DNA from: Gnetum montanum | Taxonomy: Eukaryota; Plantae; Gnetophyta | Length of the DNA: 64,000 nt | NCBI GenBank assembly: GCA_015680685.1 | Contig: MNCI01002560.1 | Span: forward strand, 509,920 to 573,919 | Reading direction: 5' to 3' | Shown here: piece after piece, positions 1 through 64,000 of the stretch | Layout of the letters: each line of letters starts with the position of its first letter | Numbering within the stretch: position 1 is the stretch's first letter | The notes under the pieces: generated by a model | Told to the model about the DNA's origin: nothing | The model's database searches: none | Seen by the model: the letters and a program-made list of their open reading frames with translations, nothing else | Position numbers and translations under genes: made by a program

Positions 1-2074
1 ATCCATCCAAAACTTAACCTTATTGACATAGTTTACCCAAAAAATTCATTAAAAATTCATATGATCTCTAATTTTAGTTATTTTACTATGGATAGAATCA
101 TGAAATCATAATTTTTGTAGCCATGACTGTTACAACCAGAAATACATAACCGTTTTTACGTGGAATGTAAACAACTTAGCAAAAAATTGCAACTATCACC
201 ATGAATTCCATTTTGCATAAGGTTGGTAAAAATTTTGCCAACAATTCATTTGAGTTCAAAATGGAGTGATTCCATAATTATTTGAAAGATTATATTGATC
301 CCTAAGCATCCATGTTTGATAAAAATTTAGAATGCTTGTTGTTTATGCAAAAAGCATTCACCAATTTGGATAAGAATCTGAAAATAGTATAAACCTCCTT
401 TTAACCTAGGTTTAGCAAAAAAATCATAAAACATTCACTTTAAAGACAATTGGAGTGATTCCACATCCATTAGAAAGCTGAATCCAATACCTACCTAGTG
501 ACAGGTAAGAAATAGGAAATACTTTGGTTGTTTTCTTAGGAACAATTTGTGAATTTACATAAAAATATAAAAATAGCATAGAAGCCTAACTACATGACCT
601 TAGGAAAACAACCATAACTTAACCATTTCAAAGTGAAATCAAATTAGATAACAACCATTGGAATTGAAAAATATGTAGCAATTTTCTTAGAAGAAAATAT
701 GAAACATTGCTTGCATTTTTCATCTAAAAAGTTAAAATGCTAAAACCCAATTTAACATAGCCACGAAAACATAGCCAATATAGTTGAAAAAATCAATACC
801 CATTAGAAAATATATGAAAAGTATGGGATAGGGTTTCATTGAAATTTAATTTTGATGAATATCTTAGCCTAGATTTGAGAAAAATGCCCATACCCCTAAA
901 TTTTGAAAAAAAAACCATGAAAAAGACAAGCTTGATTTTAGAAATCAAATCTACGAAAGATACAACAACAAAATGTCTATGGATATATGTAAAAATAGTA
1001 AAAAATAGTGGCATTTTATTAGAATTTGATTTTACCCCATCTATTAGCATAGATGTAAGAAAAAATGGCACCATAAGTGGTAAGAAAAATATAAAAAGTA
1101 ATAAAAATAGCTAGAAAATAAAGCAAAAATAGGTAGAACTGCCTACCTTGGAGTAGAGATAGATGAGACTTGGATGAAGATAGGTGAAAGAAATTCTATT
1201 AGGTCTCTAGCATGTTCATCCACCTTTTGAATCATTAGATTCTGGCTCTTTCCTCCACATTATTTTAGTGCGATGGTAATCTCAATGTAGGGAGTGGTGT
1301 GAAATTAAGAAGGATGAAAGTTCAATGTTGTGTGCAAGAAACATGGGAGGCTTCCATGCTAAGGATGGGTTGCTTCTGCAACAAAAATATTTTCCAGAGC
1401 TCTATTCCAATGTTTAGTTTGCAAGAATGTTATTTATGATTGAAAACTTATGAAATTTGGCATTAAAAACTACATCTAAACCTAGATGGCCATGTCTAAA
1501 ATCCAGCTACTAATTCAGTGCACCATAACTCTAAGTGCACTAAAGTGAAAAAGGAAAAAAGTATTTTCCATGCTGGTTTTGGTGGAAAATAGCTTCACTT
1601 TTCAAATTTTAAAATATTTGGGTTGTGGGCTTTACTATACATCTTTCCTCTTAGTCAGGAATCACACCAATGCTGGGTTTTAGTCCCTTAGGCATCTAAA
1701 GCCATAACCAAGCCTTAACCTTCCATGCTTGGATGCTAGGTATACCATGCCTTCAACTTTTTAAAAAAATTAAATAATAACTATTTTCCATTTTTAGTAA
1801 TTAAGACTTATCTTTTCCAACCCCAAGCTTCCAAAAAGGGATGGAACATAGACAAATCTAGGTAAGTTAGGCTTGCATGTTGATGTAGTAGTGCCAAGTG
1901 TGGAATAAGAGTGGTAACATCCATTCTTCACCTTCTAACATCAATCTAGCCCAATGTTAACCCCTATATTAGGCCTACATGGCCTAGAAGCCCTCCAAGC
2001 ATCCTTGGTAGCCCCAGAACCTTAGCAAACCTAGTCAAAATTGTTCAAAGCTAGTCAAAACCTTGGAATTTGAT

Positions 2075-4770
2075 GTTTTCACACTAGGATAGGCTTCATC
2101 AAGGTTGATCATCTCATCCCCAACATGGATAGGTTGGGGGAAGCTATAAATAACCTAAATTATTTACTTAGTAACCATTTATCAAAGCTTGGTGATTCGT
2201 AGACCCTACTAGAACTCTTTGAAGCATCTGAATGCTTCATAAGTAGTTAAATATTGCACAAGAATGTCATCCTCCTCTCATCCTTGCTAGGGCCATCATT
2301 TCCAACATTGAAGAAATGATGAGACTACATGAGGAACTTAGGAACCTCCAAACTATTGGATCTTGACACCCAATATTGATTGTCAACATTGATAACCTTG
2401 AAGACTAACATGCATGATCGATTGAGTGTTGAACGAGCATAGATCTGACTTTCTTAGCTCTTCTAGACTAGGGGAGATCTCTTCCATGCTCCCAACATGA
2501 AAAATTATGGGTATTTGCTAGTAAAGTTAGTGAAAGATCCAAAGACTGAGAAAAGAACCTCAAATTACCTTGTTCCTAACACTAGAACCTTCATAGTCCT
2601 TCTAGATGCCACTAGATTACAAAGAAAAAAAATCAACCTCCTAAGGTTCTTCCATGCTGGGAAGGATCTCCTCCATGATAAGAATTTAAATATTAGTGTG
2701 GATGGAAGGGGAAATGCCAAAACTATTGAACATGACATGTAGTTTAACTTTTGGTAGCAACCCAAACCTTTTGAAAGCCAACCGACTTTTGAAAGTCACT
2801 TGAAATGATCAAAACTTGCTCCATTGGGTTTTTCATGCAAAGGAAGATTCCATTCATGCTAAACATCGTACCCTCAATGTGGATGAAATGGGAAAAGCAT
2901 TAAGACCATCTCATAGCCCTCAAAATGTCAAGATCTCTACCCTGGACATCGGTAGTGAACACCAACAACCCTATGGACATGCATGCATAGTCAAAACTAT
3001 CAAAAGCTAGTAAAACGTAGGCTCTTCTAGTTTCTCCACACTAAGATATTCATCCTCCATGTTGGCTAGTGTGGAGGAAAGGGGAAACATTTTGAGGAAC
3101 ACCAAAATAACCCTCAAATACCTTAAAAAAATGCTAGAAAGCCCTATCTGTGTTGTAGGAATCTGTCTCCTCATCCTAGAATCCTAAAACCCTAGGAAAG
3201 TAATCATAGATAGCCAAAAAATATTTTCCACTAATATTTTCCACTAATAATGGAAACCCTAGTATGGAAAAATGTGAGAAACATCAAAAATCATTTCATA
3301 ACCATTAAAATAACTAAATTTTAATACTAGGTAGCATCAATCAACATTAGCAACCTTTGCAAGCTACATGCATGGCCAGAAATGGTGTAAATAATCAAAA
3401 AGATACTTCCTCTAGTATTCCATTCTAAGAATACTATCTCCCATGTTGAAGCTTAAAAAACCATTTAGAAAACCTACAAATTTGCCAAGCTTGACCTCAA
3501 ACCCTAGTCCTTGACATTGACAACCTTGAAGGCACACATGCAAAATTGATTAAGGTTGAAATTGTCTAGATCTAGGATGTATTATTCTTTCACACTAGGG
3601 ATATCTTCCTTCATGATACTAATAATGGAAAGTTAGGGGCAAAATAATTTAGGGCTCATAAACACCTCAAAATGACATCAAATGACCTTACATGCATTAT
3701 AGAACCATGGTAGTAGCTATTGAAGCCTTCAAATAATCAAAAATTGATGCCAGATGGTTAAAAAGTGGTTTCCCCTAGTCTTCCATGCTTAACTCTCTAA
3801 CCATATTGTTAAAAAAAAGGATAATTCTAAAGAACATGTGGAAGTACTCAAAATTACCAAATTTTAACATGAAACCATAGCCCTTGGCCATAGCAACTCT
3901 GAAAGTTGACATCCATAGTCAAATGTTATCCAAATTGGCCTAGATATAATATTCTTATCTCATCCATGATGGAGATGATTTCCTCCATGTTTGGTAGTGT
4001 GAAAAAAAAGTGGAAAGCTACTTTTCCACTTTGGATGACAAGAGAGCACTCACAGAAACCAAGGATGTATGCTAGAGAAGCCTAGGACCTCATAGCCTTA
4101 AGATTTTTCTTGATTGAACTCATCTTGACTTCCAGAAATCCATTTCCCATAATATTCCATGTTTTATAAACTCCCCCAATGTGGAAACATGTTGGGAGGC
4201 CTTAGGTACCCTTAAACAACATTCAAACGTGTACAAAATCAACTTGAAACTTGTAGAATCATGATCTATAGCCCTAGGGGCCTAGGAGCTTGGTCAATGT
4301 GCTTCTCAATCATCTTGAATATAAGAAATAATTCCCCCCCTCATATTTCCATGTTGGGGATACTATAATTAGTGTGGAAAAGGAGGAGATGCTTTTTAAA
4401 CATATTTTGACTTAAAAAATTACCTTAGACTACCTCAAAATGAAGCTAGGGAATGCATAACTCCTAGATCTGAGTTCCAGCTTCCTATTTGACCATGTTT
4501 GATTTAGTTTTGGCTTGAATCCTGGTTCTCCACACTGAATGCCCTATCTTCCACACTGAGAATCATGGAGATAAGAAGGGAAGGGTTCAAAACCTTTTTT
4601 TTAGACTTTATAGATCTCTGGAGTGCCCAATTTTAATAGATTTGGCCTTGTGCTACCTTGCAGAGGTCCTAGAACCTCAATTTTTGGCCTCTAGATGCTC
4701 CAGAACATACTTTCTCTAATTTTTATGATAAGGGTCACTTCGTTCACATTGACTAGTGTGGAAACAAGGG
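2075..4770. repeat. ~190-bp-period array of TCCA(C/T)(A/G)(C/T)TRG motif clusters (element A)
   Basis: Clusters at about 2079, 2461, 2651, 2820, 3035, 3226, 3408, 3588, 3781, 3963, 4145, 4335, 4529 and 4712, with diverged spacers. Confidence 0.7.
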
Positions 4771-5478
4771 GGGCCTAATGTGAAAGCGATAAAACACTTG
4801 ATTTTTAGGTCCAAACAATCTAGAAGCAACCCTGACTGATGTCCAAACTTACCTAATAGCCTTGTAGCCTTAAATCATGGCTTGATAAGGTTTAAAACTA
4901 GTAAATTGTAATAATTTTTTGACCTATATTATCCAAATTCTATCATATGTAGCCTATTTTGCTTGATTTTTGCTTTATTACATTGTGTTTTAGCCTATTT
5001 CTGGACTTGTGTTGCCATTGTTAACTTTGTAGACCTTCTTGTGGCCTTTATGTAGCCTCATATTCTATTTATTTATCTTATTATAGCTTTATTTACCTTT
5101 TTTTGCCTTTTAATATATCAAATAATGGGGTTTGACCTTCCTTAACCACCATTTAACACAATGTGATCATGGCCTGCTTAGGCCTTAAACTAGCATCATA
5201 GTCCACCAAGATTCTAAACTGGCATCATGGCTTGCTAAGGCCTAAAACTGGTGAAATTGTGGCCTTTGTTAATCATTTGTAGCCTTATTTATTATATTTT
5301 CCCTTTTTTGACCTGTATTCGATCTTTGTTTAACATTTATTCAACTTTGTCAAATTGTTCCTATCTCATTGATGACCTTGGATGGCCTTCTTTACATTAG
5401 ATTTGCATGTATTTGCATAATGTTATAACATTTGAGCATTATTTATTTAATTTTACGTAGATTTCATATAATATCCTT

Positions 5479-8400
5479 TTGGTTGATATGTGGGATCAAA
5501 GTATGAGTACTTGGGAGAAAATTAGTTTGCCTTTGTATCTACATGGATCTCATGATCATGTTGAATGTTGTATTAATCCTAATTGCCTAGATCTTGAGCT
5601 TCTTGTGCATCACATAGCCTCAATTAAGAGACCTTTAGAATGGCTTGAAAATGTAGTCAAAACATTTAACTTAGAAGTAGGTTACATAACTAAATACTCT
5701 CTAGTTGAGGATCCTATCACAACACACAGTAATGAGGAGAAAACTAAGTTCCTCATTGGAACCTCAATGTGCTCAAGACATCACCAAGGTCCTACAAAGT
5801 AACATTAAGGTATTTTCCTAGTCATATGAATACATGCTAGGCCTAGAACCATGTTTATTCTAGTACAACATCATACTAGGCGCTAGCATTAGACTAGTTA
5901 AGAAAAATTAAACAAAACTAGGCCTAATTTGGCCTTGGTAACTCGTGATGAGATCTCAAAGCTCTACCAAGCTGATTACATTAGGGATGTCAACAACGCC
6001 AACTGGGTATCCAATATAGTGATAGTCCCTAAGAAAAATTGGAGTATTCATATTTGCATTGATTTTTGAGATCTAAATAAAGTAATCATCAATGATAGCT
6101 TCTCTTTGCCTAGTATTGATAAACTTAACGATACTATGGCTAGACATTCCTTATTATCCCTTATGGATGAATTCTCAGGATATAACCAAATTAGGATCAA
6201 CCTAGTTCAGCAACTTAGCATGGTCTTTATGATCCCATGGGGTACCTTTTGCAATAATATGATGTCATTTGACATTAAGAATGTTGAAGTGACCTATCAA
6301 TGAGCCATGACCTATATATTCAGTGATTACATGTTAGGTTTACTTAACGATTACATAGATGATATAGTTGTGAAGTTTAAAGTGATCAATGATCATGCTA
6401 ATGACCTAGACCTTGTTCTTAAACAATGCCATAAATATAAGCTTAGATGCAACCCCAAGAAATTTTCTTTGGTGTTAAGAATAGTAAGATGCTTAGCTTT
6501 GTAGTCTCTGAAGTAGGAATATGCATAGATCCTAATAAGGTTAAAGCCATATCCAAATTAGCAACACCTACAAACATTAAGGAGCTTTGGGTATTGCATG
6601 GTAGATTACAATTTATTTTTAGGTATATCACTAGGCATATAGATAAGTTACAGTAGATGCAACTCTTACTTAAGAAAGGAGTTCACTATGAGTGGATTTC
6701 TTAATGCCAAGGGGCCTTTTAAAAAACTTAAGCAAGAGTTGAGACAACTATTGATAGTTTATTTTTTGTAAGAGTGTAAAAAATTCTACATTTACCTTCC
6801 TATCTCTGACACATCCATTGCCTCTCTACTCTTTCAGAAGCATGATGATGGAGTAGAAAAGCTAGTGTACTATCTTAGCCATGCACTAGCTACCCATGAG
6901 ACTTGATAAATTGAAGTGAAGAAGTATTTTCTAGCATTGGTCATCTCTTTTAAGAAGTGGAAACACTACCTTTTCAGAAGCCAAGTCAATGTCATTTACA
7001 AAGACAACATACTCAGAGTCATAAAGACTAACATTTACTAAAGTAGCCATATAGCCTAATGGAAAGCCATAACCATGGAATTTGACATTCATTACTTCTC
7101 TCAATCCTCAACAAAAGGTCAAGCTATAGCCATACATAATAAAAGTTTTCTTGTCAATGACCAAGCAATGATAGATCTTGAATTCCCTAATAAACACATT
7201 AACCTAGTGCCAAATACCCAAGGATGATGAGGTGATCATGCACTTTGATAGAGCTTCAACTACTTGTGAGACTAGTGCTATTGCCATCATAACATTTCCA
7301 TTTCATGAAATTGATCCTTTTCCTATCATTTTGAGTTTCCATGTACCAACAATGTATTGGAGTATGAAGGTTTGATCAAAGAGATGATGGTAGCTCTTAA
7401 TCTAGGAATTAGAAGCTTAGCAATAAAAGGCAATTCACAACTTGTGACTAACCAAGGAATCAAAGTCTATGCATGTAAAACCAAATACTTACAATAATAT
7501 TGTGACTTAGAAAATTAATTGTTACAATAATTCATAGACTTTCATATTGAAAACATACCCAAAAATGTGAATCCCATAGTTGATGCAATAGTAATGATAG
7601 CCCTTAGTGTGATGCTAGATGTGTTTAATAAGTTTCCCATATTATCTATGAACATTGCTACTCCCATCACGTAGAACACTAAGGATGCCTTTGTGGTTGT
7701 TGTTCATACTAATCTTGCCATGGAGTGGTATGATGATATCAAATTTTACATTATGCATGGAGAATTATCACAAGGTTTGAGTACTACTCAAAAGGACCCT
7801 ATATACTAGTGGATGAAATGCTACATCATCATAGGTGATAAAACATTGCATTGAAAATCCTATGATGGCATACTCCTAAAGTTCATAGGTAAGATAGAAG
7901 CTAGAAGAGTCCTAGAGGAGGTTCACAAGGATATTTGTAGAGAACATATAGGACCATGAGCTATGGCCACTAAGATTATATGGTTGGGCTAATATTGTCC
8001 TTATATGGAAAATGACTACCTAGAGAAAGTTAAGCAATGTGACACATGCCAACAATATAGAAACCTCATACATGTACTACGAACTGAGTTGCATACAACT
8101 CAAATAAGATGGCCATTCCAATCATGAGGCTTGGATATCATTGGACCCATAACATCTAAGTCTTCCATAGGACATAGCTTCATCATCACCAAAACCAAAT
8201 ACTTTACAAAGTGGTTTGAGGTAATTCCCTTAAGAAAGACTACATCCAAACAAGTCTAGAAGTTCATCCTAGATAACATTGTAGCTTGTTTTGGCATACC
8301 CATGATCATAGTTATGGAATATAGACCATAATTTAGTATCTAGGAAACAAATAATTTCTATCATGACCTACGCATTAATCATTCTTTCTTATTATCGTAT

Positions 8401-8965
8401 TACCATAAAGCCAATAGGCAAGTAGAAGAAACAAGATCATCATTAACTTACTCAAAAATATTCTCAACAATAACAAGCTCAAATGGCATGAGCAGCTTGT
8501 CCTTACACTATGTGCATATAGAACAACCTATCACATAGCAATTGGTATGACCCCTTATAACTTGGTTTATGGTTTTGATGTTGCTTTATCTCTTGAATTA
8601 TATAGGTTCCATTGCTCTGAGTAGCCTTGATCAACTTCATCAATGAAGAGCAAAACAAGGAGTTGTAAACAATAGCCCTAGACTCTATGGAGGAGCAACA
8701 TATGCAAGTGCTTACTCACATTAAACACTATTAAGAGAGGTAGAAGTGGCAACATCATCATAACTTAATCATAAATAAGATCAAAGATGATGACTTGGTC
8801 ATCAAAGCCATTCACTAAGATATGGATAAATTATTAGTTAACTAGGAAGGACCCTTCCTCGTCACTAGAGCTTATGGTAACAAAGCATTCAGGATAGTTG
8901 ACATGGATGGGAATGAGCTAGTCAATCTGGTTAATCATTCCTATCTAAAGCCATACTACATGTAG
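5479..8965 (+). pseudogene. pol: RT-RNaseH-aRH-integrase (pol) pseudogene of element A
   Basis: RT motifs PSIDKL..LSLMDEFSGYNQI, YIDDIVV; aRH MHFD.AS / TNNV.EYE.LI / G.SQLV.NQ (~7240-7460); integrase GLDIIGPI...YFTKW; ends LKPYYM*; many stops and frameshifts; no gag or protease directly upstream. Confidence 0.92.
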
Positions 8966-9174
8966 CCAATAATCATCAAGAAATCATAGTTTCAATGGTC
9001 TTCTAGGGCCTTAAACTAGTACCATTCCATGCCATGGCCTTAAACTAGTGACTTTAGTGACCTAGCTAACTTTTTGTTATCATCTCATGTAACCTATATG
9101 CATTATAGTGTTATAATATGCAATGGTGTTTTGTATTCTTTGTCGGTGCCTCTCCTATTAATCCCCAAGACATT

Positions 9175-9186
9175 GAAAAATAGGGG
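9175..9186 (+). promoter_or_regulatory. Polypurine tract of element A
   Basis: GAAAAATAGGGG ~210 nt after the integrase stop, immediately before the LTR-like block. Confidence 0.65.
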
Positions 9187-9189
9187 CCA

Positions 9190-10681
9190 TTAAAACACCA
9201 CAAAAATTTGAATGTTATAGTTAATTTTCAACATGTAACTTTCACCCCATAAAACTTGAGGTAAAACTTCATTGTAAATGTGAAGATTGTAATCCATGGA
9301 GGGCAATCTCACATATCCCATGATTTTGGGGCTAAAAGACACCTCATAAGTGGTCAAAGATTCATACCCTTAGTGAACAATATCATTAGTATCTATACTC
9401 AAGCTTAGGAACATCAAAATCACCTTTTGGAATGCCAAAAATGGTAGTTTAATGGGTTTTATTGAGGTATATATTTTTCTACACTGGAAACACTTCTGGG
9501 GGCAAATCTCACCTACTCCTATCATAGAGGAGTGGGGGGTTTTCCCTTAGCTTGGAAATGTTTTTTCCTAGTGTGGAAACTACATGACCCCATCATGGAA
9601 GACACAAAAGTTAGATTTTAACACTTCATGCCCTTGAATGTTGACCAATTATTTCAGCTAGGATGGTAGAAGGTTCAGCATGGATGATCTATCTTCAACA
9701 TAGAAGGTCTGCCCTCATTAATCTTTATAGGAAATGTAATGGTGATGGGGGAAGGAATTTACCATATAGAGTAAGCCTCAAAATTTTGGCACCCATCTCA
9801 TCTATATGAGAAAAAAATTTGCAACTAAATTATAACTAATTTGCATTCATTATGCAATCAAATTACAACCAAATTACAGGCATTTTGTAGCACGATTCAT
9901 GATCCAAAATCTATAAAACCTAGTCTCAAACACCATTTATAGGTTTAGAAACTTTTGACATACATACACTTTTGTGGTTTTAACAATTTTTACATAGTTC
10001 AGTAATTTGTTCATAGTTCTACACTTGAGCATTCTCAAGCACTTAAGAGTTCTTACAAGTTTCCACACTTGTACTCTCTTGAGTTTAGTGTAGAAACCTT
10101 CTAACCTTGTGATATTGTAAAATCTTTGGGATTTGTAAATTTTCAAGCTTCATGTTGCACTATTGGGATTTTCAAATCCTAGAGTAGAGTACTTGAGTAG
10201 CTTAGATTCTTCACACTTGTCAATCTTTCATCATAGCCAATGTTGCAGATCTAGAGTAGCAGCATAGGAGGTTTGATAGCATCAGGAGTGGTAGAACATC
10301 TAGCTAGTGGAGTTGACTACAGTGACTTCAATAAACCTTGAACCCCCATTAAAGTGAATCCCCCCTACTACCCACTCAAGCACCATTTGTACACATTTCT
10401 CTAACTTGTTATGTATCCTCTCTTAATAAAGTTTTAAGTCCTCAATTTTGTATGCAAAATATATTTTTTTAGCTTCAGTGCATTATTTATATCTATTATA
10501 AGTTTTAGCATTCAATTTTTATTACTTCGTTATTCATTTCGTGAGTCCCTGGTTGATCTACTAGACTAGCCAAGGTCTCTCAAATCCCATTTTCCTAGAG
10601 GCCTTGAGTATTCATGGGTTAAGGACTCCTACGCATCAGATCAATCGATCTTTCTAGCAATTGATTTTTCTAGTCACAACA
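9190..10681 (+). repeat. 3' LTR of element A
   Basis: Begins ttaaaacaccacaaaaattt, matching the reverse complement ending at ~37694; TATA-like ctataaaa at ~9911; ends ...cacaaca where element B's integrase resumes. Confidence 0.65.
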
Positions 10682-13600
10682 CATCATACATAGCTCCTTG
10701 CTTTATTAATAATTGATGAAGTTAGACAGGCCCTCTCAAAGAAATAGTACATGTAATTCAAGAGGTAAAATAGCTTCAGAACCATAAACAAGGCTATACA
10801 GAGTTACACCTATTGTAGTACAATATGTTTCTCGATATTTTCAAACTGCATGGAAAAGCTACTCATGCTACTTGCATTTACTATTATTTATCATCTTCTT
10901 AGGTAAGTTGATAATGGACTTATTACTTGCTTCTAATTTTCCATTGGCTTGAGGGTAATAAGGTGAGAAGAAAGAGTGCTTAATGTCTAGGTTGTGAAAG
11001 AAATTTTTTATTTCTTGGCTACTAAACTATGGTCTATTGTCTATGGCTATGATCATAGGTATACCAGCATGGGCTACTATATTGTCTAGGATGAATATAT
11101 AGATTTGTTCATATGTAGTATTCCTTAGGGAGATAGCCTCAACCCACTTAGTAAAGTATTTGGTTATGGTAATGATGAAACTATACCCTATGGATGAGTT
11201 AGGCATTATATGTTTAATGATATCCAACACCCATCATTGAAATAGTCATGTTATCAGAGTAGTGTGTAACTTAGTTAATGGTACATGTACTAGGTTACTA
11301 TGCCTTTGACATGTGTCACATCACTTTCTACAGCCAATAATTTTCCATATAAGGCTAGTAATAACCTAACTATCTAATCATAGTAGTCATGGCTCTAGGT
11401 TCTATATGTCCACCATAAACACCCTCATGAACCTTCTCTAGGACTATTTTGGCTTCGGCTCTATTGAAGAACTTGAATAATATACTATCATAAGATCATA
11501 GACATAGTGTATTATCGCCTAAAATGACATATAATTTTGATCATTTATGTACAAAATCCTTTTGAACAACAGTTTGGCCTTGTGAAGACTCACCATACAT
11601 AAGGTAAAACTTGATATCATCATACTGCTCCTTTATAGGAGTGGTATGAACTACAACAACAAACATATTCTCAACACTTTGCATGATGGAGATAGCACAA
11701 TTCATGGTTAAGGTGGACAACTAGCTAAAAACATTTGATGTAACACTAAGGGCTAGCATTGCAATTGCATTAGCTATGGAATTCTCATTTTGGGATACAT
11801 CTTAGATAGCAGCATCTATAAATTGTTGCAATAACGGTTTCCATAAATCATAGTAAGGTTGTAAATGTTTGGCTTTGCATGCGTAAACCTTGGTTACTTG
11901 GTTGACGAAAAGTTATGAATTTTCCTTAATTATCAAATTCTTAATTCATAGGCCATGAGCTACCATCATTCCTCTAATCAAACTTTCATACTTTGCTATG
12001 TTATTACTGCATGGAAACTCCAATCGATAGGTGAAAGATAAAATTTCACTCGATGAGAATGTTATGATGGAAAAGACACTAGCTTTGTGGTCAGTTAAAG
12101 CTCCATAAAAGTGCATGAGGCACCCATAATCCTTGAGCACTTGGCTAATGACATTGATGTGTTCATCAAGAAACTCAAGGTCAATAATTGCTTGGTCATC
12201 AATAGGTGAAATAGTAAGTTGTACAACTATAACTAGACCTTTCGTTGAGGAATAAGAGACTTAATGAAGGTCAAATTCCATTGTTATGGGTTTTCATTGG
12301 GCTATATGGATACTCTCATAAATATTGGTCATTATAGCTCTAGGTATGTTATTCTTGCAAATGACATTAACCTGGCTCCTAAAGAGGTAGTATCTCTACC
12401 TCTTTAATGAGAAGACTAGTGTTAAACAATACTTCTTCAATGAGAAGACTAGTGTTAAACAATACTTCTTCACTTTAGTATATCATGTCTCATGGGCAAC
12501 TAATGCATGGATAAGGTACTATACTAGCATCTCTACTCCATCATCACATTTTTGATAGTGTAGAAAGGTAACATACATGTTTGAGATAGAAATATAGATG
12601 TAAAATAATTTACTCTATTGTAGAGTATAGATTGTTAGTAGTTGTGCCAACTCTTGCTTAAGGATTTTAAAGGCTTCTTTGCATTGAGTCATCTGATCAT
12701 AGTGAACCCTTTTCTTAAGCAAGTATTACATGGATTGCAAATTATTTGTAAGCATAGTGATGAACATTCAAATAAATTGTAATATACCTTGTAGTCCCTA
12801 AAGCTCTTTGAGGTTAGTTGGTGCTACCAAGTTGGAGATGGCCTTAACCTTATCAAGATCAACATGTATCCTTGCTTCTAATACTACAAAGACAAGAATC
12901 TTATTAGTTTTGATACTGAAGACATAGTTCTTAGGATTAGGTCTATGTTCAAACTTAAGACATCATTTGAGAACAAGGTCTAGGTCATTAGCATGGTCAT
13001 TGGCTAGTTTGGACTTAACAACTATGTCATCTACATAATAGTTGAGGAATCCTAACATGTAGTAACTAAAGATATAAATCATGGATCTTTGATAGGTTAC
13101 CCCTAAATTCTTAAGGCCAAAATACATCATGGTATAGAAAAAGGTATCCCAAAGGTTGTGCTAAGTTAGTGCTCTAGTTTGATCCTAATTTGGTTGTAAC
13201 TCAAGAACCAATCCATAAAGGATAATAAGGCAAGGCTAGCTATAGTATCAATGAGTTAATGGATACTAGGCATAGGGAAATTGTCCTTTATCGTTGCCTT
13301 ATTTAGGTTTTAAAAATCAATTCAAATATAGATACCCTCATTTTCCTAGGGACTACCATGATGTTGGATACCCATTCCATGTAGTCAATAGCTCTAAGGA
13401 AACTAGCTTGGTATAGCTTGGTAATTTCATCACAAACTTCCATTGCTATGTTTGGTCTAATCTTGGACATTTTCAATTTAACTAGTCTAATTATAGGATC
13501 AAGTAAAATGTTGTGTTGGACTAATTTTGGATCTAAAACTAGCATATTTTCATAAGACTAGGCAAAGGCCTTATTGTTGTCTTGTAGAACCTTGGTGATG

Positions 13601-13900
13601 GCTTAAGTTTGTTGAGGTTCTAATGAGGAACATAGTTTAAGGATTTTCTCCTTACCACTATGAATTGTTACAAGAACCTCATCAAGAGAGTGTTTAGTAA
13701 TGTCACTAGCTCCTAGATCAAGATTTTTAACTAGGTTTTCAAGCCACTCTAGAAGCCTTTCAATTAAGGCTACATTGTTAATAAAAATCTTAGGCTTAAG
13801 ATCTAGATAATCAGGATCAATATATTGTTCAACATCACCATTATGCCCACTTAGGCTGAAAGGTAAGGTAATTTTGTCCAAGTGTCCAAAATTCAATCAT
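10682..13900 (-). pseudogene. pol: RT-RNaseH-aRH-integrase pseudogene of element B, truncated in the integrase C-terminal region
   Basis: ORF fragments LDPKLVQHNILLDP..., MHFYGAL...FPCSNNIAKYESLI, LDII...YFTKWVEAI; homologous to 5479-8965. Confidence 0.92.
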
Positions 13901-14377
13901 GCATATTAATCATAATCACATTAAGTGGAACCTAGGTAAAAATGAGTAAATAATGGTAGAATGATTTAGTAAACATGCAAACATATGATATTCCAATGAT
14001 GAACAAAAGTGAAAACAAGGTCAACCAAGGCTATGATAGACAAATAATGACTAATGGGATTAAACAAAGGGCACATAAGATTAATCAAAGGTCATAAGAG
14101 AGAAAATAAGGTAAACATGATAAAATAGGAAGTTATATGAAGGTTGTATAAAGTAAATTAATGAGAAAGAAGTTCAACAATGCAAAACAAGGTCAAATTT
14201 GTGAAAATGAAATACATATGACAAAAATTGTTTGATACTGGTCAAATAGGATTATATTTTACCAATTTTAGGCCTTAGCGGGCCATGGTATGGGATTATA
14301 GGGTTGCTAAGAGAGCTTGGGTAGATGCGTGTGTCATTCTAAAGCTATTTTGAAGCAAAATTAACATATTTTACTTT

Positions 14378-17300
14378 GACTATGCTAGGCCCTACTAGTG
14401 ACTAAGCTAGCCTAGCATAGTCCTACCTACCTATAGCATAGTTAACCTTCAATGGTAATTTATAGGGATTGAAATGGTCATTTTTGAGCTCCCACTAGGT
14501 TAAACAACTAGCATAGTGGTAGGTATAGAAAATTGGAAATTTTTGACACCATTTTGACTTTATATAAGGTTGAAATTCATGTTCCAAGAGGTGACTATGC
14601 TAGGCTAGTAAGCCTCAGCATAGTCACAAGGAATGACCAAGTCAAGACAAAGTGAAATTTTCTCTTGGATGGCCATGGGGACATGGTTTTGGTCATTCTA
14701 GGTTAATTGTAGGCCATTATGACTTGCTTACTATGAATTTTCATCACTACATGTTTCCTTCCAAGTGGGACTACACTAGCCTGACATAGTCCTTGGCCTC
14801 TGTAGCATAGTTATGAGTGGAAAATGGATTTTGGTGAGTTTTAGAGCTTGATCAATCATCCTAATGGGCTTTTGGGATTACTAGTGTTACCAGCTAGGGT
14901 TTTAGTGTAGAAATTATCAATTTTCATGCTTGTTTGGGCCTTGAATTCCAAAGGACCATAGGACTACATTAGGTATGTAGTTCCTAGCATATTCAAGGAT
15001 TGTAGTTGTAAAAGGGCTATGAAAGAATAAATTTTGGCTCATTTCCCAAGGTTCCAAGGTCTGGGCATGTTCTAACAATGTTCTATGTCTTTTTAGAAGT
15101 CAATTTCAGTATTTTTAGAGCTATTTTGGCCATGAACAAGTGGACTATAGTGGTCTTGGGTAGGGACTATGCTAGCCTAGTGTAGTCCCAATGCTTCCTT
15201 CAACATAGTCACATTGAAAAGGATGAAAAACTAAGTTTCTTTACTAAATTTAAATATGATGGGCCATGAAACTCCTATAAGTGTAGTTTATGTGATTTTG
15301 GTAAATTTTTGTAGAAGTTTACGTAGACTACGTTGGGCCTAGAGAGGGACTACACTAGCCTAGCATAATCCCAAATTTTTCTTATGTAGTCCATGCTCTA
15401 GAGGTCAAAAATTAAAAAAAATTATGTTCCAAAATCAGTCAAAATTCAAAGAGCCTCCAAGGTTCATTGATATGGAATTTGATATTTTTCTTTTGCAACT
15501 TGAGAATTTTAGTGGGGACTATGTTGGGGATTGAGGGGGGCTACATTGAGCTAGCATACGCCTAACTCATCCTTAGTGTAGTCATAGTTTGGGGGTTCAA
15601 GAATAGTGGATTTTAACTCAAATGTATGGTTTCAAAGTATTTTTGTGTCATAGAAAGGTCTTGTAGTTGATAGAGGTGTTTTTTGGGTTATATTTAGACT
15701 ACTATGAAGTTCATGGTGTGGACTACATTAGGCTTGGACTAAGACTACATTGATGTAGCATAGTCCTACCTTCTTACTAGTGTAGTCCAAGGATGGATGG
15801 TTATAGGGAGTTTCCATGGTGAACAAGGAGTTCCAAAAATGTTATAGAGTCAACTAATAGTAAACTAAGGTTATTTTGAGGAAACTTTAGTTCCTTTCTT
15901 GTGGACTACACTAAGCTTGAAGAAAGACTATGCTGGTCCAATGTAGTCCCAACCTTTCCTTAGTGTAGTCAAGGTTTTGGTAGTCAAAGATCATGAGAAA
16001 TTCAAGTTTTGAGATCACAGAGGCTTGGGTAGGCTTTCCAAGCTTGTCGATAGTAATTCTAGATCACATGGGATAGTTGTTGCATAGTTTATTGATGGAC
16101 TATGACGGGCATTAGGAAGGGACTACATCAGTGTAGTGTAGTCATCCTTCCCTCTTAGCATAGTCCAAGTAGGAATGGTCAAACTAGGTGTAAACAACAA
16201 GTTTTTGATGTTAAACTAGCTAGGATAGGGTGTTAGGATTTCTTCAAGGTCAAACTTCATACATTTTTGGTGTGTCTTGTCAATTTCAATGAGACTACAC
16301 TAGGGCATATAAAGGGACTACACTAGCCCAATGTAGTCCCTCTTCCCACCTAATGTAGCCATTATCAAAATTGTTAATATGTGATAAAAGAGTAGGTTTC
16401 ATGATCGTATAGGGCCAAAATAGGGTATTGGGGTTGACTAGTGCTAAGTTTCATGATTTTTGATGTTTCTTGGTAGCCTTAGTGGAACTACACTAGGCCT
16501 TGGGTAGGGACTACACTAGCCCAACATAGTCCCATCTCCCCATCTAGGGTATTCCATGTATGGATGCCAAAAGTGTAAAAGTGGTAAGATTTGGCTAAGG
16601 TTGATGCTCCAGTGTTTTCAAAAGTTCAAATATAATTCATAGATGATGGTCTCTTGGGTTTTTTGAGTGGACTACACTAAGAAATCACTGGGACTATGCA
16701 AGCTCAACATACTCCTCATAGTCCTAAATGTAGTCACATGTAGAAACTTAGTTTCATGGGATTTCTTAAGGAGTTTTATTGATCAACTAGTACAATGGGC
16801 TTAGTAGGGATCTTGGAAAGGTATGGAAGCTTTTAAAGGTAGTGTTGAAGGTGGGTAAAGGTCTCTATGATGCCTACCAATCCTAGAACCTTAGGACTAC
16901 ACTAGCCTAATGTAGTCCCTAGGTCTCCTTGGCATAGTCATGGGGAAATGGGAAAAAGTGGCATCATTAATTATAATTGATCATGCCTCATGCTTGTCAG
17001 AGGCTCAAACTAGCATTTGGTGAAATGCTGTCAATTCAAGGTTAATTAAGGGTTGAATGGATTGGGATAATTTCTTGAGGTTGTAGGAGGTAAGATGTGA
17101 TGTTGGACAATGCTAGGTAGTAGTTGTGCTAGCCCAACATAGTCCTTCAGTTCTCTTAGTGTAGTTAATGAGGAGGCTTGATTCTTGTCACACTTGGAGT
17201 GCTTTTGATCTATTTTTGCTACTATCAAGGGTTCTAGATAGGGTTTGATAAGGTTGGGTAGTTAATTTGGAGGCCTTTAGAAGTTGTATGGGCTATTGGA

Positions 17301-17645
17301 AGTCCATCCCATTATGGACTACATTGGTAATAGTTGGGACTACATTGGCCCAATGTAGTCCTTATCCTCCCTTTAGCATGGTCACTATTATGTTGTCAAA
17401 ACCTCTCATACTTGGCCACATTCTTATGTTGTAGGGCATCTAATCCAAGGTTTAAAGAGATAAGGTAGATGTGGTAGTTGTTTTATATATTAAGGTTGAC
17501 TACTCTTAATGTAGTCATGGCTTGGAGGTTGACTACTCTTAGTGTAGTCATGGCTTATTTTCCATTCTTGGAGCATCCAGTATGAGGCCTAGGTAAAATT
17601 AGTAATTTTTAAAAAAATATTTACACAACTCTAGCATAGTCCTAG
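14378..17645. repeat. ~190-bp-period array of GACTACGCTG-N3-CAGCGTAGTC-derived palindrome clusters (element B)
   Basis: Examples: gactacactagcccaatgtagtcc and gactatgctggtccaatgtagtcc; cluster starts 15143, 15326, 15517, 15721, 15904, 16098, 16293, 16488, 16670. Confidence 0.85.
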
Positions 17646-19512
17646 TTTCCATTTTTGAAGCCAATTTAAGTAAATTTCTAAAAGGAAACTAGGGTTCTGG
17701 GATGGGCACCTAGGTTTGGATTGGTTTTAAATTGGAAAACTTGGAAAAATTCTTGTTATTTGTCTTACTTCTTGCCATTGTGGCTTGGTTTGAGAGCTCT
17801 ATTTCCATTGTTGTTGCCCACTATCCTACTCAGCATAGTACTAACTACTTTTAAACAATTGCTACTATAGTCTAGCTATTAGTGCCAATTGCCAACATAA
17901 TAATTATAGGCTTACCCAAAAACCAAGGATTTCGTACATTCCAAGACCTATTTCTAATACCATGGTGAAAAAAATAGCTCCTATGAGGAATCTTGCATTA
18001 AAGGTGATGGATGCCAATGTTGAAAGCCTACCATGTTTGCCTCATCCAGGAATTGAGAAGAGTTCTACCATCGTCTTTCCCAAGTTCATGATTCTCACCA
18101 ATATCTAATATTTTTCATGTATTATATTTTTCAAATCTATGCTTGTGTATTTGTTATTTTTGTTCATTTTGTGAAACTGCTACCTCATATTTTGGTCTTC
18201 TCTATGTAGATCTAAGGCCACTTGGTTTTTTTTTTTTTCCCTTGGTAGATTAGATTTTTAAAATATGTTTGTGGTTTTGGTGCTTTTTTCTAAAAATTTT
18301 GTGTTATGGCCAATTTTTCTAGGTCTACACTACAATGTTAAGAAAAATTTGATTTTAAACAAATCCAAACACTTTATTTTGAGGTTTCTTTAATGTGGGT
18401 ATGATTGTTTTGACTATTTTGACTAGATCAAGTTAAGTCTCACAAGTTCTCTATTTTGGAATGCTTTTTTGAGGAAAAAAGAAAGTAATGTTATATATTT
18501 TTTATTAAGGAAATATCTATAATTTTGCAAAATATAAGATTATTAATTTTTATATCTATGTTTAAGGTTTCTAATGGCTGTAGTTCCATTTGATTTAGAG
18601 TTCTAATGATAAAATTATGGCCATTTGAGTTGGGTTGTGTAATTAGGTTTCTTTGCTATTTTTCAGATTTCATTAATGTTTATAATTTTTTAAAAAAAAA
18701 ACAAGGATTTTTAATTTTTTATTGCATGGGTATGTAGGATTGAATTTAATCTTTCAAATGGTGGTAGAATCACTCTATTTTGAGCTCAAAAAAAGTTTAG
18801 TAATTTTTTTTGCAACCTTGTGTGAAAGAGTTTTCATGTTGATGGCTATGGTTAAGCCACCTTGGTAATTTTTTTGAAAAATAGGTTAGTATTTTTAATT
18901 ATTTATTATTATAGGTATATATTTTAAGGTTTTATGATTCCAATAGCTATGGAATCATCATATTCTATTAAGAAGTTAATTAGTTATGGTTGTTTCTATT
19001 TGGTTGCACAAAATCATGGTTACAAGGTTGTTACGCATATACCCCTATGAAGATGGGTAATGTGGAGATTGTAAAAATTTTTTCTTCATCAATTTCCCAT
19101 GATCTTGGGGATAGTTTAGGATGTTAGGGAGAGGCTAAAAGTTTTTTGGATGAAAATGAAATATTTTTCTTATTTTTTCTAAGTGTTTTCCGATGGCCGT
19201 ATTAGTGTTAAGTGTGAAATTTGGTTGAATGTTGGTTGTGGACATGGGTTGTATGTTGAATTTTTTCTAAGTGTAGAATTTTAACATGGAAATTGAGAAT
19301 TTACTCTTATACTTTTAATTTCATGTTTTTCGTCCTAAGTTATCAATTCAATGTTTTTTCTCGTAATTTATTATTTTACAACTTTAGTTCTAAAGATTCA
19401 TTTTATATAAGCTATTTCAAATTTTTTCTAAGTGTTATTTTCTATGTTTAATGATTATAAGGCTTTGGTTTTAAGTTTTCATGATTATAATTATTTTTGT
19501 TTGATGTTATAG

Positions 19513-22500
19513 GGCCTTCTTGAAGCCCATTTTGGTGGTAATAAAGATGTGGACTATTTTGTTACATTCACCTCCTCGAGCCTAACTCCCCAGTTCCTGA
19601 TATGGAATGGGATCAAAATAGGATATGGTTTAGGCCAAGCACCAAATAATTAATTGCATACATCTTAAAAAACATTAGTGTGATGGTATGATCACACTTG
19701 ATGACTGAAGTTATAGCAATGATTATAGAGACCATCCTACTTGGGTCTTTTAGCTTAATCATTGAGTTTTTGATGAATGAACTTGAAGCTCATGTGGAGG
19801 GAGTGAGAAAATGATGGCACTACTACTATGGATTCTCAAAAATTGTTAACAATTTGGGAGATGCTAAAATTTAGTCAATATTATATGGAAAACCATATAA
19901 TTGTTGGCCATCATGCTCATACATTATTTTAGAATCCTGTAGGAACCATTTATCATGTAGAGGGGTAAGTAAGGATTTTTTTGGTTTATGGTTAATTTCT
20001 ATAGTTGTAAAATTAATTTATAACAATTTTTTATTATTTCACTTGCTTATAGGTTCAAGATGGATGAGTGGTGCTTGATCAAAGATGATAACCTCTTACT
20101 GCAAACCCATATAGCTTTAGAGGTATTCACCAAAAGCCCAAATGTAAGGCTTGTAGTGTTGGAATAGATAGAAGGTGACATTGAAGCTAGCTCAAACATC
20201 ATTCTAAGGCTTATACGAGATGCCTAGGGAATGGCACAATGGATAGCTAATGGATCAACCCATATCTCAATGACTTAGACATAAGCCCACCCCCTAGAGC
20301 TCCTAAGATGCCTAAATCTAATAGGCAAAGTAAGTGCTTTTATGCTTTGTTGATTTTAAGTTTTTTGAATACTACCATTTTTCTAGTTATTTTGATTTGA
20401 ATTATTTAAGTAGTTTTATTTGTGTTTTAACTTAGTTAAATTTTTGTTTTACATGATGCACCTATGCTAAGATTAGTGAGATATCCTTTCATTATGTTGT
20501 AGAGGCCACTCCATCAGTTGAAGTTACTATTGTTACTTTAGGACATGCTAAAGAGATCCTAATACTTAAGTTAGTGAGGTGGAATTCTCATAGGAATAGT
20601 TATCAAAACACATACTTGATGCTATACAAGTGAGAGGCATACACGTGGGCCTATTTGACCTCTTCATTAACCCAAGCTTGATTGTTCCCACTGTAGAGAT
20701 GTTGAACATAAATAACTACTATAGCCAAGGGGTTAAAAAGTTGATCACTTATGTTGATTGTGTGACCATTGTTATAGAGGTTATTTTATCCATCTTCAAT
20801 GACCTCTTTGGCATTCCAAATAATGGCATGCTAGTTATCACCAAAGTAGGTAGGGAGTTGGATCACTGGGAGGAAGTAGATAAGTTGCTAGACACACATT
20901 TTTGTACTAAGGGATACTTTCTCAAATAGATATAGTCACCATTGATTAGAGAAATGTATTCCTTATTTTGATCCTAGGGATTTCCTAAATTATTATTGCA
21001 AGGGAAGATCTTGGGCTTGGAGTAAGATTGGACCATGAAGTAGGTGCTTACTAAGGATGCTTGTTTCAATTAGGTTGCACACTTGGTTTCTAGGATATAA
21101 TGGGAGATCAAAAAGCTTGACAACAACCTCACTATGTAGTGTTATGACACTTTGCACTTTTTGTAGCTTATTTATGAAGGTTTTTAGAGTTTCTAGTGGT
21201 GTGGAAGGATGGATGATAAGTTATCCAAGATCCATCCCAACTTACCAAACCTTAGGTGAATCTCCTTGCTCTAACCACATACACCTAGGACCTACTAGAA
21301 GCTATGGGTGAGTCAATGTCTATTGCTATCAAGGATATTACTAGTAGGCATTATGTATCCCTTGATAGCATGGGGGTAGAGCCTCTCACAATACCATCTA
21401 GCATCAAGAAGGCCTAAAAACTACATAAAGAGGCTAAGGGAATAGCTAGGACTAAGCTTAAGAAGCCTTTAGCATATGAACCAGTACTCATGATCAAGGA
21501 TCCTTTGAAGAAGCAATAGTTGACCATCAAAATGATAGTGTATGTCATGAAGTTAGATGTATGTTATATCTTGGTTTATTACTCTGTTAATTTGTTTTAA
21601 AGTTATGGTTTTAAGTTAGTTACATATCTTCTTTTAGATAAATCTTGCTAAGTTGTCCATGTTCTTACAATTAATGTTCTTGTAGATAAGTAGCAAGAAT
21701 GGGAAGCTAGGGCTATAGTGGCAATAGCTGAGGCAAGCCAAAGGTGTTAGGAGGAGGAGAAGCTACAACACTAGGAAGAAAAATACTGAAACATTATGAG
21801 GATGATGTATTGAAAAAAAATGACTTACCCCCTATTCCACCTATGGGCTGCTTTGTTGCCATGCTAGAGAATCCACAAATGAGTGAACATCTTATTGGTA
21901 TATTGTATGGTCTCTTAGGTATGTATGATCTTCGATTTTACATGTTACTTTTCATTGATTCATGCCTTTTTTTTTCTATGGTTGTTAATTACTTACTACA
22001 CTTGTTATAGCCCAAGAGCCTAAGGAAGAAGCCTTCACTTCTACCTTTCACAAGATACCATGGGTGGAAACCCCAAATAACTTAAATCTATGTGGGATGT
22101 AGCTAAAGATATGATTAACTACTTGTAGTAGATAACTCTTGAGATTGGTAAGAATTTTATCTCATTTTTCCTTTACCATTTTTTACATTTTTAGTCTTTT
22201 ATTCAATTTCCATGGTTATGTAGCTTTTTGTTACTACGTGATTTTATTCATTATACATTGCTTTATGTTGGTTAAAGTGCCTAAATTGACATGGGATCCT
22301 GACAAGCCAATGAAGGTTGATGCATCACCTTCTTTACCGTTTAATTTAGAGAATGTCCCACATGGGCTATATGAGGATGCCACTGGATGTGCACTCTGAT
22401 GTGCTAAGTCCCTATGGAAATGTAGATTCTTTAACAAGTTCCTATAAGAACAAGTTGTAGGATAGACCTCATGGACCATAGATACTTCATAGAAGTCCAA

Positions 22501-23220
22501 GTGGATAATAGAAACTTGTTGCGCACTAGGGATATAACTTGGGCTTGTTATTGGAGTGTAGTACAAGGAAAGGCTTTTCTTGTGATCTAAGTAGTATAAC
22601 ATAAGCTCCAAATTGATCTCATCAACCACAAGGTTGGTGAGTGGAAAGATTACTATAGTTGGTTCCTTAAGTGAGGTCATACACAAAAGGATCACAAACA
22701 AACATACAAAGCTGAATGGGATGCCTACCTGAACTAGCTAAAGGAGGAGTCTATGGAGCAATGTAAGCTAGAATTGTTCATGATGGGCACCAATGTAGAA
22801 GAGGTGTATAAGATGTTTGTAAAGAATGTGATTGTAGATAACTCCCCTATTCATTAGGTTACTATTTCATCAAGGGAAACATCCACCACCACGTTCTTGC
22901 ATGAACCTCCTACATGGAGTGACATTGATGGGACTAATATCCTAATGAGTATTGATCTTGTAGAAATGGATTGGGCCAACATGTCTAAAGACCAAATCCC
23001 CCACCATGTAGAGTTTGGTCTTCAAAACTTCCTTAAAGCACATGTAGTTCCAAAACCATATTAAGTTTTCTTACTTTTAATTTTATTTTTTTTGTTTAAG
23101 TTATTTATTTTGTCTTTATATGTATTGGTTACTAATCAATTATGTGTTACCATGTTAGACGTACTAGAAAACATTGGTGGCCCCAGTGGTGAGGGTGAAG
23201 ATTACACTATATCTCCTTAA
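19513..23220 (+). pseudogene. Antisense ~7-exon accessory gene of element B (decayed; product unknown, one exon resembles plant-transposon accessory proteins)
   Basis: GT/AG-bounded AT-rich introns; exons about 19513-19964, 20053-20329, 20503-21550, 21686-21918, 22011-22147, 22278-23060, 23159-23220; protein-level and splice-site conservation with 59501-62948. Confidence 0.75.
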
Positions 23221-23298
23221 TCATATGCCCCTTAGTTTCCTCAATTACTTTTCCATTTCAGTTGTTTTGATTTCATGTTGATGATGATGTATGGCTAG

Positions 23299-24538
23299 TG
23301 ATGAGTGGCAAGGTACCCCTACACTCCACCATACGAATATGAGCGTACACGCGCGATCCGGTCGAACTCCGCAGACTAAATGCCTTAACGCCACAAGAAA
23401 CACTTGGGGTTAATCATTCGTTGTCTTCCCAGGCTTGCTTGTATGTGTCACGGTGTATGGTTAAGCAAGTCTGAGGTATGTGATTTTTTTGGTATTTTCG
23501 GCTTATCTTCTATGCTACTAGGAGAAAGGGTTGAGAAAACTAAACTAACTCTTACTAAGATCTAACTCTAAATTAACTAGCGTCAGCATCCGTTCCCACT
23601 TACCGGACACACCCTGAACTATGCAACTGCAGCTTACCAAACGCTAATCGTTACTGGGATCGCCACACGTAACGCAAGTGCTCGAAGTGGTCGTACTGAG
23701 GCACCTATTTAGCCTACGTGTGATAAGCAGCCGATTCCTTAGCCAGCCGTACACACCCGTGGGTGCTCGTAACTAAGTCGTACTTATCACACGATCTAGC
23801 CTAGCAATGAGCAGCCGATTCCTCAACTAGCCGTACACATTAGACCCGGGAGTTACCAAGCGCAGAATCCTGGAATACGCTACTGGGTTACCAAGCATCC
23901 AATGCTCGTAATTGAGTCGTACTCATGCATTGCGTCAAGCAGCCGATTCCTTGACTAGCCGTACACGTCCGTAGACGCTCGTAATCAAGTCGTACTTGAA
24001 CGCACTAGGAAAGCAGGAAATAAAGCAATAAATGAAACCACGTGCTGCAAGGTTTATCCAAACAAGTTCGTCTTTATTGCCGTACACAACTTGGGTTCAG
24101 GTTACAAGCTGCTCGAATAAAGAGCCGTTCACTCTAGGACTCCTACTGCGGGCACATGGGGAAAAACTCTAACTCTGGAGTGATCAGTCTGCCAGAGCTT
24201 CGCTACACTAGCCAGGATTTGGAAAATAAAGGGAGTGCCACCTCTTATTTATAGATATGGCGGCGGGACGCGATATCGCGNNNNNNNNNNNNNNNNNNNN
24301 NNNNNNNNNNNNNNNNNNNNNNNNNNNNNNNNNNNNNNNNNNNNNNNNNNNNNNNNNNNNNNNNNNNNNNNNNNNNNNNNNNNNNNNNNNNNNNNNNNNN
24401 NNNNNNNNNNNNNNNNNNNNNNNNNNNNNNNNNNNNNNNNNNNNNNNNNNNNNNNNNNNNNNNNNNNTGATGCGATATCGCGACGGCCGCGATATCGCGT
24501 ACGCGATATGGCGGCCTAGTGTAAATCGCGTCTCATCA
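23299..24538 (-). repeat. 3' LTR of the young element (contains N gap 24281-24467)
   Basis: Same sequence as 30061-31260 (offset 6762); flanked by the PPT-like motif at 24539-24553. Confidence 0.96.
23580..24004 (-). ncRNA. Same four-module structured array (3' LTR copy)
   Basis: Matches 30342-30766 except for about 2 substitutions. Confidence 0.78.
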
Positions 24539-24553
24539 TACCCCCATGACTGA
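24539..24553 (-). promoter_or_regulatory. Polypurine-tract-like motif adjacent to the 3' LTR
   Basis: Minus strand TCAGTCATGGGGGTA immediately precedes the 3' LTR; same core at 25142-25154 and 26589-26601. Confidence 0.7.
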
Positions 24554-26372
24554 ATGAAAACTCGTCCTCGAGTTCCTTACAATGATATCAGGTAGGTATG
24601 GGATTATTAGGGAAAATGGAACTAATGGGATGACATGTGAACGGTCTTTATTACAAGACTTGACAAAAACTGGTGTTCATGACAACATGGGTGAACACCT
24701 TATTACAATGACATCAGGCCACAGTTGGCAGCTGAGAGAAAAGAGGAGAGAGAATAGAAGAGAAGAAGAGAGAAGAGTCTTGTTGCTGCCAACGCCTAGA
24801 TTGCGCCTTTCGTTGTCCATCTGTAAGCGCATTATCAATTCCACTCCTTGCATGCTGCTTCAGCGCTGCTCCATTCCAAGTGTCTGCTCCAGATCCATTC
24901 CGTTGTTGTATGATTGCCATCTGCACACACAACACAATCACATATTAGCAAGGGTAATTGAATTAGTAAGTAACGAATACCTTGCTGCGGTTTGGGTTCA
25001 TTGACTAAGTTGTGGTATGGCTGATATGGATCTAGGAAAATGTAGATGATGATTACCGAAGGTATAGGGGTTAGGAAGAAAAATGAAAAAATCCGGGGCT
25101 TAGGATAAAGATCGAAAAATCAGGCGAAAAATTAGGCCCCGTACCCCCATGACTAATCGCGAACCTCCGGTAGCGTTAGAATGGAAAGAGAAAAGGGGTA
25201 GGAATGATAGGTAAAAGGGAACAACTATGGCATCGATAGAAAGGATGTCCTTATGGAAATGAACAAAAATGTTAATTAATTGCAAAACGTTAAGGAAAAG
25301 AAGTTAACTAATGTTCCAAATAGGAATGTCAGTGGGTCCTCCCCAAAGCAGGCTCATGCCCTTAATGCCCTGACAATCCCACATTCAAAGAGTCCGTGGG
25401 CTCTGGGAATGTCCTTTGGAACAAGAGTTAAAGTCTTAACCGTAAGAATTTACCAAAAAGAAAACAAAGCATCAACCAAAGTATATACAATGATACAACC
25501 GGCAATGAGGTGAACAATGGAGAGAAGGATGGGAAGAAGAGAAGTGGAATGGAATCCCAAGAACAAGGTGGTGTACAGCCCCTTGTGTGTTTCATGATTA
25601 ATGTGACTTGGCGAATCTCATTCCAACTCTGGCCTCAAACCAACCACTTCCAGTGACTTCGCATCAATGCAGTTGGTTAAATCATCCACTTGGGTAACAA
25701 GGATGCAACTTCGAGAAGCCACCACCATTCCGACGAAACAACAGAGAGAATGGGAAGCGAGAAGGGCCTTAGTTAGAGGGAACACTTTGGTTCCATAACC
25801 AGTGCTTGTAGCCCAAATTTATTCCGTCTAAGGGGTGTGCTTTGAATCCTCACTTTTAGCTTTTTAGCTTTTTCTTCTTCTCTTTTTTCTGTTTTTCCAT
25901 TTTTTTTTTTCTTTTTTTTGTTTTGTGTTTTTATGCGTGGGGACCACACCATGCAAAGACTTCTTTATTTTTATTGTCTCAGCTTCCGATTATTGGGTTA
26001 CATCGGAACGGTAAGAAAACCCAAGAAGAAAACATCCAAGCACCCAAGTGAATGACCAACACAAGAGCACCAAGTTCCCTTGAAGTCACACCCTTTTCAA
26101 ATCCTTGAGTCCTTCCTTAGTTTGAGAAATGCCCAGTCACTGGTTCGTTAAAGTTCTTATTGGAAGGGAACTGTACATTTCCAAGCCAAGGGAAACCATA
26201 GACTTGATGGATGGATGGATGAAGTGATCTCATTGCCTGCCATATCAAAAGAACATACCTTAGTATCAACAATGTAACTTAAAGGTAAAAACCAAACATT
26301 AGCAATTAATGAAAAACAGTTCATCCCATCGGCCCGAACACTTATTGGGTGACGAATTTACATGATGGATGA

Positions 26373-26550
26373 CACACACACACACACACACAAAAAGATA
26401 GAAAAATATAACGATGTTGTAAAACAAAAACAAGAAAAGTTAAAGAAATTTGTAAAACAAAAATTAGAAAAGTTAAAGAAATTGTAAAACAAAAATGTGA
26501 AAAACAAAAACGTTGTAAAACAAAAATGTGTAAAACAAAAACTGAAAAAG
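26373..26550. repeat. (CA)n microsatellite followed by TGTAAAACAAAA-type A-rich repeats
   Basis: Directly visible; U-rich on the element's sense strand just after the gag-PR stop. Confidence 0.8.
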
Positions 26551-26569
26551 AACTGAGGGCCCCATATGA

Positions 26570-29500
26570 TTAGCATAGGTGGCCATCTCCCCCATGACTG
26601 AGTTGTGAGGGAGAGATCCGAAGTAGTGAGCGCCTATTTGAATTTCTAAGCAGTGCCCAACTTCTCCAAATTGATGATCTTAAATTCAGGGTTGGAAGTT
26701 GGCGACGCTCACGTTCCAGTGTATCTATGCCACGGTTGTTGGCATGAGTTGCCTCAGTTCGTTCCATGCATATTTGTTTGCCCTTATGAGAAGCTGTCAA
26801 CCACGGGGTGTCTACTACTTCTTGTGTGGTTGCTACATACAGGCATCTTTGTTGCAGAGTTTCCTGGGCACACCTGTGACATGGAGACATTTCCTCCGTG
26901 TCATCACCCGATGAATCACTGTATGTGATGCATGGAACTATCCTCTTCTCGATCTTTCCACATATGTTTATCTTGGAGATTTCCAAGGAAAGATCACGGA
27001 TCCTAAGGCATGCATCTACTGTGCTTAGCCATGCCCTTCCCATTATAATTGGGAAGTCCCCTTCGTTGTTGTTAACATCGATCACTAGGAAGTCTGCTGG
27101 GTAGGACCAACCACACACAGTGGTGATAACGTCCTCCACCAAACCCAATGGGATGGCAATGGACTGGTCTGCCAGCTCCAGTTGAATGTTGCTCTTCTTA
27201 AGTTGGGGCAGGTTCCAGGCGTGATACATCTTTCGCGAAATTAAGTTGACTCCGGAACCTGAGTCAAGAAGAGCTCGATGTGGCGCATTCCCAGCGATCT
27301 GCAAATGAATAAAGGGACTCCCAGGGTCAGTTAGTTTCCTGGGAAGGTGGCCTACCTTGATCCAGTCAGTTACGGTATGTGTTAGCATAACCGTATGCGT
27401 TACATTCCCTTGGACTGAAGGGTGCTCCGAAGTGTTAGTAGTTAGAGGCCTATACATATACCCGTCCGCTTGTTGTTGCGAGAGCCTATCCGGGCTCCTA
27501 GTTCTGAAAAAGGGTCTCCTTTTTGTACAGTTATCGCCAGAACTAGTGTCCGGTTGGATATTTACACTCTGAATATTTACAGATCTCGCGGCGTGACGTT
27601 GCTGCGGTTGGGTAGGTAATTCCCCTTGCATTGTTGGAGCAGGAGGTGTTATGGGAACTACTTGAGGAAAAGGTGCGGGTGGAGTTAGAGGATGGACAGA
27701 ATGTGGAATGTCTCCCGGAGGAGAAGGAGTCCTTCTGAAGTACTCCCGAGCGTAGTAGTGACGGCGTGGAGTGTGACTCATAGCGTCACCTGGAGAAACT
27801 GGCTGCTGCACATAATAACCATAAGGATCAGGCTGCCGGTAAGGGTATCGATGTGTTGGCTGTGGCATCCCCCATGACTGTGGGTATTGCCACTGCTGAT
27901 GTTGCTCGATGGGCTGCGGAGGTGTTCCACTTGGATAATACGTCAAGGGTTGGTGGAACTGCCTCGGGTTACCTTGTGGATAAGGTAACCTTCTGGGTGT
28001 TTGCCGTTGATTAAGTCTTGGATTTAATGCATACACCCCAGACTCCTGCAGATGTGAGATAATTGGACAACATCCCTTAGGATGGTCATAATAGCAGACC
28101 TCACATCCACCGTCATTGTCTGAATCAGAATTTTCAGCCTCATCGGAGTTAGAGATTTTTCCCTTACCCTTGTTATGTGCAGGGTTAAAGTTTCTCCGCT
28201 TGTCTTTGCTTTTATCACTACTTTGCTCATCCTTAGACTCTTCTACAATTTTCAGGACTGTTTCTATTCGTGAGTCTAAGGAATCCCACATTTGGTCTAC
28301 CTTAGCCGATACCTCCGTTGTTAACTTTTGGATCGGCACAGTTTTCCTGTTCACCAACTCTTCGAGTGGTGACTCATCCTCCTCATCACAGAATTTCACT
28401 CCCTTCTTACGAAGGGAGGGATCACGGTTGTATTCCTCCGCACTTTCTCTTTTCCGTAGCTCACCCTCTTCTTGCGCTACTTGTTCCAACAATACTTCAA
28501 CTTCATGGGCTCTTAGTTGGGAGAGTCTCCCTTGGGCGTAAGTCCCAAGAGTTCTTCTCGTTTCATTTCGTAGCCCATCCACGAGGTGGCGAAGTTGATC
28601 CCGCTTAGCGTACCCATGGCCCGGGCAACGATGTAGCAATGTGTAGTAACGGGCCATGGCAGCATCCAAGGATTCATGAGCTCCTTGTTTCCAGCCTTGG
28701 ATCTGCTTACGCAAGTTAGACACTCTGGAGTACGTTTGATATTTGTTGTTGAACAATTCGAGCATCGTACTCCACCTCCTGATGGTTTCCGGTTCTAAGG
28801 ACCGGTACCAGCTTTCTGCTTCTTTAGTGAGTGTCCTTGGGAACAACTTGAGTTTCTGCCACTCATTGTCTATGTTCTGCAAGGCACAGGCGTCGTGGAA
28901 TGCCTGTAAATGATGTTGAGGATCAGCGTTGTATCCCCCTTCAAAACGTGGGATATTATTTATATCCAAACGCTTGATCCTACTGTCTTTCAAATGCCTT
29001 GTGGGAATCCTAACTGCCTCTCTAATGTCAAGCATACTTCGGGTTGCGAATAGGGGTTCGTCATGATCATCTCTTTCATGACGTCTGTGATGTCTACGTT
29101 GTGGTTCCCTATTCTCCCTACGTCCTTGCCCTTGTCCTAACTCCTCTCGACCTTCTTGTCGAGGCATTTCATCTCTTTTACCTTTACTCTCCGCGTTATG
29201 CTCATGGTGGCTGCGCCCAGATGTGGAAGGAGAGGGTGAATGATGTGATGAAGGGGAAGAAGAAGGGGATCCATCACCATGGTGATGTTTCTTGCCTTCT
29301 CTTCGGCTGCTTCGGCCCCGATCGTTGTGACGATCAACGAGTCCGTCATTAGTGCGAGTGATTGTTCCTGCCGTGAACAGCTGGTGCTCACGGGGATCAG
29401 AGCCTGGAATATGTATCGTTGATCTAAGGCCCTGATGCCTAACCTCTTCACCAGAGTGAGGAGGAGGAACATCATTTTCTAAGAAACCCGTTGTGAGGGG

Positions 29501-29914
29501 TTCCTCGTCTCCTATTTCACTAATGACGTGGGAAACCTTGCCCTTCAGTAGTGAATGTTGGCTCTCCTGCCTTGCATCCCGAATACGTTGGGCTTTTGTG
29601 GGTTGATAATCCCTCAGAGTGTAATCATCCGCAACGTATTCAGTAATCAGCTCTTGCATGCCATACCGTACCAAGGCACGGAAAAGCATGTTGGAAGCAG
29701 ATCGATCTGGGGGTAACACGATGTTACCTTGCATGTCTCTCCACCGCAGTTGCTCATCTTGATGGAAAACAAAGGTAAAATCCGGCACATACTCATCGGG
29801 ATGAGTATATGTGACCTTAGATTGTTGAGGACATGGTTGATCTCGGTTATGCGTATGATGCTGACTTTCTCCTGTATTGTCCTTAGGTGAGTTGATTTCG
29901 TGAGAAGAAGCCAT
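26570..29914 (-). CDS. gag: Gag-aspartic protease polyprotein, 1114 aa, uninterrupted
   Basis: Retrotransposon-gag core KLKLFPRTLTKEAESWYRSL...WSTMLELFNNKY; zinc-knuckle variant CEVCYYDHPKGCC; protease ALLDSGSGVNLI...IIMGRAWL; no RT YxDD, RNaseH or integrase motifs. Confidence 0.95.
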   Translation of the reverse strand: MASSHEINSPKDNTGESQHHTHNRDQPCPQQSKVTYTHPDEYVPDFTFVFHQDEQLRWRDMQGNIVLPPDRSASNMLFRALVRYGMQELITEYVADDYTLRDYQPTKAQRIRDARQESQHSLLKGKVSHVISEIGDEEPLTTGFLENDVPPPHSGEEVRHQGLRSTIHIPGSDPREHQLFTAGTITRTNDGLVDRHNDRGRSSRREGKKHHHGDGSPSSSPSSHHSPSPSTSGRSHHEHNAESKGKRDEMPRQEGREELGQGQGRRENREPQRRHHRRHERDDHDEPLFATRSMLDIREAVRIPTRHLKDSRIKRLDINNIPRFEGGYNADPQHHLQAFHDACALQNIDNEWQKLKLFPRTLTKEAESWYRSLEPETIRRWSTMLELFNNKYQTYSRVSNLRKQIQGWKQGAHESLDAAMARYYTLLHRCPGHGYAKRDQLRHLVDGLRNETRRTLGTYAQGRLSQLRAHEVEVLLEQVAQEEGELRKRESAEEYNRDPSLRKKGVKFCDEEDESPLEELVNRKTVPIQKLTTEVSAKVDQMWDSLDSRIETVLKIVEESKDEQSSDKSKDKRRNFNPAHNKGKGKISNSDEAENSDSDNDGGCEVCYYDHPKGCCPIISHLQESGVYALNPRLNQRQTPRRLPYPQGNPRQFHQPLTYYPSGTPPQPIEQHQQWQYPQSWGMPQPTHRYPYRQPDPYGYYVQQPVSPGDAMSHTPRRHYYAREYFRRTPSPPGDIPHSVHPLTPPAPFPQVVPITPPAPTMQGELPTQPQQRHAARSVNIQSVNIQPDTSSGDNCTKRRPFFRTRSPDRLSQQQADGYMYRPLTTNTSEHPSVQGNVTHTVMLTHTVTDWIKVGHLPRKLTDPGSPFIHLQIAGNAPHRALLDSGSGVNLISRKMYHAWNLPQLKKSNIQLELADQSIAIPLGLVEDVITTVCGWSYPADFLVIDVNNNEGDFPIIMGRAWLSTVDACLRIRDLSLEISKINICGKIEKRIVPCITYSDSSGDDTEEMSPCHRCAQETLQQRCLYVATTQEVVDTPWLTASHKGKQICMERTEATHANNRGIDTLERERRQLPTLNLRSSIWRSWALLRNSNRRSLLRISPSQLSHGGDGHLC

Positions 29915-30041
29915 TTCTATTGGTGTGCTAACTTCACCGTTATTTATTGTTCTTGATTAACTGATTAACCCTAAGGTTCGTTTTAAGCTCACAACGATGT
30001 GAGTGATATCCCTTATGTTAAATTGGCGAAAAAACACTTAG

Positions 30042-30059
30042 TCCCCGGCAACGGCGCCA
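30042..30059 (-). promoter_or_regulatory. Primer-binding site complementary to the tRNA-Asp 3' end (Athila-type)
   Basis: Minus strand reads TGGCGCCGTTGCCGGGGA one base after the 5' LTR, complementary to plant tRNA-Asp ...TCCCCGGCAACGGCGCCA. Confidence 0.93.
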
Positions 30060-30341
30060 ATGATGAGTGGCGAGGTACCCCTACACTCCACCATACGAAT
30101 ACGAGCGTACACGCGCGATCCGGTCGAACTCCGCAGACTAAATGCCTTAACGCCACAAGAAACACTTGGGGTTAATCGTTCGTTGTCTTCCCAGGCTTGC
30201 TTGTATGTGTCACGGTGTATGGTTAAGCAAGTCTGAGGTATGTGATTTTTTTGGTATTTTCGGCTTATCTTCTATGCTACCAGGAGAAAGGGTTGAGAAA
30301 ACTAAACTAACTCTAACTAAGATCTAAGTCTAAATTAACTA

Positions 30342-30766
30342 GCGTCAGCATCCGTTCCCACTTGCCGGACACACCCTGAACTATGCAACTGCAGCTTACC
30401 AAACGCTAATCGTTACTGGGATCGCCACACGTAACGCAAGTGCTCGAAGTGGTCGTACTGAGGCACCTATTTAGCCTACGTGTGATAAGCAGCCGATTCC
30501 TTAGCCAGCCGTACACACCCGTGGGTGCTCGTAACTAAGTCGTACTTATCACACGATCTAGCCTAGCAATGAGCAGCCGATTCCTCAACTAGCCGTACAC
30601 ATTAGACCCGGGAGTTACCAAGCGCAGAATCCTGGAATACGCTACTGGGTTACCAAGCATCCAATGCTCGTAATTGAGTCGTACTCATGCATTGCGTCAA
30701 GCAGCCGATTCCTTGACTAGCTGTACACGTCCGTAGACGCTCGTAATCAAGTCGTACTTGAACGCA
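30342..30766 (-). ncRNA. Array of four structured cis-RNA modules in U5/5' leader (5' LTR copy)
   Basis: Units 30342-30464, 30479-30555, 30566-30690 and 30693-30766 share conserved loop sequences while stems differ by compensatory changes; G-U pairs and cUACGg/cCACGg loops favour the minus strand. Confidence 0.8.
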
Positions 30767-30835
30767 CTAGGAAAGCAGGAAATAAAAGCAATAAATGAAA
30801 CCACGTGCTGCAAGGTTTATCCAAACAAGTTCGTC

Positions 30836-30841
30836 TTTATT
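30836..30841 (-). terminator. Putative LTR polyadenylation signal
   Basis: Minus-strand AATAAA ~170 nt downstream of the TATA box, followed by a U-rich tract (~30778-30800). Confidence 0.5.
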
Positions 30842-31008
30842 GCGGTACACAACTTGGGTTTAGGTTACAAGCTGCTCGAATAAAGAGCCCTTCACTCTAG
30901 GACTCCTACTGCGGGCACATGGGGAAAAACTCTAACTCTGGAGTGATCAATCTGCCAGAGCTTCGCTACACTAGCCAGGATTTGGAAAATAAAGGGAGTG
31001 CCGCCTCT

Positions 31009-31017
31009 TATTTATAG
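31009..31017 (-). promoter_or_regulatory. TATA box of the young element LTR
   Basis: Minus strand CTATAAATA just downstream of the GC-rich U3 array; present in both LTRs. Confidence 0.75.
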
Positions 31018-31031
31018 ATATGGCGGTGGGA

Positions 31032-31238
31032 CGCGATATTGCGTACGCGATATCGCAGGAGAAGATGCGATATCACGTACGCAATATCGCATGTGATGCG
31101 ATATCGCGACGGCCGCGATATCGCGTACGCGATATCGCGTACGCGATATCGCAGGAGAAGACGCGATATCGCGTACGCAATATCGCATGTGATGCGATAT
31201 CGCGACGGCCACGATATCGCGTACGCGATATCGCGGCC
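31032..31238. repeat. CpG-dense palindromic array (GCGATATCGCGTAC units) in U3
   Basis: Repeated gcgatatcgc/gcgtacgc palindromes with a duplicated ~82-bp block; the other LTR is an N gap here but shows the same flanking units. Confidence 0.92.
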
Positions 31239-31859
31239 TAGTGTAAATCGCGTCTCATCAGCTAGTGTTAGCCAAAATAGTTTATTGTTTGAACAATTTA
31301 TTTGGCTATGGTTATGATATTATGGACATTTTAACTTGAACTTTAATTTTAAATTTCAAATTTTAATTCTTTTATGACATTATACCATTATGGTTTTGTT
31401 TATGTTATGGTTCTATGTCATAATCTATGTTTTGGCTACATTGGACAAAATTGGTTGTCATGTGATAAAAGGTAATAAAGTTATAAACTAAAAGATAAAT
31501 GAGATATAAGATTGTTTGCTAGTTTAAGGCCATGTCAGGCCATGTGGTATTTTCTAGTTTAACGCCATAGTAGGTTGTATGATACTTAAAAGAAAATGAT
31601 TTTTTTTAGATATTTCATGTTTTATAAAGTTTTATGGATTTTTTTAGTTTTAGAATTTTTATGACATTTTTAGATATTTTGAACAAATAAGAAACAAGCT
31701 TCAATTGTGATAGAAAAAAATTAAACTCTAAGCTATAGGAAAATAAAGAAGTCAATGTAAAGTAAAACAAGGTTGCAAATACAAAGGTAAATAAAGTAGA
31801 AACTAGGCTATCAAGCTATAAGTACATATCGTTATAGTGTTGTAAGCACATAGGGTGTA

Positions 31860-34800
31860 AGAAGGATTAGGAGCATATATCACTTATGTAATTGTTTCAT
31901 AATCTTTGAGAGATTGAAAAACGCATTTGGTATGTTCTGCAGTAGTTTATATTTTTCATTTCCTTCACTTACAATGTTGAAGGGGAGCTCTTCCCATGGC
32001 ACATAGATGGGCTTATCATCATTCATTTTGGCCTCTTTCATCAATTTATTTAATTTTATGACTAACAGTAGAAGTTTCTTCCTAAAACTTCACTTTAGAT
32101 CCTTTCTCAACATTGACATTGTTAATAGCTAAGGTGACCACACTTTTGCCATGAATAATGATTTCACCTTTCTCATATGATAGGGTAATTTCTTAGTGAA
32201 TAGATGAAGATACAAACTACAGTTGGGCTAGCCAAGGTCTTCCTAGGATGAGGTTAAATCCTAGTGTTTCCTCTATCACTAAGAAATTTTTCATTGTGGG
32301 GATCTATTTCTTTTCCATGAAGTCTAGAGAAATGGAACCTTTGACTACAACCCATAATCTAGTAAAGGATTTAAGGACTGAGATCATGGTATGTTGCATT
32401 TGTTCCATTAGGCCTAAGCATTCAACGATGGTATAGGGTATGACATTGGTCACCGTTCCATCATCTACATGCATCCTATGTACTTTATATTATCCAACCC
32501 AAATGGTAATAAATAAAGGTACCTTGGTTACTTTTCCATTTTGGGGATTTGTCTTAACATCGTTATCATGAAACACCAGCAATGTTGATTTCAATTACTT
32601 AGATAAAGAGGGTACAATGACTATATGGATAGACTCTTTATAAGTGGGGACATCCTCACTAACAAGAATGGAGGTCAACATCTTAATCAATGCGTGATGA
32701 TGGGCAGTAGAAGTTCTTACTTGGTCATAGAAGCTCAAGGTTATATTCTTTTGTTTGAAAAATTACTTAAATTATTCCATCACATTGAGGAACTCTTTCT
32801 TATTATTAGTTAATTTTTTGTTTCTAACTTCCTCCAAGCATCCAAAAATATGAACTTCATGCTTGGATTGTTGTTGGCACCTAGCCTTTCTTTTCTCTTC
32901 TTTGTGTTTTGGATCTTTCCATGGCTTACTTGTTGAAGCAACCTTGGTTGTAGAAGTCATGGGAATAGATGAAATGGGAGCAGGCTTCATTAGGCCCACT
33001 TCCTTCGTTGAATTGGTCTACTTATAAATCTTGTTTTTGGCTTTCTATATAGCCTTCTTCTAATGTTTGGTTGGGGATTTCTCATTATTCCTAGTTGGTT
33101 GCGAGGAAGAAGAAGCTGCATTGGATACCATAGGGGGTTGTTTCTTGTTGCTAGGGTAGGTTGTGTTGTAGAGGGTTGGGACACCTCGTTGAAAAAATTC
33201 TCCTTATGAGACATTTGGGATTTTACCCTTATAAGAAAAAGTGGTCTTGAGCTAGTAGAAGTTGAAGATCCTTTGTCATTGCTAGGGGGTACCCAAATCA
33301 TGAATGACTCCCTCGTAGGCATTTGATTATTGTCAATGTTGAATTTCAATACAATGTATGAATTTTTGTTGATGTTCAGCAAGTCCTTTTATATGTTCAT
33401 CAACTGATTTTGATGCGTAATAGGATTGGATGTGTCTCATACCAATTTTTCCCTATCAATCATCCTTTTGAGGTTATCCTTAAGTGCAAGGAAGAAATCC
33501 ATAACGTGACCTAGAAACTAATGGTAATGGAAAAAGTGGTTAAGTTTAAAGTATTTTGGTACTAGAGGGTCATATTTGATTACTTGGGTATGATCTTTGA
33601 CTTTTTTGCAACACCTATTATGCCCCTTGTAGGCATTCTCAATCATTTATTTGTATTGAGTCCTCCCTCTCTTCAATAGTTGGTCTAAGAGCTCTAACAG
33701 CTTAAGGTGTAACTTGGTGTAGTTGGATCAATATTTTTATGCAAATTTAGGCCTAGACATAGTTAATGGAATGGCCTTAGAGGTTAATGTTTGATTTTTG
33801 TTATTAGTAGTAGGGACCTTCGGTTTATTGTTCTTTGGTCCTTCATTGGTTGGATTACTTTCCTTGGTTATGGTTGCTATGGACACACTATGTTGCATAC
33901 CCTTTTCTTTGTCTTTCTGCATATGTTGATTCTTGTATGCCACATAGGCAGGATCATGACTAGATTATGTGGAATCTTCTATATTCTTAGTTTGGAAAAA
34001 GGCTTGACTAAGAGAACATGGATCAAGGAAATATAATTTTGATTTCATAAAATTGTTAACTTTCCCCTTGAAGATAGCCAAGAGGTGTGTTTCAGCTATT
34101 GGCTCTAGTATTTAATTAATCAGAGTGTTCCATCATTGGATGAACTTCTGCATTGGCTCAAGGTGTCCTTGCTTGACCTTCATTAGTTGGCCAAGTATGG
34201 TATCAAGTTTCAAGGTATACTTGAAATGGTTAACAGATTGCAAAATTAACTTGTCCAAAGAGGATATGGATCCTCTTGGCAAGGCATGATAGTAATTAAG
34301 TGATTTTCCTAATAAAAGCATAGGAAAGATTCACATGATAGTTGTAGCCAAGCCTATAACAACAAGAACTTACAATAAAATGTAATTAGATGAGTGTTGG
34401 GATTACCTTCTTTGTTGTACTTGCTGAATTGAGGGATAGGGACTTCCAAAGTAAGTGTCAAGGGTGGGTCCATAAGACTAATGGGATAATCTTAGTAAAT
34501 ATTCATAATCTTAACACTTTGTGAAGTAGAGGCTTTGAGCCATTTCAACTTCTCTGTTAGGTCTTAGATCATCTAGAAGGCCTAATCTAGGCCTTGTGGT
34601 ATCCTTGCTAGTTGTGGGATTTGGATGAATGATTGAGGTATACATTGTGAAGCTTATGGCCTTGGTATTGGTTGTAAGATGGCCTTGTGTCATGGTTGTA
34701 ATCTATTAGCCAAATAAGGAAAGATATGTTTGTCCTAGTATCTTAGGCACAAATGGAATGAAGGAGGTATGCAACCCTTGAGTTGCTTGGGATCCCATGG

Positions 34801-35314
34801 TGGACCCTACATGGGTGGTTAGTGGGTGTGTAGTAGTGATAACCACCATTGATGAATATATAGATTAGGGCCATGTGGGAAAAGGCATAAATAATTTTAT
34901 AGTTGTTGGTTATGAAATTAACTAGATCTAATGCTTGGCTATGACTAACATGGGTTTAATTGTAATAGGGTAGGAGGGGGTAGAAGATGATGACACCATG
35001 CCCATGGAGAATACAAAGGCATTAGGGAAAGGCTTGGTGGCCTTGGAACTCACTTGTTGGAAAAACACACCTAGGATGTTTTTGAGCTTAAATTATATCC
35101 TAAACTCATCATTTTCTTCTTGTTGTTCCTCTGAGTTGCACTTTTCATCTTCCTCTCCCATCTCAATCAATTTAGCTAGGATGCCAGCATAGACATCGTT
35201 GAGGGGTATTTGGTCATATAGGAAAGGGATATACTCCTTTCCACATTGGTGTATGAGCTGAAACTCCCTTTTGGGTTCTACTTTCACACATGGAATTAGA
35301 GTGCCAAAATGCAT
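31860..35314 (-). pseudogene. gag: gag-protease pseudogene of element B
   Basis: gag core LLGKSLNYYHALPRGSISS...LMKVKQG; YH..LGH...ALKDNL..MID motif (~33460-33540); protease RMHVDDGTVTNVIP and FNLILGRPWL (~32220-32480). Confidence 0.85.
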
Positions 35315-35344
35315 TTTGGCACAAATGTAGTTCTAATGATCTTT

Positions 35345-37694
35345 ATTTATGGTTGAAAATTCAAGACTTTTCCCCTTAACGCTTAAAGACTACCTACACT
35401 CTATTATAGTAGGGTCCTTGAGGTCATATAACCTTATGTCCTATTGGCTAAAGCCATTGTTAATGAATGTAAAAGGTAGTTTGGTTGATTTTTGAAAAGA
35501 CATGTTAAAATTTTGAGTTTTTTTTTGAGTTTTTACTATTTTTGGTAGAAAATGTAGCAAGTAGGGAGATCTGCTAGCATAGTATACCAAAAATAGAAAG
35601 GAAATAGAAGATAGTTGTCAAATGATAACAAAAGAAAATTTAAAATACCTTTACTTACTAGATAGAAAATGGACATCATAGTAGGAACTACACTAAATGG
35701 AATGATAGAAAATGGAATAACAAAAAATGGAATGATAGAAAATGGGATGATGGAAAATGGAATGATAGAAAATGAAATGACAAAAAATGGAATGGATGTT
35801 ATAGTAGATGAGAAATCTATATTAGATAGGAAATTAGTAGCAAAACCCAACTCTACTACAGCTAATGTTGGTATGATGGAATGAAAGATAGAAATGTAGT
35901 AGGCTTGGTATTTCAGAAAATGGCTCAAACTAGTTTATGGTCAAGAATTTGGGTGGAGGCCCTCCTTCTAGTACTAGAAAACTATTGGAGTTAGAAATCC
36001 TAGTTACTGGAATGGAAAATTAAAAGATGCTAGTGTTGAAACAATTTTAACCCTAAATCACAAGGGCCTCCAAAAAATGGGATTCAGAGTATCCTAGATG
36101 ATCTTGCTAATCATTGAGGGACTTACAAAGTGTAAATGAGAGAAGTTTTAGAAATTTAAATGTGATCATAGATGAAACTGAAAAGCAAAAATGAAAACAT
36201 AAATGGAAAAGTAAATGGAAATAAGAACAAAAATAGGAACGGAAATGACCTACTAAAAATGAAAATGGAAACATAATACTAAAAATAGAAATTGAAATAG
36301 AATCATAGTTATAGAAATAAGTGTAGAAATAGAAATAGAAATACAAAATTACATAAAATGAATAATAAAATTTATAAAAAGTATAAATGAATTGGATTTC
36401 ATGATGTACAAGTTTATTCTAAGGGCATAGAAAATTACTTGCCAACACTTGAACTTCATTTGAGAAGGCTCTACTCCATCATCTAGTTCTTCCCAAGTTT
36501 CATTTTGTAAAACTTTCCATCAGTTTCCTCAAATTCTGAAACATGTGAATGGGATTTGATTTACACTTTTAGTGTAATGGTAGTTATATTGAGGTATCTA
36601 CACCTAGCATAGTACTATTTTTTGCAACTGGAAGTCTAGTTGGATTACAAGGGTTGTAATGGGCTTTTATTGTAAGAAAATGAAAAAAAAATGCTATTGC
36701 TACCAAAAGGTTTTTAAAATGCCAAGAGTTTCAGACCTAAAAATGGTATTGACATTGGAAATTCATAGGTTTATGATTACCATTTTTGGGACTACCATTG
36801 ATTGTTGATAGATTACCATTGATTGTGGATTGCAATAGTCATATACTAGTAGTGTAGTTGGTCATCTACTATCAATGTAGTTGCTAGTTGTGGTAAGTCT
36901 AGAATGGACTATAGCCACAAAATCCTTCCATTTACTATGAATAGTAAAAAAACATTTGTGACTACACTAGCCCCATTATTATTTTGGTGGTTTTGGTTAA
37001 TGATTACATACTGTCAATGTAGTTGCCATTTATGGTAAGTCTGGAATGGACTACAGACACAAAATCCATCCATTTACTATAAATATTAAATACACTTTTG
37101 TGACTATGTTAACCCCATTCCTACTACTTTGGCATTAGTGGACTATGTTCAGGTTGGTGAAAAATGGGAAAGTGGTGGAAAATGTGGAAAAAGTTAGAAA
37201 CTACAAAAATGTTGGAATCCGTTGGAAAGTATAATGCATGGTGAAGAACACTGTCTACATTGGCCATTGATGACTTGGAGTGACTATGCTAGCTATTGTT
37301 GAAAAATTGAAAATTTCAACAATCCCAACATTTCACTTTTGCTAGGTCTTAGTGCTAACTATGCTAGCTACTATGATTTCTAAAAGTGTAGTTACAATGA
37401 CTATTGAAAATGGCTCTAGCATAGTTTGGGTTATACCCCTAGAAAAAATCATGGAAATGCCATTTTTAATGATTAAAAAGGTGTTTTAGGCCTTCCCAAG
37501 TCCAAATATGGATATAGGGCACCTTTTTCTACCTGGGAAGCAAGGAAATAACAACTTTGGAAGCATTTTTAGGCATTAGAAAGTTGAAGTATGAAATATT
37601 GTAGCTGAAAGACTACACATCTTCCATTTACAATGAATACTTTTCCCATGTTGGGAAATGAAGGTTACAACATGAAATTTTTGTGGTGTTTTAA
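35345..37694 (-). repeat. 5' LTR of element B
   Basis: Outer end matches the start of A's LTR; lies directly upstream of gag; contains GACTAYRYTAG motifs and a ~140-bp internal duplication. Inner boundary approximate. Confidence 0.6.
35693..35795. repeat. 15-bp tandem repeat (AAAATGGAATGATAG) inside LTR B
   Basis: About 6 imperfect tandem copies directly visible. Confidence 0.85.
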
Positions 37695-39134
37695 ATACTA
37701 GATCCAATGGTAGATCCACAAGCAAATTGAGAGAGGATATAACTATTATAAAAAATGTGGCTAAAACACTACAAAATTTTGTATTAATCTTTTGAAAAAT
37801 ATAAGGTAGGAAAATACAAATTTAAAAGCTTGTATGAATTTCAAAGTGTGGAACTATGAATGTTCCAAAGATCTCCTTGAAAGTGCTATTGAAAAATTCA
37901 TGCATATGTAGGTAGGATGTGTTCTGTAATTAACTTAAACACATATAGCTTGGTTAATTTGTGAACTACAATAAGCTCTTGATGCTCTCGATGATGAACA
38001 TTGAGGGGAAATTGCTCCAGGATCTATGATCTATATCTACTTTAAAAGTATCAAGTTCAAAAGAGGTTTTAGAATCCAAAAGTTCTCAAAAGTGGCACCA
38101 ATTCTTCGTTTTATGGACTATGATTTGCTATTTTTATGTTGACTTTCTTCTTGCAAGTTTCATGAGCATTCACATAGCATTTTTGATAATTCACACTGGT
38201 CAACAACTACAGTGTTTTTGATATTTATGTTAAGACTAATAAATGCAACGTTTTTAATATTTCATGCCAGAATTGATAGCATTTTTGAAAAAATGAATTC
38301 AATTACACTAGTTTGGTATAATCCACAATATTTTCAACATTTTATGCCATGAATTATACTTTAAATCTTGAGAACACTCTAGTATTTTGATGAAACAAGA
38401 TTACAAGAGGAATTTTTTGAAGGGAAATTGAGGCATTTATTTTTCTTTTGAATCTAATCAAAATTACAATTAAAATTTAACTACAATGATTTCCTATTTC
38501 AAATTGAATTTTCTTTAGGATGTTTCATTAGTCCCTCTTTGTTGATATTTTGATTATTAACTCAAAAGACATAAACAAAGCATACAAAACACCACTATAG
38601 GTCTATCACCAATGCTTCTCTCTCCCCACTTGATTCTATAGCTATTGAATCATGCCAAGGAGTACTTAGGATGATGAAGTAAGATTAAGATGAAACTAGT
38701 GAGGATTTAGGATAAACTTATGTGTAAGAATGGTTGAATAGACCAATGAACAATTCCACATGTGTTGACATGATGGCTATGACATAGTGATGTGCTCATT
38801 TACTTATGAGGGCTTTGCATTCAGTGCTTGTTATACTTGTTACATGCCCTTAGAGATGAAGAAACTAGTGCTTTGGTATTAGCTACTTTAATCACTTGGC
38901 TTATTTTCTTGAGATATTAGTTTAATTTTTTTAAGATACTTTGGCCTCTTGGCTTTCTTGTCTTTTCATCCTTTTCTTCTTTTGTGGAAGTGAAACCTTC
39001 TTTGGGTTTTAATGCCAAGGCCAAGCTTTTGTTATCTTGGTAAATGTAGTGTTTCTAGTTTTTAGCCAACTAATTGATGGAGCATGTTGTAGAAGATGTT
39101 ACATGGTCATACACCTTATTAGCTAAGTTTTCAC

Positions 39135-41900
39135 ATGGTTCATTATTTGTGATAATGGCTAGAGGTAGGTCAAATTTGGATACTATGTTATATATGATGA
39201 AATTGTAGACTTATTGTGAAGTTTTTTTTCTTAAAGGAATGGCTTCAATTCATTTTTTGAAGTACTCAATTGCAATGATAATAAAGCTATGCCTCACCAA
39301 ATACTTAGGAGATATAGATCCAACAATGTTGGTTTCCCATTATTGAAATAACAATATAATTTGAGTAGTGTGTAACTCAGTTGGTGGTACATATATAATG
39401 TTTTTATGTCATTGAAAATGTCACAAGTCTTTTATGTATTATATGCAATTGCTTTACATATAAGGCTAGCGGTATCTTGGGTATCTAATCTTCGTAGGCA
39501 TGGCTCTAGATCTTATATGTCCTCCACATATTCCATCATGTATCTATGTTAGGACTATATAGGCTTTTGCTATGCTCAGGCAGATTAACAATACACCATG
39601 GTAGGACCTGTGACATAATGTGTTATTAGCCATAATAACATATAATTTGAATTATTTGCATACAACATGATTTTGGGAGATAGTTATGTTTTGTGGAGGT
39701 TCATCATGCATGAGGTAGAACTTGATATTATCATACCATTCATGTTGGGAAATATTCCTTTTGGTTGCTACAAAAGTATTTTTAGTATGTTTCATGATGG
39801 AATTAGTACAATTTTTTGTCATGGAAGGTAATTTGCTAAATACATCAGCCATCATACTTAAGGCTAATGTAGCTGTGACATCAATGAGTGAAATTTCAGC
39901 TTGGGGAATATGTTGAATGTTGAAATCTATAAATTGTTGAATAAGCATTTTGTCCATGTCACAATAAGATAATAAGTGTTTGCCTTTATAGGCATAGATC
40001 TTGGTTACTTAGCTAATCACTAATTAAAATCACTCTTCATAATTAAATGTATAAATCTATAGTTACAAGCTATTATCAGTTCCTTGATTAACCCTTCATA
40101 TTCCACCATGTTTTTGATACATGGAAACTTTAAATGATAGGTAAATGATTAGATTTCATCAAAGGGATGTATGATGATGATAATGGCATTAGCTTGGTGT
40201 GTAGTTAAAGCTTTGTCAAAGTGCATAATGACTTCATAACCTTTGGATAAATTGTTGATAATTTTGACATGCTCATTAGGGAATTTGAGATCTATGGCTA
40301 TGATGTCTTCAATCAAAGAAGTAGTTAGCTAAGCGATTTTAGCTTGAACTTTAGGTAAGGATTTTTATACATGGGATATGTTAAAATTGGCTATTATGGC
40401 TTTCCATCAAGATATTTAGCTACTCTCATAGATGTTGAATGTAATAACTCTTAATACATTATCTTTACATATGATGTTAACTTATGCGTACTATCTCCAT
40501 TTTCTAATGAAAAGACTAAGGCTAAGCAATGTTCTTCAACTTCATTGTATCAAGGCTCATAGGCTACTAATTCATTGCTCAAGTAGTAAATTAGTAGCTC
40601 TACTCCATCATCTTATTTTTGATAGAGCAACGAACCTATGGATGTGTTAGAGATTTCAAGATATATGAAGAATGATTTATCCTTTTGGGATGGCTAAACA
40701 GTTGGCAACTTAGCTAACTATTACTTAATATTATCATAGGTTTCTTATCATTGATCTATCTATTCATAATGAACTCTATTCTTAAGTAAATGTTGCATGG
40801 GTTTTTACTTACCTATAAGTTTTAAGATGAACCTATGAATAATCTATAATCTACCTTATAAATCACGTAGTTCCTTAAGGTTACTAGGTATTGATAAGTT
40901 GCTTATGGCCTTAACCTTATTTGGATTGCCACATATTACTGATCTAGAGACTACAAATTTAAACATATATTTAGTTTTAACACTAAAGAAATACTTCTTG
41001 GGATTGAGTCAAAGTTCATATTTGAGACAATGTTAAAGGACTAAGTTTAAGTCATGTGCATGATCGTTTGCTATCTTATATTTTAGCGTGTTATCATAAA
41101 CATAGTCATTGAGTAGATCCAACATATAGTCATTAAAGATATCGGTTGTAGATCTTTGGTATGTTGCACCTATGTTATTTAGATTAAAATACATCATATT
41201 ATAATAAAAGATTCCTCAAGTGATCATGAAGGATAAAAACACATGACCAAGAGTAGTATTAGTATCAATGAGTTGATTGATGCTAGGAAAGGGAAAGTCA
41301 TCCTTAATGTTTGCTTTTTCAAGAGCATAAAAATCAATACATATGTAAATACTTATATTCTTCTTGGAAACTACCACTATGTTGGATACCTAGTCTGTGT
41401 AGTTGATAGCTCTAATGAAACCTGCTTTGTAGAACCTCTTGATCTCGTCTTGAACTACTAATGCTAAATTTGGTCTAATATTAGGAATCTTGTTTTAATA
41501 GGTTTGATGCCAAGGTTAAGTATGATGTTATGTTAAACTAAGGATGGATCGAGTCTAGGAATGTCCTTAGAGGATGATGTAAAGGCTTTAATGTTATCCT
41601 ATAAGGTCTTCGTAATGTCTTGTGTAGGTTGAGGTTCAAGTGAAGAACTTAGTTTCAACGTTCAATTGCTACTATGATGGGTTGTAATGAAAACATCCAC
41701 AAGGGAATCCTCTATGATGTCTTTGGCCTTTAGTTCAAGAGTCTTGACTATGTAATTAGACCATTCTAAGATTTTCTCTATTGAGGCTATGTGGTCAAAA
41801 AGGCTTCTATGCTTACAATTTAGACATTTAAGGTCAATTGGTTGAATAGCATTATCCAAAGGTCCATTTTAGCTTAAAGGCAAGTCAAATTATTTCTGCA
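39135..41900 (-). pseudogene. pol: Element C: third RT-RH-aRH-INT pseudogene of the same family, integrase truncated
   Basis: Same pre-RT leader (DHIASIEKILEW..IVKTLEL) and aRH C-terminus (QQFIDFNIQHIP) as A and B. Confidence 0.88.
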
Positions 41901-44539
41901 TCTTCATGGTTTAATCCTACACGTCAACATAAACACATTAAATGTCATTTGCATGGTGTATTTGTCAAACAATGATAATATAAGATACTAAATTATATTA
42001 TTTTTTTTCATATTGGCTATTATTTTATTAAAAAAGTAATAATTTAATTGAAAAGAAAAAAATATATAAAATAATTTATTCTAATATCAAAAAATATATG
42101 ATGGCAATGTGTTCCCACATGGTCACTATTTTAAGGCAGGCTAAGCAGTGTGTGGGTAGCTTATTATACCTAGTTAGCATGTTTGACCAACATGGGAAGT
42201 GTGTAGATAGTGCATCCTAGATTGACAACGTTTTTGAAGGTAAATTAAGCTATAATTTAAATTGGTACAATGTTTCTAACTTTTAGTAATTTAGGTTCGG
42301 AGCTATGAGGCCTACATCTTAGCACTTTTTATCACAATAGTAGCATTTTTATCTATAGGAAGAATTTTTCATCAAAGAGCAATGTTTTCACTAAATTGTA
42401 TTGGGATTTTGATTGAAATAGTATTTTTGATCTAGCATGGAGGTATTAAACAACTTGTGCTTGGTATTTTTGGCCAATCTTGGTATTTTTGGGGATTTCA
42501 TGTTAATAGTGGAAAGTAAAACACACAAAATTTAACAATAATGATGGATAAGAATGGATCAACAAGCAAGAATTTGGCGATGAAGGAGGTAGAGGAGGGG
42601 GAGAAGATTGTTTTTAATAGTCTAATGAACCCATTTGTAAGAGATGAATCAACATCTATAGCCTAGTTACCCTTTCTCCCTATTGTTTTCCTTTATTTCT
42701 AGCTTGATTTTAGCAGTTTTTTCTACCTCCAAGTTTACTTATGTTAAAAGTTATGATTTTTAACCACATAGAATTAATGTTTTGGATTTTTTAATGACTA
42801 TAGGAATGATATTTGGTTTTCTATCTTTTTATTATGGAAATTTTTTATTTTTCTTAACTACATACAAAATGTTCCTACCTATTCTTTCACCTGTTTTTGT
42901 CATTTTAGGTATTTATTATTTTTTATATGGCCTCATGAACTAGTGTTCTTGAAATTTCCCTATTTAGTGTCTACATTTTTAACTTCTCTAGATGAAAAAG
43001 GTAGCATATTAGGGTTTTAGGCTTAGATTGTAGCATTTACAAGTTTTTCAAGTTAATCTATGACAAACTAGGACTTTTTATCTAGTTGAAAAACAAAGGT
43101 TTTGGAATTTTGGCCTAAACAAATGACATTTTTGGCCTTTTCCTTGCTTGTAACAAAATTTTGAATTTTAAATTTTTGTATTGTAGAATTTCCAGGGTTT
43201 TCATGTCCAAATAATTATAAATTAGGGTGATGAACTAGCCAAAGTTTGTTGGTGAGATACCTTCATTGTTATCTTCGTTGTAGAGATACCTTCATTGTTA
43301 TCTTCGTTGTGACTAAGCTATGAGTTGCATCCATGTAGGAATATTTCAATGTGAAAAAGATCATGAAGAAAATAAATGATTAGATCCAAATTCAATTGAA
43401 ACTCCTCACTTATGACTATTACTCATAAATAAAATCAAACTCCTCATCCTAAATTTTGATCTTATGTTCAAAAGTGTAAACAAATGATTAAATCAAACTG
43501 AAAACATATAAAATAAACATGAATGTCAAAAGATTAAAAAGAAGATGCCAACTAATATTTGAACCCTACTTTGCTATATTTACAATGCAAAAAATTCATA
43601 GCTTCATAAGAAACCAAATGGTTGTTAATTTCCACAAAGCCTCAACAATCTTCCTTAATAATTTTCAATATAAGAACCCAAGAAGGGATTCATTTTGACA
43701 GGGTTTCTTTAGAGTTTGGCCAAAAATCCTCCATTAAACATTAGGCTTCTTAATTTATACAAAAGAATACTTGATCAAAATTAGAAAAATATCATTATTT
43801 AGGAAAATCAATTTGCATCAAAGAATTCAATGTCAATTGGTTACAAGTTATTGAATTGTATCAGAGTTGCTATATTATTTTATGCTTGATTTATATTGTT
43901 CTAGAAATGAATATTGATATCTTGATTCCTTGGTGAGGTACCTTTTCCCATAATTCAGTGTTATTGATCCATGTCACATCGACTATGAAGATTGATATGT
44001 TTTGGGTTGATTTCCATTGGTCCCATGATGAAGTTTGATGAGAAAGACTAAATAAAGAATTTAGTACCTATAGATAGTTATCACAAAAATTAATGATCTT
44101 CGATAACATAAAATAGTAAAAAATAATAAAAATTTAAGATTTAATGAAGGAAAAAATTGGTACAATCAGGGGTTCAACATAGTCCTCAACTAGCCTTTGG
44201 CTAGTGCTTGGCCAGCTTAGTTGAAAAATATATATATTTCCCTAATGTATATATACTTTTAACCTACATAATACACAACTAATAAAGTGGCTAAAAAACC
44301 AATTAAAACTAATATTTAAAATACATCAACATCATATTCATGCTTATATCCATATCAAAAGAAATCAAACTGTATCACATTATAATTGGATGATGATATA
44401 TTCAAAAATAAAATAAAAACAACATTAATCATTAACCATCCATCCATCATAGTCTAGTTTAAAAACAAAAATTAAATTATTCATGAATCATCATAATGGC
44501 TATATATCCATACAAACAAACAAAAATAAGATGACACTT

Positions 44540-46600
44540 GAGGCAAGGATCAAGCCTCTAATTCTCCCTCCACCTTCATATCTTTCTTGAAATGAGAGGG
44601 ATATGCTACTTCAGCATCATTATAGATTTGGGAATGGACATGTTTTTTAATGTTTTCCACCCCCTTTTCCATGGTGATGAGGGTTAAGTTGACCCTTTTC
44701 ATCACTATCAAAATCTCCCATTGGGTAGACCAAACCTCCTGAAGTTAGTTGCAAACCTCCTCTCTAAACTCTCAAAATTCACTAGCTTCAAGTAATAATG
44801 AAGATTCTAGATCATTTTATTCCTTCACAAATGGTCCAACATTTGCATAAATATTTAGGGAACATGCAAAGGTGTTCTTTTTGAGGATTATGAGTGCAAT
44901 TTCATTCCTATTTGAAGCTATGGGATCCCACACCTTTGGAGAATTTCAGAGATGAGGAATGGAAAGAAAAACTTAAAAGAATCATCATTATAATGATAGA
45001 TAAGATAACTAATTCATAGGTAAGAGAAATTTTCTTCCTCCCCAAACATTAGGGCTTTCATCACATGAAGCGCAAGACTAAGCACATAGGTGGTATATGT
45101 GGATGATAGGACATTTGTACCAATGATTAATGCCATCACATGGTATTCTGACCAAAGGTTTACAATAGCCATCTAGAGTTTGACTCATCAATGAATTGGT
45201 GGAAGAGATCATACTTCTCTTTTGCACTTACCTTAGATCAGAAAGTGTTGTTCCCCTTGGCCGGTAGCCCAAACCACTTGTGAGGCCTTTTTTTTGTCAC
45301 TTTTACATGAATCTTCTTGATGGAGGAGATCAGATAATGCTTCAAGTGATCTACCTTGGTGAGGTATGACCTGAGATTCTTATAGAACTCTAGGAGCTCT
45401 TCTTGTATGAACTAGTCGATGGAGGGTTGGATAAAGACCCCATGCTACATTGATTGTAGTTGCTATTGCACCACCGCATTTGTGTGGTCAAACCATTGAG
45501 TAATTGGACTCATGGTTCAAGGGAGAAAATTTTAGGTGTTCACTTTTAGGCATTTGTAATACAACAAAAAGGTTAAACATATTAAAATTATTGGCTATCT
45601 ATTTCATAAATCCCATGGTTACCTTGGCCTATTTCTCTGTAGTGGAGGATTTATCCATTTGATACGATGGTAAGAGCTATGCATGGGAGAAGGAAAAATA
45701 AAATTATCATTCCATCCTTAATAGAAAAAGAATCATTTATGATGGGTACCTTTGGAAAGAATGGTGGGGGTTGTACATGACCATGAAGATCCCACTCTTG
45801 ACCAATGTCTCTCCTAGGAGTTATTACTATTGAGCTAGAAAGAGATGAAATTGAGGTTCTAATGTCTCTATAGGGGCTTTGTTCGGATAATAGTTATCCA
45901 CCCCCATGAGGCAGTGTCTTTATACAATTAATGTCTTCCTATTACCTTTATGTTTTCTCAAATTTTAACAATATTGATTTTCCTTATAGTATTGATTTCA
46001 ATTGATAAAAGTTATGTCAAACTTCATTAATAAATTGATATAGATTGATAAATATAGTATTTAGTCTTTTGATATCAATTTTCATCATGGTTGCATTGAT
46101 AAGATGTGAGACACTTAGGAAAATTTTAGTCTTATCAATCTTGATCAATCTACTTAACATGGATTGATATGTCTAAATAACATATCAAACTTTATTGAGG
46201 TTGCATTATTCAAACGAGAGATATTTAGTAAAATTTTTTCTTCCTCAATCTATATTGATTAAATCAATATGAATCAATATTTGAGCTGTGCACATCCTAA
46301 TTTAAATTGATAAAATTAATACTTAGATTGATAACATAATTTTTTTTTATGTTGTATCAATTTATATTACTAAAATCAATATACCTTGAGTTCACTTTAA
46401 ACAAGACATTGAGCTCACAATGTCTCTCGATATGGCCAATTCTACAAAGTTTGGTTTCTACTACTAACATCTATGGACATTGATGTCTCGATATCCTTTG
46501 ATAAAATAATTTGTCCTATTTCCTTGACATTGCATCATGTGATATAAATCGATAGTAGAGTGATAATTTTATTCACTTAAGAATATATAAAATTTTATTC
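44540..46600 (-). mobile_element. Possible DNA-transposon (CACTA-like) remnant
   Basis: Minus-strand fragment DKKKGLTSGLGYRPR (~45260-45300) recalls the GLG motif of En/Spm accessory proteins; ATTGAT/ATCAAT-rich block at 45970-46560. No termini found. Confidence 0.25.
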
Positions 46601-47127
46601 ACTTTATCACTTCTCAAGATTTATTCTTATTATTTGGGTAGGAGTATACATATAACTATATTAGGAAGACCCTTCCTAGCATTAATTGGGATATACATCA
46701 CCTCACAAAGTTGCTTCATTTGGTGCAATAATGTTTTACAAACTCAATATCTTGATCTTTCCTTAATATTAAGGATCTAAGATTCATTTCTTACATAAAA
46801 CTCATTCCCTAACTTGCTTTTGGATTAACTTTCATGTTGGTTATACCCTACTATCCAATCCATTTGAAGTTGGTTATCCCTCTTAATTAAACTAGGATAT
46901 GTCTCATACCTAGATTAATTAGTAGTAATATTTATTGAATAAATGGAAATTAGGTTGGCCAAGAGGATATACCAAAAATAAAAAATTTAATGAGTTTTAT
47001 ATATCCTTCATTATGTATAGAATACTAGTATGTTTGAGCCTTACAAACATTAGTATCCATAATGCTCATCCATTGTAAGACTCTTAACTACTAACACCTG
47101 GGGGGGGGGGGGGGGGGGGGACAAAGN

Positions 47128-50100
47128 TGTAAGACCCTAAAGTTAGAAGTACTAGTAGATATTATAGATGGCAACTCAATTAAAAGTAGGAGGGATATAG
47201 CTAAAAAATTAGAATCAAAATAGGAATAAATAATACTCTAAAAAAGTATGAAGTAACATGAAGCAAACAACCAAATAAGCCAATTAAGATAAATGGGAAA
47301 AAATAAAAGGAAGTAGTAAAATATCCTTTGAGATAAGTCAATTCACCTTGTCTAGTGTCATACTCTAGTTAAAAGGTGATAGCATAGAGAATAAGTATAA
47401 GAAATTGCTACTCCACCCATAGACACTCTTCTTATGGAAGGAGGTTCTTAAGGGATGCTTAAAATTGTTAGCCTTATGCATTCCTCCAACCATAAGGTTC
47501 TTGTGGAAGTGTGGCCTTGCTCATGATTGAAAGTAGTTGTGGGACCCTTTGCTCATATTGGTAATTTCTTTATGTTTTTCTTCTCTCTTTCCTTTTTTAA
47601 AAACCATTCTTTACTTTCTATTTTTTTTAAGGAAGCGGATAATAAGGCCTTCTTCAATGATGAGGTTCTTGTAAAAGAAAAAGCTATTTTTGAATCTATT
47701 TAGTGGGTTGCTCATTGGGATGCTGATTAAGTTTCTCATGTTGGTGTCACCTTTATGGCTATTCCAAATATGATACATCCTTTTCTCATTATTGAATTAT
47801 CCAAGAAATTCATTACTAGAACCATTCATTAATGTTCAAGAATCAAACCTAGTTATTATTCTTATGATTCATGAAACTTAGAAAACTTGAAGAATGTTAC
47901 ACCCCACCCAAAGCTAGTAGGTATGGTCATATGCTTATAATGTAGACATTACATGTGGAGTCCTAGTGGGTATTTAGGAACACATTAATGCATTTTATAT
48001 GTTATGTGGCCTCATTTTTGTTATGATTATGATGTATTTAGATGCTTAACTAACATGATTATGTACACTAGCCCTATGGGATGTGTTAGATAGGTGATGT
48101 TGCTAGTAGGTGTGGGACTAGGGTACAAGAGCACGAATTTGGTATAATTTTATGCTTTATGTATTATTTTGGTATGTAGGAATTTGTATTATAGCACTAT
48201 GTTGTGTGATGTTTAGACATGGTTTTGCCATGTGAATGTGTAGAGCGTATGATAAGGATCTCATAGGTTCAAATGGATTTTGATTTGGAGTCCTGACATG
48301 TCTATTACGCAGGTTTAAATTTTATGGTGTTAGTGGCAGAGAAGAAAAATAAAAATAACTTATGAAAATACAATTTCGTAAAAATAATATAAATAAATAA
48401 TTCAATTTAAAAACATAAAAGAAACCAAACAGTAAAGTAACACTAGTACGTGATATGCACCCATGAGAGAAAGAACAAAGGTTGCATGTAGGAATACACT
48501 TAAAAGCATAGTTTTTGTTTTTTATGTTTCTTTTACTTCTCACCACCTACCAAACTTGGGTTTTGGTTTCTATTTTTTTTCTATTCATAGAAATAGAAAT
48601 GCACAAGAGTTTGTTTTCTTCCATTTTCTTTCTACTCTCTTCCTTTCTTGGATTCTGAGCCTTGTGGAAACATTTTGCTTATTATAAACTTGGATATGGA
48701 ATTATTGTGGTCATATCTACATGTGTGCAAAACTTGTTGGGAGTGAAATGGAGTCTTGCTGGATTTTTGAGGATTTTCTCCTTGTTGAGGGCTTTCTACA
48801 CCACTAATTTGGATTGGTGGGTTGTCTTTGCCTTTCCCTTGCATTTTTGTGCTAGATTAGTGTATATGATTATGTGATGTAGGCATGTGAGATGGATAGC
48901 TCATGGATTGAGCTCGGACATGTTATTTTATCTATTTTCCCAAAATTGTCTAATTTTGGTTATAGATTATCAATGAATATATATGAAATGTATGGGATGA
49001 TGTGGACATGTGAACTATAATATGTGGTGTTGATGAGCCTCATATGATATGCTATTTGTGGGGCCTCGTAGTATGTGAGTATTTTATTTTGGGCATTCCA
49101 AATATTATTTACATATTATTTTATTAATCAAACTTTTAACATGCATAACTTTGCCTCTAAGAGTTCAATTTAGGTAAAATTAGTATAATTGGGATCACCT
49201 TGGAAAGTACTTTGTAATCACAGAATTAGTTTTCTCTTTTGGCATATCTCATTTTGAAGGTTATTATACTGGTCATTGTATGGAAGTACATCTCTTTTGA
49301 GAACTATGGTGTTTTTTTGACATATCAAGGTCTTCATGGTGTTTTTTTGCATTGTGGTATTATCTTCATGAGAGGTGGATCTATGTGATTATGTTTTTTT
49401 TTGTGTGTTGTGCTTATGACATGTGTTGGCTTAAGTTAGCTAGACTGTTTACATGTTTTTGTGATAATGCTTATGATGGTTGTTGGCAGGTGGTGCTAGC
49501 ATCAAGGTGTGGACTAGTTGGTGATGAGGCATTCTGGAGGTCATATGGATTGACCGCCATTGTGATGCATTAGTGAGGCTCATATCTTAGGCTTCATCTT
49601 GGGAGTGGGAGACCATAGGTGTTTTCATCCCTATGGTTGGTCCATTGCATAGGTGTGTTCATCCCTATTTCCAATCCTCCAGAAGGCTAGTGGTTGTGGG
49701 TCATAGGTTGATAGACCCTAGCACTAGTTGGATAAATAAAAGACTAATAAAAGACCTAGAAGCAATGGCTATTATGAGTACTCATGACAATGTTTCACAT
49801 GCTACACTGAGCATTGATATGCTAGCATCCACATGAGCTATGTATGTGATGGTATTGGGTTGTGAGTCATACTATTGAGAATAGGCGTTTTGTTGGAATT
49901 ATGATTGTTTGGATCATGGACTATTTATAGTATATCATGAGTATGATGACCTGGGCATGATAGATGATGTCAAACTATGGCTTTATCTATGCTTGTATAT
50001 CATATGTTAGCTTCATAGGTGATATTGTGTGTGCTGTTTTGAGCATGCATAAGAATAATAGTGTTGTAGGTTGCCTTGTACCCCACTCCTCTCCTCTTGT

Positions 50101-50570
50101 AGCACTTGTTGACTATCTAGAAGGGGAAGTGTATAGGCTTTCCACTCAGTTGTATATTAACTTTATGTCATTATAGGTGAAAAGTGTAGGAGCCTACATG
50201 AGCATGAAGAAAGAGAGTAGAGGAGGCAAACTCCTTCAGTTCTTGGCTATCATATATTTTTATGTATAGTAGCATGGACTAGATATCCTTGTATGAAACT
50301 CCCTGTACTATACTCTTCTATATAGGATGATGAGGTTTATGTGCTTTTTGTATTTTTGTTAAGTACTGTATAGTTTTCTTTATGTAGAGACATGCATTTT
50401 GATGACATGATATGTATGTTTCATTTTTGGTATGGTAGGAAAGTTTTGTACTATTTGAATTTTCTTGTTAGCATGTATTTTACACATTATTGGTTGTAGT
50501 TGTCATGATTTCATACTAAGATTACTTGATCCTAGGTGTCACCTTACCCTAGCTAGGGCAAGGTGTTACA
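47128..50570 (+). repeat. 5' LTR (~3.4 kb) of a Tekay/Del-like chromovirus
   Basis: TGTAAGACCC...GGTGTTACA termini, followed by a degenerate iMet PBS and gag. Confidence 0.75.
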
Positions 50571-50573
50571 TTG

Positions 50574-50585
50574 TGGTATCGAAGC
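50574..50585 (+). promoter_or_regulatory. Degenerate tRNA-iMet primer-binding site
   Basis: TGGTATCGAAGC versus canonical TGGTATCAGAGC, 3 nt after the LTR end. Confidence 0.7.
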
Positions 50586-50659
50586 TTTTTTACTTCAATG
50601 TTGTATGATGGTGGGGGTACTCACCCATTTGTGTAATTCCAGGATATAGAGATGTATAG

Positions 50660-51974
50660 TAGATGTGGTCATGGTGTTGGTGAGGCCTATAGACCAGAAG
50701 GATCTAATGATGGATAGGAGAAACCTCCTCCAACTTCTAGTAGTGGTCTTGCAAATAGATAGTCAAAGCTTATACAACAATTATTATAGATCCTACAGTA
50801 GCATGTTGTAGCTAGTGATGCTACTACTCTTGTTCCCATGATTAGGGAGGTGGGAAGTGATAGTGGTAGTGGAGGCTCAAGAGAATCAAACAGGTAGCCT
50901 ATTAATAGGAAACTAATGGAGCATTTTTGGAAATTGGAACCTCCAAAATTTGATGGCACTAAGAATTCCATTGTGGCTATAGAATGGTTAGAGGAATTGC
51001 AAAAGGCCTTTGATTTGATGAACTATTCATCAATGTAGTAGACTTGCTTGGTAATTTATGAATTGGGTGGTACTACTTAGTGTTGGTGGATAACTGAAGA
51101 GCTAGCAAAGGGATGGACTAGTCAAGAGGTGGCATGGGATGATTTTTTAGCATCTTTCAGAGGTTGTTATGTGTCTATCCAATATGCACAGGCCAAAGAG
51201 GATGAGTTCTACCTTTTGTATCAGGGTAGTTGGTCTATGGTAGAGTATGATGCCTATTTCTCTAAGCTAAGGAGTTATGTACCCCAAATGTAGATAGATG
51301 CTTGAGCTTGGGTGAACAGGTTTATTCAAGGTCTGAGACCGTATTTGAAGGATCACCTATTACCTCTCAGATTGACTTCCTATGATGAAGCTAGAGTAGT
51401 ATCCATGGATTTAGAGACAAGTCAATCAATGGATATAGCACATAGAGAGAGGCAATAGGGGTAGAGAAGAGGAACAACCTCTAGAGAGAGGCCTGGCTCC
51501 TCTAAAAAAGCTCATGGCCATGGAGGAAAGCATCCAACACTTGCTCACAGTCTTACTATTGGAGTTGGTCATGGAGCTATTGTTTATTATAGATGTGGGT
51601 AGCTTGGTCATTTGCAGAGGTATTGCTAGAGTTATTTTGCATGTGGGCAGTTGGGGCATGAGGCTCAAGAGTGCCCAAAGTAGAGAGGTAGTAGTGGAGG
51701 AGGTAGAGGCTGAGGACAACAACCTCTAGTTTAGGGGGGATGGGGAGCACTAGTTACTTAGCCTAGAGGAGGGCACCAAAGGACTTATGGATGGATGTAT
51801 GCCTTAATAGATTAACCTTTGGACATGTAGCCAAACATAGTGATGAAGATGGGAGGTATGATTTTGGGAATTGCTATGTTAATGTTATTTGATCTTGATG
51901 CTAGCCATTCTTTCATAGATCCTATGATTACACATTATGTAGCTCTTGTATGTTATTCTCTTTCTTTTGGGTTG
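50660..51974 (+). pseudogene. gag: gag and start of protease of the Tekay-like element
   Basis: FWKLEPPKFDG..., two CCHC knuckle remnants (~51585-51680), protease LFDLDASHSFI; interrupted at 51975. Confidence 0.85.
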
Positions 51975-54900
51975 TGTTGGCGACCGTTTGGGACGTGACC
52001 GCCAACGAGTGTCCTCGAATAGGATTTTGGTGCCTACTGGTCTCTAGCAACACCAAGGCCCAGATACCTCCAAATAAACTCAGTAGTTAATGTGAGTATG
52101 TTTGTATGCTATTGCGGTGTGTGGTTGTGAGAAATGTAACGATTGCATTGTGTAACCTACAAATGAATTACTTTAAAGAGATTCAACCAACTTTGCCAAG
52201 TACTGTGAGTTGTTGAAAATTTCCTATTTTGTTCAACTACCTAGTCTATGAGGTCCTTATAATACCTACTTGTAACAAATAAAATTTTGCAAAAACATTT
52301 GAGCACAAATCTGCAATCTACTCCTAATTTTCCCCAGAGAAAGAGATAGTTCCACAAGAAAACTAGAAATAGAGCAAGATTCGATGGAAATAAGCAGAAA
52401 AGAAAAGAAAGCAGATTTGTGTAGACCTCAAATATTTAAACAAGGTAAAATGACACGAGTAAACACTTCGCAATAAAGCTATCCCAAATTCAATATCTAC
52501 CAATTTTTCAAACTTCCAAGGCTCAAACAAGCAATATCTTCAAGACAATCCTACTATGCTACCAAAAATTGCTGCATAAACTACCACGTACGAGACTCCA
52601 TTTTGACTAGATAATAGATGTCAACGATTGCATTCAAATAGAACCTTTAAAAGACTTGACAATTTCTGATTGAAATACCACAAGAATTCACTTTAAAGAT
52701 AAAAAGAAGCTATTCTGGTCCCATCAAAATACCAAAGATTTTCTGAACCCTCTCGACTACTGAATTGTTCAACGGCGTGACTATAAACAGAGGCTCTCTT
52801 ACAACAATCCCAATAAAAGTTACCACATGTTGCACAATAACAAAATTTACTACTAAAATGCTCTTAAGGCTTTTAAACCCAAGCACTTCTATGGCAAAAT
52901 TTTTATAGAAATTTCTATCGGGCAACAAGAACAATAAGAGCAATCTAGAAGTCCCAAAATTACTTGCCAAGGATGATACTATCTAAACCACTACCTAAAC
53001 AATTTAAACAAAACAAAAAATGAAATGCATAACTCACAGGACCATGACAAAGAGGATGCAATCTTTACTCTAGCAAGCCATCTTGCAAGAAATCGTTCAC
53101 AATTTCTTCTTTACAAAGCTCTTCTCAAGACCTCAAGTGTGTCTCCAAGTGAGAGCCCAAGTGCTAACTAGTAGCCTTCCAAAGTGTGATCTAAAAGTGT
53201 GATGTATGAGACCCCAATGTTGATTATATGTCCTAATGTTATGTGAAGTCCCAATAGCTTTCTTGAATCTGATTTGATTTAACCATAATGCTGATTGTAA
53301 ATAATCAATCCAATTTCTTGGGTTCCCATCCATAGATTTCTTGATATAAGAAATAAGCTTTTTATTGGTAGATTCTGCTAGGCCATTTCCTTGAGGATGA
53401 TAATTTGATGAGGAAAATAAGAAAATGGATTTTGCAGATGCCCATCTGATAAACTCTTCAGATTTGAAGGCGGGTCCATTGTCTGACACTAACACTTTGG
53501 GTAGACTGAATCTACTTAGAATGTGGTCTTCTAGGAACTTAATCACATTTGATGTTGAACTTCCTCTTAGAGCCTTTGATTCAGACCATTTAGTGAAATA
53601 ATTAGTAGCTGTGAGACTAAACTTGTGTCCAGCTCTTGAAGGAGTAATTGTACCAATAAAATCCAAACCCCATTGCTAAAATGGTCTATCTGCAACTATT
53701 GGTTTTAAAGGGGCTCTAGCCCTTTTAATCTTAGGCCCATGAACTTGACATTTATAACATCTTTGAATCTTTGAACTAATGTCTTGATACATGGAAGGCC
53801 AGTAATATCTCTATCGAAGTATATGTTGCATAGTTGATTTATGGGATTCATAAAATAGATTCAAATGATCATGAAATTGTTCCAAGATGAAACTAATTTG
53901 ATCATTATGAACACATTCCAATAAAACTCCTTAAAAATTCTTTCTGTATAATATACCATCTTTAACAAAAAATCTTCGTGCTCTTTTGAAGTTGACTTGC
54001 AGTTAAATTATTTGGTATTTTCCTAATAGTAAGAAATTTGAGAATATCATCATACCAATTCTCTTCATGTGTGTCAAGTGTATAAACTTCACTTTCTTTA
54101 GTCATTAACTTGGCTAGTCCCATTCCCTTAATTGTCTTGCATATTTCCAATGAAAATCTGAAACTTTGCAACTTAATAAGCCATTTTCCTCTTTTCAATC
54201 CAATCTCATTTTGGGATAGGAATCGCTTGACTGCAGGTTCCATTGGCATAATGTGAACTAATGAACTCTCCAAATAATATTTAAAATGCTGAAGTGCTTT
54301 GATGACTGCGAAAGCTTGTTTCTCTAAGTCTGAGTAATTTAACTCTGAACCTTTCAACTAACACCCAAAAAATCCAATTGGTTCATCTTGACCTTCACTA
54401 TCCTTTTGTGTTAAAACAGTAGTGATAGAATCATTTGAAGTAAATGAGTATAACCAAAAATCTTATTTAAGTCTAGGCTTTACCAAATATGGAGCCTCTT
54501 GTATAGCTGTTTTAATTTCTGATAACGCTCTTTCTGACTCTGATGTTTTCTCTACTTGGATATCCTTTTTAAGCATACACATCAAAGGTTTAGTAATTTC
54601 GATAAATCCGGGGATGAACTTTTTCACAAAGTTTATCTTCCCAAAGAATGATCTAAGAGATTTCTTACTTATGGGATGCTCAATATTCTGTACTGCTTGA
54701 ATTCAGGAATTGTCTATGGAAATTCCTTCTTGACATATCACGTGTCCTAATAAACTTCTGGATTTAACCTTGAAGATACACTTCTTAGGATTTAATGAAA
54801 TACTAAATTCATGACATCTGTCAAAAACTTGCTAGAGATGATTAATATGATCTTCTTTCTTCTTTGAGAATATCGTAATATTGTCCAAATAAACCATCAC

Positions 54901-57900
54901 GAATTTGCCTAATAAATCCTTAAATGCTAAATCCATTGCTCTTTGAAAAGTAGCTCCAGCATTTGACAATCCGAATGGCATTCTTTGGTAGGCAAAAGTT
55001 CCCCATTTGGTGATAAATGATGTTTTGTATCTATCATTCTTATCTACGACGATTTGATTATAACCTGAGAAACCATCTAAGAAAGAATATGCTTGACAAC
55101 CTGAGACTTTAATCAGCATCTCATCAATTCTTGGAAGTGGATACTTATCCTTTTTTGAGGCATCATTCAGATTTCTAAAGTCTACACAAAGTCTTATATC
55201 ACCATTTTTCTTTCTTACTGGAACAAGGTTAGCAAGCCATGTCGAATATCGTACTGGATATATGATTTGTGCTTGCAACAACTTCTTGATTTCGGCTTCC
55301 ATAGTTGGTTCAAATGATGGATTAAACTTCCTTTGTTTTTGCTTGACTGTTTTGCAACCTTCTATTAAAGGAATCTTATGTGTCATCACATCTTGCCTAA
55401 AAGCTTTAAGATCATCATAAGACCAAGCAAAATTGTCCAAATTATTTCTTAGACATGTTAACAAGTCTTGCTTGAAACTCGAATCTCTTTCCTTTGTAAC
55501 ATTTAACATTTTTGGCATCTTGTCTAATCCAAAATTCACTACCTCGAAAGCTTGACTATCTGGGTTTTGTATATCCTTTCCAGTAAGTAAATTTTTCTTG
55601 AACTCATGCTCCAAGTCAATCATCCTTTTTGGAATGAAATTAGCTTTGGAATTTGATGACGTTTCAGGTATCACTTGACCCTCAAATTCTTGTTTATTTT
55701 TCATAAATCTTAGTACTTGATCGTCATCTTCAAATACTTGTAAATGTCTTATATTATCAGGTACTGATGGCTGATGTTCTCCTTCAATCTCGACATCCTT
55801 GTAATTTTCTAATATTTGCATATCCAATGTTGAAGCTGCCCTTGCCAAATTGTTTGCTATAAGATTCTTTGCTCTATTTATATGCTTTATTTGGAAATGT
55901 TGAAACTGGTCTAACATCTTATAAGCAAGTTGCCTTTAAGGTCTTAATAATGAGCTCTTTACGACACAGTTACCATTTACTTGTTCACAGACTAATCTTG
56001 AGTCTCCCTTAATAGTGATTTCTTTGATATTTTTGTCTAGAGCTATTCTCATACCAATACATAAAGCTTCATACTCAGCCTTGTTGTTAGTACAAGGGAA
56101 AGATAAGTGATTACTTTGAGAATTTCAGGTGAATCATTCTTGAATATAACTATTCCAACTCCTGCACCCTTTGAATTAGATGAACCATCAAAGTATAACT
56201 CCCATTTATCTTCATTCTTTGATTGTTCTATTTTAGGACTACAACTTTCTTGGAGTGTACAAATTTTGTTTTCAACACCTCCTTTTTCAGCCATTTTACT
56301 TCGTCCATTTGANNNNNNNNNNNNNNNNNNNNNNNNNNNNNNNNNNNNNNNNNNNNNNNNNNNNNNNNNNNNNNNNNNNNNNNNNNNNNNNNNNNNNNNN
56401 NNNNNNNNNNNNNNNNNNNNNNNNNNNNNNNNNNNNNNNNNNNNNNNNNNNNNNNNNNNNNNNNNNNNNNNNNNNNNNNNNNNNNNNNNNNNNNNNNNNN
56501 NNNNNNNNNNNNNNNNNNNNNNNNNNNNNNNNNNNNNNNNNNNNNNNNNNNNNNNNNNNNNNNNNNNNNNNNNNNNNNNNNNNNNNNNNNNNNNNNNNNN
56601 NNNNNNNNNNNNNNNNNNNNNNNNNNNNNNNNNNNNNNNNNNNNNNNNNNNNNNNNNNNNNNNNNNNNNNNNNNNNNNNNNNNNNNNNNNNNNNNNNNNN
56701 NNNNNNNNNNNNNNNNNNNNNNNNNNNNNNNNNNNNNNNNNNNNNNNNNNNNNNNNNNNNNNNNNNNNNNNNNNNNNNNNNNNNNNNNNNNNNNNNNNNN
56801 NNNNNNNNNNNNNNNNNNNNNNNNNNNNNNNNNNNNNNNNNNNNNNNNNNNNNNNNNNNNNNNNNNNNNNNNNNNNNNNNNNNNNNNNNNNNNNNNNNNN
56901 NNNNNNNNNNNNNNNNNNNNNNNNNNNNNNNNNNNNNNNNNNNNNNNNNNNNNNNNNNNNNNNNNNNNNNNNNNNNNNNNNNNNNNNNNNNNNNNNNNNN
57001 NNNNNNNNNNNNNNNNNNNNNNNNNNNNNNNNNNNNNNNNNNNNNNNNNNNNNNNNNNNNNNNNNNNNNNNNNNNNNNNNNNNNNNNNNNNNNNNNNNNT
57101 TCTACTAACTTACTATCTTGATGTTTATGCTTTCTATTTTTCCTTTCTTCCTTGATACTAACTCTTGCCAAAGCTTTTTCAAGCTTCACTATTTTGTTAG
57201 ACATATCTCTCTTTAATTGTCCTTTTTCAGATCCTACTCTTTCATGTTCTTGCTCTTTCTTAATGTGAGATGGACCCGGTAAAGCTTTAAATTGAGTAAA
57301 ATCTTGCATAGGGATCATAACTCTTTCTTCTATTTTTGGAATCACAATATTTTCCTCAGGATTCAAGTTCAACTATTTCTCTAACTGGATAGCTTCACTG
57401 AAGTAGTCATTTAGTATAGTCATGTTTGGAGTTCTCCTTAACCAAATCAAAATGTTGGGGTTGACAACCTTAAGGTAAGTTTCCTTAAGCATTTCTTCTG
57501 ATGGCCTATATTGCCTTTGAAAGAGCCCACAAATTTGTTGAAACTTAATGTTAAAATCTCTAATTGACTCTTTAACTCCTTGCTTAGCTTGTATCAATCC
57601 ACAATATAGCTGTTGTTGATCTAATTGATTACCAAACTAGGCCAAGAAAAGATTCTTCATGTCATCCCAACTTGTAATTCTATTACTTGGTAAGTTTGAA
57701 TACCAAATCTGAGCCATATCCTTTAGATTTGATACAAACAACCNNNNNNNNNNNNNNNNNNNNNNNNNNNNNNNNNNNNNNNNNNNNNNNNNNNNNNNNN
57801 NNNNNNNNNNNNNNNNNNNNNNNNNNNNNNNNNNNNNNNNNNNNNNNNNNNNNNNNNNNNNNNNNNNNNNNNNNNNNNNNNNNNNNNNNNNNNNNNNNNN

Positions 57901-58623
57901 NNNNNNNNNNNNNNNNNNNNNNNNNNNNNNNNNNNNNNNNNNNNNNNNNNNNNNNNNNNNNNNNNNNNNNNNNNNNNNNNNNNNNNNNNNNNNNNNNNNN
58001 NNNNNNNNNNNNNNNNNNNNNNNNNNNNNNNNNNNNNNNNNNNNNNNNNNNNNNNNNNNNNNNNNNNNNNNNNNNNNNNNNNNNNNNNNNNNNNNNNNNN
58101 NNNNNNNNNNNNNNNNNNNNNNNNNNNNNNNNNNNNNNNNNNNNNNNNNNNNNNNNNNNNNNNNNNNNNNNNNNNNNNNNNNNNNNNNNNNNNNNNNNNN
58201 NNNNNNNNNNNNNNNNNNNNNNNNNNNNNNNNNNNNNNNNNNNNNNNNNNNNNNNNNNNNNNNNNNNNNNNNNNNNNNNNNNNNNNNNNNNNNNNNNNNN
58301 NNNNNNNNNNNNNNNNNNNNNNNNNNNNNNNNNNNNNNNNNNNNNNNNNNNNNNNNNNNNNNNNNNNNNNNNNNNNNNNNNNNNNNNNNNNNNNAGATAG
58401 TTCCACAAGAAAACTAGAAATAGAGCAAGATTCGATGGAAATAAGCAGAAAAGAAAAGAAAGCAGATTTGTGTAGACCTCAAATATTTAAACAAGGTAAA
58501 ATGACACGAGTAAACACTTCACAATAAAGCTATCCCAAATTCAATATCTACGAATTTTTCAAACTTCCAAGGCTCAAACAAGCAATATCTTCAAGACAAT
58601 CCTACTATGCTACCAAAAATTGC
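51975..58623 (-). mobile_element. Element E: Tat-clade gypsy element with gag-(gap)-aRH-RT-RH-INT order, nested in the Tekay-like protease
   Basis: Starts TGTTGG at 51975; ~52345-52572 is repeated at 58395-58623 (second LTR fragment); pol ORF fragments lie between. Confidence 0.85.
53240..57740 (-). pseudogene. pol: gag-pol of element E (stops, frameshifts, N gaps)
   Basis: gag IQAKQGVKESIRDFNIKF; aRH WELYFDGSSNSKGAGVG...KHINRAKNLIANNLA; RT LCVDFRNLN, FLDGFSGYNQI, YLDN (catalytic D lost); RH NYSDLEKQAFAV; INT DFIG...SDNG...GLAESTNK, truncated after KAIGTS. Confidence 0.93.
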
Positions 58624-58687
58624 CTTTCGGATTGTCAAATGCTGGAGCTACTTTTCAAAGAGCAATGGATTTAGCATTTAAGGATTT

Positions 58688-59355
58688 ATTTTTGTGCTGG
58701 ATTAGTGTATATGATTATGTGATGTGGTTATGTGGGATAGATAGCTCATGAATTGATCTTGGACATGTTATTTTGTCTATTTTCCCAAAATTTTCCGATT
58801 TTGGTTATAGATTATCAATGAATATATATGCAATGTATGGGATGATGTGGATGTGTGGACTATAATATGTTATGTTGATGAGCCTCATATGGTATGATAT
58901 TTTTGGGGCCTCTTGGGGTGCTAGAATTTTCTTTTGGGGTTTTCAAATATTATTTAAAATTATTTTATTAATCAAAATCTTGATGCACATAACTTTGCTT
59001 TTAGAAGTTTCGATTTAGGTAAAATTAGTGATGTTGGAATTGCCTTGGGAAGTACTTTGTAATCACGAAATTAGTTTAATATTTGGGTATATCTCATTTT
59101 TAAGGTTATTATAGTGATCATTTGTATCGAAGTATGTTTCTTTAAAGAACTTTGGTATTGTTTTCATGAGAGGTGGATCTATGTGATTATGTTTGTTTGA
59201 GTGTGTTGTGCTTATGACATGTGTTGGCTTAAGCTAGCCAGAATATGTATATATTTTCATAATGACACTTGTGATAGTTGTTGGTGGGTGGTGCTAGCAT
59301 GAGGGTGTGGATCGGTTGGTGATAAGGCATCCTAAAGGTAGTATGGATTAACCCA
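58688..59355 (+). repeat. Fragment of the second LTR of the Tekay-like element
   Basis: Aligns to 48843-49560. Confidence 0.85.
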
Positions 59356-59500
59356 CACTATGAGCTTTTTACACAACCTAATTTAAATAAACACCTTAGA
59401 GCTTGTTACACAACCTAATTTTACTTCCAATTAGATAATTTTTCTAAATTTTCCAAGTAAGGCCAAATGATCATAATGCTTTTATTTTGCTTTATGCAAG

Positions 59501-62500
59501 GTTTATCTAAAATCCATCATGATCAATGTGGAGTCAGTGGGTATCTTTTGCTATATTGATCATCCTAAGACCAATACCCCATTTCTTGATATGGCTTTAG
59601 GAAGCTATCATTGTGGTTCTAGCCTGGGACAAGGGAACTTCTTGCTTATATCTTAAAGAAATTAGTGTGATGCTATCATCACACATGTATGCAAATTTCT
59701 CAAGGATTATAGTGAAGACTCTGCTACCTCAAGCATCCAATATAATTGTTAGATTTATTTCTAACAAGTTGCCTCCTAGGATAGCAGGGTGATCAATAGA
59801 TGCCATTAGCCCATGTTACCTCCCAGAGATCTAGATGATGCTAGAGTATAGATAATATAATGTTGAAAATACTCATATGGTAGCACATAGAGCCCACACA
59901 TTCCTCCAAAACCCACCTAGCACCATGTATCTTCTATAGGCGTAAGCATGGCTTTTATAATTTTTTATGCTTTTGGCTTAACTATCTTCCTAACTTCATC
60001 GATTTTACAAACTTCTTGTAGGTACAAGGTTAATGATCAAGGCTTGATCATCAATGATCAAATCTTGGTAGTAACACAAATTACTTTGGATAAATTCACC
60101 AAGAGTCCTTAGAGAAAAATTGTAGTGTATCAATAGGTAAGAGGGTACTTTGATGCATACAGCTCAAGGTTCAACCTTGTATATAAGAAGTGTAAAGATG
60201 ATGGAATGATGCATAACTAGTGGATAGATTCTAACAACTCTATGGATTAGACCCTTATAGCTAGGACCTCCACATTGAAGAAGAAAATGAAAGGTAAACA
60301 TAGAGGCTATAACTTCTAGTGTTTTAGGGCTATAACTTTGAGTGTTCTATTACTTTTATTGATTATTAGATTTGATTATGTTAATGCTAAACTTTGGTTA
60401 TTACTTTGTAGTACCTTCCACCTCTACTAATGTCACCATACTACTTTTACCAACACATCATGAGGATACCCTCATCTTGAAGTTTAGTAAGGTAACACTA
60501 GCATAGGAGTGGCTACGGGGGAAAATGCATAGATATGTTTAGGCAAACAACTAGTATGCAGGTTTAAGTGATGTATTTATGGCACCTATCCCTTCCATTC
60601 CTATTATGAAGATGTAGTATGTCATTGACTCCTTCAATGAGAAGGTTGGTCATTTTAACACCATCGTCTAAGGTGTGAAGGTGAATATGGACATTGGTGT
60701 GGGCCTCTTTTGCAACTTGTTTGGTTTCCTTGGTGACAAAGCAAAGGTTCCTACTAGGATAGTAAGGAAAACTAGCCATCATGATGAATTTTTGGAGTGT
60801 CTTGGTGCCAACATGGGCCACTTTGAAATTTCCATGAATAGCTTCAGGAACCTTGATGTGAAGGAATCATATCCTTTGTTCAAGTATACTGTGTTTCCCA
60901 TACTATTATCACAAAATAAGGTAATCGACATAGCATAGGGATGAACCTTTAAGAATGTTCTAATGGAGGACACTAGATTTGACTAGGTGGCTACTTTGGC
61001 TACTGGGCTTTAAGAGGAGATTCTTAGACTTTTTGTTGATACCTTTACAATAATCCATATGCACTTTACATTTTTTTTGGATTTTGAGAAACTCAAGCTA
61101 GCTTTCTAAAATTTGGATAAAGTACATTAATCCAATGGTGTAGATTTAGAACCCACTAAAGGAGATGGATGATACATTATCCATTACCACTAAGAATCTT
61201 GATGTTAGGTAGTGTGAATCTCTTGATAGTAGTGATAATGATGAGCCTCTCATGTTTCCCACTAGTGTCCTAAATATGATGTATGGAAGCTAAAGTGGCA
61301 ACTAGAAAGAAACTCAAGAGGCTTATGGAGGAGGCACCTCTAACATCATACTATTCTACCCTGATGAAGATCAAGTTTAGGCTTACATCATTGTAGTCTG
61401 TAGTCATAGGTAAGTTTTATCTATACGTGGTTATTTTAAGGTTTTATGGCTATGTTGTGATTTCATGTGTTAATTTGTTTTTCATGATTTATATTTGTAG
61501 GTAAGTGATAGGTCATGGCAACCCAAGTTATCATAGAATAGGAATAAATGTGTGTGGAGGAGGTACTTTCATAGCCTAAGGTGAACATCAATAGTTTAGA
61601 TACCTTGTTTGGTGAGGTAGTGTTGGGCACATCTCCCATCATCATCCTAGAAGAGGAAGAGGAGGAGGAGCCAGGTATGGCCATGCCTCAATGTTTTTAT
61701 TTTATCTTATTGTTTATCTTTTATTTTCATCCTAATTCTTCAATGATTCTTATGCTTATAGTAGTTCTTGAGCCACCATGGAAAGCTTCCATCCCTAATT
61801 TTCATGTGAAACCATGGGTAGAGACTCCACATAAAATGGAGTTCATGCATGGCATAGTTAAAGACATCATCAATCCGTTGTACTAGGTTTGTTCCTTTAG
61901 TTATAAGTTATGCTTGTGTTATGGCTACCTTAGGTTATGCATTAAGTTTATGATTATATTTTATGCTTGTGTAGTACCTTTTGTGAAGTGGGACTATAGC
62001 AGAGACATGGAGGTAGACCTATTGCCTAAGCTTCCCTCTAATGTATCTAGTATACCCTTGAAGTTATACAAGAATGCTACTGATCTACTAATGTCATGTA
62101 CAAAAACTTCATGGAAGATAGAGAGGTCTAAAAAATCCCTATGAGAGGAAGTTGTGGCCATAAGGGAAAAGACTCAATGGTAGGAGGAGATGATTAGAGA
62201 TCTTTGAAACTAGAAGGCCTTTTTATAGGCCCAAGTGACCAACTTGGGAGAGTTTTGGACTAGGGAGATCACATGGATCTACTACTAACATGTCATTTAG
62301 GACAAAGTAGTGATCCTATAAGAGATGGCGGAACAATGTATGAAAATGAACCTCATCTCTCAAAATGTTGAGGATTGGAAGGATTACTACACTTGGGACC
62401 TATAGTGGGGGTATGAAATAAGAGGCTAATAAGTGATAGTATAAGGTAGATCATGGGGCCTACCTTATGTTGCTCAAGAAGGAGTTAATTGAATAGCATA

Positions 62501-62948
62501 GAAGAGACTTGTTCATTTGGGGGATCTAAGAAGAGAGTACTTATTAAATTTTCAAAAGTACCCTCATAGTGAAGCAATCCCATACTAGGATTACCTCTAC
62601 TCCAAGCAAGACCTTCATAGCTATTGCTACCTGGGAGACTCCTAATTGGAATCCTATAGATACAACTAGCATCCTCTTTGGCATTGATCTTAAGGATGAT
62701 GACTAGGTCAACATGATGGAGGAATAGATCCTCCATCATTAGGAGGAAGGCTTTCCACTTCTACCCCAAGAAATCATGGAGTTAGAATCTCCATAGGTTA
62801 GATGTATTTTATGATTTAGTTTCTGACTTATGGTTTTGATTTTGGCTATTGGTTGCTAACTGGCTATATGTTGTTGCATTTTAGGCTTCAAAAATAATTG
62901 ATGGCCCCAATGGTAAAGGTGGGAATGACCCACCATTTCCTCCCTTAG
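59501..62948 (+). pseudogene. Element D: second copy of the multi-exon antisense accessory gene
   Basis: PWVETP, VP..WD...M.VD..P.LP.N...P..LY..AT and F..LFG blocks plus splice sites shared with 19513-23220. Confidence 0.75.
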
Positions 62949-63361
62949 ATGCTACTTAGCAACCTCCATTAGCTTTTCTTATTGGCTATTTGTTTTTATT
63001 TCCATGTTGATGGCTATGATTAACCAAGACTGTTATAGATGGTTATTATTCTTTGATATTTTTTCCATAAAATGTGGCCATGGCTTATGTATGTTATGGA
63101 CATTTTAAAATTAAATTTTAGTTTTATTTTTGGCTATATGTATCTATAGTTGTAGTAAACATTGTGAATGTTGTAAACATTATGAATGTTAAGAATGACT
63201 ATGTTAATAGTTTGGTTATAAAATCAATGTGATAAAAGGCTAAACAAAAAGAAATATAATGAAAGGTATTTTTGGTAGTTTTAGCCCATCATGGGCATAG
63301 GTTATATTATGTTTTATGATTGTGGCTACATTGCTAGTTTAAGGCCATGGTGGGCCATATT

Positions 63362-63475
63362 ACCAGTTTGAACTCTTAGTAGACTACAACACTAGTTTAG
63401 AGTCTTAGTGGATTGTGGTGCCAGTTTAGAGTCTTAGCGGATTGTGGTGCTAGTTTAGAGTCTTAGTAGACTGTG
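63362..63475. repeat. 29-bp tandem repeat (YAGTTTAGAGTCTTAGYRGAYTRYRRYRC)
   Basis: About 4 tandem copies directly visible. Confidence 0.85.
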
Positions 63476-63739
63476 TTGTGTGATTATCTTTGCTAGTTTA
63501 AGGCCATGGTTTTCCATGATGCTAGTTTAAGGTCTTAGCAAACTAGATATGAAAAATAAGTATATTAATAAGGTTTTTTCAATGTTTATAACATAAGTAA
63601 AAATAAATAAAGGTTTTAACAAATAGGTAAAAATGAAAATGAATTTAGGCTACATTCATTAAGAGTAAAACAAAAAATTACATAAAAAGATATAATAAAC
63701 TGCAAAAGAAAAGTAAGGCTACAAGGATATTTCTACATT

Positions 63740-64000
63740 TAGTCATAGGGGCATGGGATGGGGAAGGTTAAGGTGAACTTAACTTGTACAAATTCTTCCT
63801 AATCTTTGCAAGATTAGGGAGTGAGTAAGGCCTACATTACACAAGCTCATAGTTTCCATTTCCTTAGCTTATGATGTTAAAGGTAGTACATCCCATAATG
63901 CATCCCATTACTTATTATTATCATCATTGGGTTTCTTGGGTTGTTGTTCTTCATGGTTTGGATCTTCTTCTTGAAGCTTTACTTTGAACTCCTACTCTAT
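63740..64000 (-). pseudogene. 3' tail of gag-protease of element D
   Basis: 63790-63930 aligns with 31890-32025 (taatctttg..agatt, catttcctt..ctta..atgtt.aagg). Confidence 0.6.

Follow-up and report, generated by a model that had tools for sequence, protein, structure and literature searches.

Nested Tat-like elements and their features

The window, i.e. the whole 64-kb stretch of DNA that was analysed, consists of nested plant retrotransposon DNA that is strongly decayed by methylation (CpG observed/expected of about 0.1 and CHG of about 0.3 in the old elements), and no element has both of its ends inside it. By self-alignment, the pol genes of A (+), B (−) and C (−) are related to one another, and a second region is present twice, in B and D. 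The pol genes of A (5461–8965, +) and B (10687–13870, −), both broken, are 72.3% identical with 0.101 transversions between them, while C, at 0.147 and 0.146 transversions, is the outgroup by pol. The Pfam domains (RVT_1, RT_RNaseH, RVT_3, Integrase_H2C2 and rve in A) follow the order RT, RNase H, additional RNase H, integrase. The additional RNase H (RVT_3; E of 1.4e-5 in A and 5.4e-6 in B) is a feature of the Tat clade (OTA), and its location after RNase H and before integrase, read in a single frame in A, gives the order that the accessible text of PMC6317226 gives for Ogre and Retand. The nearest named matches to pol are angiosperm proteins carrying these domains, at 24–35% identity, and P0001 is evidence that relatives with an intact integrase-encoding gene exist, 63–69% identical. 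Element A is classed as an old, methylation-decayed Tat/Ogre-like LTR retrotransposon.

B is inserted into the LTR of C (37695–38527), and A into the integrase of B. B is nearly complete on the minus strand, where a 5′ LTR (35983–37694), a primer-binding-site-like stretch (35960–35976), a probable gag-protease region (31950–35400), the antisense accessory gene (17950–23220, +, start approximate), the site array (14378–17642), an intron-like stretch and pol follow one another. The decayed primer-site-like stretch is perhaps akin to a tRNA-Asn site. The gag-protease region is broken and is recognised by a weak Retrotrans_gag match (E=0.22), by protease motifs aligning weakly with the protease of a neighbour (E=0.036) and by its position behind the LTR and primer site. 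The same order is found in A, with the 5′ end of the accessory gene (1–1260, −; probably the first exon and a long AT-rich intron), the site array (1350–4786), a pyrimidine- and AT-rich intron-like stretch with an AG just upstream of pol (4860–5460, +), pol, a purine tract and the 3′ LTR (9191–10681, +), whose 3′ limit is the resumption of the B integrase. Since the A LTR start matches the B LTR start, each element was compared with its own LTR. D repeats the junction of the gag-protease-side region with the antisense gene in the self-alignment; its array lies outside the window. In C, the accessory 5′ end is present and the long array is absent, a 0.6-kb slot (41950–42560) standing in its place that is either a deleted array or a pre-array state.

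A young unrelated LTR element sits inserted behind the B antisense gene, and 23294–31260 is occupied by a young gag-protease-only LTR element with about 98% identical LTRs and an intact 1128-aa frame, without RT, whose LTR carries CG-rich GCGATATCGCGTAC arrays and repeated GCAGCCGATTCC boxes. A younger Tat element, at about 53000–57700, has the TatI/TatII order, in which the additional RNase H precedes RT. This neighbour adjoins elements of the Ogre/Retand order, the two orders being reported from different plant groups; in the accessible text of PMC6317226, the additional RNase H before RT characterises club-moss and gymnosperm Tat clades. Over 2976–3676, contig X5 of another organism differs from our sequence at 9/702 positions and, over 3126–3676, contig X6 of another organism at 19/550, so that the insertion is likely older than the split of those organisms.

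Another short shared element, of the GGCCTTAAAC type, is repeated in sense orientation after the protease, within the intron-like stretch that precedes RT, and after the integrase; its copies lie at 5181, 5239, 9007 and 9036 (+) and at 14262, 31519, 31554, 63334, 63493 and 63522 (−). It is possibly an RNA-processing signal or a second protein signal. As it is alike in A, B and D, the divergence between subfamilies does not extend to every cis element.

The antisense genes of B and D (59500–62950, +, broken) share seven introns at homologous places by their donor and acceptor sites, compared by eye, two of which are decayed in B, and their proteins are similar. From these splice sites and this similarity, the spliced antisense accessory gene adjoining the array in B and its spliced homologue in D are judged to be real. 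The A gene lies mostly outside the window; its 5′ intron (95–973) is alignable with that of B (18226–18940) at 60–66% identity, and contains an internal duplication of about 190 bp (207–475 vs 396–663). With the E-value limit set at 10, none of 24 frames of this heavily decayed gene in B and D had a Pfam match, a two-sequence HMMER profile had 0 matches among 1.84 billion representatives, and word searches with exon 4 (against longer proteins only) and exon 7 (against proteins of near length) as well as a PDB search returned no match. The AlphaFold model was unusable (pLDDT 29), and a codon-position test between B and D was without clear signal. By eye, exon 4 may resemble Transposase_32/ATHILA domains, a likeness that none of these searches supports. 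In four raw-read runs consulted for RNA, 151–1027 reads per run were recovered, mostly less than 90% alike, with few on the arrays and without a splice joint.

Subfamily-specific sites in arrays and LTRs

The sequence-only reading had described an array with a period of about 190 bp in both sister elements, with a different motif in A. Both points are borne out; the best cluster period is 189 bp in A and 194 bp in B (p=0.001 each), and the strings quoted for A are present (ctccacactaag at 3034 and tccatgttggctagtgtgga at 3056–3075), while the array start, placed at 2075, is moved to about 1350. The undecayed site would be HTCCACGCTGG in A and GACTACGCTGG in B. The ACGCTG core proposed as the only common part is indeed shared, yet it is too short, as C.ACGCTGG makes 8 of the 11 positions common to both. 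Within 2075–4770, the decay-aware A motif TCCACGCTGG occurs 26 times at ≤1 mismatch, against 2.1 expected and a maximum of 6 in 60 dinucleotide shuffles (8 exact occurrences against 0.08 expected), and the B motif once (0.38 expected); the A motif occurs once in the B array (2.7 expected). The first letters separate the two, with GACT opening 47/56 B sites and 0/40 A sites, and TTCC, CTCC or ATCC opening 27/40 A sites (TTTC a further 7/40). When the core alone was used for seeding, the commonest flank was TTCC in A (6/31 core matches) and GACT in B (26/38). The CG in the ancestral site is deduced from decay, this position now reading TG or CA in 34/40 A sites and 53/56 B sites.

The geometry of the sites differs as well. 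The A array holds about 19 clusters of 1–3 detectable sites, and the B array four-site clusters with offsets of 0, 22, 34 and 56 that form imperfect 67-bp palindromes. Neighbouring sites on one strand are separated by 21 bp in A (7/9) and by 22 bp in B (13/22, with 21–23 bp in 21/22); head-to-head sites are 11 or 22 bp apart in A (7/9) and 12 bp in B (12/16). Tandem Repeats Finder did not detect the A array, which is thus a series of sites in diverged units and not a homogeneous tandem repeat. Sister copies cover all 30 bins, including the array, in 4/4 runs, so that the array is a property of the family and not of one copy alone. Some sister contigs join 3076 to 3647/3653, skipping about 3 units, although the short side of this junction is only 21–24 letters. 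Viral contigs gave 0 matches to the B palindrome and 0 to the B RT. A scan of metagenomes with the B palindrome pattern gave one match, L001, an unrelated GC-richer hairpin where a longer perfect inverted repeat has the undecayed form of the 23-bp B palindrome in its middle, at 1428–1450; the context looks unrelated and the match is probably due to chance.

Site matrices were trained on the arrays alone, with the LTRs kept out of training, and applied at threshold 10; counts within the arrays are therefore circular. The A LTR holds 7 A-type sites (0.40 expected, maximum 3 in 200 shuffles) and 0 B-type sites. A-type sites upstream of its TATA-like box are at 9477(+), 9519(−), 9547(−), 9568(−), 9590(−), 9675(−) and 9695(−), spanning 9477–9705. 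Among them are the four LTR sites claimed from sequence, recovered at 9477, 9568, 9590 and 9675 within 3 bases of the claimed positions and lying, as claimed, upstream of a TATA-like box (9911–9918, +) of presumed promoter function; further sites lie downstream of this box at 10061 and 10209. The B LTR holds 5 B-type sites (0.17 expected) and 1 A-type site (0.59 expected); four of the former (37282, 37141, 37102 and 36960) are listed ahead of a TATA-like box at 36709, and 36604 is downstream of it. LTR sites are mostly same-strand direct repeats, 20–22 bp apart. Deriving array and LTR motifs for each subfamily, as had been proposed, hence gave concordance in both subfamilies, A and B. The truncated LTR of C, with 0 A-type sites (0.20 expected) and 1 B-type site (0.03 expected), is not concordant; in the slot of C, 2 A-type sites were counted against 0.13 expected (2–3 in the feature map).

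At threshold 10, coding regions and unrelated DNA had no significant excess of sites. Lowering the threshold to 8 gave marginal excesses of the A matrix in the B array (7 vs 3.0, p=0.05) and in B gag (8 vs 3.6, p=0.035), among 30 tests. The unrelated elements at 43500–52000 were not enriched (5 vs 2.75 and 2 vs 0.92 expected), and the B accessory gene region had 0 B-type sites against 0.62 expected.

Homologous positions can be compared directly, as the U3 regions of A and B align (score 295, shuffle maximum 219), and so do the pol-side edges of their arrays (score 246, shuffle maximum 153). In the pol-side cluster, three sites with alignable flanks have TTC(C/A).. in A where B has GACT.., and the B dyad is longer by one base. 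By this alignment, the three homologous edge sites are read as having switched together between A and B. LTR site 9477 is a hybrid (TTCT...) that combines the first two letters of A with the fourth of B, and its ACGCTGG is kept in sister-copy contigs (103 loose ends in X1).

Helical spacing and the 10.25-bp signal

Distances between equivalent sites form a ladder near 171, 182, 193, 204 and 214 bp. Jittering whole clusters by ≤10 bp destroys the helical phase (p=0.002 for A at ≤2 mismatches; p=0.006 and 0.002 for B), whereas with the strict 1-mismatch site list of A the phase was not significant (p=0.086). Helical length steps can be mimicked in A where an end site has decayed; in complete B clusters this is impossible, and the eight spacers between these measure 115, 125, 137, 116, 127, 127, 125 and 115 bp. 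Spacers are alignable (z>4) in 20/105 A pairs and 6/28 B pairs, where they are 54–67% identical with several indels each, so that recent homogenisation is not the source of the shared motif. Their net length differences are mostly near 0, 10–14, 21–22 or 32, with exceptions of 7, 8 and 41. A constant site-free spacer of 147 bp, seen with hand-set borders, was rejected after a recount with objective site calls at threshold 6, which gave 147–149 bp in 5/18 A gaps and 148–150 bp in 3/17 B gaps; for this reason, only the helical ladder is claimed.

In the site-free spacers of both arrays, AA/TT/TA dinucleotides peak at 10.25 bp among periods of 5–20 (block-shuffle p of 0.0004–0.0008), with GG/CC/GC about 5 bp, i.e. 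about half a turn, out of phase. Aligned on 13 A and 11 B anchors, hand-chosen from about 19 clusters each, the AA/TT/TA signal is coherent in phase with the clusters (0.83 and 0.86). Without alignment, the arrays reached a power of 2.21 and 1.94 at 10.25 and the LTRs one of 1.79 and 1.98, compared with 1.04–1.25 for coding regions and about 1.3 for shuffled sequence; a broad excess (1.86 and 1.63) is also present in the AT-rich introns of the accessory gene. In the accessible text of PMC8228248, a 10-bp AA/TT/TA signal is described as a nucleosome-positioning signal, and stable nucleosomes are said to be able to imprint it through mutation bias. In either case, positioning or mutation imprint, the 10.25-bp signal would indicate nucleosomes phased to the clusters. 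These spacings and dinucleotides suggest that each unit holds a single positioned nucleosome and that the sites fall in the linker. As the 67-bp clusters of B leave only 115–137 bp, the outer B sites would extend into the nucleosome edges.

Proposed self-recognition, its alternatives and known systems

We consider it slightly better than an even bet that the array is a set of linker sites for the protein encoded by the element's own antisense gene, and that this protein, once bound, keeps the promoters of its own subfamily active. The 11-bp subfamily-specific sites, repeated in the element's own LTR, would likely lie between positioned nucleosomes, in the linkers, with the nucleosomes on the spacers, and the binder, likely the product of the element's antisense gene, would probably act as a dimer or tetramer. 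Its half-site preference and spacing would have changed between the sisters, from direct sites at 21 bp and head-to-head sites at 11 or 22 bp in A to 22 and 12 bp in B. Binding may protect the CG and CHG of each site or open the chromatin, exposing the LTR promoter and, on either side of the array, the divergently transcribed accessory and pol units, and the promoters of the subfamily could thus stay active in a heavily methylating genome. The earlier proposal of a co-evolving protein/motif self-recognition system is, in this sense, partly supported, by the cis pattern in two subfamilies.

Host transcription factors might bind the sites instead, each subfamily having tuned its array and LTR to different factors or paralogues while the antisense gene is otherwise employed. 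LTR U3 regions usually contain sites for host factors, the core C.ACGCTGG is common to A, B and weakly C, as would be expected of a conserved family of host DNA-binding proteins, a location in linkers would suit any factor, and the accessory protein has no DNA-binding domain detected by Pfam. Yet both half-site and spacing changed, over 40–56 sites and the LTR, between sisters just 10% apart by transversions, and the unrelated elements at 43500–52000 lack enrichment; we find this explanation unlikely, though worth keeping in mind. Less probable still is that the element's own protein binds the array as a repressor, an insulator or a copy-number control. Such a role predicts the same cis pattern, but a large, maintained, nucleosome-phased array between divergent units and upstream of the TATA would seem better suited to activation.

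We give a similarly low probability to a neutral ancient tandem repeat, of which one unit was re-amplified per subfamily and whose indels and substitutions were later shaped by stable nucleosomes. A–A spacers are more alike than A–B spacers (17/105 vs 6/240 pairs at z>4), which indicates that units were re-amplified within A, and the contigs that skip units are in line with this; against it, sites are conserved where spacers are near saturation, and the same subfamily motif is borne by the non-repeated homologous edge cluster and by the LTR, which is outside the repeat. It is very improbable that the clusters act as RNA hairpins, whether in export, in packaging or in removing the long gag-pol intron by splicing: the B palindromes do lie in the would-be gag-pol intron, but their central dyad would leave a loop of 0–1 base, the LTR sites are mostly direct repeats on one strand, and helical phasing is a property of double-stranded DNA.

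Returning to binding by the element's own protein, the comparison with other Tat elements begins with Ogre (PMC6317226, PMC4408406, in their accessible parts), which the A/B elements resemble in the separation of GAG-PROT from RT-RH-aRH-INT, in the additional RNase H between RH and INT, and in the very large size with internal repeats. The Ogre gag-pol intron averages 274 bp, and extra ORFs are tabulated 5′ or 3′ of the polyprotein in these sources; in B, where the gag-protease identity is weakly supported, the protease–RT interval is about 10 kb, with the later insertion excluded, in place of a short intron, and contains both the spliced gene in antisense and the site array. An Arg-type primer-binding site marks Ogre, a Lys or Arg type Retand, and a 5-bp TSD is a mark of both. 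Retand/Grande elements, as presented in the accessible text of PMC11963269, share with A and B an antisense accessory ORF adjoining family-specific arrays and encoding a proposed, predicted DNA-binding protein; no known function is given there for the arrays and ORFs. These ORFs, which code for TRP28, are located after pol and ahead of the 3′ LTR, whereas the A/B gene is elsewhere: the A integrase stops about 230 bp upstream of the LTR, and the accessory frames of B and D had no Pfam match to TRP28. Neither an LTR motif match nor nucleosome phasing is reported in that text. In the literature covered, which did not extend to subscription papers and bioRxiv supplements, neither this layout nor an LTR element with motif-matched arrays was described. 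What is new here is the combination of diverged spacers that differ by helical length steps with an AA/TT/TA signal of 10.25 bp that keeps phase with the clusters. The locus offers a testable answer on the role of accessory ORFs and arrays, supplying two cognate motifs with their exact spacings and one candidate protein, and, if the proposed mechanism is true, a natural nucleosome-positioning array with factor sites in its linkers.

Another of the closest parallels is that of the VANDAL transposons. The precedent cited by the sequence-only reading agrees with the accessible text of PMC5735166, where the motifs bound by VANC proteins are specific to each subfamily and are located in tandem repeats that are non-coding. 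The likeness lies in short subfamily-specific motifs massed in the non-coding repeats of the element (here in two subfamilies), in a multi-exon accessory gene and in motifs that differ by few bases between related families. On the other hand, VANDAL is a Mutator-like DNA transposon, whereas A and B are LTR retrotransposons with RT, RNase H, integrase and LTRs. Their sites, unlike VANC targets, have dyads, nucleosome-scale helically stepped spacing, diverged units and recurrence in the LTR, and each holds CG and CHG, in which VANC targets differ; VANC motifs are arrayed in one orientation, and VANC21 binds introns of its own genes, whereas the B accessory gene region is free of B-type sites. 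The VANC domains (DUF1985, DUF287) had no Pfam match in the accessory frames of B and D, a decayed gene, and the PMD domain was not detected in the A/B system. We therefore regard this system as VANDAL/VANC-like in its cis pattern and not as a VANC member, with a putative role for the accessory protein. As VANC is structurally akin to MAIN (PMC13547354) and PMD ORFs are reported in Tat elements (PMC4408406, PMC6317226), each in the accessible part of the source, a deep evolutionary link of the accessory protein to VANC/PMD is possible. Perhaps, and with somewhat less than even confidence, an LTR retrotransposon lineage evolved its self-recognition system independently of VANC, its gag-pol intron having swollen into a cassette that would pair a spliced gene, whose product would be a new chromatin protein with sequence specificity, with a pre-built nucleosome array, whose linkers would display the methylation-sensitive sites of that protein; protein and sites would co-diverge, each subfamily opening its own LTR and internal promoters only. 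In the accessible parts of PMC12859917, PMC8616336, PMC6419827 and PMC12844716, VANDAL is the only system named for motif-based anti-silencing. If binding by the element's own protein is true, sequence-specific self-activation would extend from one DNA transposon group to LTR retrotransposons and would help to explain the spread of such elements in large methylated genomes.

Follow-up and report, generated by a model that had tools for sequence, protein, structure and literature searches.

A nucleosome-length lattice of palindromic half-sites beside an antisense accessory gene in a decayed Tat-type retrotransposon

Results

Organization of the locus

The DNA analysed here, a window of 64,000 nucleotides from Gnetum montanum, is a nest of plant LTR retrotransposons (Table 1). 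Element B, read on the minus strand, consists of an LTR, gag-protease, a gap of approximately 10 kb (the length left after subtraction of a young insertion at 23299-31260) and pol, whose RT begins at 13641. The gap between protease and RT contains an array of short sites, an AT-rich block and a multi-exon antisense gene, with the array upstream of that gene. The gag was recognized by eye only and had no gag match in Pfam. In B and in element A, which cuts B pol within the integrase, Pfam places RVT_3 after RT_RNaseH, the arrangement of the Tat clade of Ty3/gypsy. The order RT, RH, aRH, INT found in B with Pfam and tblastn is that of the Ogre lineage and of Retand (PMC6317226). In Ogre elements, too, the archaeal-type RNase H stands after RNase H and before integrase (PMC4408406; PMC6317226), and a non-coding gap, spliced as an intron, parts their gag-protease from pol (PMC4408406). 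The nearest database pol proteins are 24-39% identical to the decayed query. Scans of viral contig and metagenome contig collections gave no match.

The coding sequence of B pol starts at an AG (13932-13933) directly behind a T-rich tract, a candidate splice acceptor, and element A has an acceptor-like counterpart at the matching place before its pol (5431-5460, with the AG at 5459-5460). No splice donor in matching phase was found. Because pol starts in this way at the matching place in both elements, and at the known position of the Ogre intron, B pol probably lacks a promoter of its own. The same start makes doubtful the original prediction that the array is a bidirectional enhancer between two divergent genes. 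The AT-rich block is a candidate promoter region of the accessory gene. Upstream of the pol of element C, only 2-3 candidate half-sites of the kind described below are left (42113-42440).

Table 1. Features of the window discussed in the text.
Feature	Position	Strand	Remarks
Element A lattice	1350..4785	.	Layout and repeat lengths similar to B; different word; more decayed
Element A pol, decayed	5461..8966	+	Domain order same as B; 71% identical to B pol
Element A 3' LTR	9089..10638 (start approximate)	+	Enriched for the A word
Element B pol, decayed	10639..13931	-	RT, RNase H, archaeal-type RNase H, integrase (Pfam, tblastn, homology with A)
Candidate splice acceptor, T-rich tract and AG	13932..13960	-	Directly before B pol coding start; splicing predicted from sequence
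Element B lattice	14378..17645	.	About 16 clusters with up to four half-sites each (2 forward, 2 inverted)
Example of a complete four-site B cluster	15904..15970	.	Gaps 12, 3, 12
AT-rich non-coding block	18127..18957	.	Common to A (267-1062), 61% over 855 bp
Element B accessory gene, decayed, multi-exon	19551..23066	+	Runs antisense to both gag and pol; collinear protein similarity with copy D
Element B gag-protease region, decayed	31880..35000	-	Protease 32157-32759 (tblastn, E 4.8e-11)
Element B 5' LTR	36036..38610 (ends approximate)	-	Homologous to the 3' end of element A in collinear blocks
Element C pol, third relative	39142..41950	-	Pfam, tblastn
Accessory gene copy D	59540..62980	+	Exons collinear with the B copy

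The antisense accessory gene

The second copy of the accessory gene, copy D, probably belongs to element C across nested insertions, a link drawn from gene order. Element C thus keeps a homologue of the accessory gene, yet it has almost no array. In the three blocks compared between the B and D copies, identity by codon position was 47/57/32% (193 codons), 60/72/32% (60 codons) and 59/79/56% (34 codons). Since third codon positions are the most diverged in all three, this is a real accessory gene, which, to judge from the codon pattern, was under coding selection between B and D.

A Pfam search of the decayed accessory copies found no match to PMD, DUF1985, Transposase_28 or Transposase_32 and nothing else informative. 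Homologue searches with the accessory protein were empty or spurious and found no relatives outside the window; one phmmer match, P0001, was rejected as a repetitive unrelated ORF. Against the PDB no match fell below E=0.1 (the best, at E=0.11, was unrelated), the Atlas gave no usable match, and the AlphaFold model (pLDDT 35) was unusable. By eye, the core exon resembles Transposase_32/ATHILA-type accessory proteins. This identity is not claimed, as Pfam did not confirm it. A heptad pattern in the last exon, suggestive in copy D only in a rough scan without a control, was set aside.

Word, clusters and decay of the array in element B

The array is composed of a 10-bp half-site whose pre-decay form would have been GACTACGCTG. 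Strict decayed half-sites number 42 within 14378-17645, against a mean of 0.39 and a maximum of 3 in 200 dinucleotide shuffles. Outside the array, eight more lie in 36550-37450 (shuffle mean 0.12, maximum 1), the remaining ~58 kb of the window has six, and there are none in the B accessory gene or in its upstream block. A cluster has two forward half-sites followed by two inverted ones; 11-13 bp separate the members of each pair, and 3 bp lie between the pairs. When complete it measures 66-69 bp, with a purine-rich left linker and a pyrimidine-rich right linker. The three-site pattern has seven matches in the window, all seven within the B array, and none in 100 shuffles. With 16 cluster centres counted, two of them partial (14604 and 14973) and placed by hand, the predicted number of about 16 palindrome clusters agrees with our count, and the predicted layout of half-site, palindrome and inverted half-site was recovered as the four-site unit with its 3-bp inner gap. 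The spacing of 182-204 bp that had been reported holds for most of the array (183-204 bp in 12 of 15 values); the full range is wider, at 176-227 bp.

The half-sites have decayed in a regular manner. Among 48 half-sites from 12 units, the CG now reads CA in 26 and TG in 17, and is still CG in one; the CTG reads CTA in 24 and TTG in 12, and is still CTG in one. The changes go to one product or the other and almost never to both, as expected from deamination of methyl-cytosine on a single strand, and this bears out the C-to-T and G-to-A decay proposed earlier. At the five positions of the half-site that cannot be methylated, 225 of 240 cells (94%) are kept in the same 48 half-sites. CpG observed/expected is 0.05 in the array versus 0.11 in pol; the array is as decayed at CG and CHG as pol is, and the copy in the window therefore shows no protection.

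Outside the half-sites little is shared among units. Identity between pairs of B spacers is 51%, against 49% after shuffling, while half-site identity is 72% against 37%, so that the spacers are the more diverged part, as predicted. The conserved half-sites and near-random spacers indicate that, prior to the decay of this copy, the spacers diverged and the motifs did not. Homology along the full length of the unit is absent save for a faint trace in the spacers.

That trace bears on the reading of the array as a plain decayed internal satellite without function, of a kind often seen in Tat, Ogre and Retand elements; about half of the Retand clusters contain internal arrays (PMC11963269). Of 36 B-B and 55 A-A spacer pairs, 19% and 13%, respectively, align at z>3, compared with 1-4% in controls, which makes a tandem origin likely. 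However, the preservation of the half-sites beside spacers near saturation is not what a plain satellite would leave, and Tandem Repeats Finder does not detect the B array. This reading is largely refuted, also by the phasing described below.

A second array with another word

Element A has its own array, which is placed with respect to pol as in B. Its word, with the probable pre-decay form TTCCACGCTG, has the core ACGCTG in common with the B word and a different 5' part. The strict A word occurs 16 times in the A array and never in the B array, and the strict B word, present 42 times in the B array, is absent from the A array. The arrays themselves cannot be aligned (longest match 18 bp); the flanking DNA aligns on both sides. 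Direct pairs are 21 bp apart in A versus mostly 22 bp in B, and the inverted gap is 1-2 or 12-13 bp in A, two values one helical turn apart, versus 3 bp in B. A fixed 2-bp inner gap considered for A was dropped, as A uses both classes of gap. The comparison is between two arrays in one window, with the accessory gene of A lying beyond its edge.

The words recur in the LTRs as lone half-sites. Relaxed B half-sites number 14 in the B LTR versus 1.4 expected (reached in 0 of 100 shuffles), and 12 of the 14 lie within 36605-37426. The four LTR sites named in the original prediction (36960, 37102, 37141 and 37282) are all present, and the enrichment over background that it implied is also seen with strict sites (8 versus 0.12). 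The A word is enriched in the A LTR (11 versus 1.6 expected; 0 of 100 shuffles) and the B word is not (1 versus 1.0). In its relaxed form the A word is also enriched in the B LTR (8 versus 2.5; 0 of 100 shuffles), seven of the eight sites having a mismatch.

These distributions bear on the source of the binding protein. The main rival to an element-encoded binder is that a host factor occupies the lattice, which would then serve as an enhancer or insulator, and that the accessory gene is a mere neighbour. Drosophila gypsy, which has an array of Su(Hw) sites, offers an analogue. The common core of the two words and the enrichment of the relaxed A word in the B LTR speak for a host factor, as does the fact that no DNA-binding domain was detected in the accessory protein by Pfam or in its unusable model. 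On the other hand, each family has its own 5' part of the word in all copies, strict cross-matches between the arrays are absent, and the two pair geometries differ in a way that would be unexpected from a conserved factor. We therefore regard a host factor as unlikely, although it is the strongest of the competing explanations. A word that switches family-wide, recurs in the LTR and has an accessory gene next to it suggests a binder supplied by the element. On this pattern we lean towards a binder that is encoded by the element and changes with the word.

Helical and nucleosome-length phasing

Repeat lengths in B are quantised in helical turns, falling at 183, 193-195 and 203-204 bp in steps of ~10.5 bp. 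Starting from 15165, the spacings between the 12 complete inner palindromes are 183, 191, 204, 183, 195, 195, 193, 183, 203, 227 and 216 bp. At 10-11 bp these 11 values give R=0.80 with p=0.0007; partial neighbours led to the exclusion of two palindromes, at 14400 and 14769. Quantisation was also found for all 15 B spacings (R=0.71, p=0.0004) and for 13 A spacings between model-fitted centres (R=0.78, p=0.0002). Subtraction of 147 bp from the repeat leaves mostly 34-36, 43-48 and 56-57 bp, which are mostly 10n+5-like linkers, and linkers are known to favour 10n+5 lengths (PMC2522279; PMC12642524).

The spacers have a rhythm of their own. After removal of the motifs, AA/TT power locked in phase to the clusters reaches, at 10-10.25 bp, 4.2 in nine B spacers and 4.7 in 11 A spacers, against 0.37 (B) and 0.35 (A) in shuffles, none of 200 of which reached the observed value, and a 95th percentile of 1.29 in control non-coding DNA. 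In an anchor-free version of the test, in which each motif site was its own anchor, 0 of 300 nulls reached the observed value in either array. AA peaks lie at ~41, 51, 61, 72 and 82 bp outward from the cluster centre in A and B alike, SS steps run in counter-phase to them, and G+C is maximal mid-spacer. Nucleosomal AA/TT/TA positions have been published as 8, 18 ... 79 ... 139 with the dyad at 74 (PMC2522279), and the AA peaks match them for a dyad ~97 bp from the cluster centre. In 7 of 9 B spacers and 7 of 11 A spacers, the best-fitting dyad is no more than 21 bp from mid-spacer. Single spacers are unexceptional as positioning sequences (1 of 20 above the control 95th percentile), and the ~10-bp AA/TT rhythm, the SS counter-phase and the linkers near 10n+5 expected of a nucleosome-positioning array are present collectively only. 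A dyad placed on the palindrome was disfavoured (score -5.0 to +0.1). In terms of sequence, the AA/TT phase is as expected if a nucleosome lies mid-spacer and the palindrome in the linker. The helical quantisation and the phase-locked rhythm thus lend support to the nucleosome-length phasing of the original prediction.

Length changes in whole helical turns, and an identical AA phase in two families whose arrays cannot be aligned, are further evidence against a functionless satellite. They also bear on the possibility that the clusters are RNA hairpins in the unspliced genomic RNA, either as an intronic export or packaging signal or as a source of small RNA like the Sirevirus LTR palindromes. 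The array does lie in a presumed intron, and four of six tested B units fold at z < -2.8 on the sense strand of the element. However, any palindrome folds, and the two A units tested fold unremarkably. No covariation between the arms was found: in 12 units, folding is no better for native arm pairs than for arms swapped among units (p=0.37 and 0.32), and the left and right linkers have no complementarity within the unit (p=0.76), both tests being weakened by decay after insertion. The half-sites in the LTRs stand alone, an Rfam search gave no match, and helical quantisation with a 10-bp rhythm is a property of duplex DNA. Hairpins are thus highly improbable. Quantised repeats, phased AA/TT and the separate word of A argue for selection on double-stranded DNA geometry rather than for a plain decayed satellite or an RNA hairpin, and it is very likely, from these sequence properties, that such selection acted here.

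Another duplex-based explanation is that the ligand of the lattice is Gag or integrase, as a core protein of the element, or that the lattice simply makes the DNA bent or ordered, for example to steer integration or to package DNA, and plays no part in silencing. A-tracts in phase bend DNA whether or not nucleosomes are present. Elevated 10.4-bp AA/TT autocorrelation, moreover, reaches into the neighbouring non-coding DNA of A and C. Nevertheless, the repeats cluster at 181-204 bp with the G+C peak mid-spacer, the phase fits a core particle between clusters, and bending by itself needs no conserved palindrome. We consider this explanation improbable.

Discussion

In this study, we estimate at about 0.5 the probability that the lattice is a set of docking sites in nucleosome linkers, probably for the antisense accessory protein of the element, that counters silencing as a VANC-like, family-specific chromatin platform. 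A unit of ~190 bp would have been tandemly duplicated long ago, and selection would then have preserved no more than the word, the helical face on which it lies and the AA rhythm, which is what a DNA-binding protein acting on chromatin would impose. The nucleosome dyad would lie ~87-107 bp from each cluster centre, so that the inner palindrome would fall within linker DNA and the outer half-sites would sit on the final turn of the core. The accessory protein may dock in the linkers between positioned nucleosomes and so keep the chromatin of the element usable. By analogy with VANC and PMD proteins, binding is predicted, at close to even odds, to oppose silencing or to activate the LTR and accessory promoters. 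The decay of the array, the near absence of an array in element C and the lack of strict B sites in the B accessory gene and its upstream block weigh against this reading.

The motifs bound by VANC proteins are specific to each family and lie in introns and non-coding parts of their own transposons (PMC5735166). As in the VANDAL elements of Arabidopsis (PMC5735166), short motifs that differ between families are massed here, in both A and B, in non-coding DNA that is probably intronic, and in B they lie beside an accessory gene. However, VANDALs are Mutator-like DNA transposons, whereas the carrier here is an LTR retrotransposon. The VANC motifs quoted are words of 8-9 bp in dynamic tandem repeats, nucleosomes, spacing and palindromes are absent from the main text of that paper (PMC5735166), and the accessory gene here gives no DUF1985 match. 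PMD proteins, which have the VANC fold, associate with motifs, one of them palindromic (10.1101/2024.09.27.615353), and many Tat elements carry PMD as extra ORFs (PMC4408406). The MAIN/MAIL1/MAIL2 proteins similarly belong to a transposon-related family that is tied to specific motifs and opposes silencing, with a PMD-A clade that is encoded by retrotransposons. They are, however, host genes acting at single promoter motifs (10.1101/2024.09.27.615353), and the present gene has no PMD match.

Among retrotransposons, the closest systems are Ogre and Retand. The extra ORFs described in the survey sections cited for Ogre relatives are located 5' of gag in sense or 3' of pol in antisense orientation, and often encode PMD or Tr28 (PMC4408406; PMC6317226). 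In contrast, the gap of ~10 kb in element B holds both an antisense multi-exon gene and a lattice; where Ogre elements typically have an extra sense ORF at the 5' end, usually PMD, that of element B is antisense and located between protease and RT. In Retand, an antisense TRP28 ORF lies next to family-specific arrays, for which a regulatory role has been proposed, but those arrays are built of tandem repeats of 8-100 bp and are located past pol, before the 3' LTR (PMC11963269). The array here has units of ~190 bp with near-random spacers and lies upstream of pol. The CENP-B box is also present once per nucleosome-length unit, the 171-bp alpha satellite, among divergent monomers; its arrays are centromeric, of megabase size, with 50-70% monomer homology and a host protein (PMC7463522), whereas the present array covers 3.3 kb of a mobile element with four sites per unit and near-random spacers. 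Sirevirus palindromes are likewise found in the regulatory DNA of LTR retrotransposons. They belong to Copia elements, are confined to the LTR and are read as hairpins and siRNA hotspots, and the abstract of that work does not mention a nucleosome-length lattice (PMC4728375).

Parts of this picture are already known, since internal repeat arrays and antisense ORFs have been described in Retand and other Tat elements (PMC11963269), and VANC motif arrays in VANDALs (PMC5735166). A literature search that covered main texts and few subscription papers turned up neither an antisense gene between protease and RT nor a plant retrotransposon with a nucleosome-phased lattice of sites. In many large plant genomes, much of the DNA is taken up by the extra ORFs and internal arrays of Tat, Ogre and Retand elements, and the survey sections cited assign these features no known function (PMC4408406; PMC6317226; PMC11963269). 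The present locus joins the two in a precise prediction, with a 10-bp word, a nucleosome geometry and a second word as a specificity control. Should the binder be the accessory protein, counter-silencing of the VANC type would extend from DNA transposons to retrotransposons and may help to explain the amplification of retrotransposons in giant genomes with heavy methylation. The array would be a natural design for a nucleosome ladder even if the binder came from the host.

A fuller scenario, which we regard as possible at clearly worse than even odds, is that what is probably a non-angiosperm Tat lineage made the Ogre-type intron into a self-contained chromatin module for sequence-specific, retrotransposon-borne anti-silencing. 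Such a module would combine an antisense spliced gene with a DNA-encoded ladder of ~16 nucleosomes, four cognate sites straddling each linker, and word and protein would change together. Another element in the window has its archaeal RNase H before the RT, the order reported for club-mosses and gymnosperms (PMC6317226), and this makes a host outside the angiosperms probable. The window holds that order together with RT-RH-aRH-INT, which the survey sections cited report only in angiosperms (PMC4408406; PMC6317226).

Possible junction of elements B and C
Between B and C, two of the related Tat/Ogre-type LTR retrotransposons, lies a stretch without any match. A purine tract in this stretch immediately precedes the B LTR, and the integrase of C is truncated nearby. 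Given these two features, B and C may be joined, either in tandem or via recombination. Short near-identical duplicates adjoin N gaps over the rightmost third of the window, which suggests local assembly errors there; the putative link between C and D, the second accessory gene copy, spans this zone.

Other elements and repeats
The young insertion carries LTRs that are 98% identical and contain repeats rich in GCGATATCGC, and it is flanked by a 5-bp target duplication. It holds a single intact gag-protease ORF of 1128 aa, and pol is absent from it. In a younger Tat element the archaeal RNase H precedes RT; PMC6317226 reports this arrangement from lineages of club-mosses and gymnosperms. The weak Transposase_32 match marks an accessory gene of another element.

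Positions of the features in the window
Feature	Position	Strand	Remark
33-bp duplication	17493-17556		edge of B array
Young insertion	23299-31260		
Stretch between B and C	38611-39140		
Region upstream of C pol	42000-45500		
Transposase_32 (PF20167)	44920-45150	-	weak; E=0.003, under curated cut-off
AT-rich cluster	45980-46560		
Duplicates beside N gaps	52344-52572, 58395-58690, 54911-54991		
Younger Tat element	53200-57750	-	

Motifs and periodicity
In each copy of the 33-bp duplication (96% identical), the palindrome formed by the B word, the half-site motif of the palindrome array in B, is shortened. Upstream of C pol, AA/TT autocorrelation at 10.4 bp is raised even though few motif sites are left. 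The AT-rich cluster consists of direct and inverted ATCAAT/ATTGAT repeats that bear no relation to the lattice words. A short GGCCTTAAACTAG-type motif recurs on the sense strand of the elements (5181, 9007, 9036, 31531, 63346 and 63505); in A, B and D its sites lie downstream of gag-protease, ahead of the pol exon and beyond the pol stop, and it is possibly an RNA or processing signal.

Follow-up and report, generated by a model that had tools for sequence, protein, structure and literature searches.

Spacers and accessory genes in related elements

In the Ogre elements of pea and Medicago, the spacer between the gag-protease (gag-PR) and reverse transcriptase (RT) regions is an intron that is spliced from some of the transcripts (PMC6317226; PMC4408406). 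Antisense accessory genes beside tandem arrays are also present in other Tat elements, including Retand, Grande (gene 23), RIRE2 and gymnosperm TatIII (PMC7264820; PMC11963269), and Grande gene 23 is driven by a promoter of its own and yields a nuclear product (PMC7264820). A review has called for searches for antisense and spliced transcripts of plant LTR retrotransposons (PMC7264820). Outside the Tat clade, VANC proteins bind short motifs in the tandem repeats of non-coding regions, the motifs of related VANCs being at least 2 bases apart (PMC5735166).

We analysed a 64,000-nt stretch of the Gnetum montanum genome (hereafter the window), in which remnants of Ty3/gypsy elements, labelled A to D, accompany an intron-rich gene. 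The element resembles Ogre in its domain order, RT-RH-aRH-INT, and in the non-coding region that parts gag-PR from RT, but differs in that i) the Ogre spacer averages 274 bp, whereas that found here is about 10 kb and holds the gene and an array, ii) the extra ORF of Ogre is 5', in sense and often contains a plant mobile domain, whereas the present gene lies within the element on the opposite strand and its frames gave no Pfam match to this domain, and iii) Ogre was described from angiosperms, whereas this element comes from a gymnosperm. The antisense ORFs described in the papers cited here for Tat elements lie 3' of pol, whereas this gene lies between the protease and RT and has 6–7 introns; compared with Retand, it is located 5' of RT and its frames show no Pfam match to PF04195. 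The domain order is that of structure #1 of the gymnosperm Tat J/K elements. The two papers that map the position of aRH (PMC10508981; PMC13468544) contain neither "eORF" nor "intron" in their main texts.

Two more distant systems are worth noting. Like VANC, the gene has exons and introns, lies within a transposon, changes fast and is accompanied by family-specific motifs in non-coding tandem repeats (PMC5735166). The arrays of elements B and A have different cores; element C has no array. However, VANC belongs to the VANDAL (MuDR) DNA transposons and contains DUF1985/DUF287, whereas this gene is in a retrotransposon and neither domain gave a Pfam match in its frames, which, as decayed single frames, lower the sensitivity of the search. 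VANC motifs are 8–9 bp and not palindromic, whereas the candidate binding sites described below are palindromic. The LTR retrotransposon Cer1 likewise has an accessory gene, CERV, that is spliced from several exons and lacks outside homologs (PMC10309623), but CERV is in sense, has exons in common with gag and functions in RNA export, whereas the gene described here is antisense.

An antisense gene between the likely protease region and RT

By its domain order, the host is a decayed Tat-type Ty3/gypsy element. The parts of the elements in the window are as follows:

5461..8962, plus strand: RT-RH-aRH-INT of element A; the acceptor-like TAG before it ends at 5460
10420..13931, minus strand: decayed RT-RH-aRH-INT of element B (Pfam RVT_1 at E 0.0026, RT_RNaseH_2, RVT_3 and rve); 3' end approximate
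23299..31260, minus strand: young insertion with Gag and protease only; LTRs 98% identical, GCTAG target-site duplication
31883..35300, minus strand: decayed gag-protease region of element B; candidate GT donor at 31883, 5' end approximate
35960..35976, minus strand: primer-binding-site-like motif upstream of gag, element B
39136..41916, minus strand: decayed RT-RH-aRH-INT of element C; acceptor-like TAG ends at 41917
63783..64000, minus strand: tail of the protease region of element D (score 80, maximum of shuffles 39); candidate GT donor at 63783

In the pol of element B, RVT_3 (residues 665–748) follows RT_RNaseH_2 (439–525) and precedes rve, and a T-rich acceptor-like TAG ends at 13932. 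The gag-PR region of this element, scanned as far as 35500, had no Pfam match; its gag aligns to the Retrotrans_gag region of the young insertion (reached by 0/100 shuffles), its likely protease was recognised by motifs only (5/100 shuffles), and the tail of the region is homologous to that of element D. The degenerate primer-binding-site pattern, presumably that of Tat elements, matched once with 0 mismatches and twice with up to 2 mismatches, against 0.05 expected. No LTR pair for element B was found between 8.9–10.7 kb and 35.3–39.2 kb, nor was a target-site duplication, and its 3' end looks truncated relative to element A. The placement of the gene inside an LTR retrotransposon, proposed in the initial annotation, is supported by the domain order and the primer-site-like motif but not by LTRs or a target-site duplication.

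The young insertion breaks element B directly beyond the 3' end of the gene; the element is continuous through it, as seen from the 5-bp duplication and the homology between B and D on either side. The gene is antisense to the Ty3/gypsy pol, in agreement with the orientation previously assigned to it relative to the genomic RNA, and sits between the likely gag-protease region and RT, a position that the initial annotation had missed, in a spacer of about 10.0 kb (young insertion excluded) with candidate GT and TAG ends. Beyond its 3' end, the tail of the protease region is found in both B and D. In elements A, B and C, RT is preceded by an acceptor-like site and, farther upstream, by a stretch resembling exon 1. 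The exons are as follows:

17962..18083, plus strand: likely exon 1 of gene B; ATG at 17962, phase-2 GT at 18084
19513..19964, plus strand: exon 2 of gene B; score 175 against a shuffle maximum of 55, splice sites
20053..20329, plus strand: exon 3 of gene B; score 108 against 41
20503..21558, plus strand: exon 4 of gene B; score 223 against 52, without a Transposase_32 match
21686..21918, plus strand: exon 5 of gene B; set by splice signals, poorly conserved
22011..22147, plus strand: exon 6 of gene B, with PWVETP; score 65 against 34
22278..23064, plus strand: exon 7 of gene B, the best conserved; score 373 against 46, 3' donor approximate
23159..23220, plus strand: exon 8 of gene B, with the stop at its end; score 38 against 35
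59501–59941, 60022–60293 and 60412–61409, plus strand: exons 2–4 of gene D, from translated and codon alignment and splice sites
61501–61674, 61762–61886, 61975–62796 and 62885–62958, plus strand: exons 5–8 of gene D, on the same evidence
42541..42665, plus strand: likely exon 1 in element C, probably part of gene D
1147..1270, minus strand: likely exon 1 in element A; the remaining gene would fall beyond the left end of the window

Gene B (19513–23220) and gene D (59501–62958), the two copies in which the gene beyond exon 1 was compared, have seven colinear exons (2–8) and six GT-AG introns in common, the exons summing to 3004 and 2906 nt, respectively, close to the 3 kb estimated earlier. 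With the likely first exon, the gene would likely have eight exons and about 1,000 codons. Their translated alignment comprised 17 HSPs, of which the main ones follow the same order on the plus strand at 25–55% identity, and recovered every peptide pair that the initial annotation had quoted as shared; the donors (19965 and 59942) and acceptors (20052 and 60021) given there proved exact. All 12 model introns, six in each gene, are of the form GT...AG, with lengths of 80–173 nt and 46–60% T on the plus strand. In a frameshift-aware codon alignment, exons 2, 3, 4, 6, 7 and 8 exceeded 100/100 shuffles, while similarity was not above chance in exon 5 (score reached by 21/100 shuffles) or in any of the six introns (6–71/100). 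No internal duplication was found among exons 2, 4 and 7.

For exon 1, elements A, B and C share a GT at the same codon of the alignment, in a phase that fits exon 2 of gene B. The alignment itself is weak, the scores being reached by 5/100 (B/C), 15/100 (B/A) and 0/100 (C/A) shuffles. Exon 1 of element C, whose phase is one base off that of exon 2 of gene D, probably belongs to this gene across nested insertions and two N gaps. The intron-1 DNA of element A is 62–72% like that of B. Because of the likely first exon at 17962–18083, the exon previously numbered 3 is exon 4 here; its suggested resemblance to Transposase_32 (PF20167) did not hold up, no Pfam match to this family being obtained with frames of exons 2, 3, 4 and 7 under E cutoffs of 1 or 10. 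An unrelated decayed gene is present at 44.5–45.9 kb of the window, and it is there, at 44.9–45.2 kb, that a weak Transposase_32 match (E 0.0058) was located, with no alignment to exons 4 or 7.

Coding history, homologs and transcripts

The protein of this gene was under purifying selection in the past. Between genes B and D, identity at codon positions 1 and 2 exceeds that at position 3 by 0.203, as compared with 0.07–0.09 (sd about 0.02) in neutral simulations passed through the same aligner, and stops make up 3.8% as compared with 5.3–5.8%; neither value was reached by any of the 240 simulations, in line with the protein-level conservation claimed before. The simulations were used in place of dN/dS, since shuffles run through this aligner mimic it: the plain values (pS 0.73, pN 0.39) were discarded as evidence, shuffled sequence having given pS 0.85 and pN 0.44. 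In-frame stops amount to 2.8% and 4.5% in the gene and 3.2% and 4.1% in pol, against about 8% over all frames. Both copies are dead, which the initial annotation had not mentioned: they contain 24 and 39 stops over 871 aligned codons, and 12 frameshifts separate them. Fast third positions, together with stops as rare as in pol, mark this as a protein gene that died with its element, and selection acted across families with 65% similarity in pol. The strand score was 944 for plus versus 612 for minus; the codon-position pattern also reached 0.163 on the minus strand and cannot fix the strand by itself. A frame-blind period-3 test of exons 2–8, of low power (3 and 23/500 permutations for pol), was not significant (63/500).

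Homologs were sought in several ways. Pfam searches with 12 and 11 frames of the gene gave no domain, the only match being START_2 at E 0.25. In a set of 5.8 billion proteins, exon 4 yielded 256 candidates among the longer proteins, none at E ≤1, and an exon-7 alignment yielded 253, none at E ≤0.1; a profile built from four rows, with some intron sequence wrongly included, had 0 matches among 1.84 billion representatives. The best match to PDB sequences had an E of only 0.11, and in the JGI metagenomes the 17 pattern matches of exon 7 and the 54 of RT included none that was confirmed. The exons did not match the gene at 44.5–45.9 kb or the 3' region of the young insertion. A match to a host gene or a DNA-transposon transposase, which would have spoken against an accessory gene, was likewise absent from Pfam and the protein sets. 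Since all queries were decayed single frames, these blanks are weak. AlphaFold gave a pLDDT of 28.9 for exon 4 from a two-sequence alignment. The highest 19-residue hydropathy, 2.19, occurred in exon 4 of gene B only, and there is no strongly hydrophobic run.

Two poly(A) RNA runs contained 44 and 35 reads matching positions 13000–23290, nearly all of them partial and less than 90% alike, which gave some slight coverage of exon 4 and RT but hardly any of the array; no read in this region joined across any intron or at the acceptor end of the spacer. Two further runs were dominated by poly-A/T matches. The reads are a faint hint, of transcribed relatives only.

The palindromic array and its interpretation

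Repeated sites were found in three regions, listed without strand:

1350..4785: array of element A, period about 180 bp; TCC-RYRY type core, 21–22 bp spacings, 9/14 exact window matches
14378..17641: array of element B, about 17 monomers, period about 190 bp; core GACYRYR-N9-YRYRGTC
36604..37426: B-type half-sites upstream of the primer site, 2 strict and 7 with one mismatch; Poisson P about 5e-5 against the window background

The array of element B, likewise not noted in the initial annotation, lies between the gene start and RT, and its cores are often flanked by extra half-sites 22 bp away. A core search found 9 exact sites against 0.01 expected; 12 of the 13 sites in the window fall in this array, and the 9-nt spacer occurs in 13 of 19 relaxed sites when spacers of 5–13 are scanned. 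The cores are 46% alike and their flanks 30–34%. The fixed spacer, the 22-bp phasing and the conservation of cores above flanks suggest selection on the sites. Of the 30 strict matches of the B motif in the window, 28 fall within the spacer; the other 2 lie beyond the primer site on its upstream side, in what is likely the 5' LTR region of element B. Element A, whose pol is 72% like that of B, has an array of similar period with a different core, and in element C, where exon 1 is only about 620 bp from RT, there is no array.

That the element carried a heritable antisense accessory gene between protease and RT is highly probable. Granting this, the odds that its protein was an array binder fall slightly short of even, and our preferred reading as a whole is held tentatively: a decayed antisense gene in a Tat spacer, whose protein may have bound the palindromic array and activated or shielded the element. 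The spacer would be an enlarged Ogre-type intron, spliced out of some sense RNAs, joining Gag-PR to RT, and retained in the genomic RNA. A promoter close to the array may have driven the gene, whose introns would outlive reverse transcription because the genomic RNA is the opposite strand, as proposed before. The protein would recognise the motif of its own family, motif and protein changing together between families by analogy with VANC proteins and their targets, and when bound it would activate the element or protect it against silencing. For the transactivator or anti-silencing role suggested in the initial annotation, the array is circumstantial support. No homolog or domain indicating DNA binding was found in Pfam, the protein sets or the PDB, which is evidence against such a binder. 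Somewhat more doubtful is the wider proposal that a gymnosperm Tat lineage turned an Ogre-type intron into a 10-kb cassette, with an eight-exon antisense gene of a new family and co-evolving, VANC-like self-activation or anti-silencing through arrays in the element and LTR.

Among the alternatives, it is unlikely, though less so than the others, that the gene is real but the array is an ordinary Tat repeat or a host-factor promoter, the protein acting otherwise (as a chromatin partner or a particle or movement factor). Elements of the Tat clade commonly contain tandem-repeat arrays, which do not require a binder encoded by the element, and about half of the recently active Retand elements bear family-specific arrays of unknown function (PMC11963269); the arrayless element C and the missing DNA-binding domain agree with this. 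However, the spacing, phasing and conserved cores suggest selected sites, the B motif recurs upstream of the primer site, and the protein has no strongly hydrophobic run to mark env-like pieces. It is improbable that the protein was a Rev- or CERV-like RNA factor exporting intron-retaining genomic RNA, with the array as its RNA response element. The genomic RNA has to keep a spacer of about 10 kb with splice-like ends, the spliced CERV gene of Cer1 does such work in C. elegans (PMC10309623), and palindromic cores could form hairpins, but element C lacks the array and no hairpin covariation was found in it: half-site linkers pair no more within (0.24) than between (0.29) monomers, as reached by 1780/2000 permutations, in a test blurred by deamination.

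An equally improbable origin is a DNA transposon with a CACTA TnpA-like gene and subterminal sites that landed in an ancestral Tat spacer and was perhaps later used. With its many introns, the first of them long, and the paired inverted motifs next to it, the present gene resembles TnpA of En/Spm and its sites. A DNA-binding pocket is predicted in TnpA (10.1101/2024.04.02.587720), and the introns indicate a DNA-level origin. Nevertheless, a crude CACTA pattern revealed no end around the unit, its one match being elsewhere, at 9563 (decay may have erased old ends), no transposase Pfam match was found, and selection across families with 65%-alike pols is not expected of a passenger. This possibility explains origin and is compatible with the preferred reading. 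Least probable by far is an accident of nesting or assembly that brought together a gene, gag-PR and RT from separate elements. The missing LTR pair and the N gaps and duplicated, inverted join near 58.4–58.7 kb favour it, but the order from protease tail to gene is repeated in B and D, all three of A, B and C repeat that from exon 1 to RT, and the motif specific to B links the primer-site region with the spacer.

The gene is accompanied by a candidate target, the array of palindromes, which is regularly spaced, specific to the family and found again near the primer site; this makes the idea of a regulator directly testable. If true, the preferred reading would add a new protein family and would help to explain the spread of Tat elements in giant genomes with heavy methylation. 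Whatever the mechanism, the distance of 10 kb between gag-PR and RT affects the annotation of such elements. The window also contains a structure #2 element, in which aRH precedes RT; the pairing of structures #1 and #2 has been reported in Gnetum, Ginkgo, and cupressophyte or yew genomes (PMC10508981; PMC13468544).

Gene structure and coding history

All peptide pairs quoted in the initial annotation as shared by gene B (exons 2–8, 19513–23220, +) and gene D (exons 2–8, 59501–62958, +) lie within 17 HSPs from a translated comparison of 19450–23290 with 59400–63050, and the main HSPs are colinear on the + strand. B and D are homologs in protein sequence; the pair is absent from the DNA self-comparison of the window. 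The seven-exon model in each copy gives introns of 80–173 nt, all 12 of them GT-AG, with a T content of 46–60% (exons, 29%). With a frameshift-aware codon aligner, six of the seven exons beat all 100 shuffles in the B/D comparison; exon 5 was not above chance (21/100 shuffles reached its score) and none of the six introns beat all 100. The aligned blocks of exons 3, 4, 6, 7 and 8 begin no more than 11 nt (1–11 nt) from the acceptor. A likely exon 1 of about 41 codons, with GT at equal codon phase and weak similarity by the same aligner, is found upstream of RT in element B (17962–18083) and in two further elements, A and C. We infer that the RT and exon 1 of C belong with D, a link spanning nested insertions and two N gaps. 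The summed exon length of gene B corresponds to a product of about 1,040 codons. Both copies are dead: the 871 aligned codons contain 24 stops in one and 39 in the other, along with 12 frameshifts.

The codon alignment score (944 versus 612 on the other strand) and the splice signals fix the coding strand as +. Plain dN/dS, proposed in the initial annotation, was dropped as evidence of selection since the aligner yields the same pattern from shuffled DNA; because it is misleading with this aligner, neutral simulations were used in its place (three divergence levels, two ancestor kinds, 240 runs, same aligner; exons 2, 3, 4, 6 and 7). Identity at codon positions 1 and 2 exceeded that at position 3 by 0.203 (simulated, 0.07–0.09) and the stop share was 3.8% (simulated, 5.3–5.8%), neither value being equalled in any of the 240 runs. 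A frame-blind period-3 test, which barely detects pol, was not significant for the whole gene (reached by 63 of 500 permutations); for exon 2 alone it was reached by 7 of 500. In-frame stops are as scarce in the gene (2.8% and 4.5%) as in the adjoining pol (3.2% and 4.1%), compared with about 8% over all frames; 46% of those in the gene sit opposite Q, W, R or a further stop, the pattern that post-insertion deamination would produce. Our conclusion is that purifying selection acted on the gene during family divergence and that the gene then decayed along with the element.

Searches of Pfam, of two large protein sets, of PDB sequences and of metagenomes yielded no relatives of the gene product; as the queries were decayed, these negatives are weak. 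AlphaFold gave no usable model (pLDDT 28.9). The suggested resemblance of exon 3 of the initial annotation (exon 4 here) to Transposase_32 finds no support from Pfam. A different gene, decayed and apparently spliced, at 44921–45151 (−) inside about 44100–46000, matches that profile weakly (E 0.0058, below the cut-off) and fails to align to the accessory gene. A faint RNA signal (few reads, from relatives) covers exon 4; among the RNA reads placed on the gene B region there were no splice joints.

Position within element B and placement in Tat

The features bearing on the layout are as follows.

13931 to ~10420, −: RT, RNase H, second RNase H (RVT_3) and integrase of element B (Pfam)
~35300–31883, −: gag-protease of element B, far upstream of RT
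35960–35976: primer-site-like motif beyond gag-protease (degenerate pattern match)
47129–51990, +: another Ty3/gypsy element with long LTR, Retrotrans_gag and zinc knuckle; further piece at 58688–59353
~52000–58620, −: younger Tat element, structure #2 (aRH before RT)
5166–5251, 8998–9048, 31516–31574 and 63331–63545: short GGCCTTAAACTAG-type repeat with a 29-bp period

No protease was found directly before RT in element B; a T-rich stretch ending in TAG is there instead, and one also precedes RT in A (5460) and C (41917). The gag-protease had no Pfam match. Its gag part aligns (0 of 100 shuffles) to the Retrotrans_gag region of an 8-kb element at 23299–31260, a later insertion in B with a 5-bp duplication; the protease part, reached by 5 of 100 shuffles, is presumably a protease by its motifs, and the motif at 35960–35976 is a candidate primer site. 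No LTR pair was found in a search of element B. Discounting the young insertion, a spacer of about 10.0 kb separates the protease tail from RT. An order of gene, homologous spacer and homologous protease tail (minus strand) is repeated in D, and it is very improbable that the order of gag-PR, antisense gene and RT is an accident of nesting or assembly. The architecture is real and unusual; the evidence for it comes from two decayed copies of the gene within a single window.

A second RNase H in the arrangement RT-RH-aRH-INT marks the Tat clade (PMC6317226), and by domain order B would be a J/K-type Tat element, close to the branch with Ogre and Retand. The younger Tat element has aRH before RT, an order known from gymnosperms and some clubmosses; both orders occur together in Gnetum, Ginkgo and cupressophytes or yews, according to PMC10508981 and PMC13468544, which makes it likely that the host is a gymnosperm. 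The layout resembles that of Ogre, where the spacer has a mean length of 274 bp and is removed by splicing from part of the transcripts (PMC6317226); element B falls outside both Ogre and Retand as defined. We found no account, in the literature searched, of an antisense protein-coding gene of several exons lodged between protease and RT. Such elements could already be listed in the tables of elements of PMC6317226 and PMC10508981, in gymnosperm genome papers or in subscription papers.

The palindromic array and possible functions

The spacer separating gag-PR from RT contains the antisense gene, which is of spliced type and was under past selection, next to a family-specific array of palindromic sites (14378–17641). 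In B the array is flanked by RT and exon 1, and its steps measure 166–227 bp. The pattern GACTAYR-N9-YRTAGTC has nine exact matches (0.01 expected); with one mismatch allowed in a relaxed form of the pattern, 12 of 13 sites in the window fall in the B spacer, and spacings other than 9 give 0–2 sites apiece. Extra half-sites lie beside the core at 22 bp, and a strict 11-letter half-site matches 30 times in the window, 28 times within the spacer and twice upstream of the primer site. Similarity among monomers is 46% in cores and 30–34% in flanks, the variable positions being those open to scrambling by CG and CHG deamination; the linkers show no pairing within monomers. Element A has an array of B-like period whose core differs (9 of the 14 exact window matches to the A core lie there), and motif searches of the window with the B and A patterns found no array in C.

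As a whole, the following reading is plausible but short of probable. The spacer would be an enlarged Ogre-type intron retained in genomic RNA, and the introns of the gene would never be lost because the genomic RNA is presumably the opposite strand. The antisense gene would be driven by its own promoter, as is Grande gene 23 (PMC7264820), and its product would bind the array and the LTR-region sites, activating the element or countering methylation in the manner of VANC in VANDAL elements (PMC5735166). The function may be similar to that of VANC, outside which, as defined, the product falls. The multi-exon antisense transcripts described for Arabidopsis Copia elements are non-coding (10.1101/2024.04.02.587720).

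Against this reading stand several others. It is unlikely, if by no means far-fetched, that the array has nothing to do with the protein. A captured DNA-transposon unit comprising gene and array seems improbable, and we are similarly doubtful of a Rev/CERV-like RNA export factor. RT could also be expressed through a promoter in the spacer rather than by splicing.

Neighbouring elements and sequence features

In old elements, e.g. 10690–23220, CG, CAG and CTG are strongly depleted (observed/expected 0.08–0.38) and TAG and CTA are in excess, and the depletion is far weaker in the young insertion; this loss is the signature of long-standing CG and CHG methylation. The young insertion (−) has LTRs of about 1 kb that are 98% identical, with CGCGATATCGCG-type repeats, and one open frame of 1128 codons that encodes Gag and protease; none of the frames listed for it is an RT, and it is likely non-autonomous. 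The second LTR piece of the 47129–51990 element adjoins the first conserved exon of gene D. Near 58.4–58.7 kb, N gaps together with a join that is duplicated and inverted point to assembly trouble. On the element sense strand, the GGCCTTAAACTAG-type repeat comes after the protease region in both B and D; in A it is found ahead of RT as well as behind integrase. Elements A and B meet tail to tail (8960–10700). Since the 3' region of C passes directly into the upstream region of B (35980–38700), these two elements may be arranged in tandem, with a shared LTR. The RNase H region of B contains a 33-bp tandem duplication (12397–12472).

Follow-up and report, generated by a model that had tools for sequence, protein, structure and literature searches.

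In retroviruses the packaging signal psi is found mostly downstream of the primer-binding site. The way in which LTR retrotransposons choose their own RNA is poorly defined even for Ty1 and Ty3, whose packaging determinants map to the 5' end and whose packaging sequences are not precisely defined (PMC4974528). The CaMV leader exposes a packaging signal bound by the coat protein, in the form of a purine-rich sequence at the tip of a single large hairpin (PMC5902531). Other retroviral RNAs carry repeated sites within a fold: Rev dimers have been modelled on bulged sites of the HIV-1 RRE that are about one helical turn apart and on one face (PMC4488727), and the MPMV CTE is a single 3' UTR element, a hairpin with two matching internal loops of 16 nt that bind Nxf1 (PMC4377836). 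Plant LTRs do hold ribozymes, in the retrozymes, which are non-coding elements of 1-1.5 kb that have 4-bp duplications and LTRs of 350 bp with one hammerhead each (PMC6765202). Regarding the Athila lineage, our literature search found no described RNA signal for the plant elements; LTR RNA structure is not described in the available parts of the Athila and TR-GAG-like papers (bioRxiv 10.64898/2026.03.20.713144, PMC13570524), and the terms 'secondary structure', 'hairpin' and 'packaging' have no match in the available text of the latter.

The present analysis deals with a 64-kb window (the whole stretch of DNA that was analysed) containing an Athila-like element whose two LTRs each carry an array of five predicted hairpin units, U0 to U4 (Table 1). 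The array is apparently an undescribed RNA motif in a known kind of place. Its fold is very probably a selected sense-strand RNA structure, and the best explanation, which we hold tentatively and at somewhat less than an even chance, is that by analogy with the systems mentioned above the R/U5 array could act as a multivalent Gag-docking platform for packaging and trafficking of the full-length RNA.

Table 1. Positions of the element, its LTR and leader features and the five units of the array in the 64-kb window
Feature	Positions	Strand	Details	Basis
Whole LTR retroelement	23299..31260	minus	about 7.96 kb, Athila-like, gag-protease only	sequence analysis
5' LTR	30061..31260	minus	1200 nt, TGAT...ATCA ends	
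3' LTR	23299..24538	minus	second U0-U4 copy at about 24140-23580; N gap 24281-24467	
Single long ORF (gag-protease)	26570..29914	minus	open frame of 1128 codons	translation, Pfam
Primer-binding site	30042..30059	minus	begins TGGCGCCGTTGCC, Athila tRNA-Asp/Asn type; directly after 5' LTR	
Palindromic tandem repeats of the LTR U3 region	31031..31245	.	CGTACG/GATATC-rich	
TATA-like box	31009..31016	minus		sequence
Poly(A) signal	30841-30836	minus	AATAAA/AAUAAA, within U0	sequence
First of seven upstream AUG ORFs	30906..30920	minus	4 codons, ends at foot of U0	
U0	30820..30903	minus	fifth unit, two-fold symmetric, two head-to-head core sites	descriptor and fold
U1	30693..30765	minus	short; cUACGg cap; two core sites with 11-nt spacing	
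U2	30569..30688	minus	long unit, two core sites 11 nt apart, insert hairpin	
U3 unit (third module)	30479..30555	minus	short, two sites 11 nt apart, cCACGg cap	
U4	30345..30461	minus	long and diverged; P2 of 5 bp; core sites with 9-nt spacing	

The locus shares with Ty1, Ty3 and CaMV a structured 5' region of the genomic RNA, which in those systems is bound by Gag or coat protein (PMC4974528, PMC5902531), and with CaMV a long leader with short upstream ORFs (PMC5902531). In contrast, no modular repeat of one site is described in the available parts of those two papers. As in the HIV-1 RRE there are several bulged, purine-containing helix sites, and the candidate partner has an Arg-rich stretch (PMC4488727); the RRE sites, however, are unlike each other and lie in env, whereas here one site is used ten times in R/U5. 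The likeness to the MPMV CTE is architectural only: U0 is two-fold and U1-U4 are tandem, recalling one hairpin with two matching internal loops (PMC4377836), whereas the loops of the array are smaller, have another sequence, lie in a 5' leader and are five-fold repeated. By sequence or position the array is neither a CTE nor an RRE, and by analogy it may work like them. The retrozymes are also non-autonomous plant LTR elements with a conserved RNA structure in the LTR (PMC6765202). Retrozyme identity was rejected, as the Rfam scans at E up to 10 gave no hammerhead family, the element is 7.96 kb long and coding, and its duplication has 5 bp. An ENE-type triple helix was rejected because the loops are not U-rich, and a 5S rRNA-derived (Cassandra-like) domain had no Rfam match.

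No Rfam family matched U1-U4 at E up to 10, and elsewhere only sub-threshold scores for miRNAs, sRNAs and unrelated cis-elements were obtained. The statements of the preliminary description that the motif is not a hammerhead and is undescribed agree with these scans. No description of the motif was found in the literature searched, outside of which lie subscription papers, supplements and repeat libraries, and the loop strings led to unrelated papers only.

The element is bounded by a 5-bp target-site duplication (31265-31261 and 23298-23294). Its single long ORF matches Retrotrans_gag (Pfam, E 4e-12) and, weakly, an aspartyl protease (E 0.005; 17.9 bits, below the Pfam cut-off of 24.3 bits), and the domain search found no RT, RNase H or integrase in it. 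It thus presents the features of non-autonomous TR-GAG-like elements: two LTRs, a primer-binding site, a target-site duplication and GAG with a weak PROT, without RT/RH/INT. The primer site, the TGAT...ATCA ends, the 5-bp duplication and the gag-protease-only content are shared with Athila and TR-GAG-like elements (bioRxiv 10.64898/2026.03.20.713144, PMC13570524), and a primer site of the TGGCGCCGTTGCC type is the Athila feature used by ATHILAfinder (bioRxiv 10.64898/2026.03.20.713144). The LTR ends in CATCA with a 1-nt spacer, and the published Athila seeds available for comparison are specific to Brassicaceae, where the commonest end is TATCA plus 3-6 nt (bioRxiv 10.64898/2026.03.20.713144). 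The element, which has no pol domains for placement, is best called Athila-like and non-autonomous.

The Gag protein of the element (P0001) has, before its capsid domain, a stretch rich in Arg and His (aa 279-298), and it also has a zinc-knuckle-like CX2CX3HX3-4C motif at aa 618. A search with the gag domain found three unnamed relatives, two of which, P0002 and P0004 (75% and 68% identity), would mark sister families of the element judging from their sequences; in P0002 an Arg/His-rich stretch also precedes the capsid domain (7 Arg per 20 aa, against 8 here). The named relatives are angiosperm retrotransposon proteins, from which the Gag differs considerably (25-33% identity). The full-length protein search with the ORF returned no relatives, and no Gag-related loci were found in viral contigs.

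Between the two LTRs, 15 substitutions and one indel were counted in 981 compared bases. The LTR still has 82.5 CG per kb, against 3.5 per kb elsewhere in the window, and therefore the insertion is young, as had been claimed at first. The family is abundant: at least half of the words of the LTR were present in 18 of 24 runs, among the runs listed, and 85,000-135,000 contig records matched the LTR in each of four DNA runs (four organism labels, three studies), a depth that is not a copy number. In two RNA-seq runs of one study the fractions of LTR words were 0.27 and 0.18, figures for the whole LTR and not specific to the array. The element itself may already be catalogued in repeat libraries. 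Its 3' non-coding region of 2 kb (24539-26570, minus strand) contains T-rich tandem repeats of 31-33 nt right after the stop codon and, near 24920, a short frame preceded by AG; it yielded no long env-like ORF, and no separate Rev-like ORF was recognised by eye among its ORFs of at least 40 aa.

The LTR U3 region holds near-perfect, very CpG-rich palindromes with a period of 96 nt, whose matching site in the 3' LTR falls in the assembly gap. They are probably a promoter array, separate from the RNA modules, to judge from their sequence. A MIR4371 score of 48.8 bits (cut-off 110) lies on these palindromes and was discarded as a generic hairpin match. Transcription of the region is presumed from the positions of the TATA-like box and AATAAA, and the start is predicted 25-35 nt downstream of the former, near 30985. 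R would then extend to about 30810 and include U0, and U1-U4 would lie in U5, once per genomic RNA. From the predicted start, the leader to the gag AUG (29914) measures about 1.07 kb and contains seven upstream AUGs; U1-U4 sit 290-700 nt ahead of the primer site. The motif had been placed downstream of the poly(A) signal, which is right for U1-U4; U0, in contrast, contains AAUAAA in the 3' strand of its 8-bp stem, between its two core sites. A predicted helix joins the end of U5 to the primer site and the sequence beside it (30150-30035, minus strand), similarly to the retroviral U5-leader stem.

The four units of the preliminary description were found on the minus strand where it had put them, and a second set lies in the 3' LTR; the pairings that it quoted for P1, P2 and P3 are correct. 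A descriptor of the form paired stem-CGAG-paired stem ... TGTACGGC-like-paired stem gave ten matches in the window with up to two mismatches, five per LTR and all on the minus strand; with one mismatch it gave none in 486 kb of control loci, both strands included. A covariance model built from U1 and the U3 unit recovered only LTR units: those two, part of U2 and, weakly, U0, but not U4. In the 3' LTR copy, either strand of U0 reads UG(U/A)ACGGC-8 bp-CGA(G/A)C, and the copy folds accordingly. The layout of U1-U4 is short-long-short-long, the U3 unit being the most stable of the units. The inserts of U2 and U4 share a predicted CCA-GU-ARCG/CGYU-UGG-UAA hairpin with a GU bulge (30648-30620 and 30419-30396, minus strand), and their GGTAA words also resemble splice donors; the best local alignment of the two inserts was reached by 8 of 2000 shuffles, but in another register.

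All five units have in common a core site, in which CGA faces G(U/A)A(U)CG and a bulge of two nucleotides (GC or GA). There are two per unit and ten per LTR, instead of the approximately eight sub-modules counted at first, since U0 lies upstream of the coordinates then reported. In the 3' LTR, the string of the second strand of the core occurs at all ten module positions and at one stray place, against 0.68 expected and a maximum of five in 2000 shuffles. The 5' LTR has the exact string at seven module positions; the other three differ from the 3' LTR, and in the tabulated DNA run the core letter makes up 91-96% of the depth there. The near invariance of the loops that had been claimed is mostly borne out, the exceptions being U4 (UGUCCGGY and GGAACGGAUG) and a private change of the 5' LTR in the top loop of U1 (30722). 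The 11 nt between the CGA cores of U1, U2 and the U3 unit correspond to about one helical turn (9 nt in U4). The same core is found head to tail in U1-U4 and head to head in U0, on stems of 5, 7 and 8 bp, and therefore it is the site, rather than a spacing or a DNA string, that is kept.

The internal loops of the modules measure 4+8 and 8+13 nt, and the invariant pairs within them give no covariation. The inner pairing may be a bulged helix or an S-turn. The lower loop of U1-U4 has AGUA and GAA strands that would suit a sarcin/ricin-type S-turn, with which Watson-Crick pairing competes. An S-turn in the top loop would require U-G at the tHH position, for which AA, AC and GA are named (PMC8450098).

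The compensatory change of the stems is confirmed by the counts, which were made from fixed coordinates because MAFFT misaligned the long units. In the variable stems all 64 cells are paired, and 12 of the 14 columns change on both sides: P2 is paired in 33 of 33 cells (six of seven columns two-sided), P3 in 20 of 20 (three of four) and P1 in 11 of 11 (three of three). The pairs of P1 are correct as first given, but only two or three variable ones are shared by U1, U2 and U4 outside the invariant AG/CU. The column permutation products (1e-6, 3e-3 and 7e-3) are overstated and are not probabilities, since the units have a common origin and themselves served to define the structure. Moreover, the P2 strands of U1, U2 and the U3 unit cross-pair at 5-7 of 7 positions if G-U is allowed, and therefore the covariation in these strands is less strong than it seems. 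The variable stems contain six G-U cells, which, like the cUACGg and cCACGg caps, favour the sense strand.

A control independent of the units was provided by unrelated sequences in which chance has produced the same three loop strings, namely six viral-contig matches and at least 120 prokaryote-genome matches. None of these 126 carriers, among the matches listed, has a fully paired P2, as opposed to eight of eight parses in the window; on average 40% of their P2 positions are paired, and none has the fourth loop. One scan of viral contigs with the loop pattern gave no match and another gave the six mentioned, all failing the stem test; in prokaryote genomes none of the matches listed passed it, and none of 66 pattern matches in metagenome contigs had the upstream half and the stems. 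These viral, metagenome and prokaryote scans revealed no second family or autonomous partner with the motif.

Alleles were mapped for 18 of the 20 rows in 30342-30900, among 40 listed of 295 difference rows, two rows in a U-rich linker being left out. Among the common alleles of the four DNA runs in the rows listed, five keep a pair by a one-sided change, and two lie on both sides of one U1 pair with shares of 0.44 and 0.48, which would turn G-C into A-U if they are linked. Three break a model pair (30439, 30479 and 30660), two of them at helix ends; the others are three private loop letters, the last bulge letter of U4 and four positions in linkers or the terminal loop.

Thermodynamic prediction gave results that depend on the unit. 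Sense folds beat their complements by 7-10 kcal/mol for U1, U2 and the U3 unit. Single-stranded DNA structure is disfavoured, as the first strand reverse-transcribed is the antisense one, in which G-U becomes A-C and which folds less well. U1 and the U3 unit are more stable than shuffles (z -3.1 and -3.7); U2 and U4 (z -0.64 and +0.95) and the 441-nt region as a whole (z -0.46) are not. With a pairing span of 150 nt the P2 probability is 0.77-0.99 in U1, U2 and the U3 unit; that of U0 is marginal (0.01-0.23 at 150 nt, 0.00-0.63 over spans of 150-200 nt). In unrestricted folding it falls to 0.00-0.03 in U2, 0.07-0.80 in U1 and 0.00-0.43 in U0. The model helices of U4 have a probability of about zero in all 16 folding runs, and its model fold lies 2.9 kcal/mol above the minimum. 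U0-U2 often fail in long-range folding, and their formation would therefore need the help of a protein or of folding during transcription.

Ten conserved copies of a short site, lying in both orientations on variable stems and in pairs about one turn apart, suggest multivalent protein binding, and Gag is the candidate reader because the Gag-protease is the only protein of the element and has both the Arg/His-rich stretch and the knuckle. In the proposed mechanism, the RNA would start upstream of U0 and end soon after AAUAAA, so that each genomic RNA would carry U1-U4 a single time, at its 5' end. The fixed loop letters would be read by a protein in a groove widened by the bulge, the 11-nt spacing would place two sites on one helix face for an oligomer, and the reader would be Gag, by means of the Arg/His-rich stretch or the zinc knuckle. 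Repetition of the site could give an edge in particle assembly to an element that borrows RT and integrase, and binding at U0 could also keep AAUAAA paired, damping early polyadenylation. Against this Gag-docking reading, a signal in U5 would also sit on solo-LTR and read-through RNAs, unlike retroviral psi; U4 is not predicted to fold in this way, long-range folding weakens U0-U2, and the motif is seen in one family only.

The array contains one site ten times, in different stem contexts, within a single LTR, which provides its own comparative proof and a test object of 75 nt, the U3 unit. If Gag binds it, a major lineage of plant retrotransposons would have a packaging signal defined by sequence, and there would be a reason why a pol-less family became abundant. 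If a host factor does so, it would point to an unknown plant export or translation route. With either partner, the array would be a new RNA motif for Rfam.

A host protein is the reader in the first rival explanation, which we consider unlikely, although it stands before the other rivals. The sites would bind an initiation factor or RNA-binding protein, and ribosomes would reach gag by internal entry or by a CaMV-like shunt past the seven upstream AUGs. The first upstream ORF, of 4 codons, stops at the foot of U0, and a short ORF ending at the foot of a stem is the take-off layout of a shunt (PMC5902531); however, the predicted fold is without the strong long-range stem joining the ends of the leader that a shunt needs, and shunting would rely on the stability of stems, not on ten fixed loop sites.

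It is also unlikely, and placed just behind, that the array is a host-bound element of RNA processing or export, which would hide the AAUAAA of the 5' LTR, steer splicing or export unspliced RNA like a CTE. Against it, the two LTRs have identical R and U5 regions, and the array by itself could not distinguish the 5' signal from that at the 3' end; P2 of U0 is also only marginal in local folding. In its favour are the location of AAUAAA in the U0 stem between two core sites, the donor-like GGTAA of the U2 and U4 inserts together with acceptor-like tracts ending at 30767 and 30277, and the two symmetric loops of U0, which recall the two identical loops of the CTE (PMC4377836).

A bolder form of the Gag-docking reading is a Rev/RRE-like LTR switch, in which the Arg/His arm of Gag would read ten phased sites, U0 would clamp the poly(A) signal and the U5 sites would nucleate the capsid. 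We regard it as decidedly unlikely. If it were true, one protein-RNA code would couple read-through, export and packaging, and a pol-less element would out-compete its helper.

It is improbable that the array serves dimerisation, with the units of two RNA copies pairing across, or that it is a relic of tandem duplication with little function. The cross-pairing of the P2 strands of U1-U3 units, the self-complementary GUAC and the decayed look of U4 fit such a proposal, but diverged stems with fixed loops are the reverse of neutral decay. Moreover, two of the caps are extra-stable tetraloops, which make poor kissing loops.

Very improbable is a DNA array of SBP/SPL transcription-factor sites, for which the RNA fold would be secondary or share the job. 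GTAC, the SBP core (PMC12026679), occurs 16 times in the LTR, eight of them in the module loops and six in the U3-region repeats, and GTACG reaches 10.8 per kb in the LTR versus 0.04 per kb in the rest of the window. Part of this enrichment, nevertheless, reflects the loss of CpG in older DNA, to which the CG densities given above attest. The proposal leaves the paired covarying spacers, the G-U pairs and the tetraloops without explanation, the lower site of U0 (GAAC) and the top site of U4 (GTCC) keep the fold motif without GTAC, and as a sole explanation it is hard to square with the absence of paired stems in the 126 loop carriers (matches listed).

The least probable proposal, a new class of self-cleaving or ligating ribozyme in which each unit would fold through a pseudoknot or S-turn, has in its favour the near-fixed loops on covarying stems, the precedent of the retrozymes and the presumed sarcin/ricin likeness of the AGUA and GAA strands, but the Rfam scans at E up to 10 gave no ribozyme family, what is conserved is a site of 10-12 nt reused in two orientations instead of a 50-nt core, and four or five cuts between R and the primer site would sever R and destroy strand transfer.

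Other repeats were observed in the window. A broken Gypsy element (52344-58623, minus strand), without the RNA motif, has terminal repeats 99% alike over 229 nt and seems to have inserted between the members of an older repeat pair (48843-49565 and 58688-59363). It encodes, in this order, a stretch resembling RNase H (WELYFDG..., weak RVT_3), RT and integrase, and the order RNase H-like-RT-integrase has been tied to TatI/TatII of club-mosses and gymnosperms (PMC6317226); the host therefore probably belongs to one of these groups. There is also a large inverted repeat (5741-8431 / 10927-13638), with arms of about 2.7 kb that are 73-77% alike and parts that recur at 39336-40625, as well as minisatellites with periods of 15 nt and 29 nt at 35680-35794 and 63331-63545.
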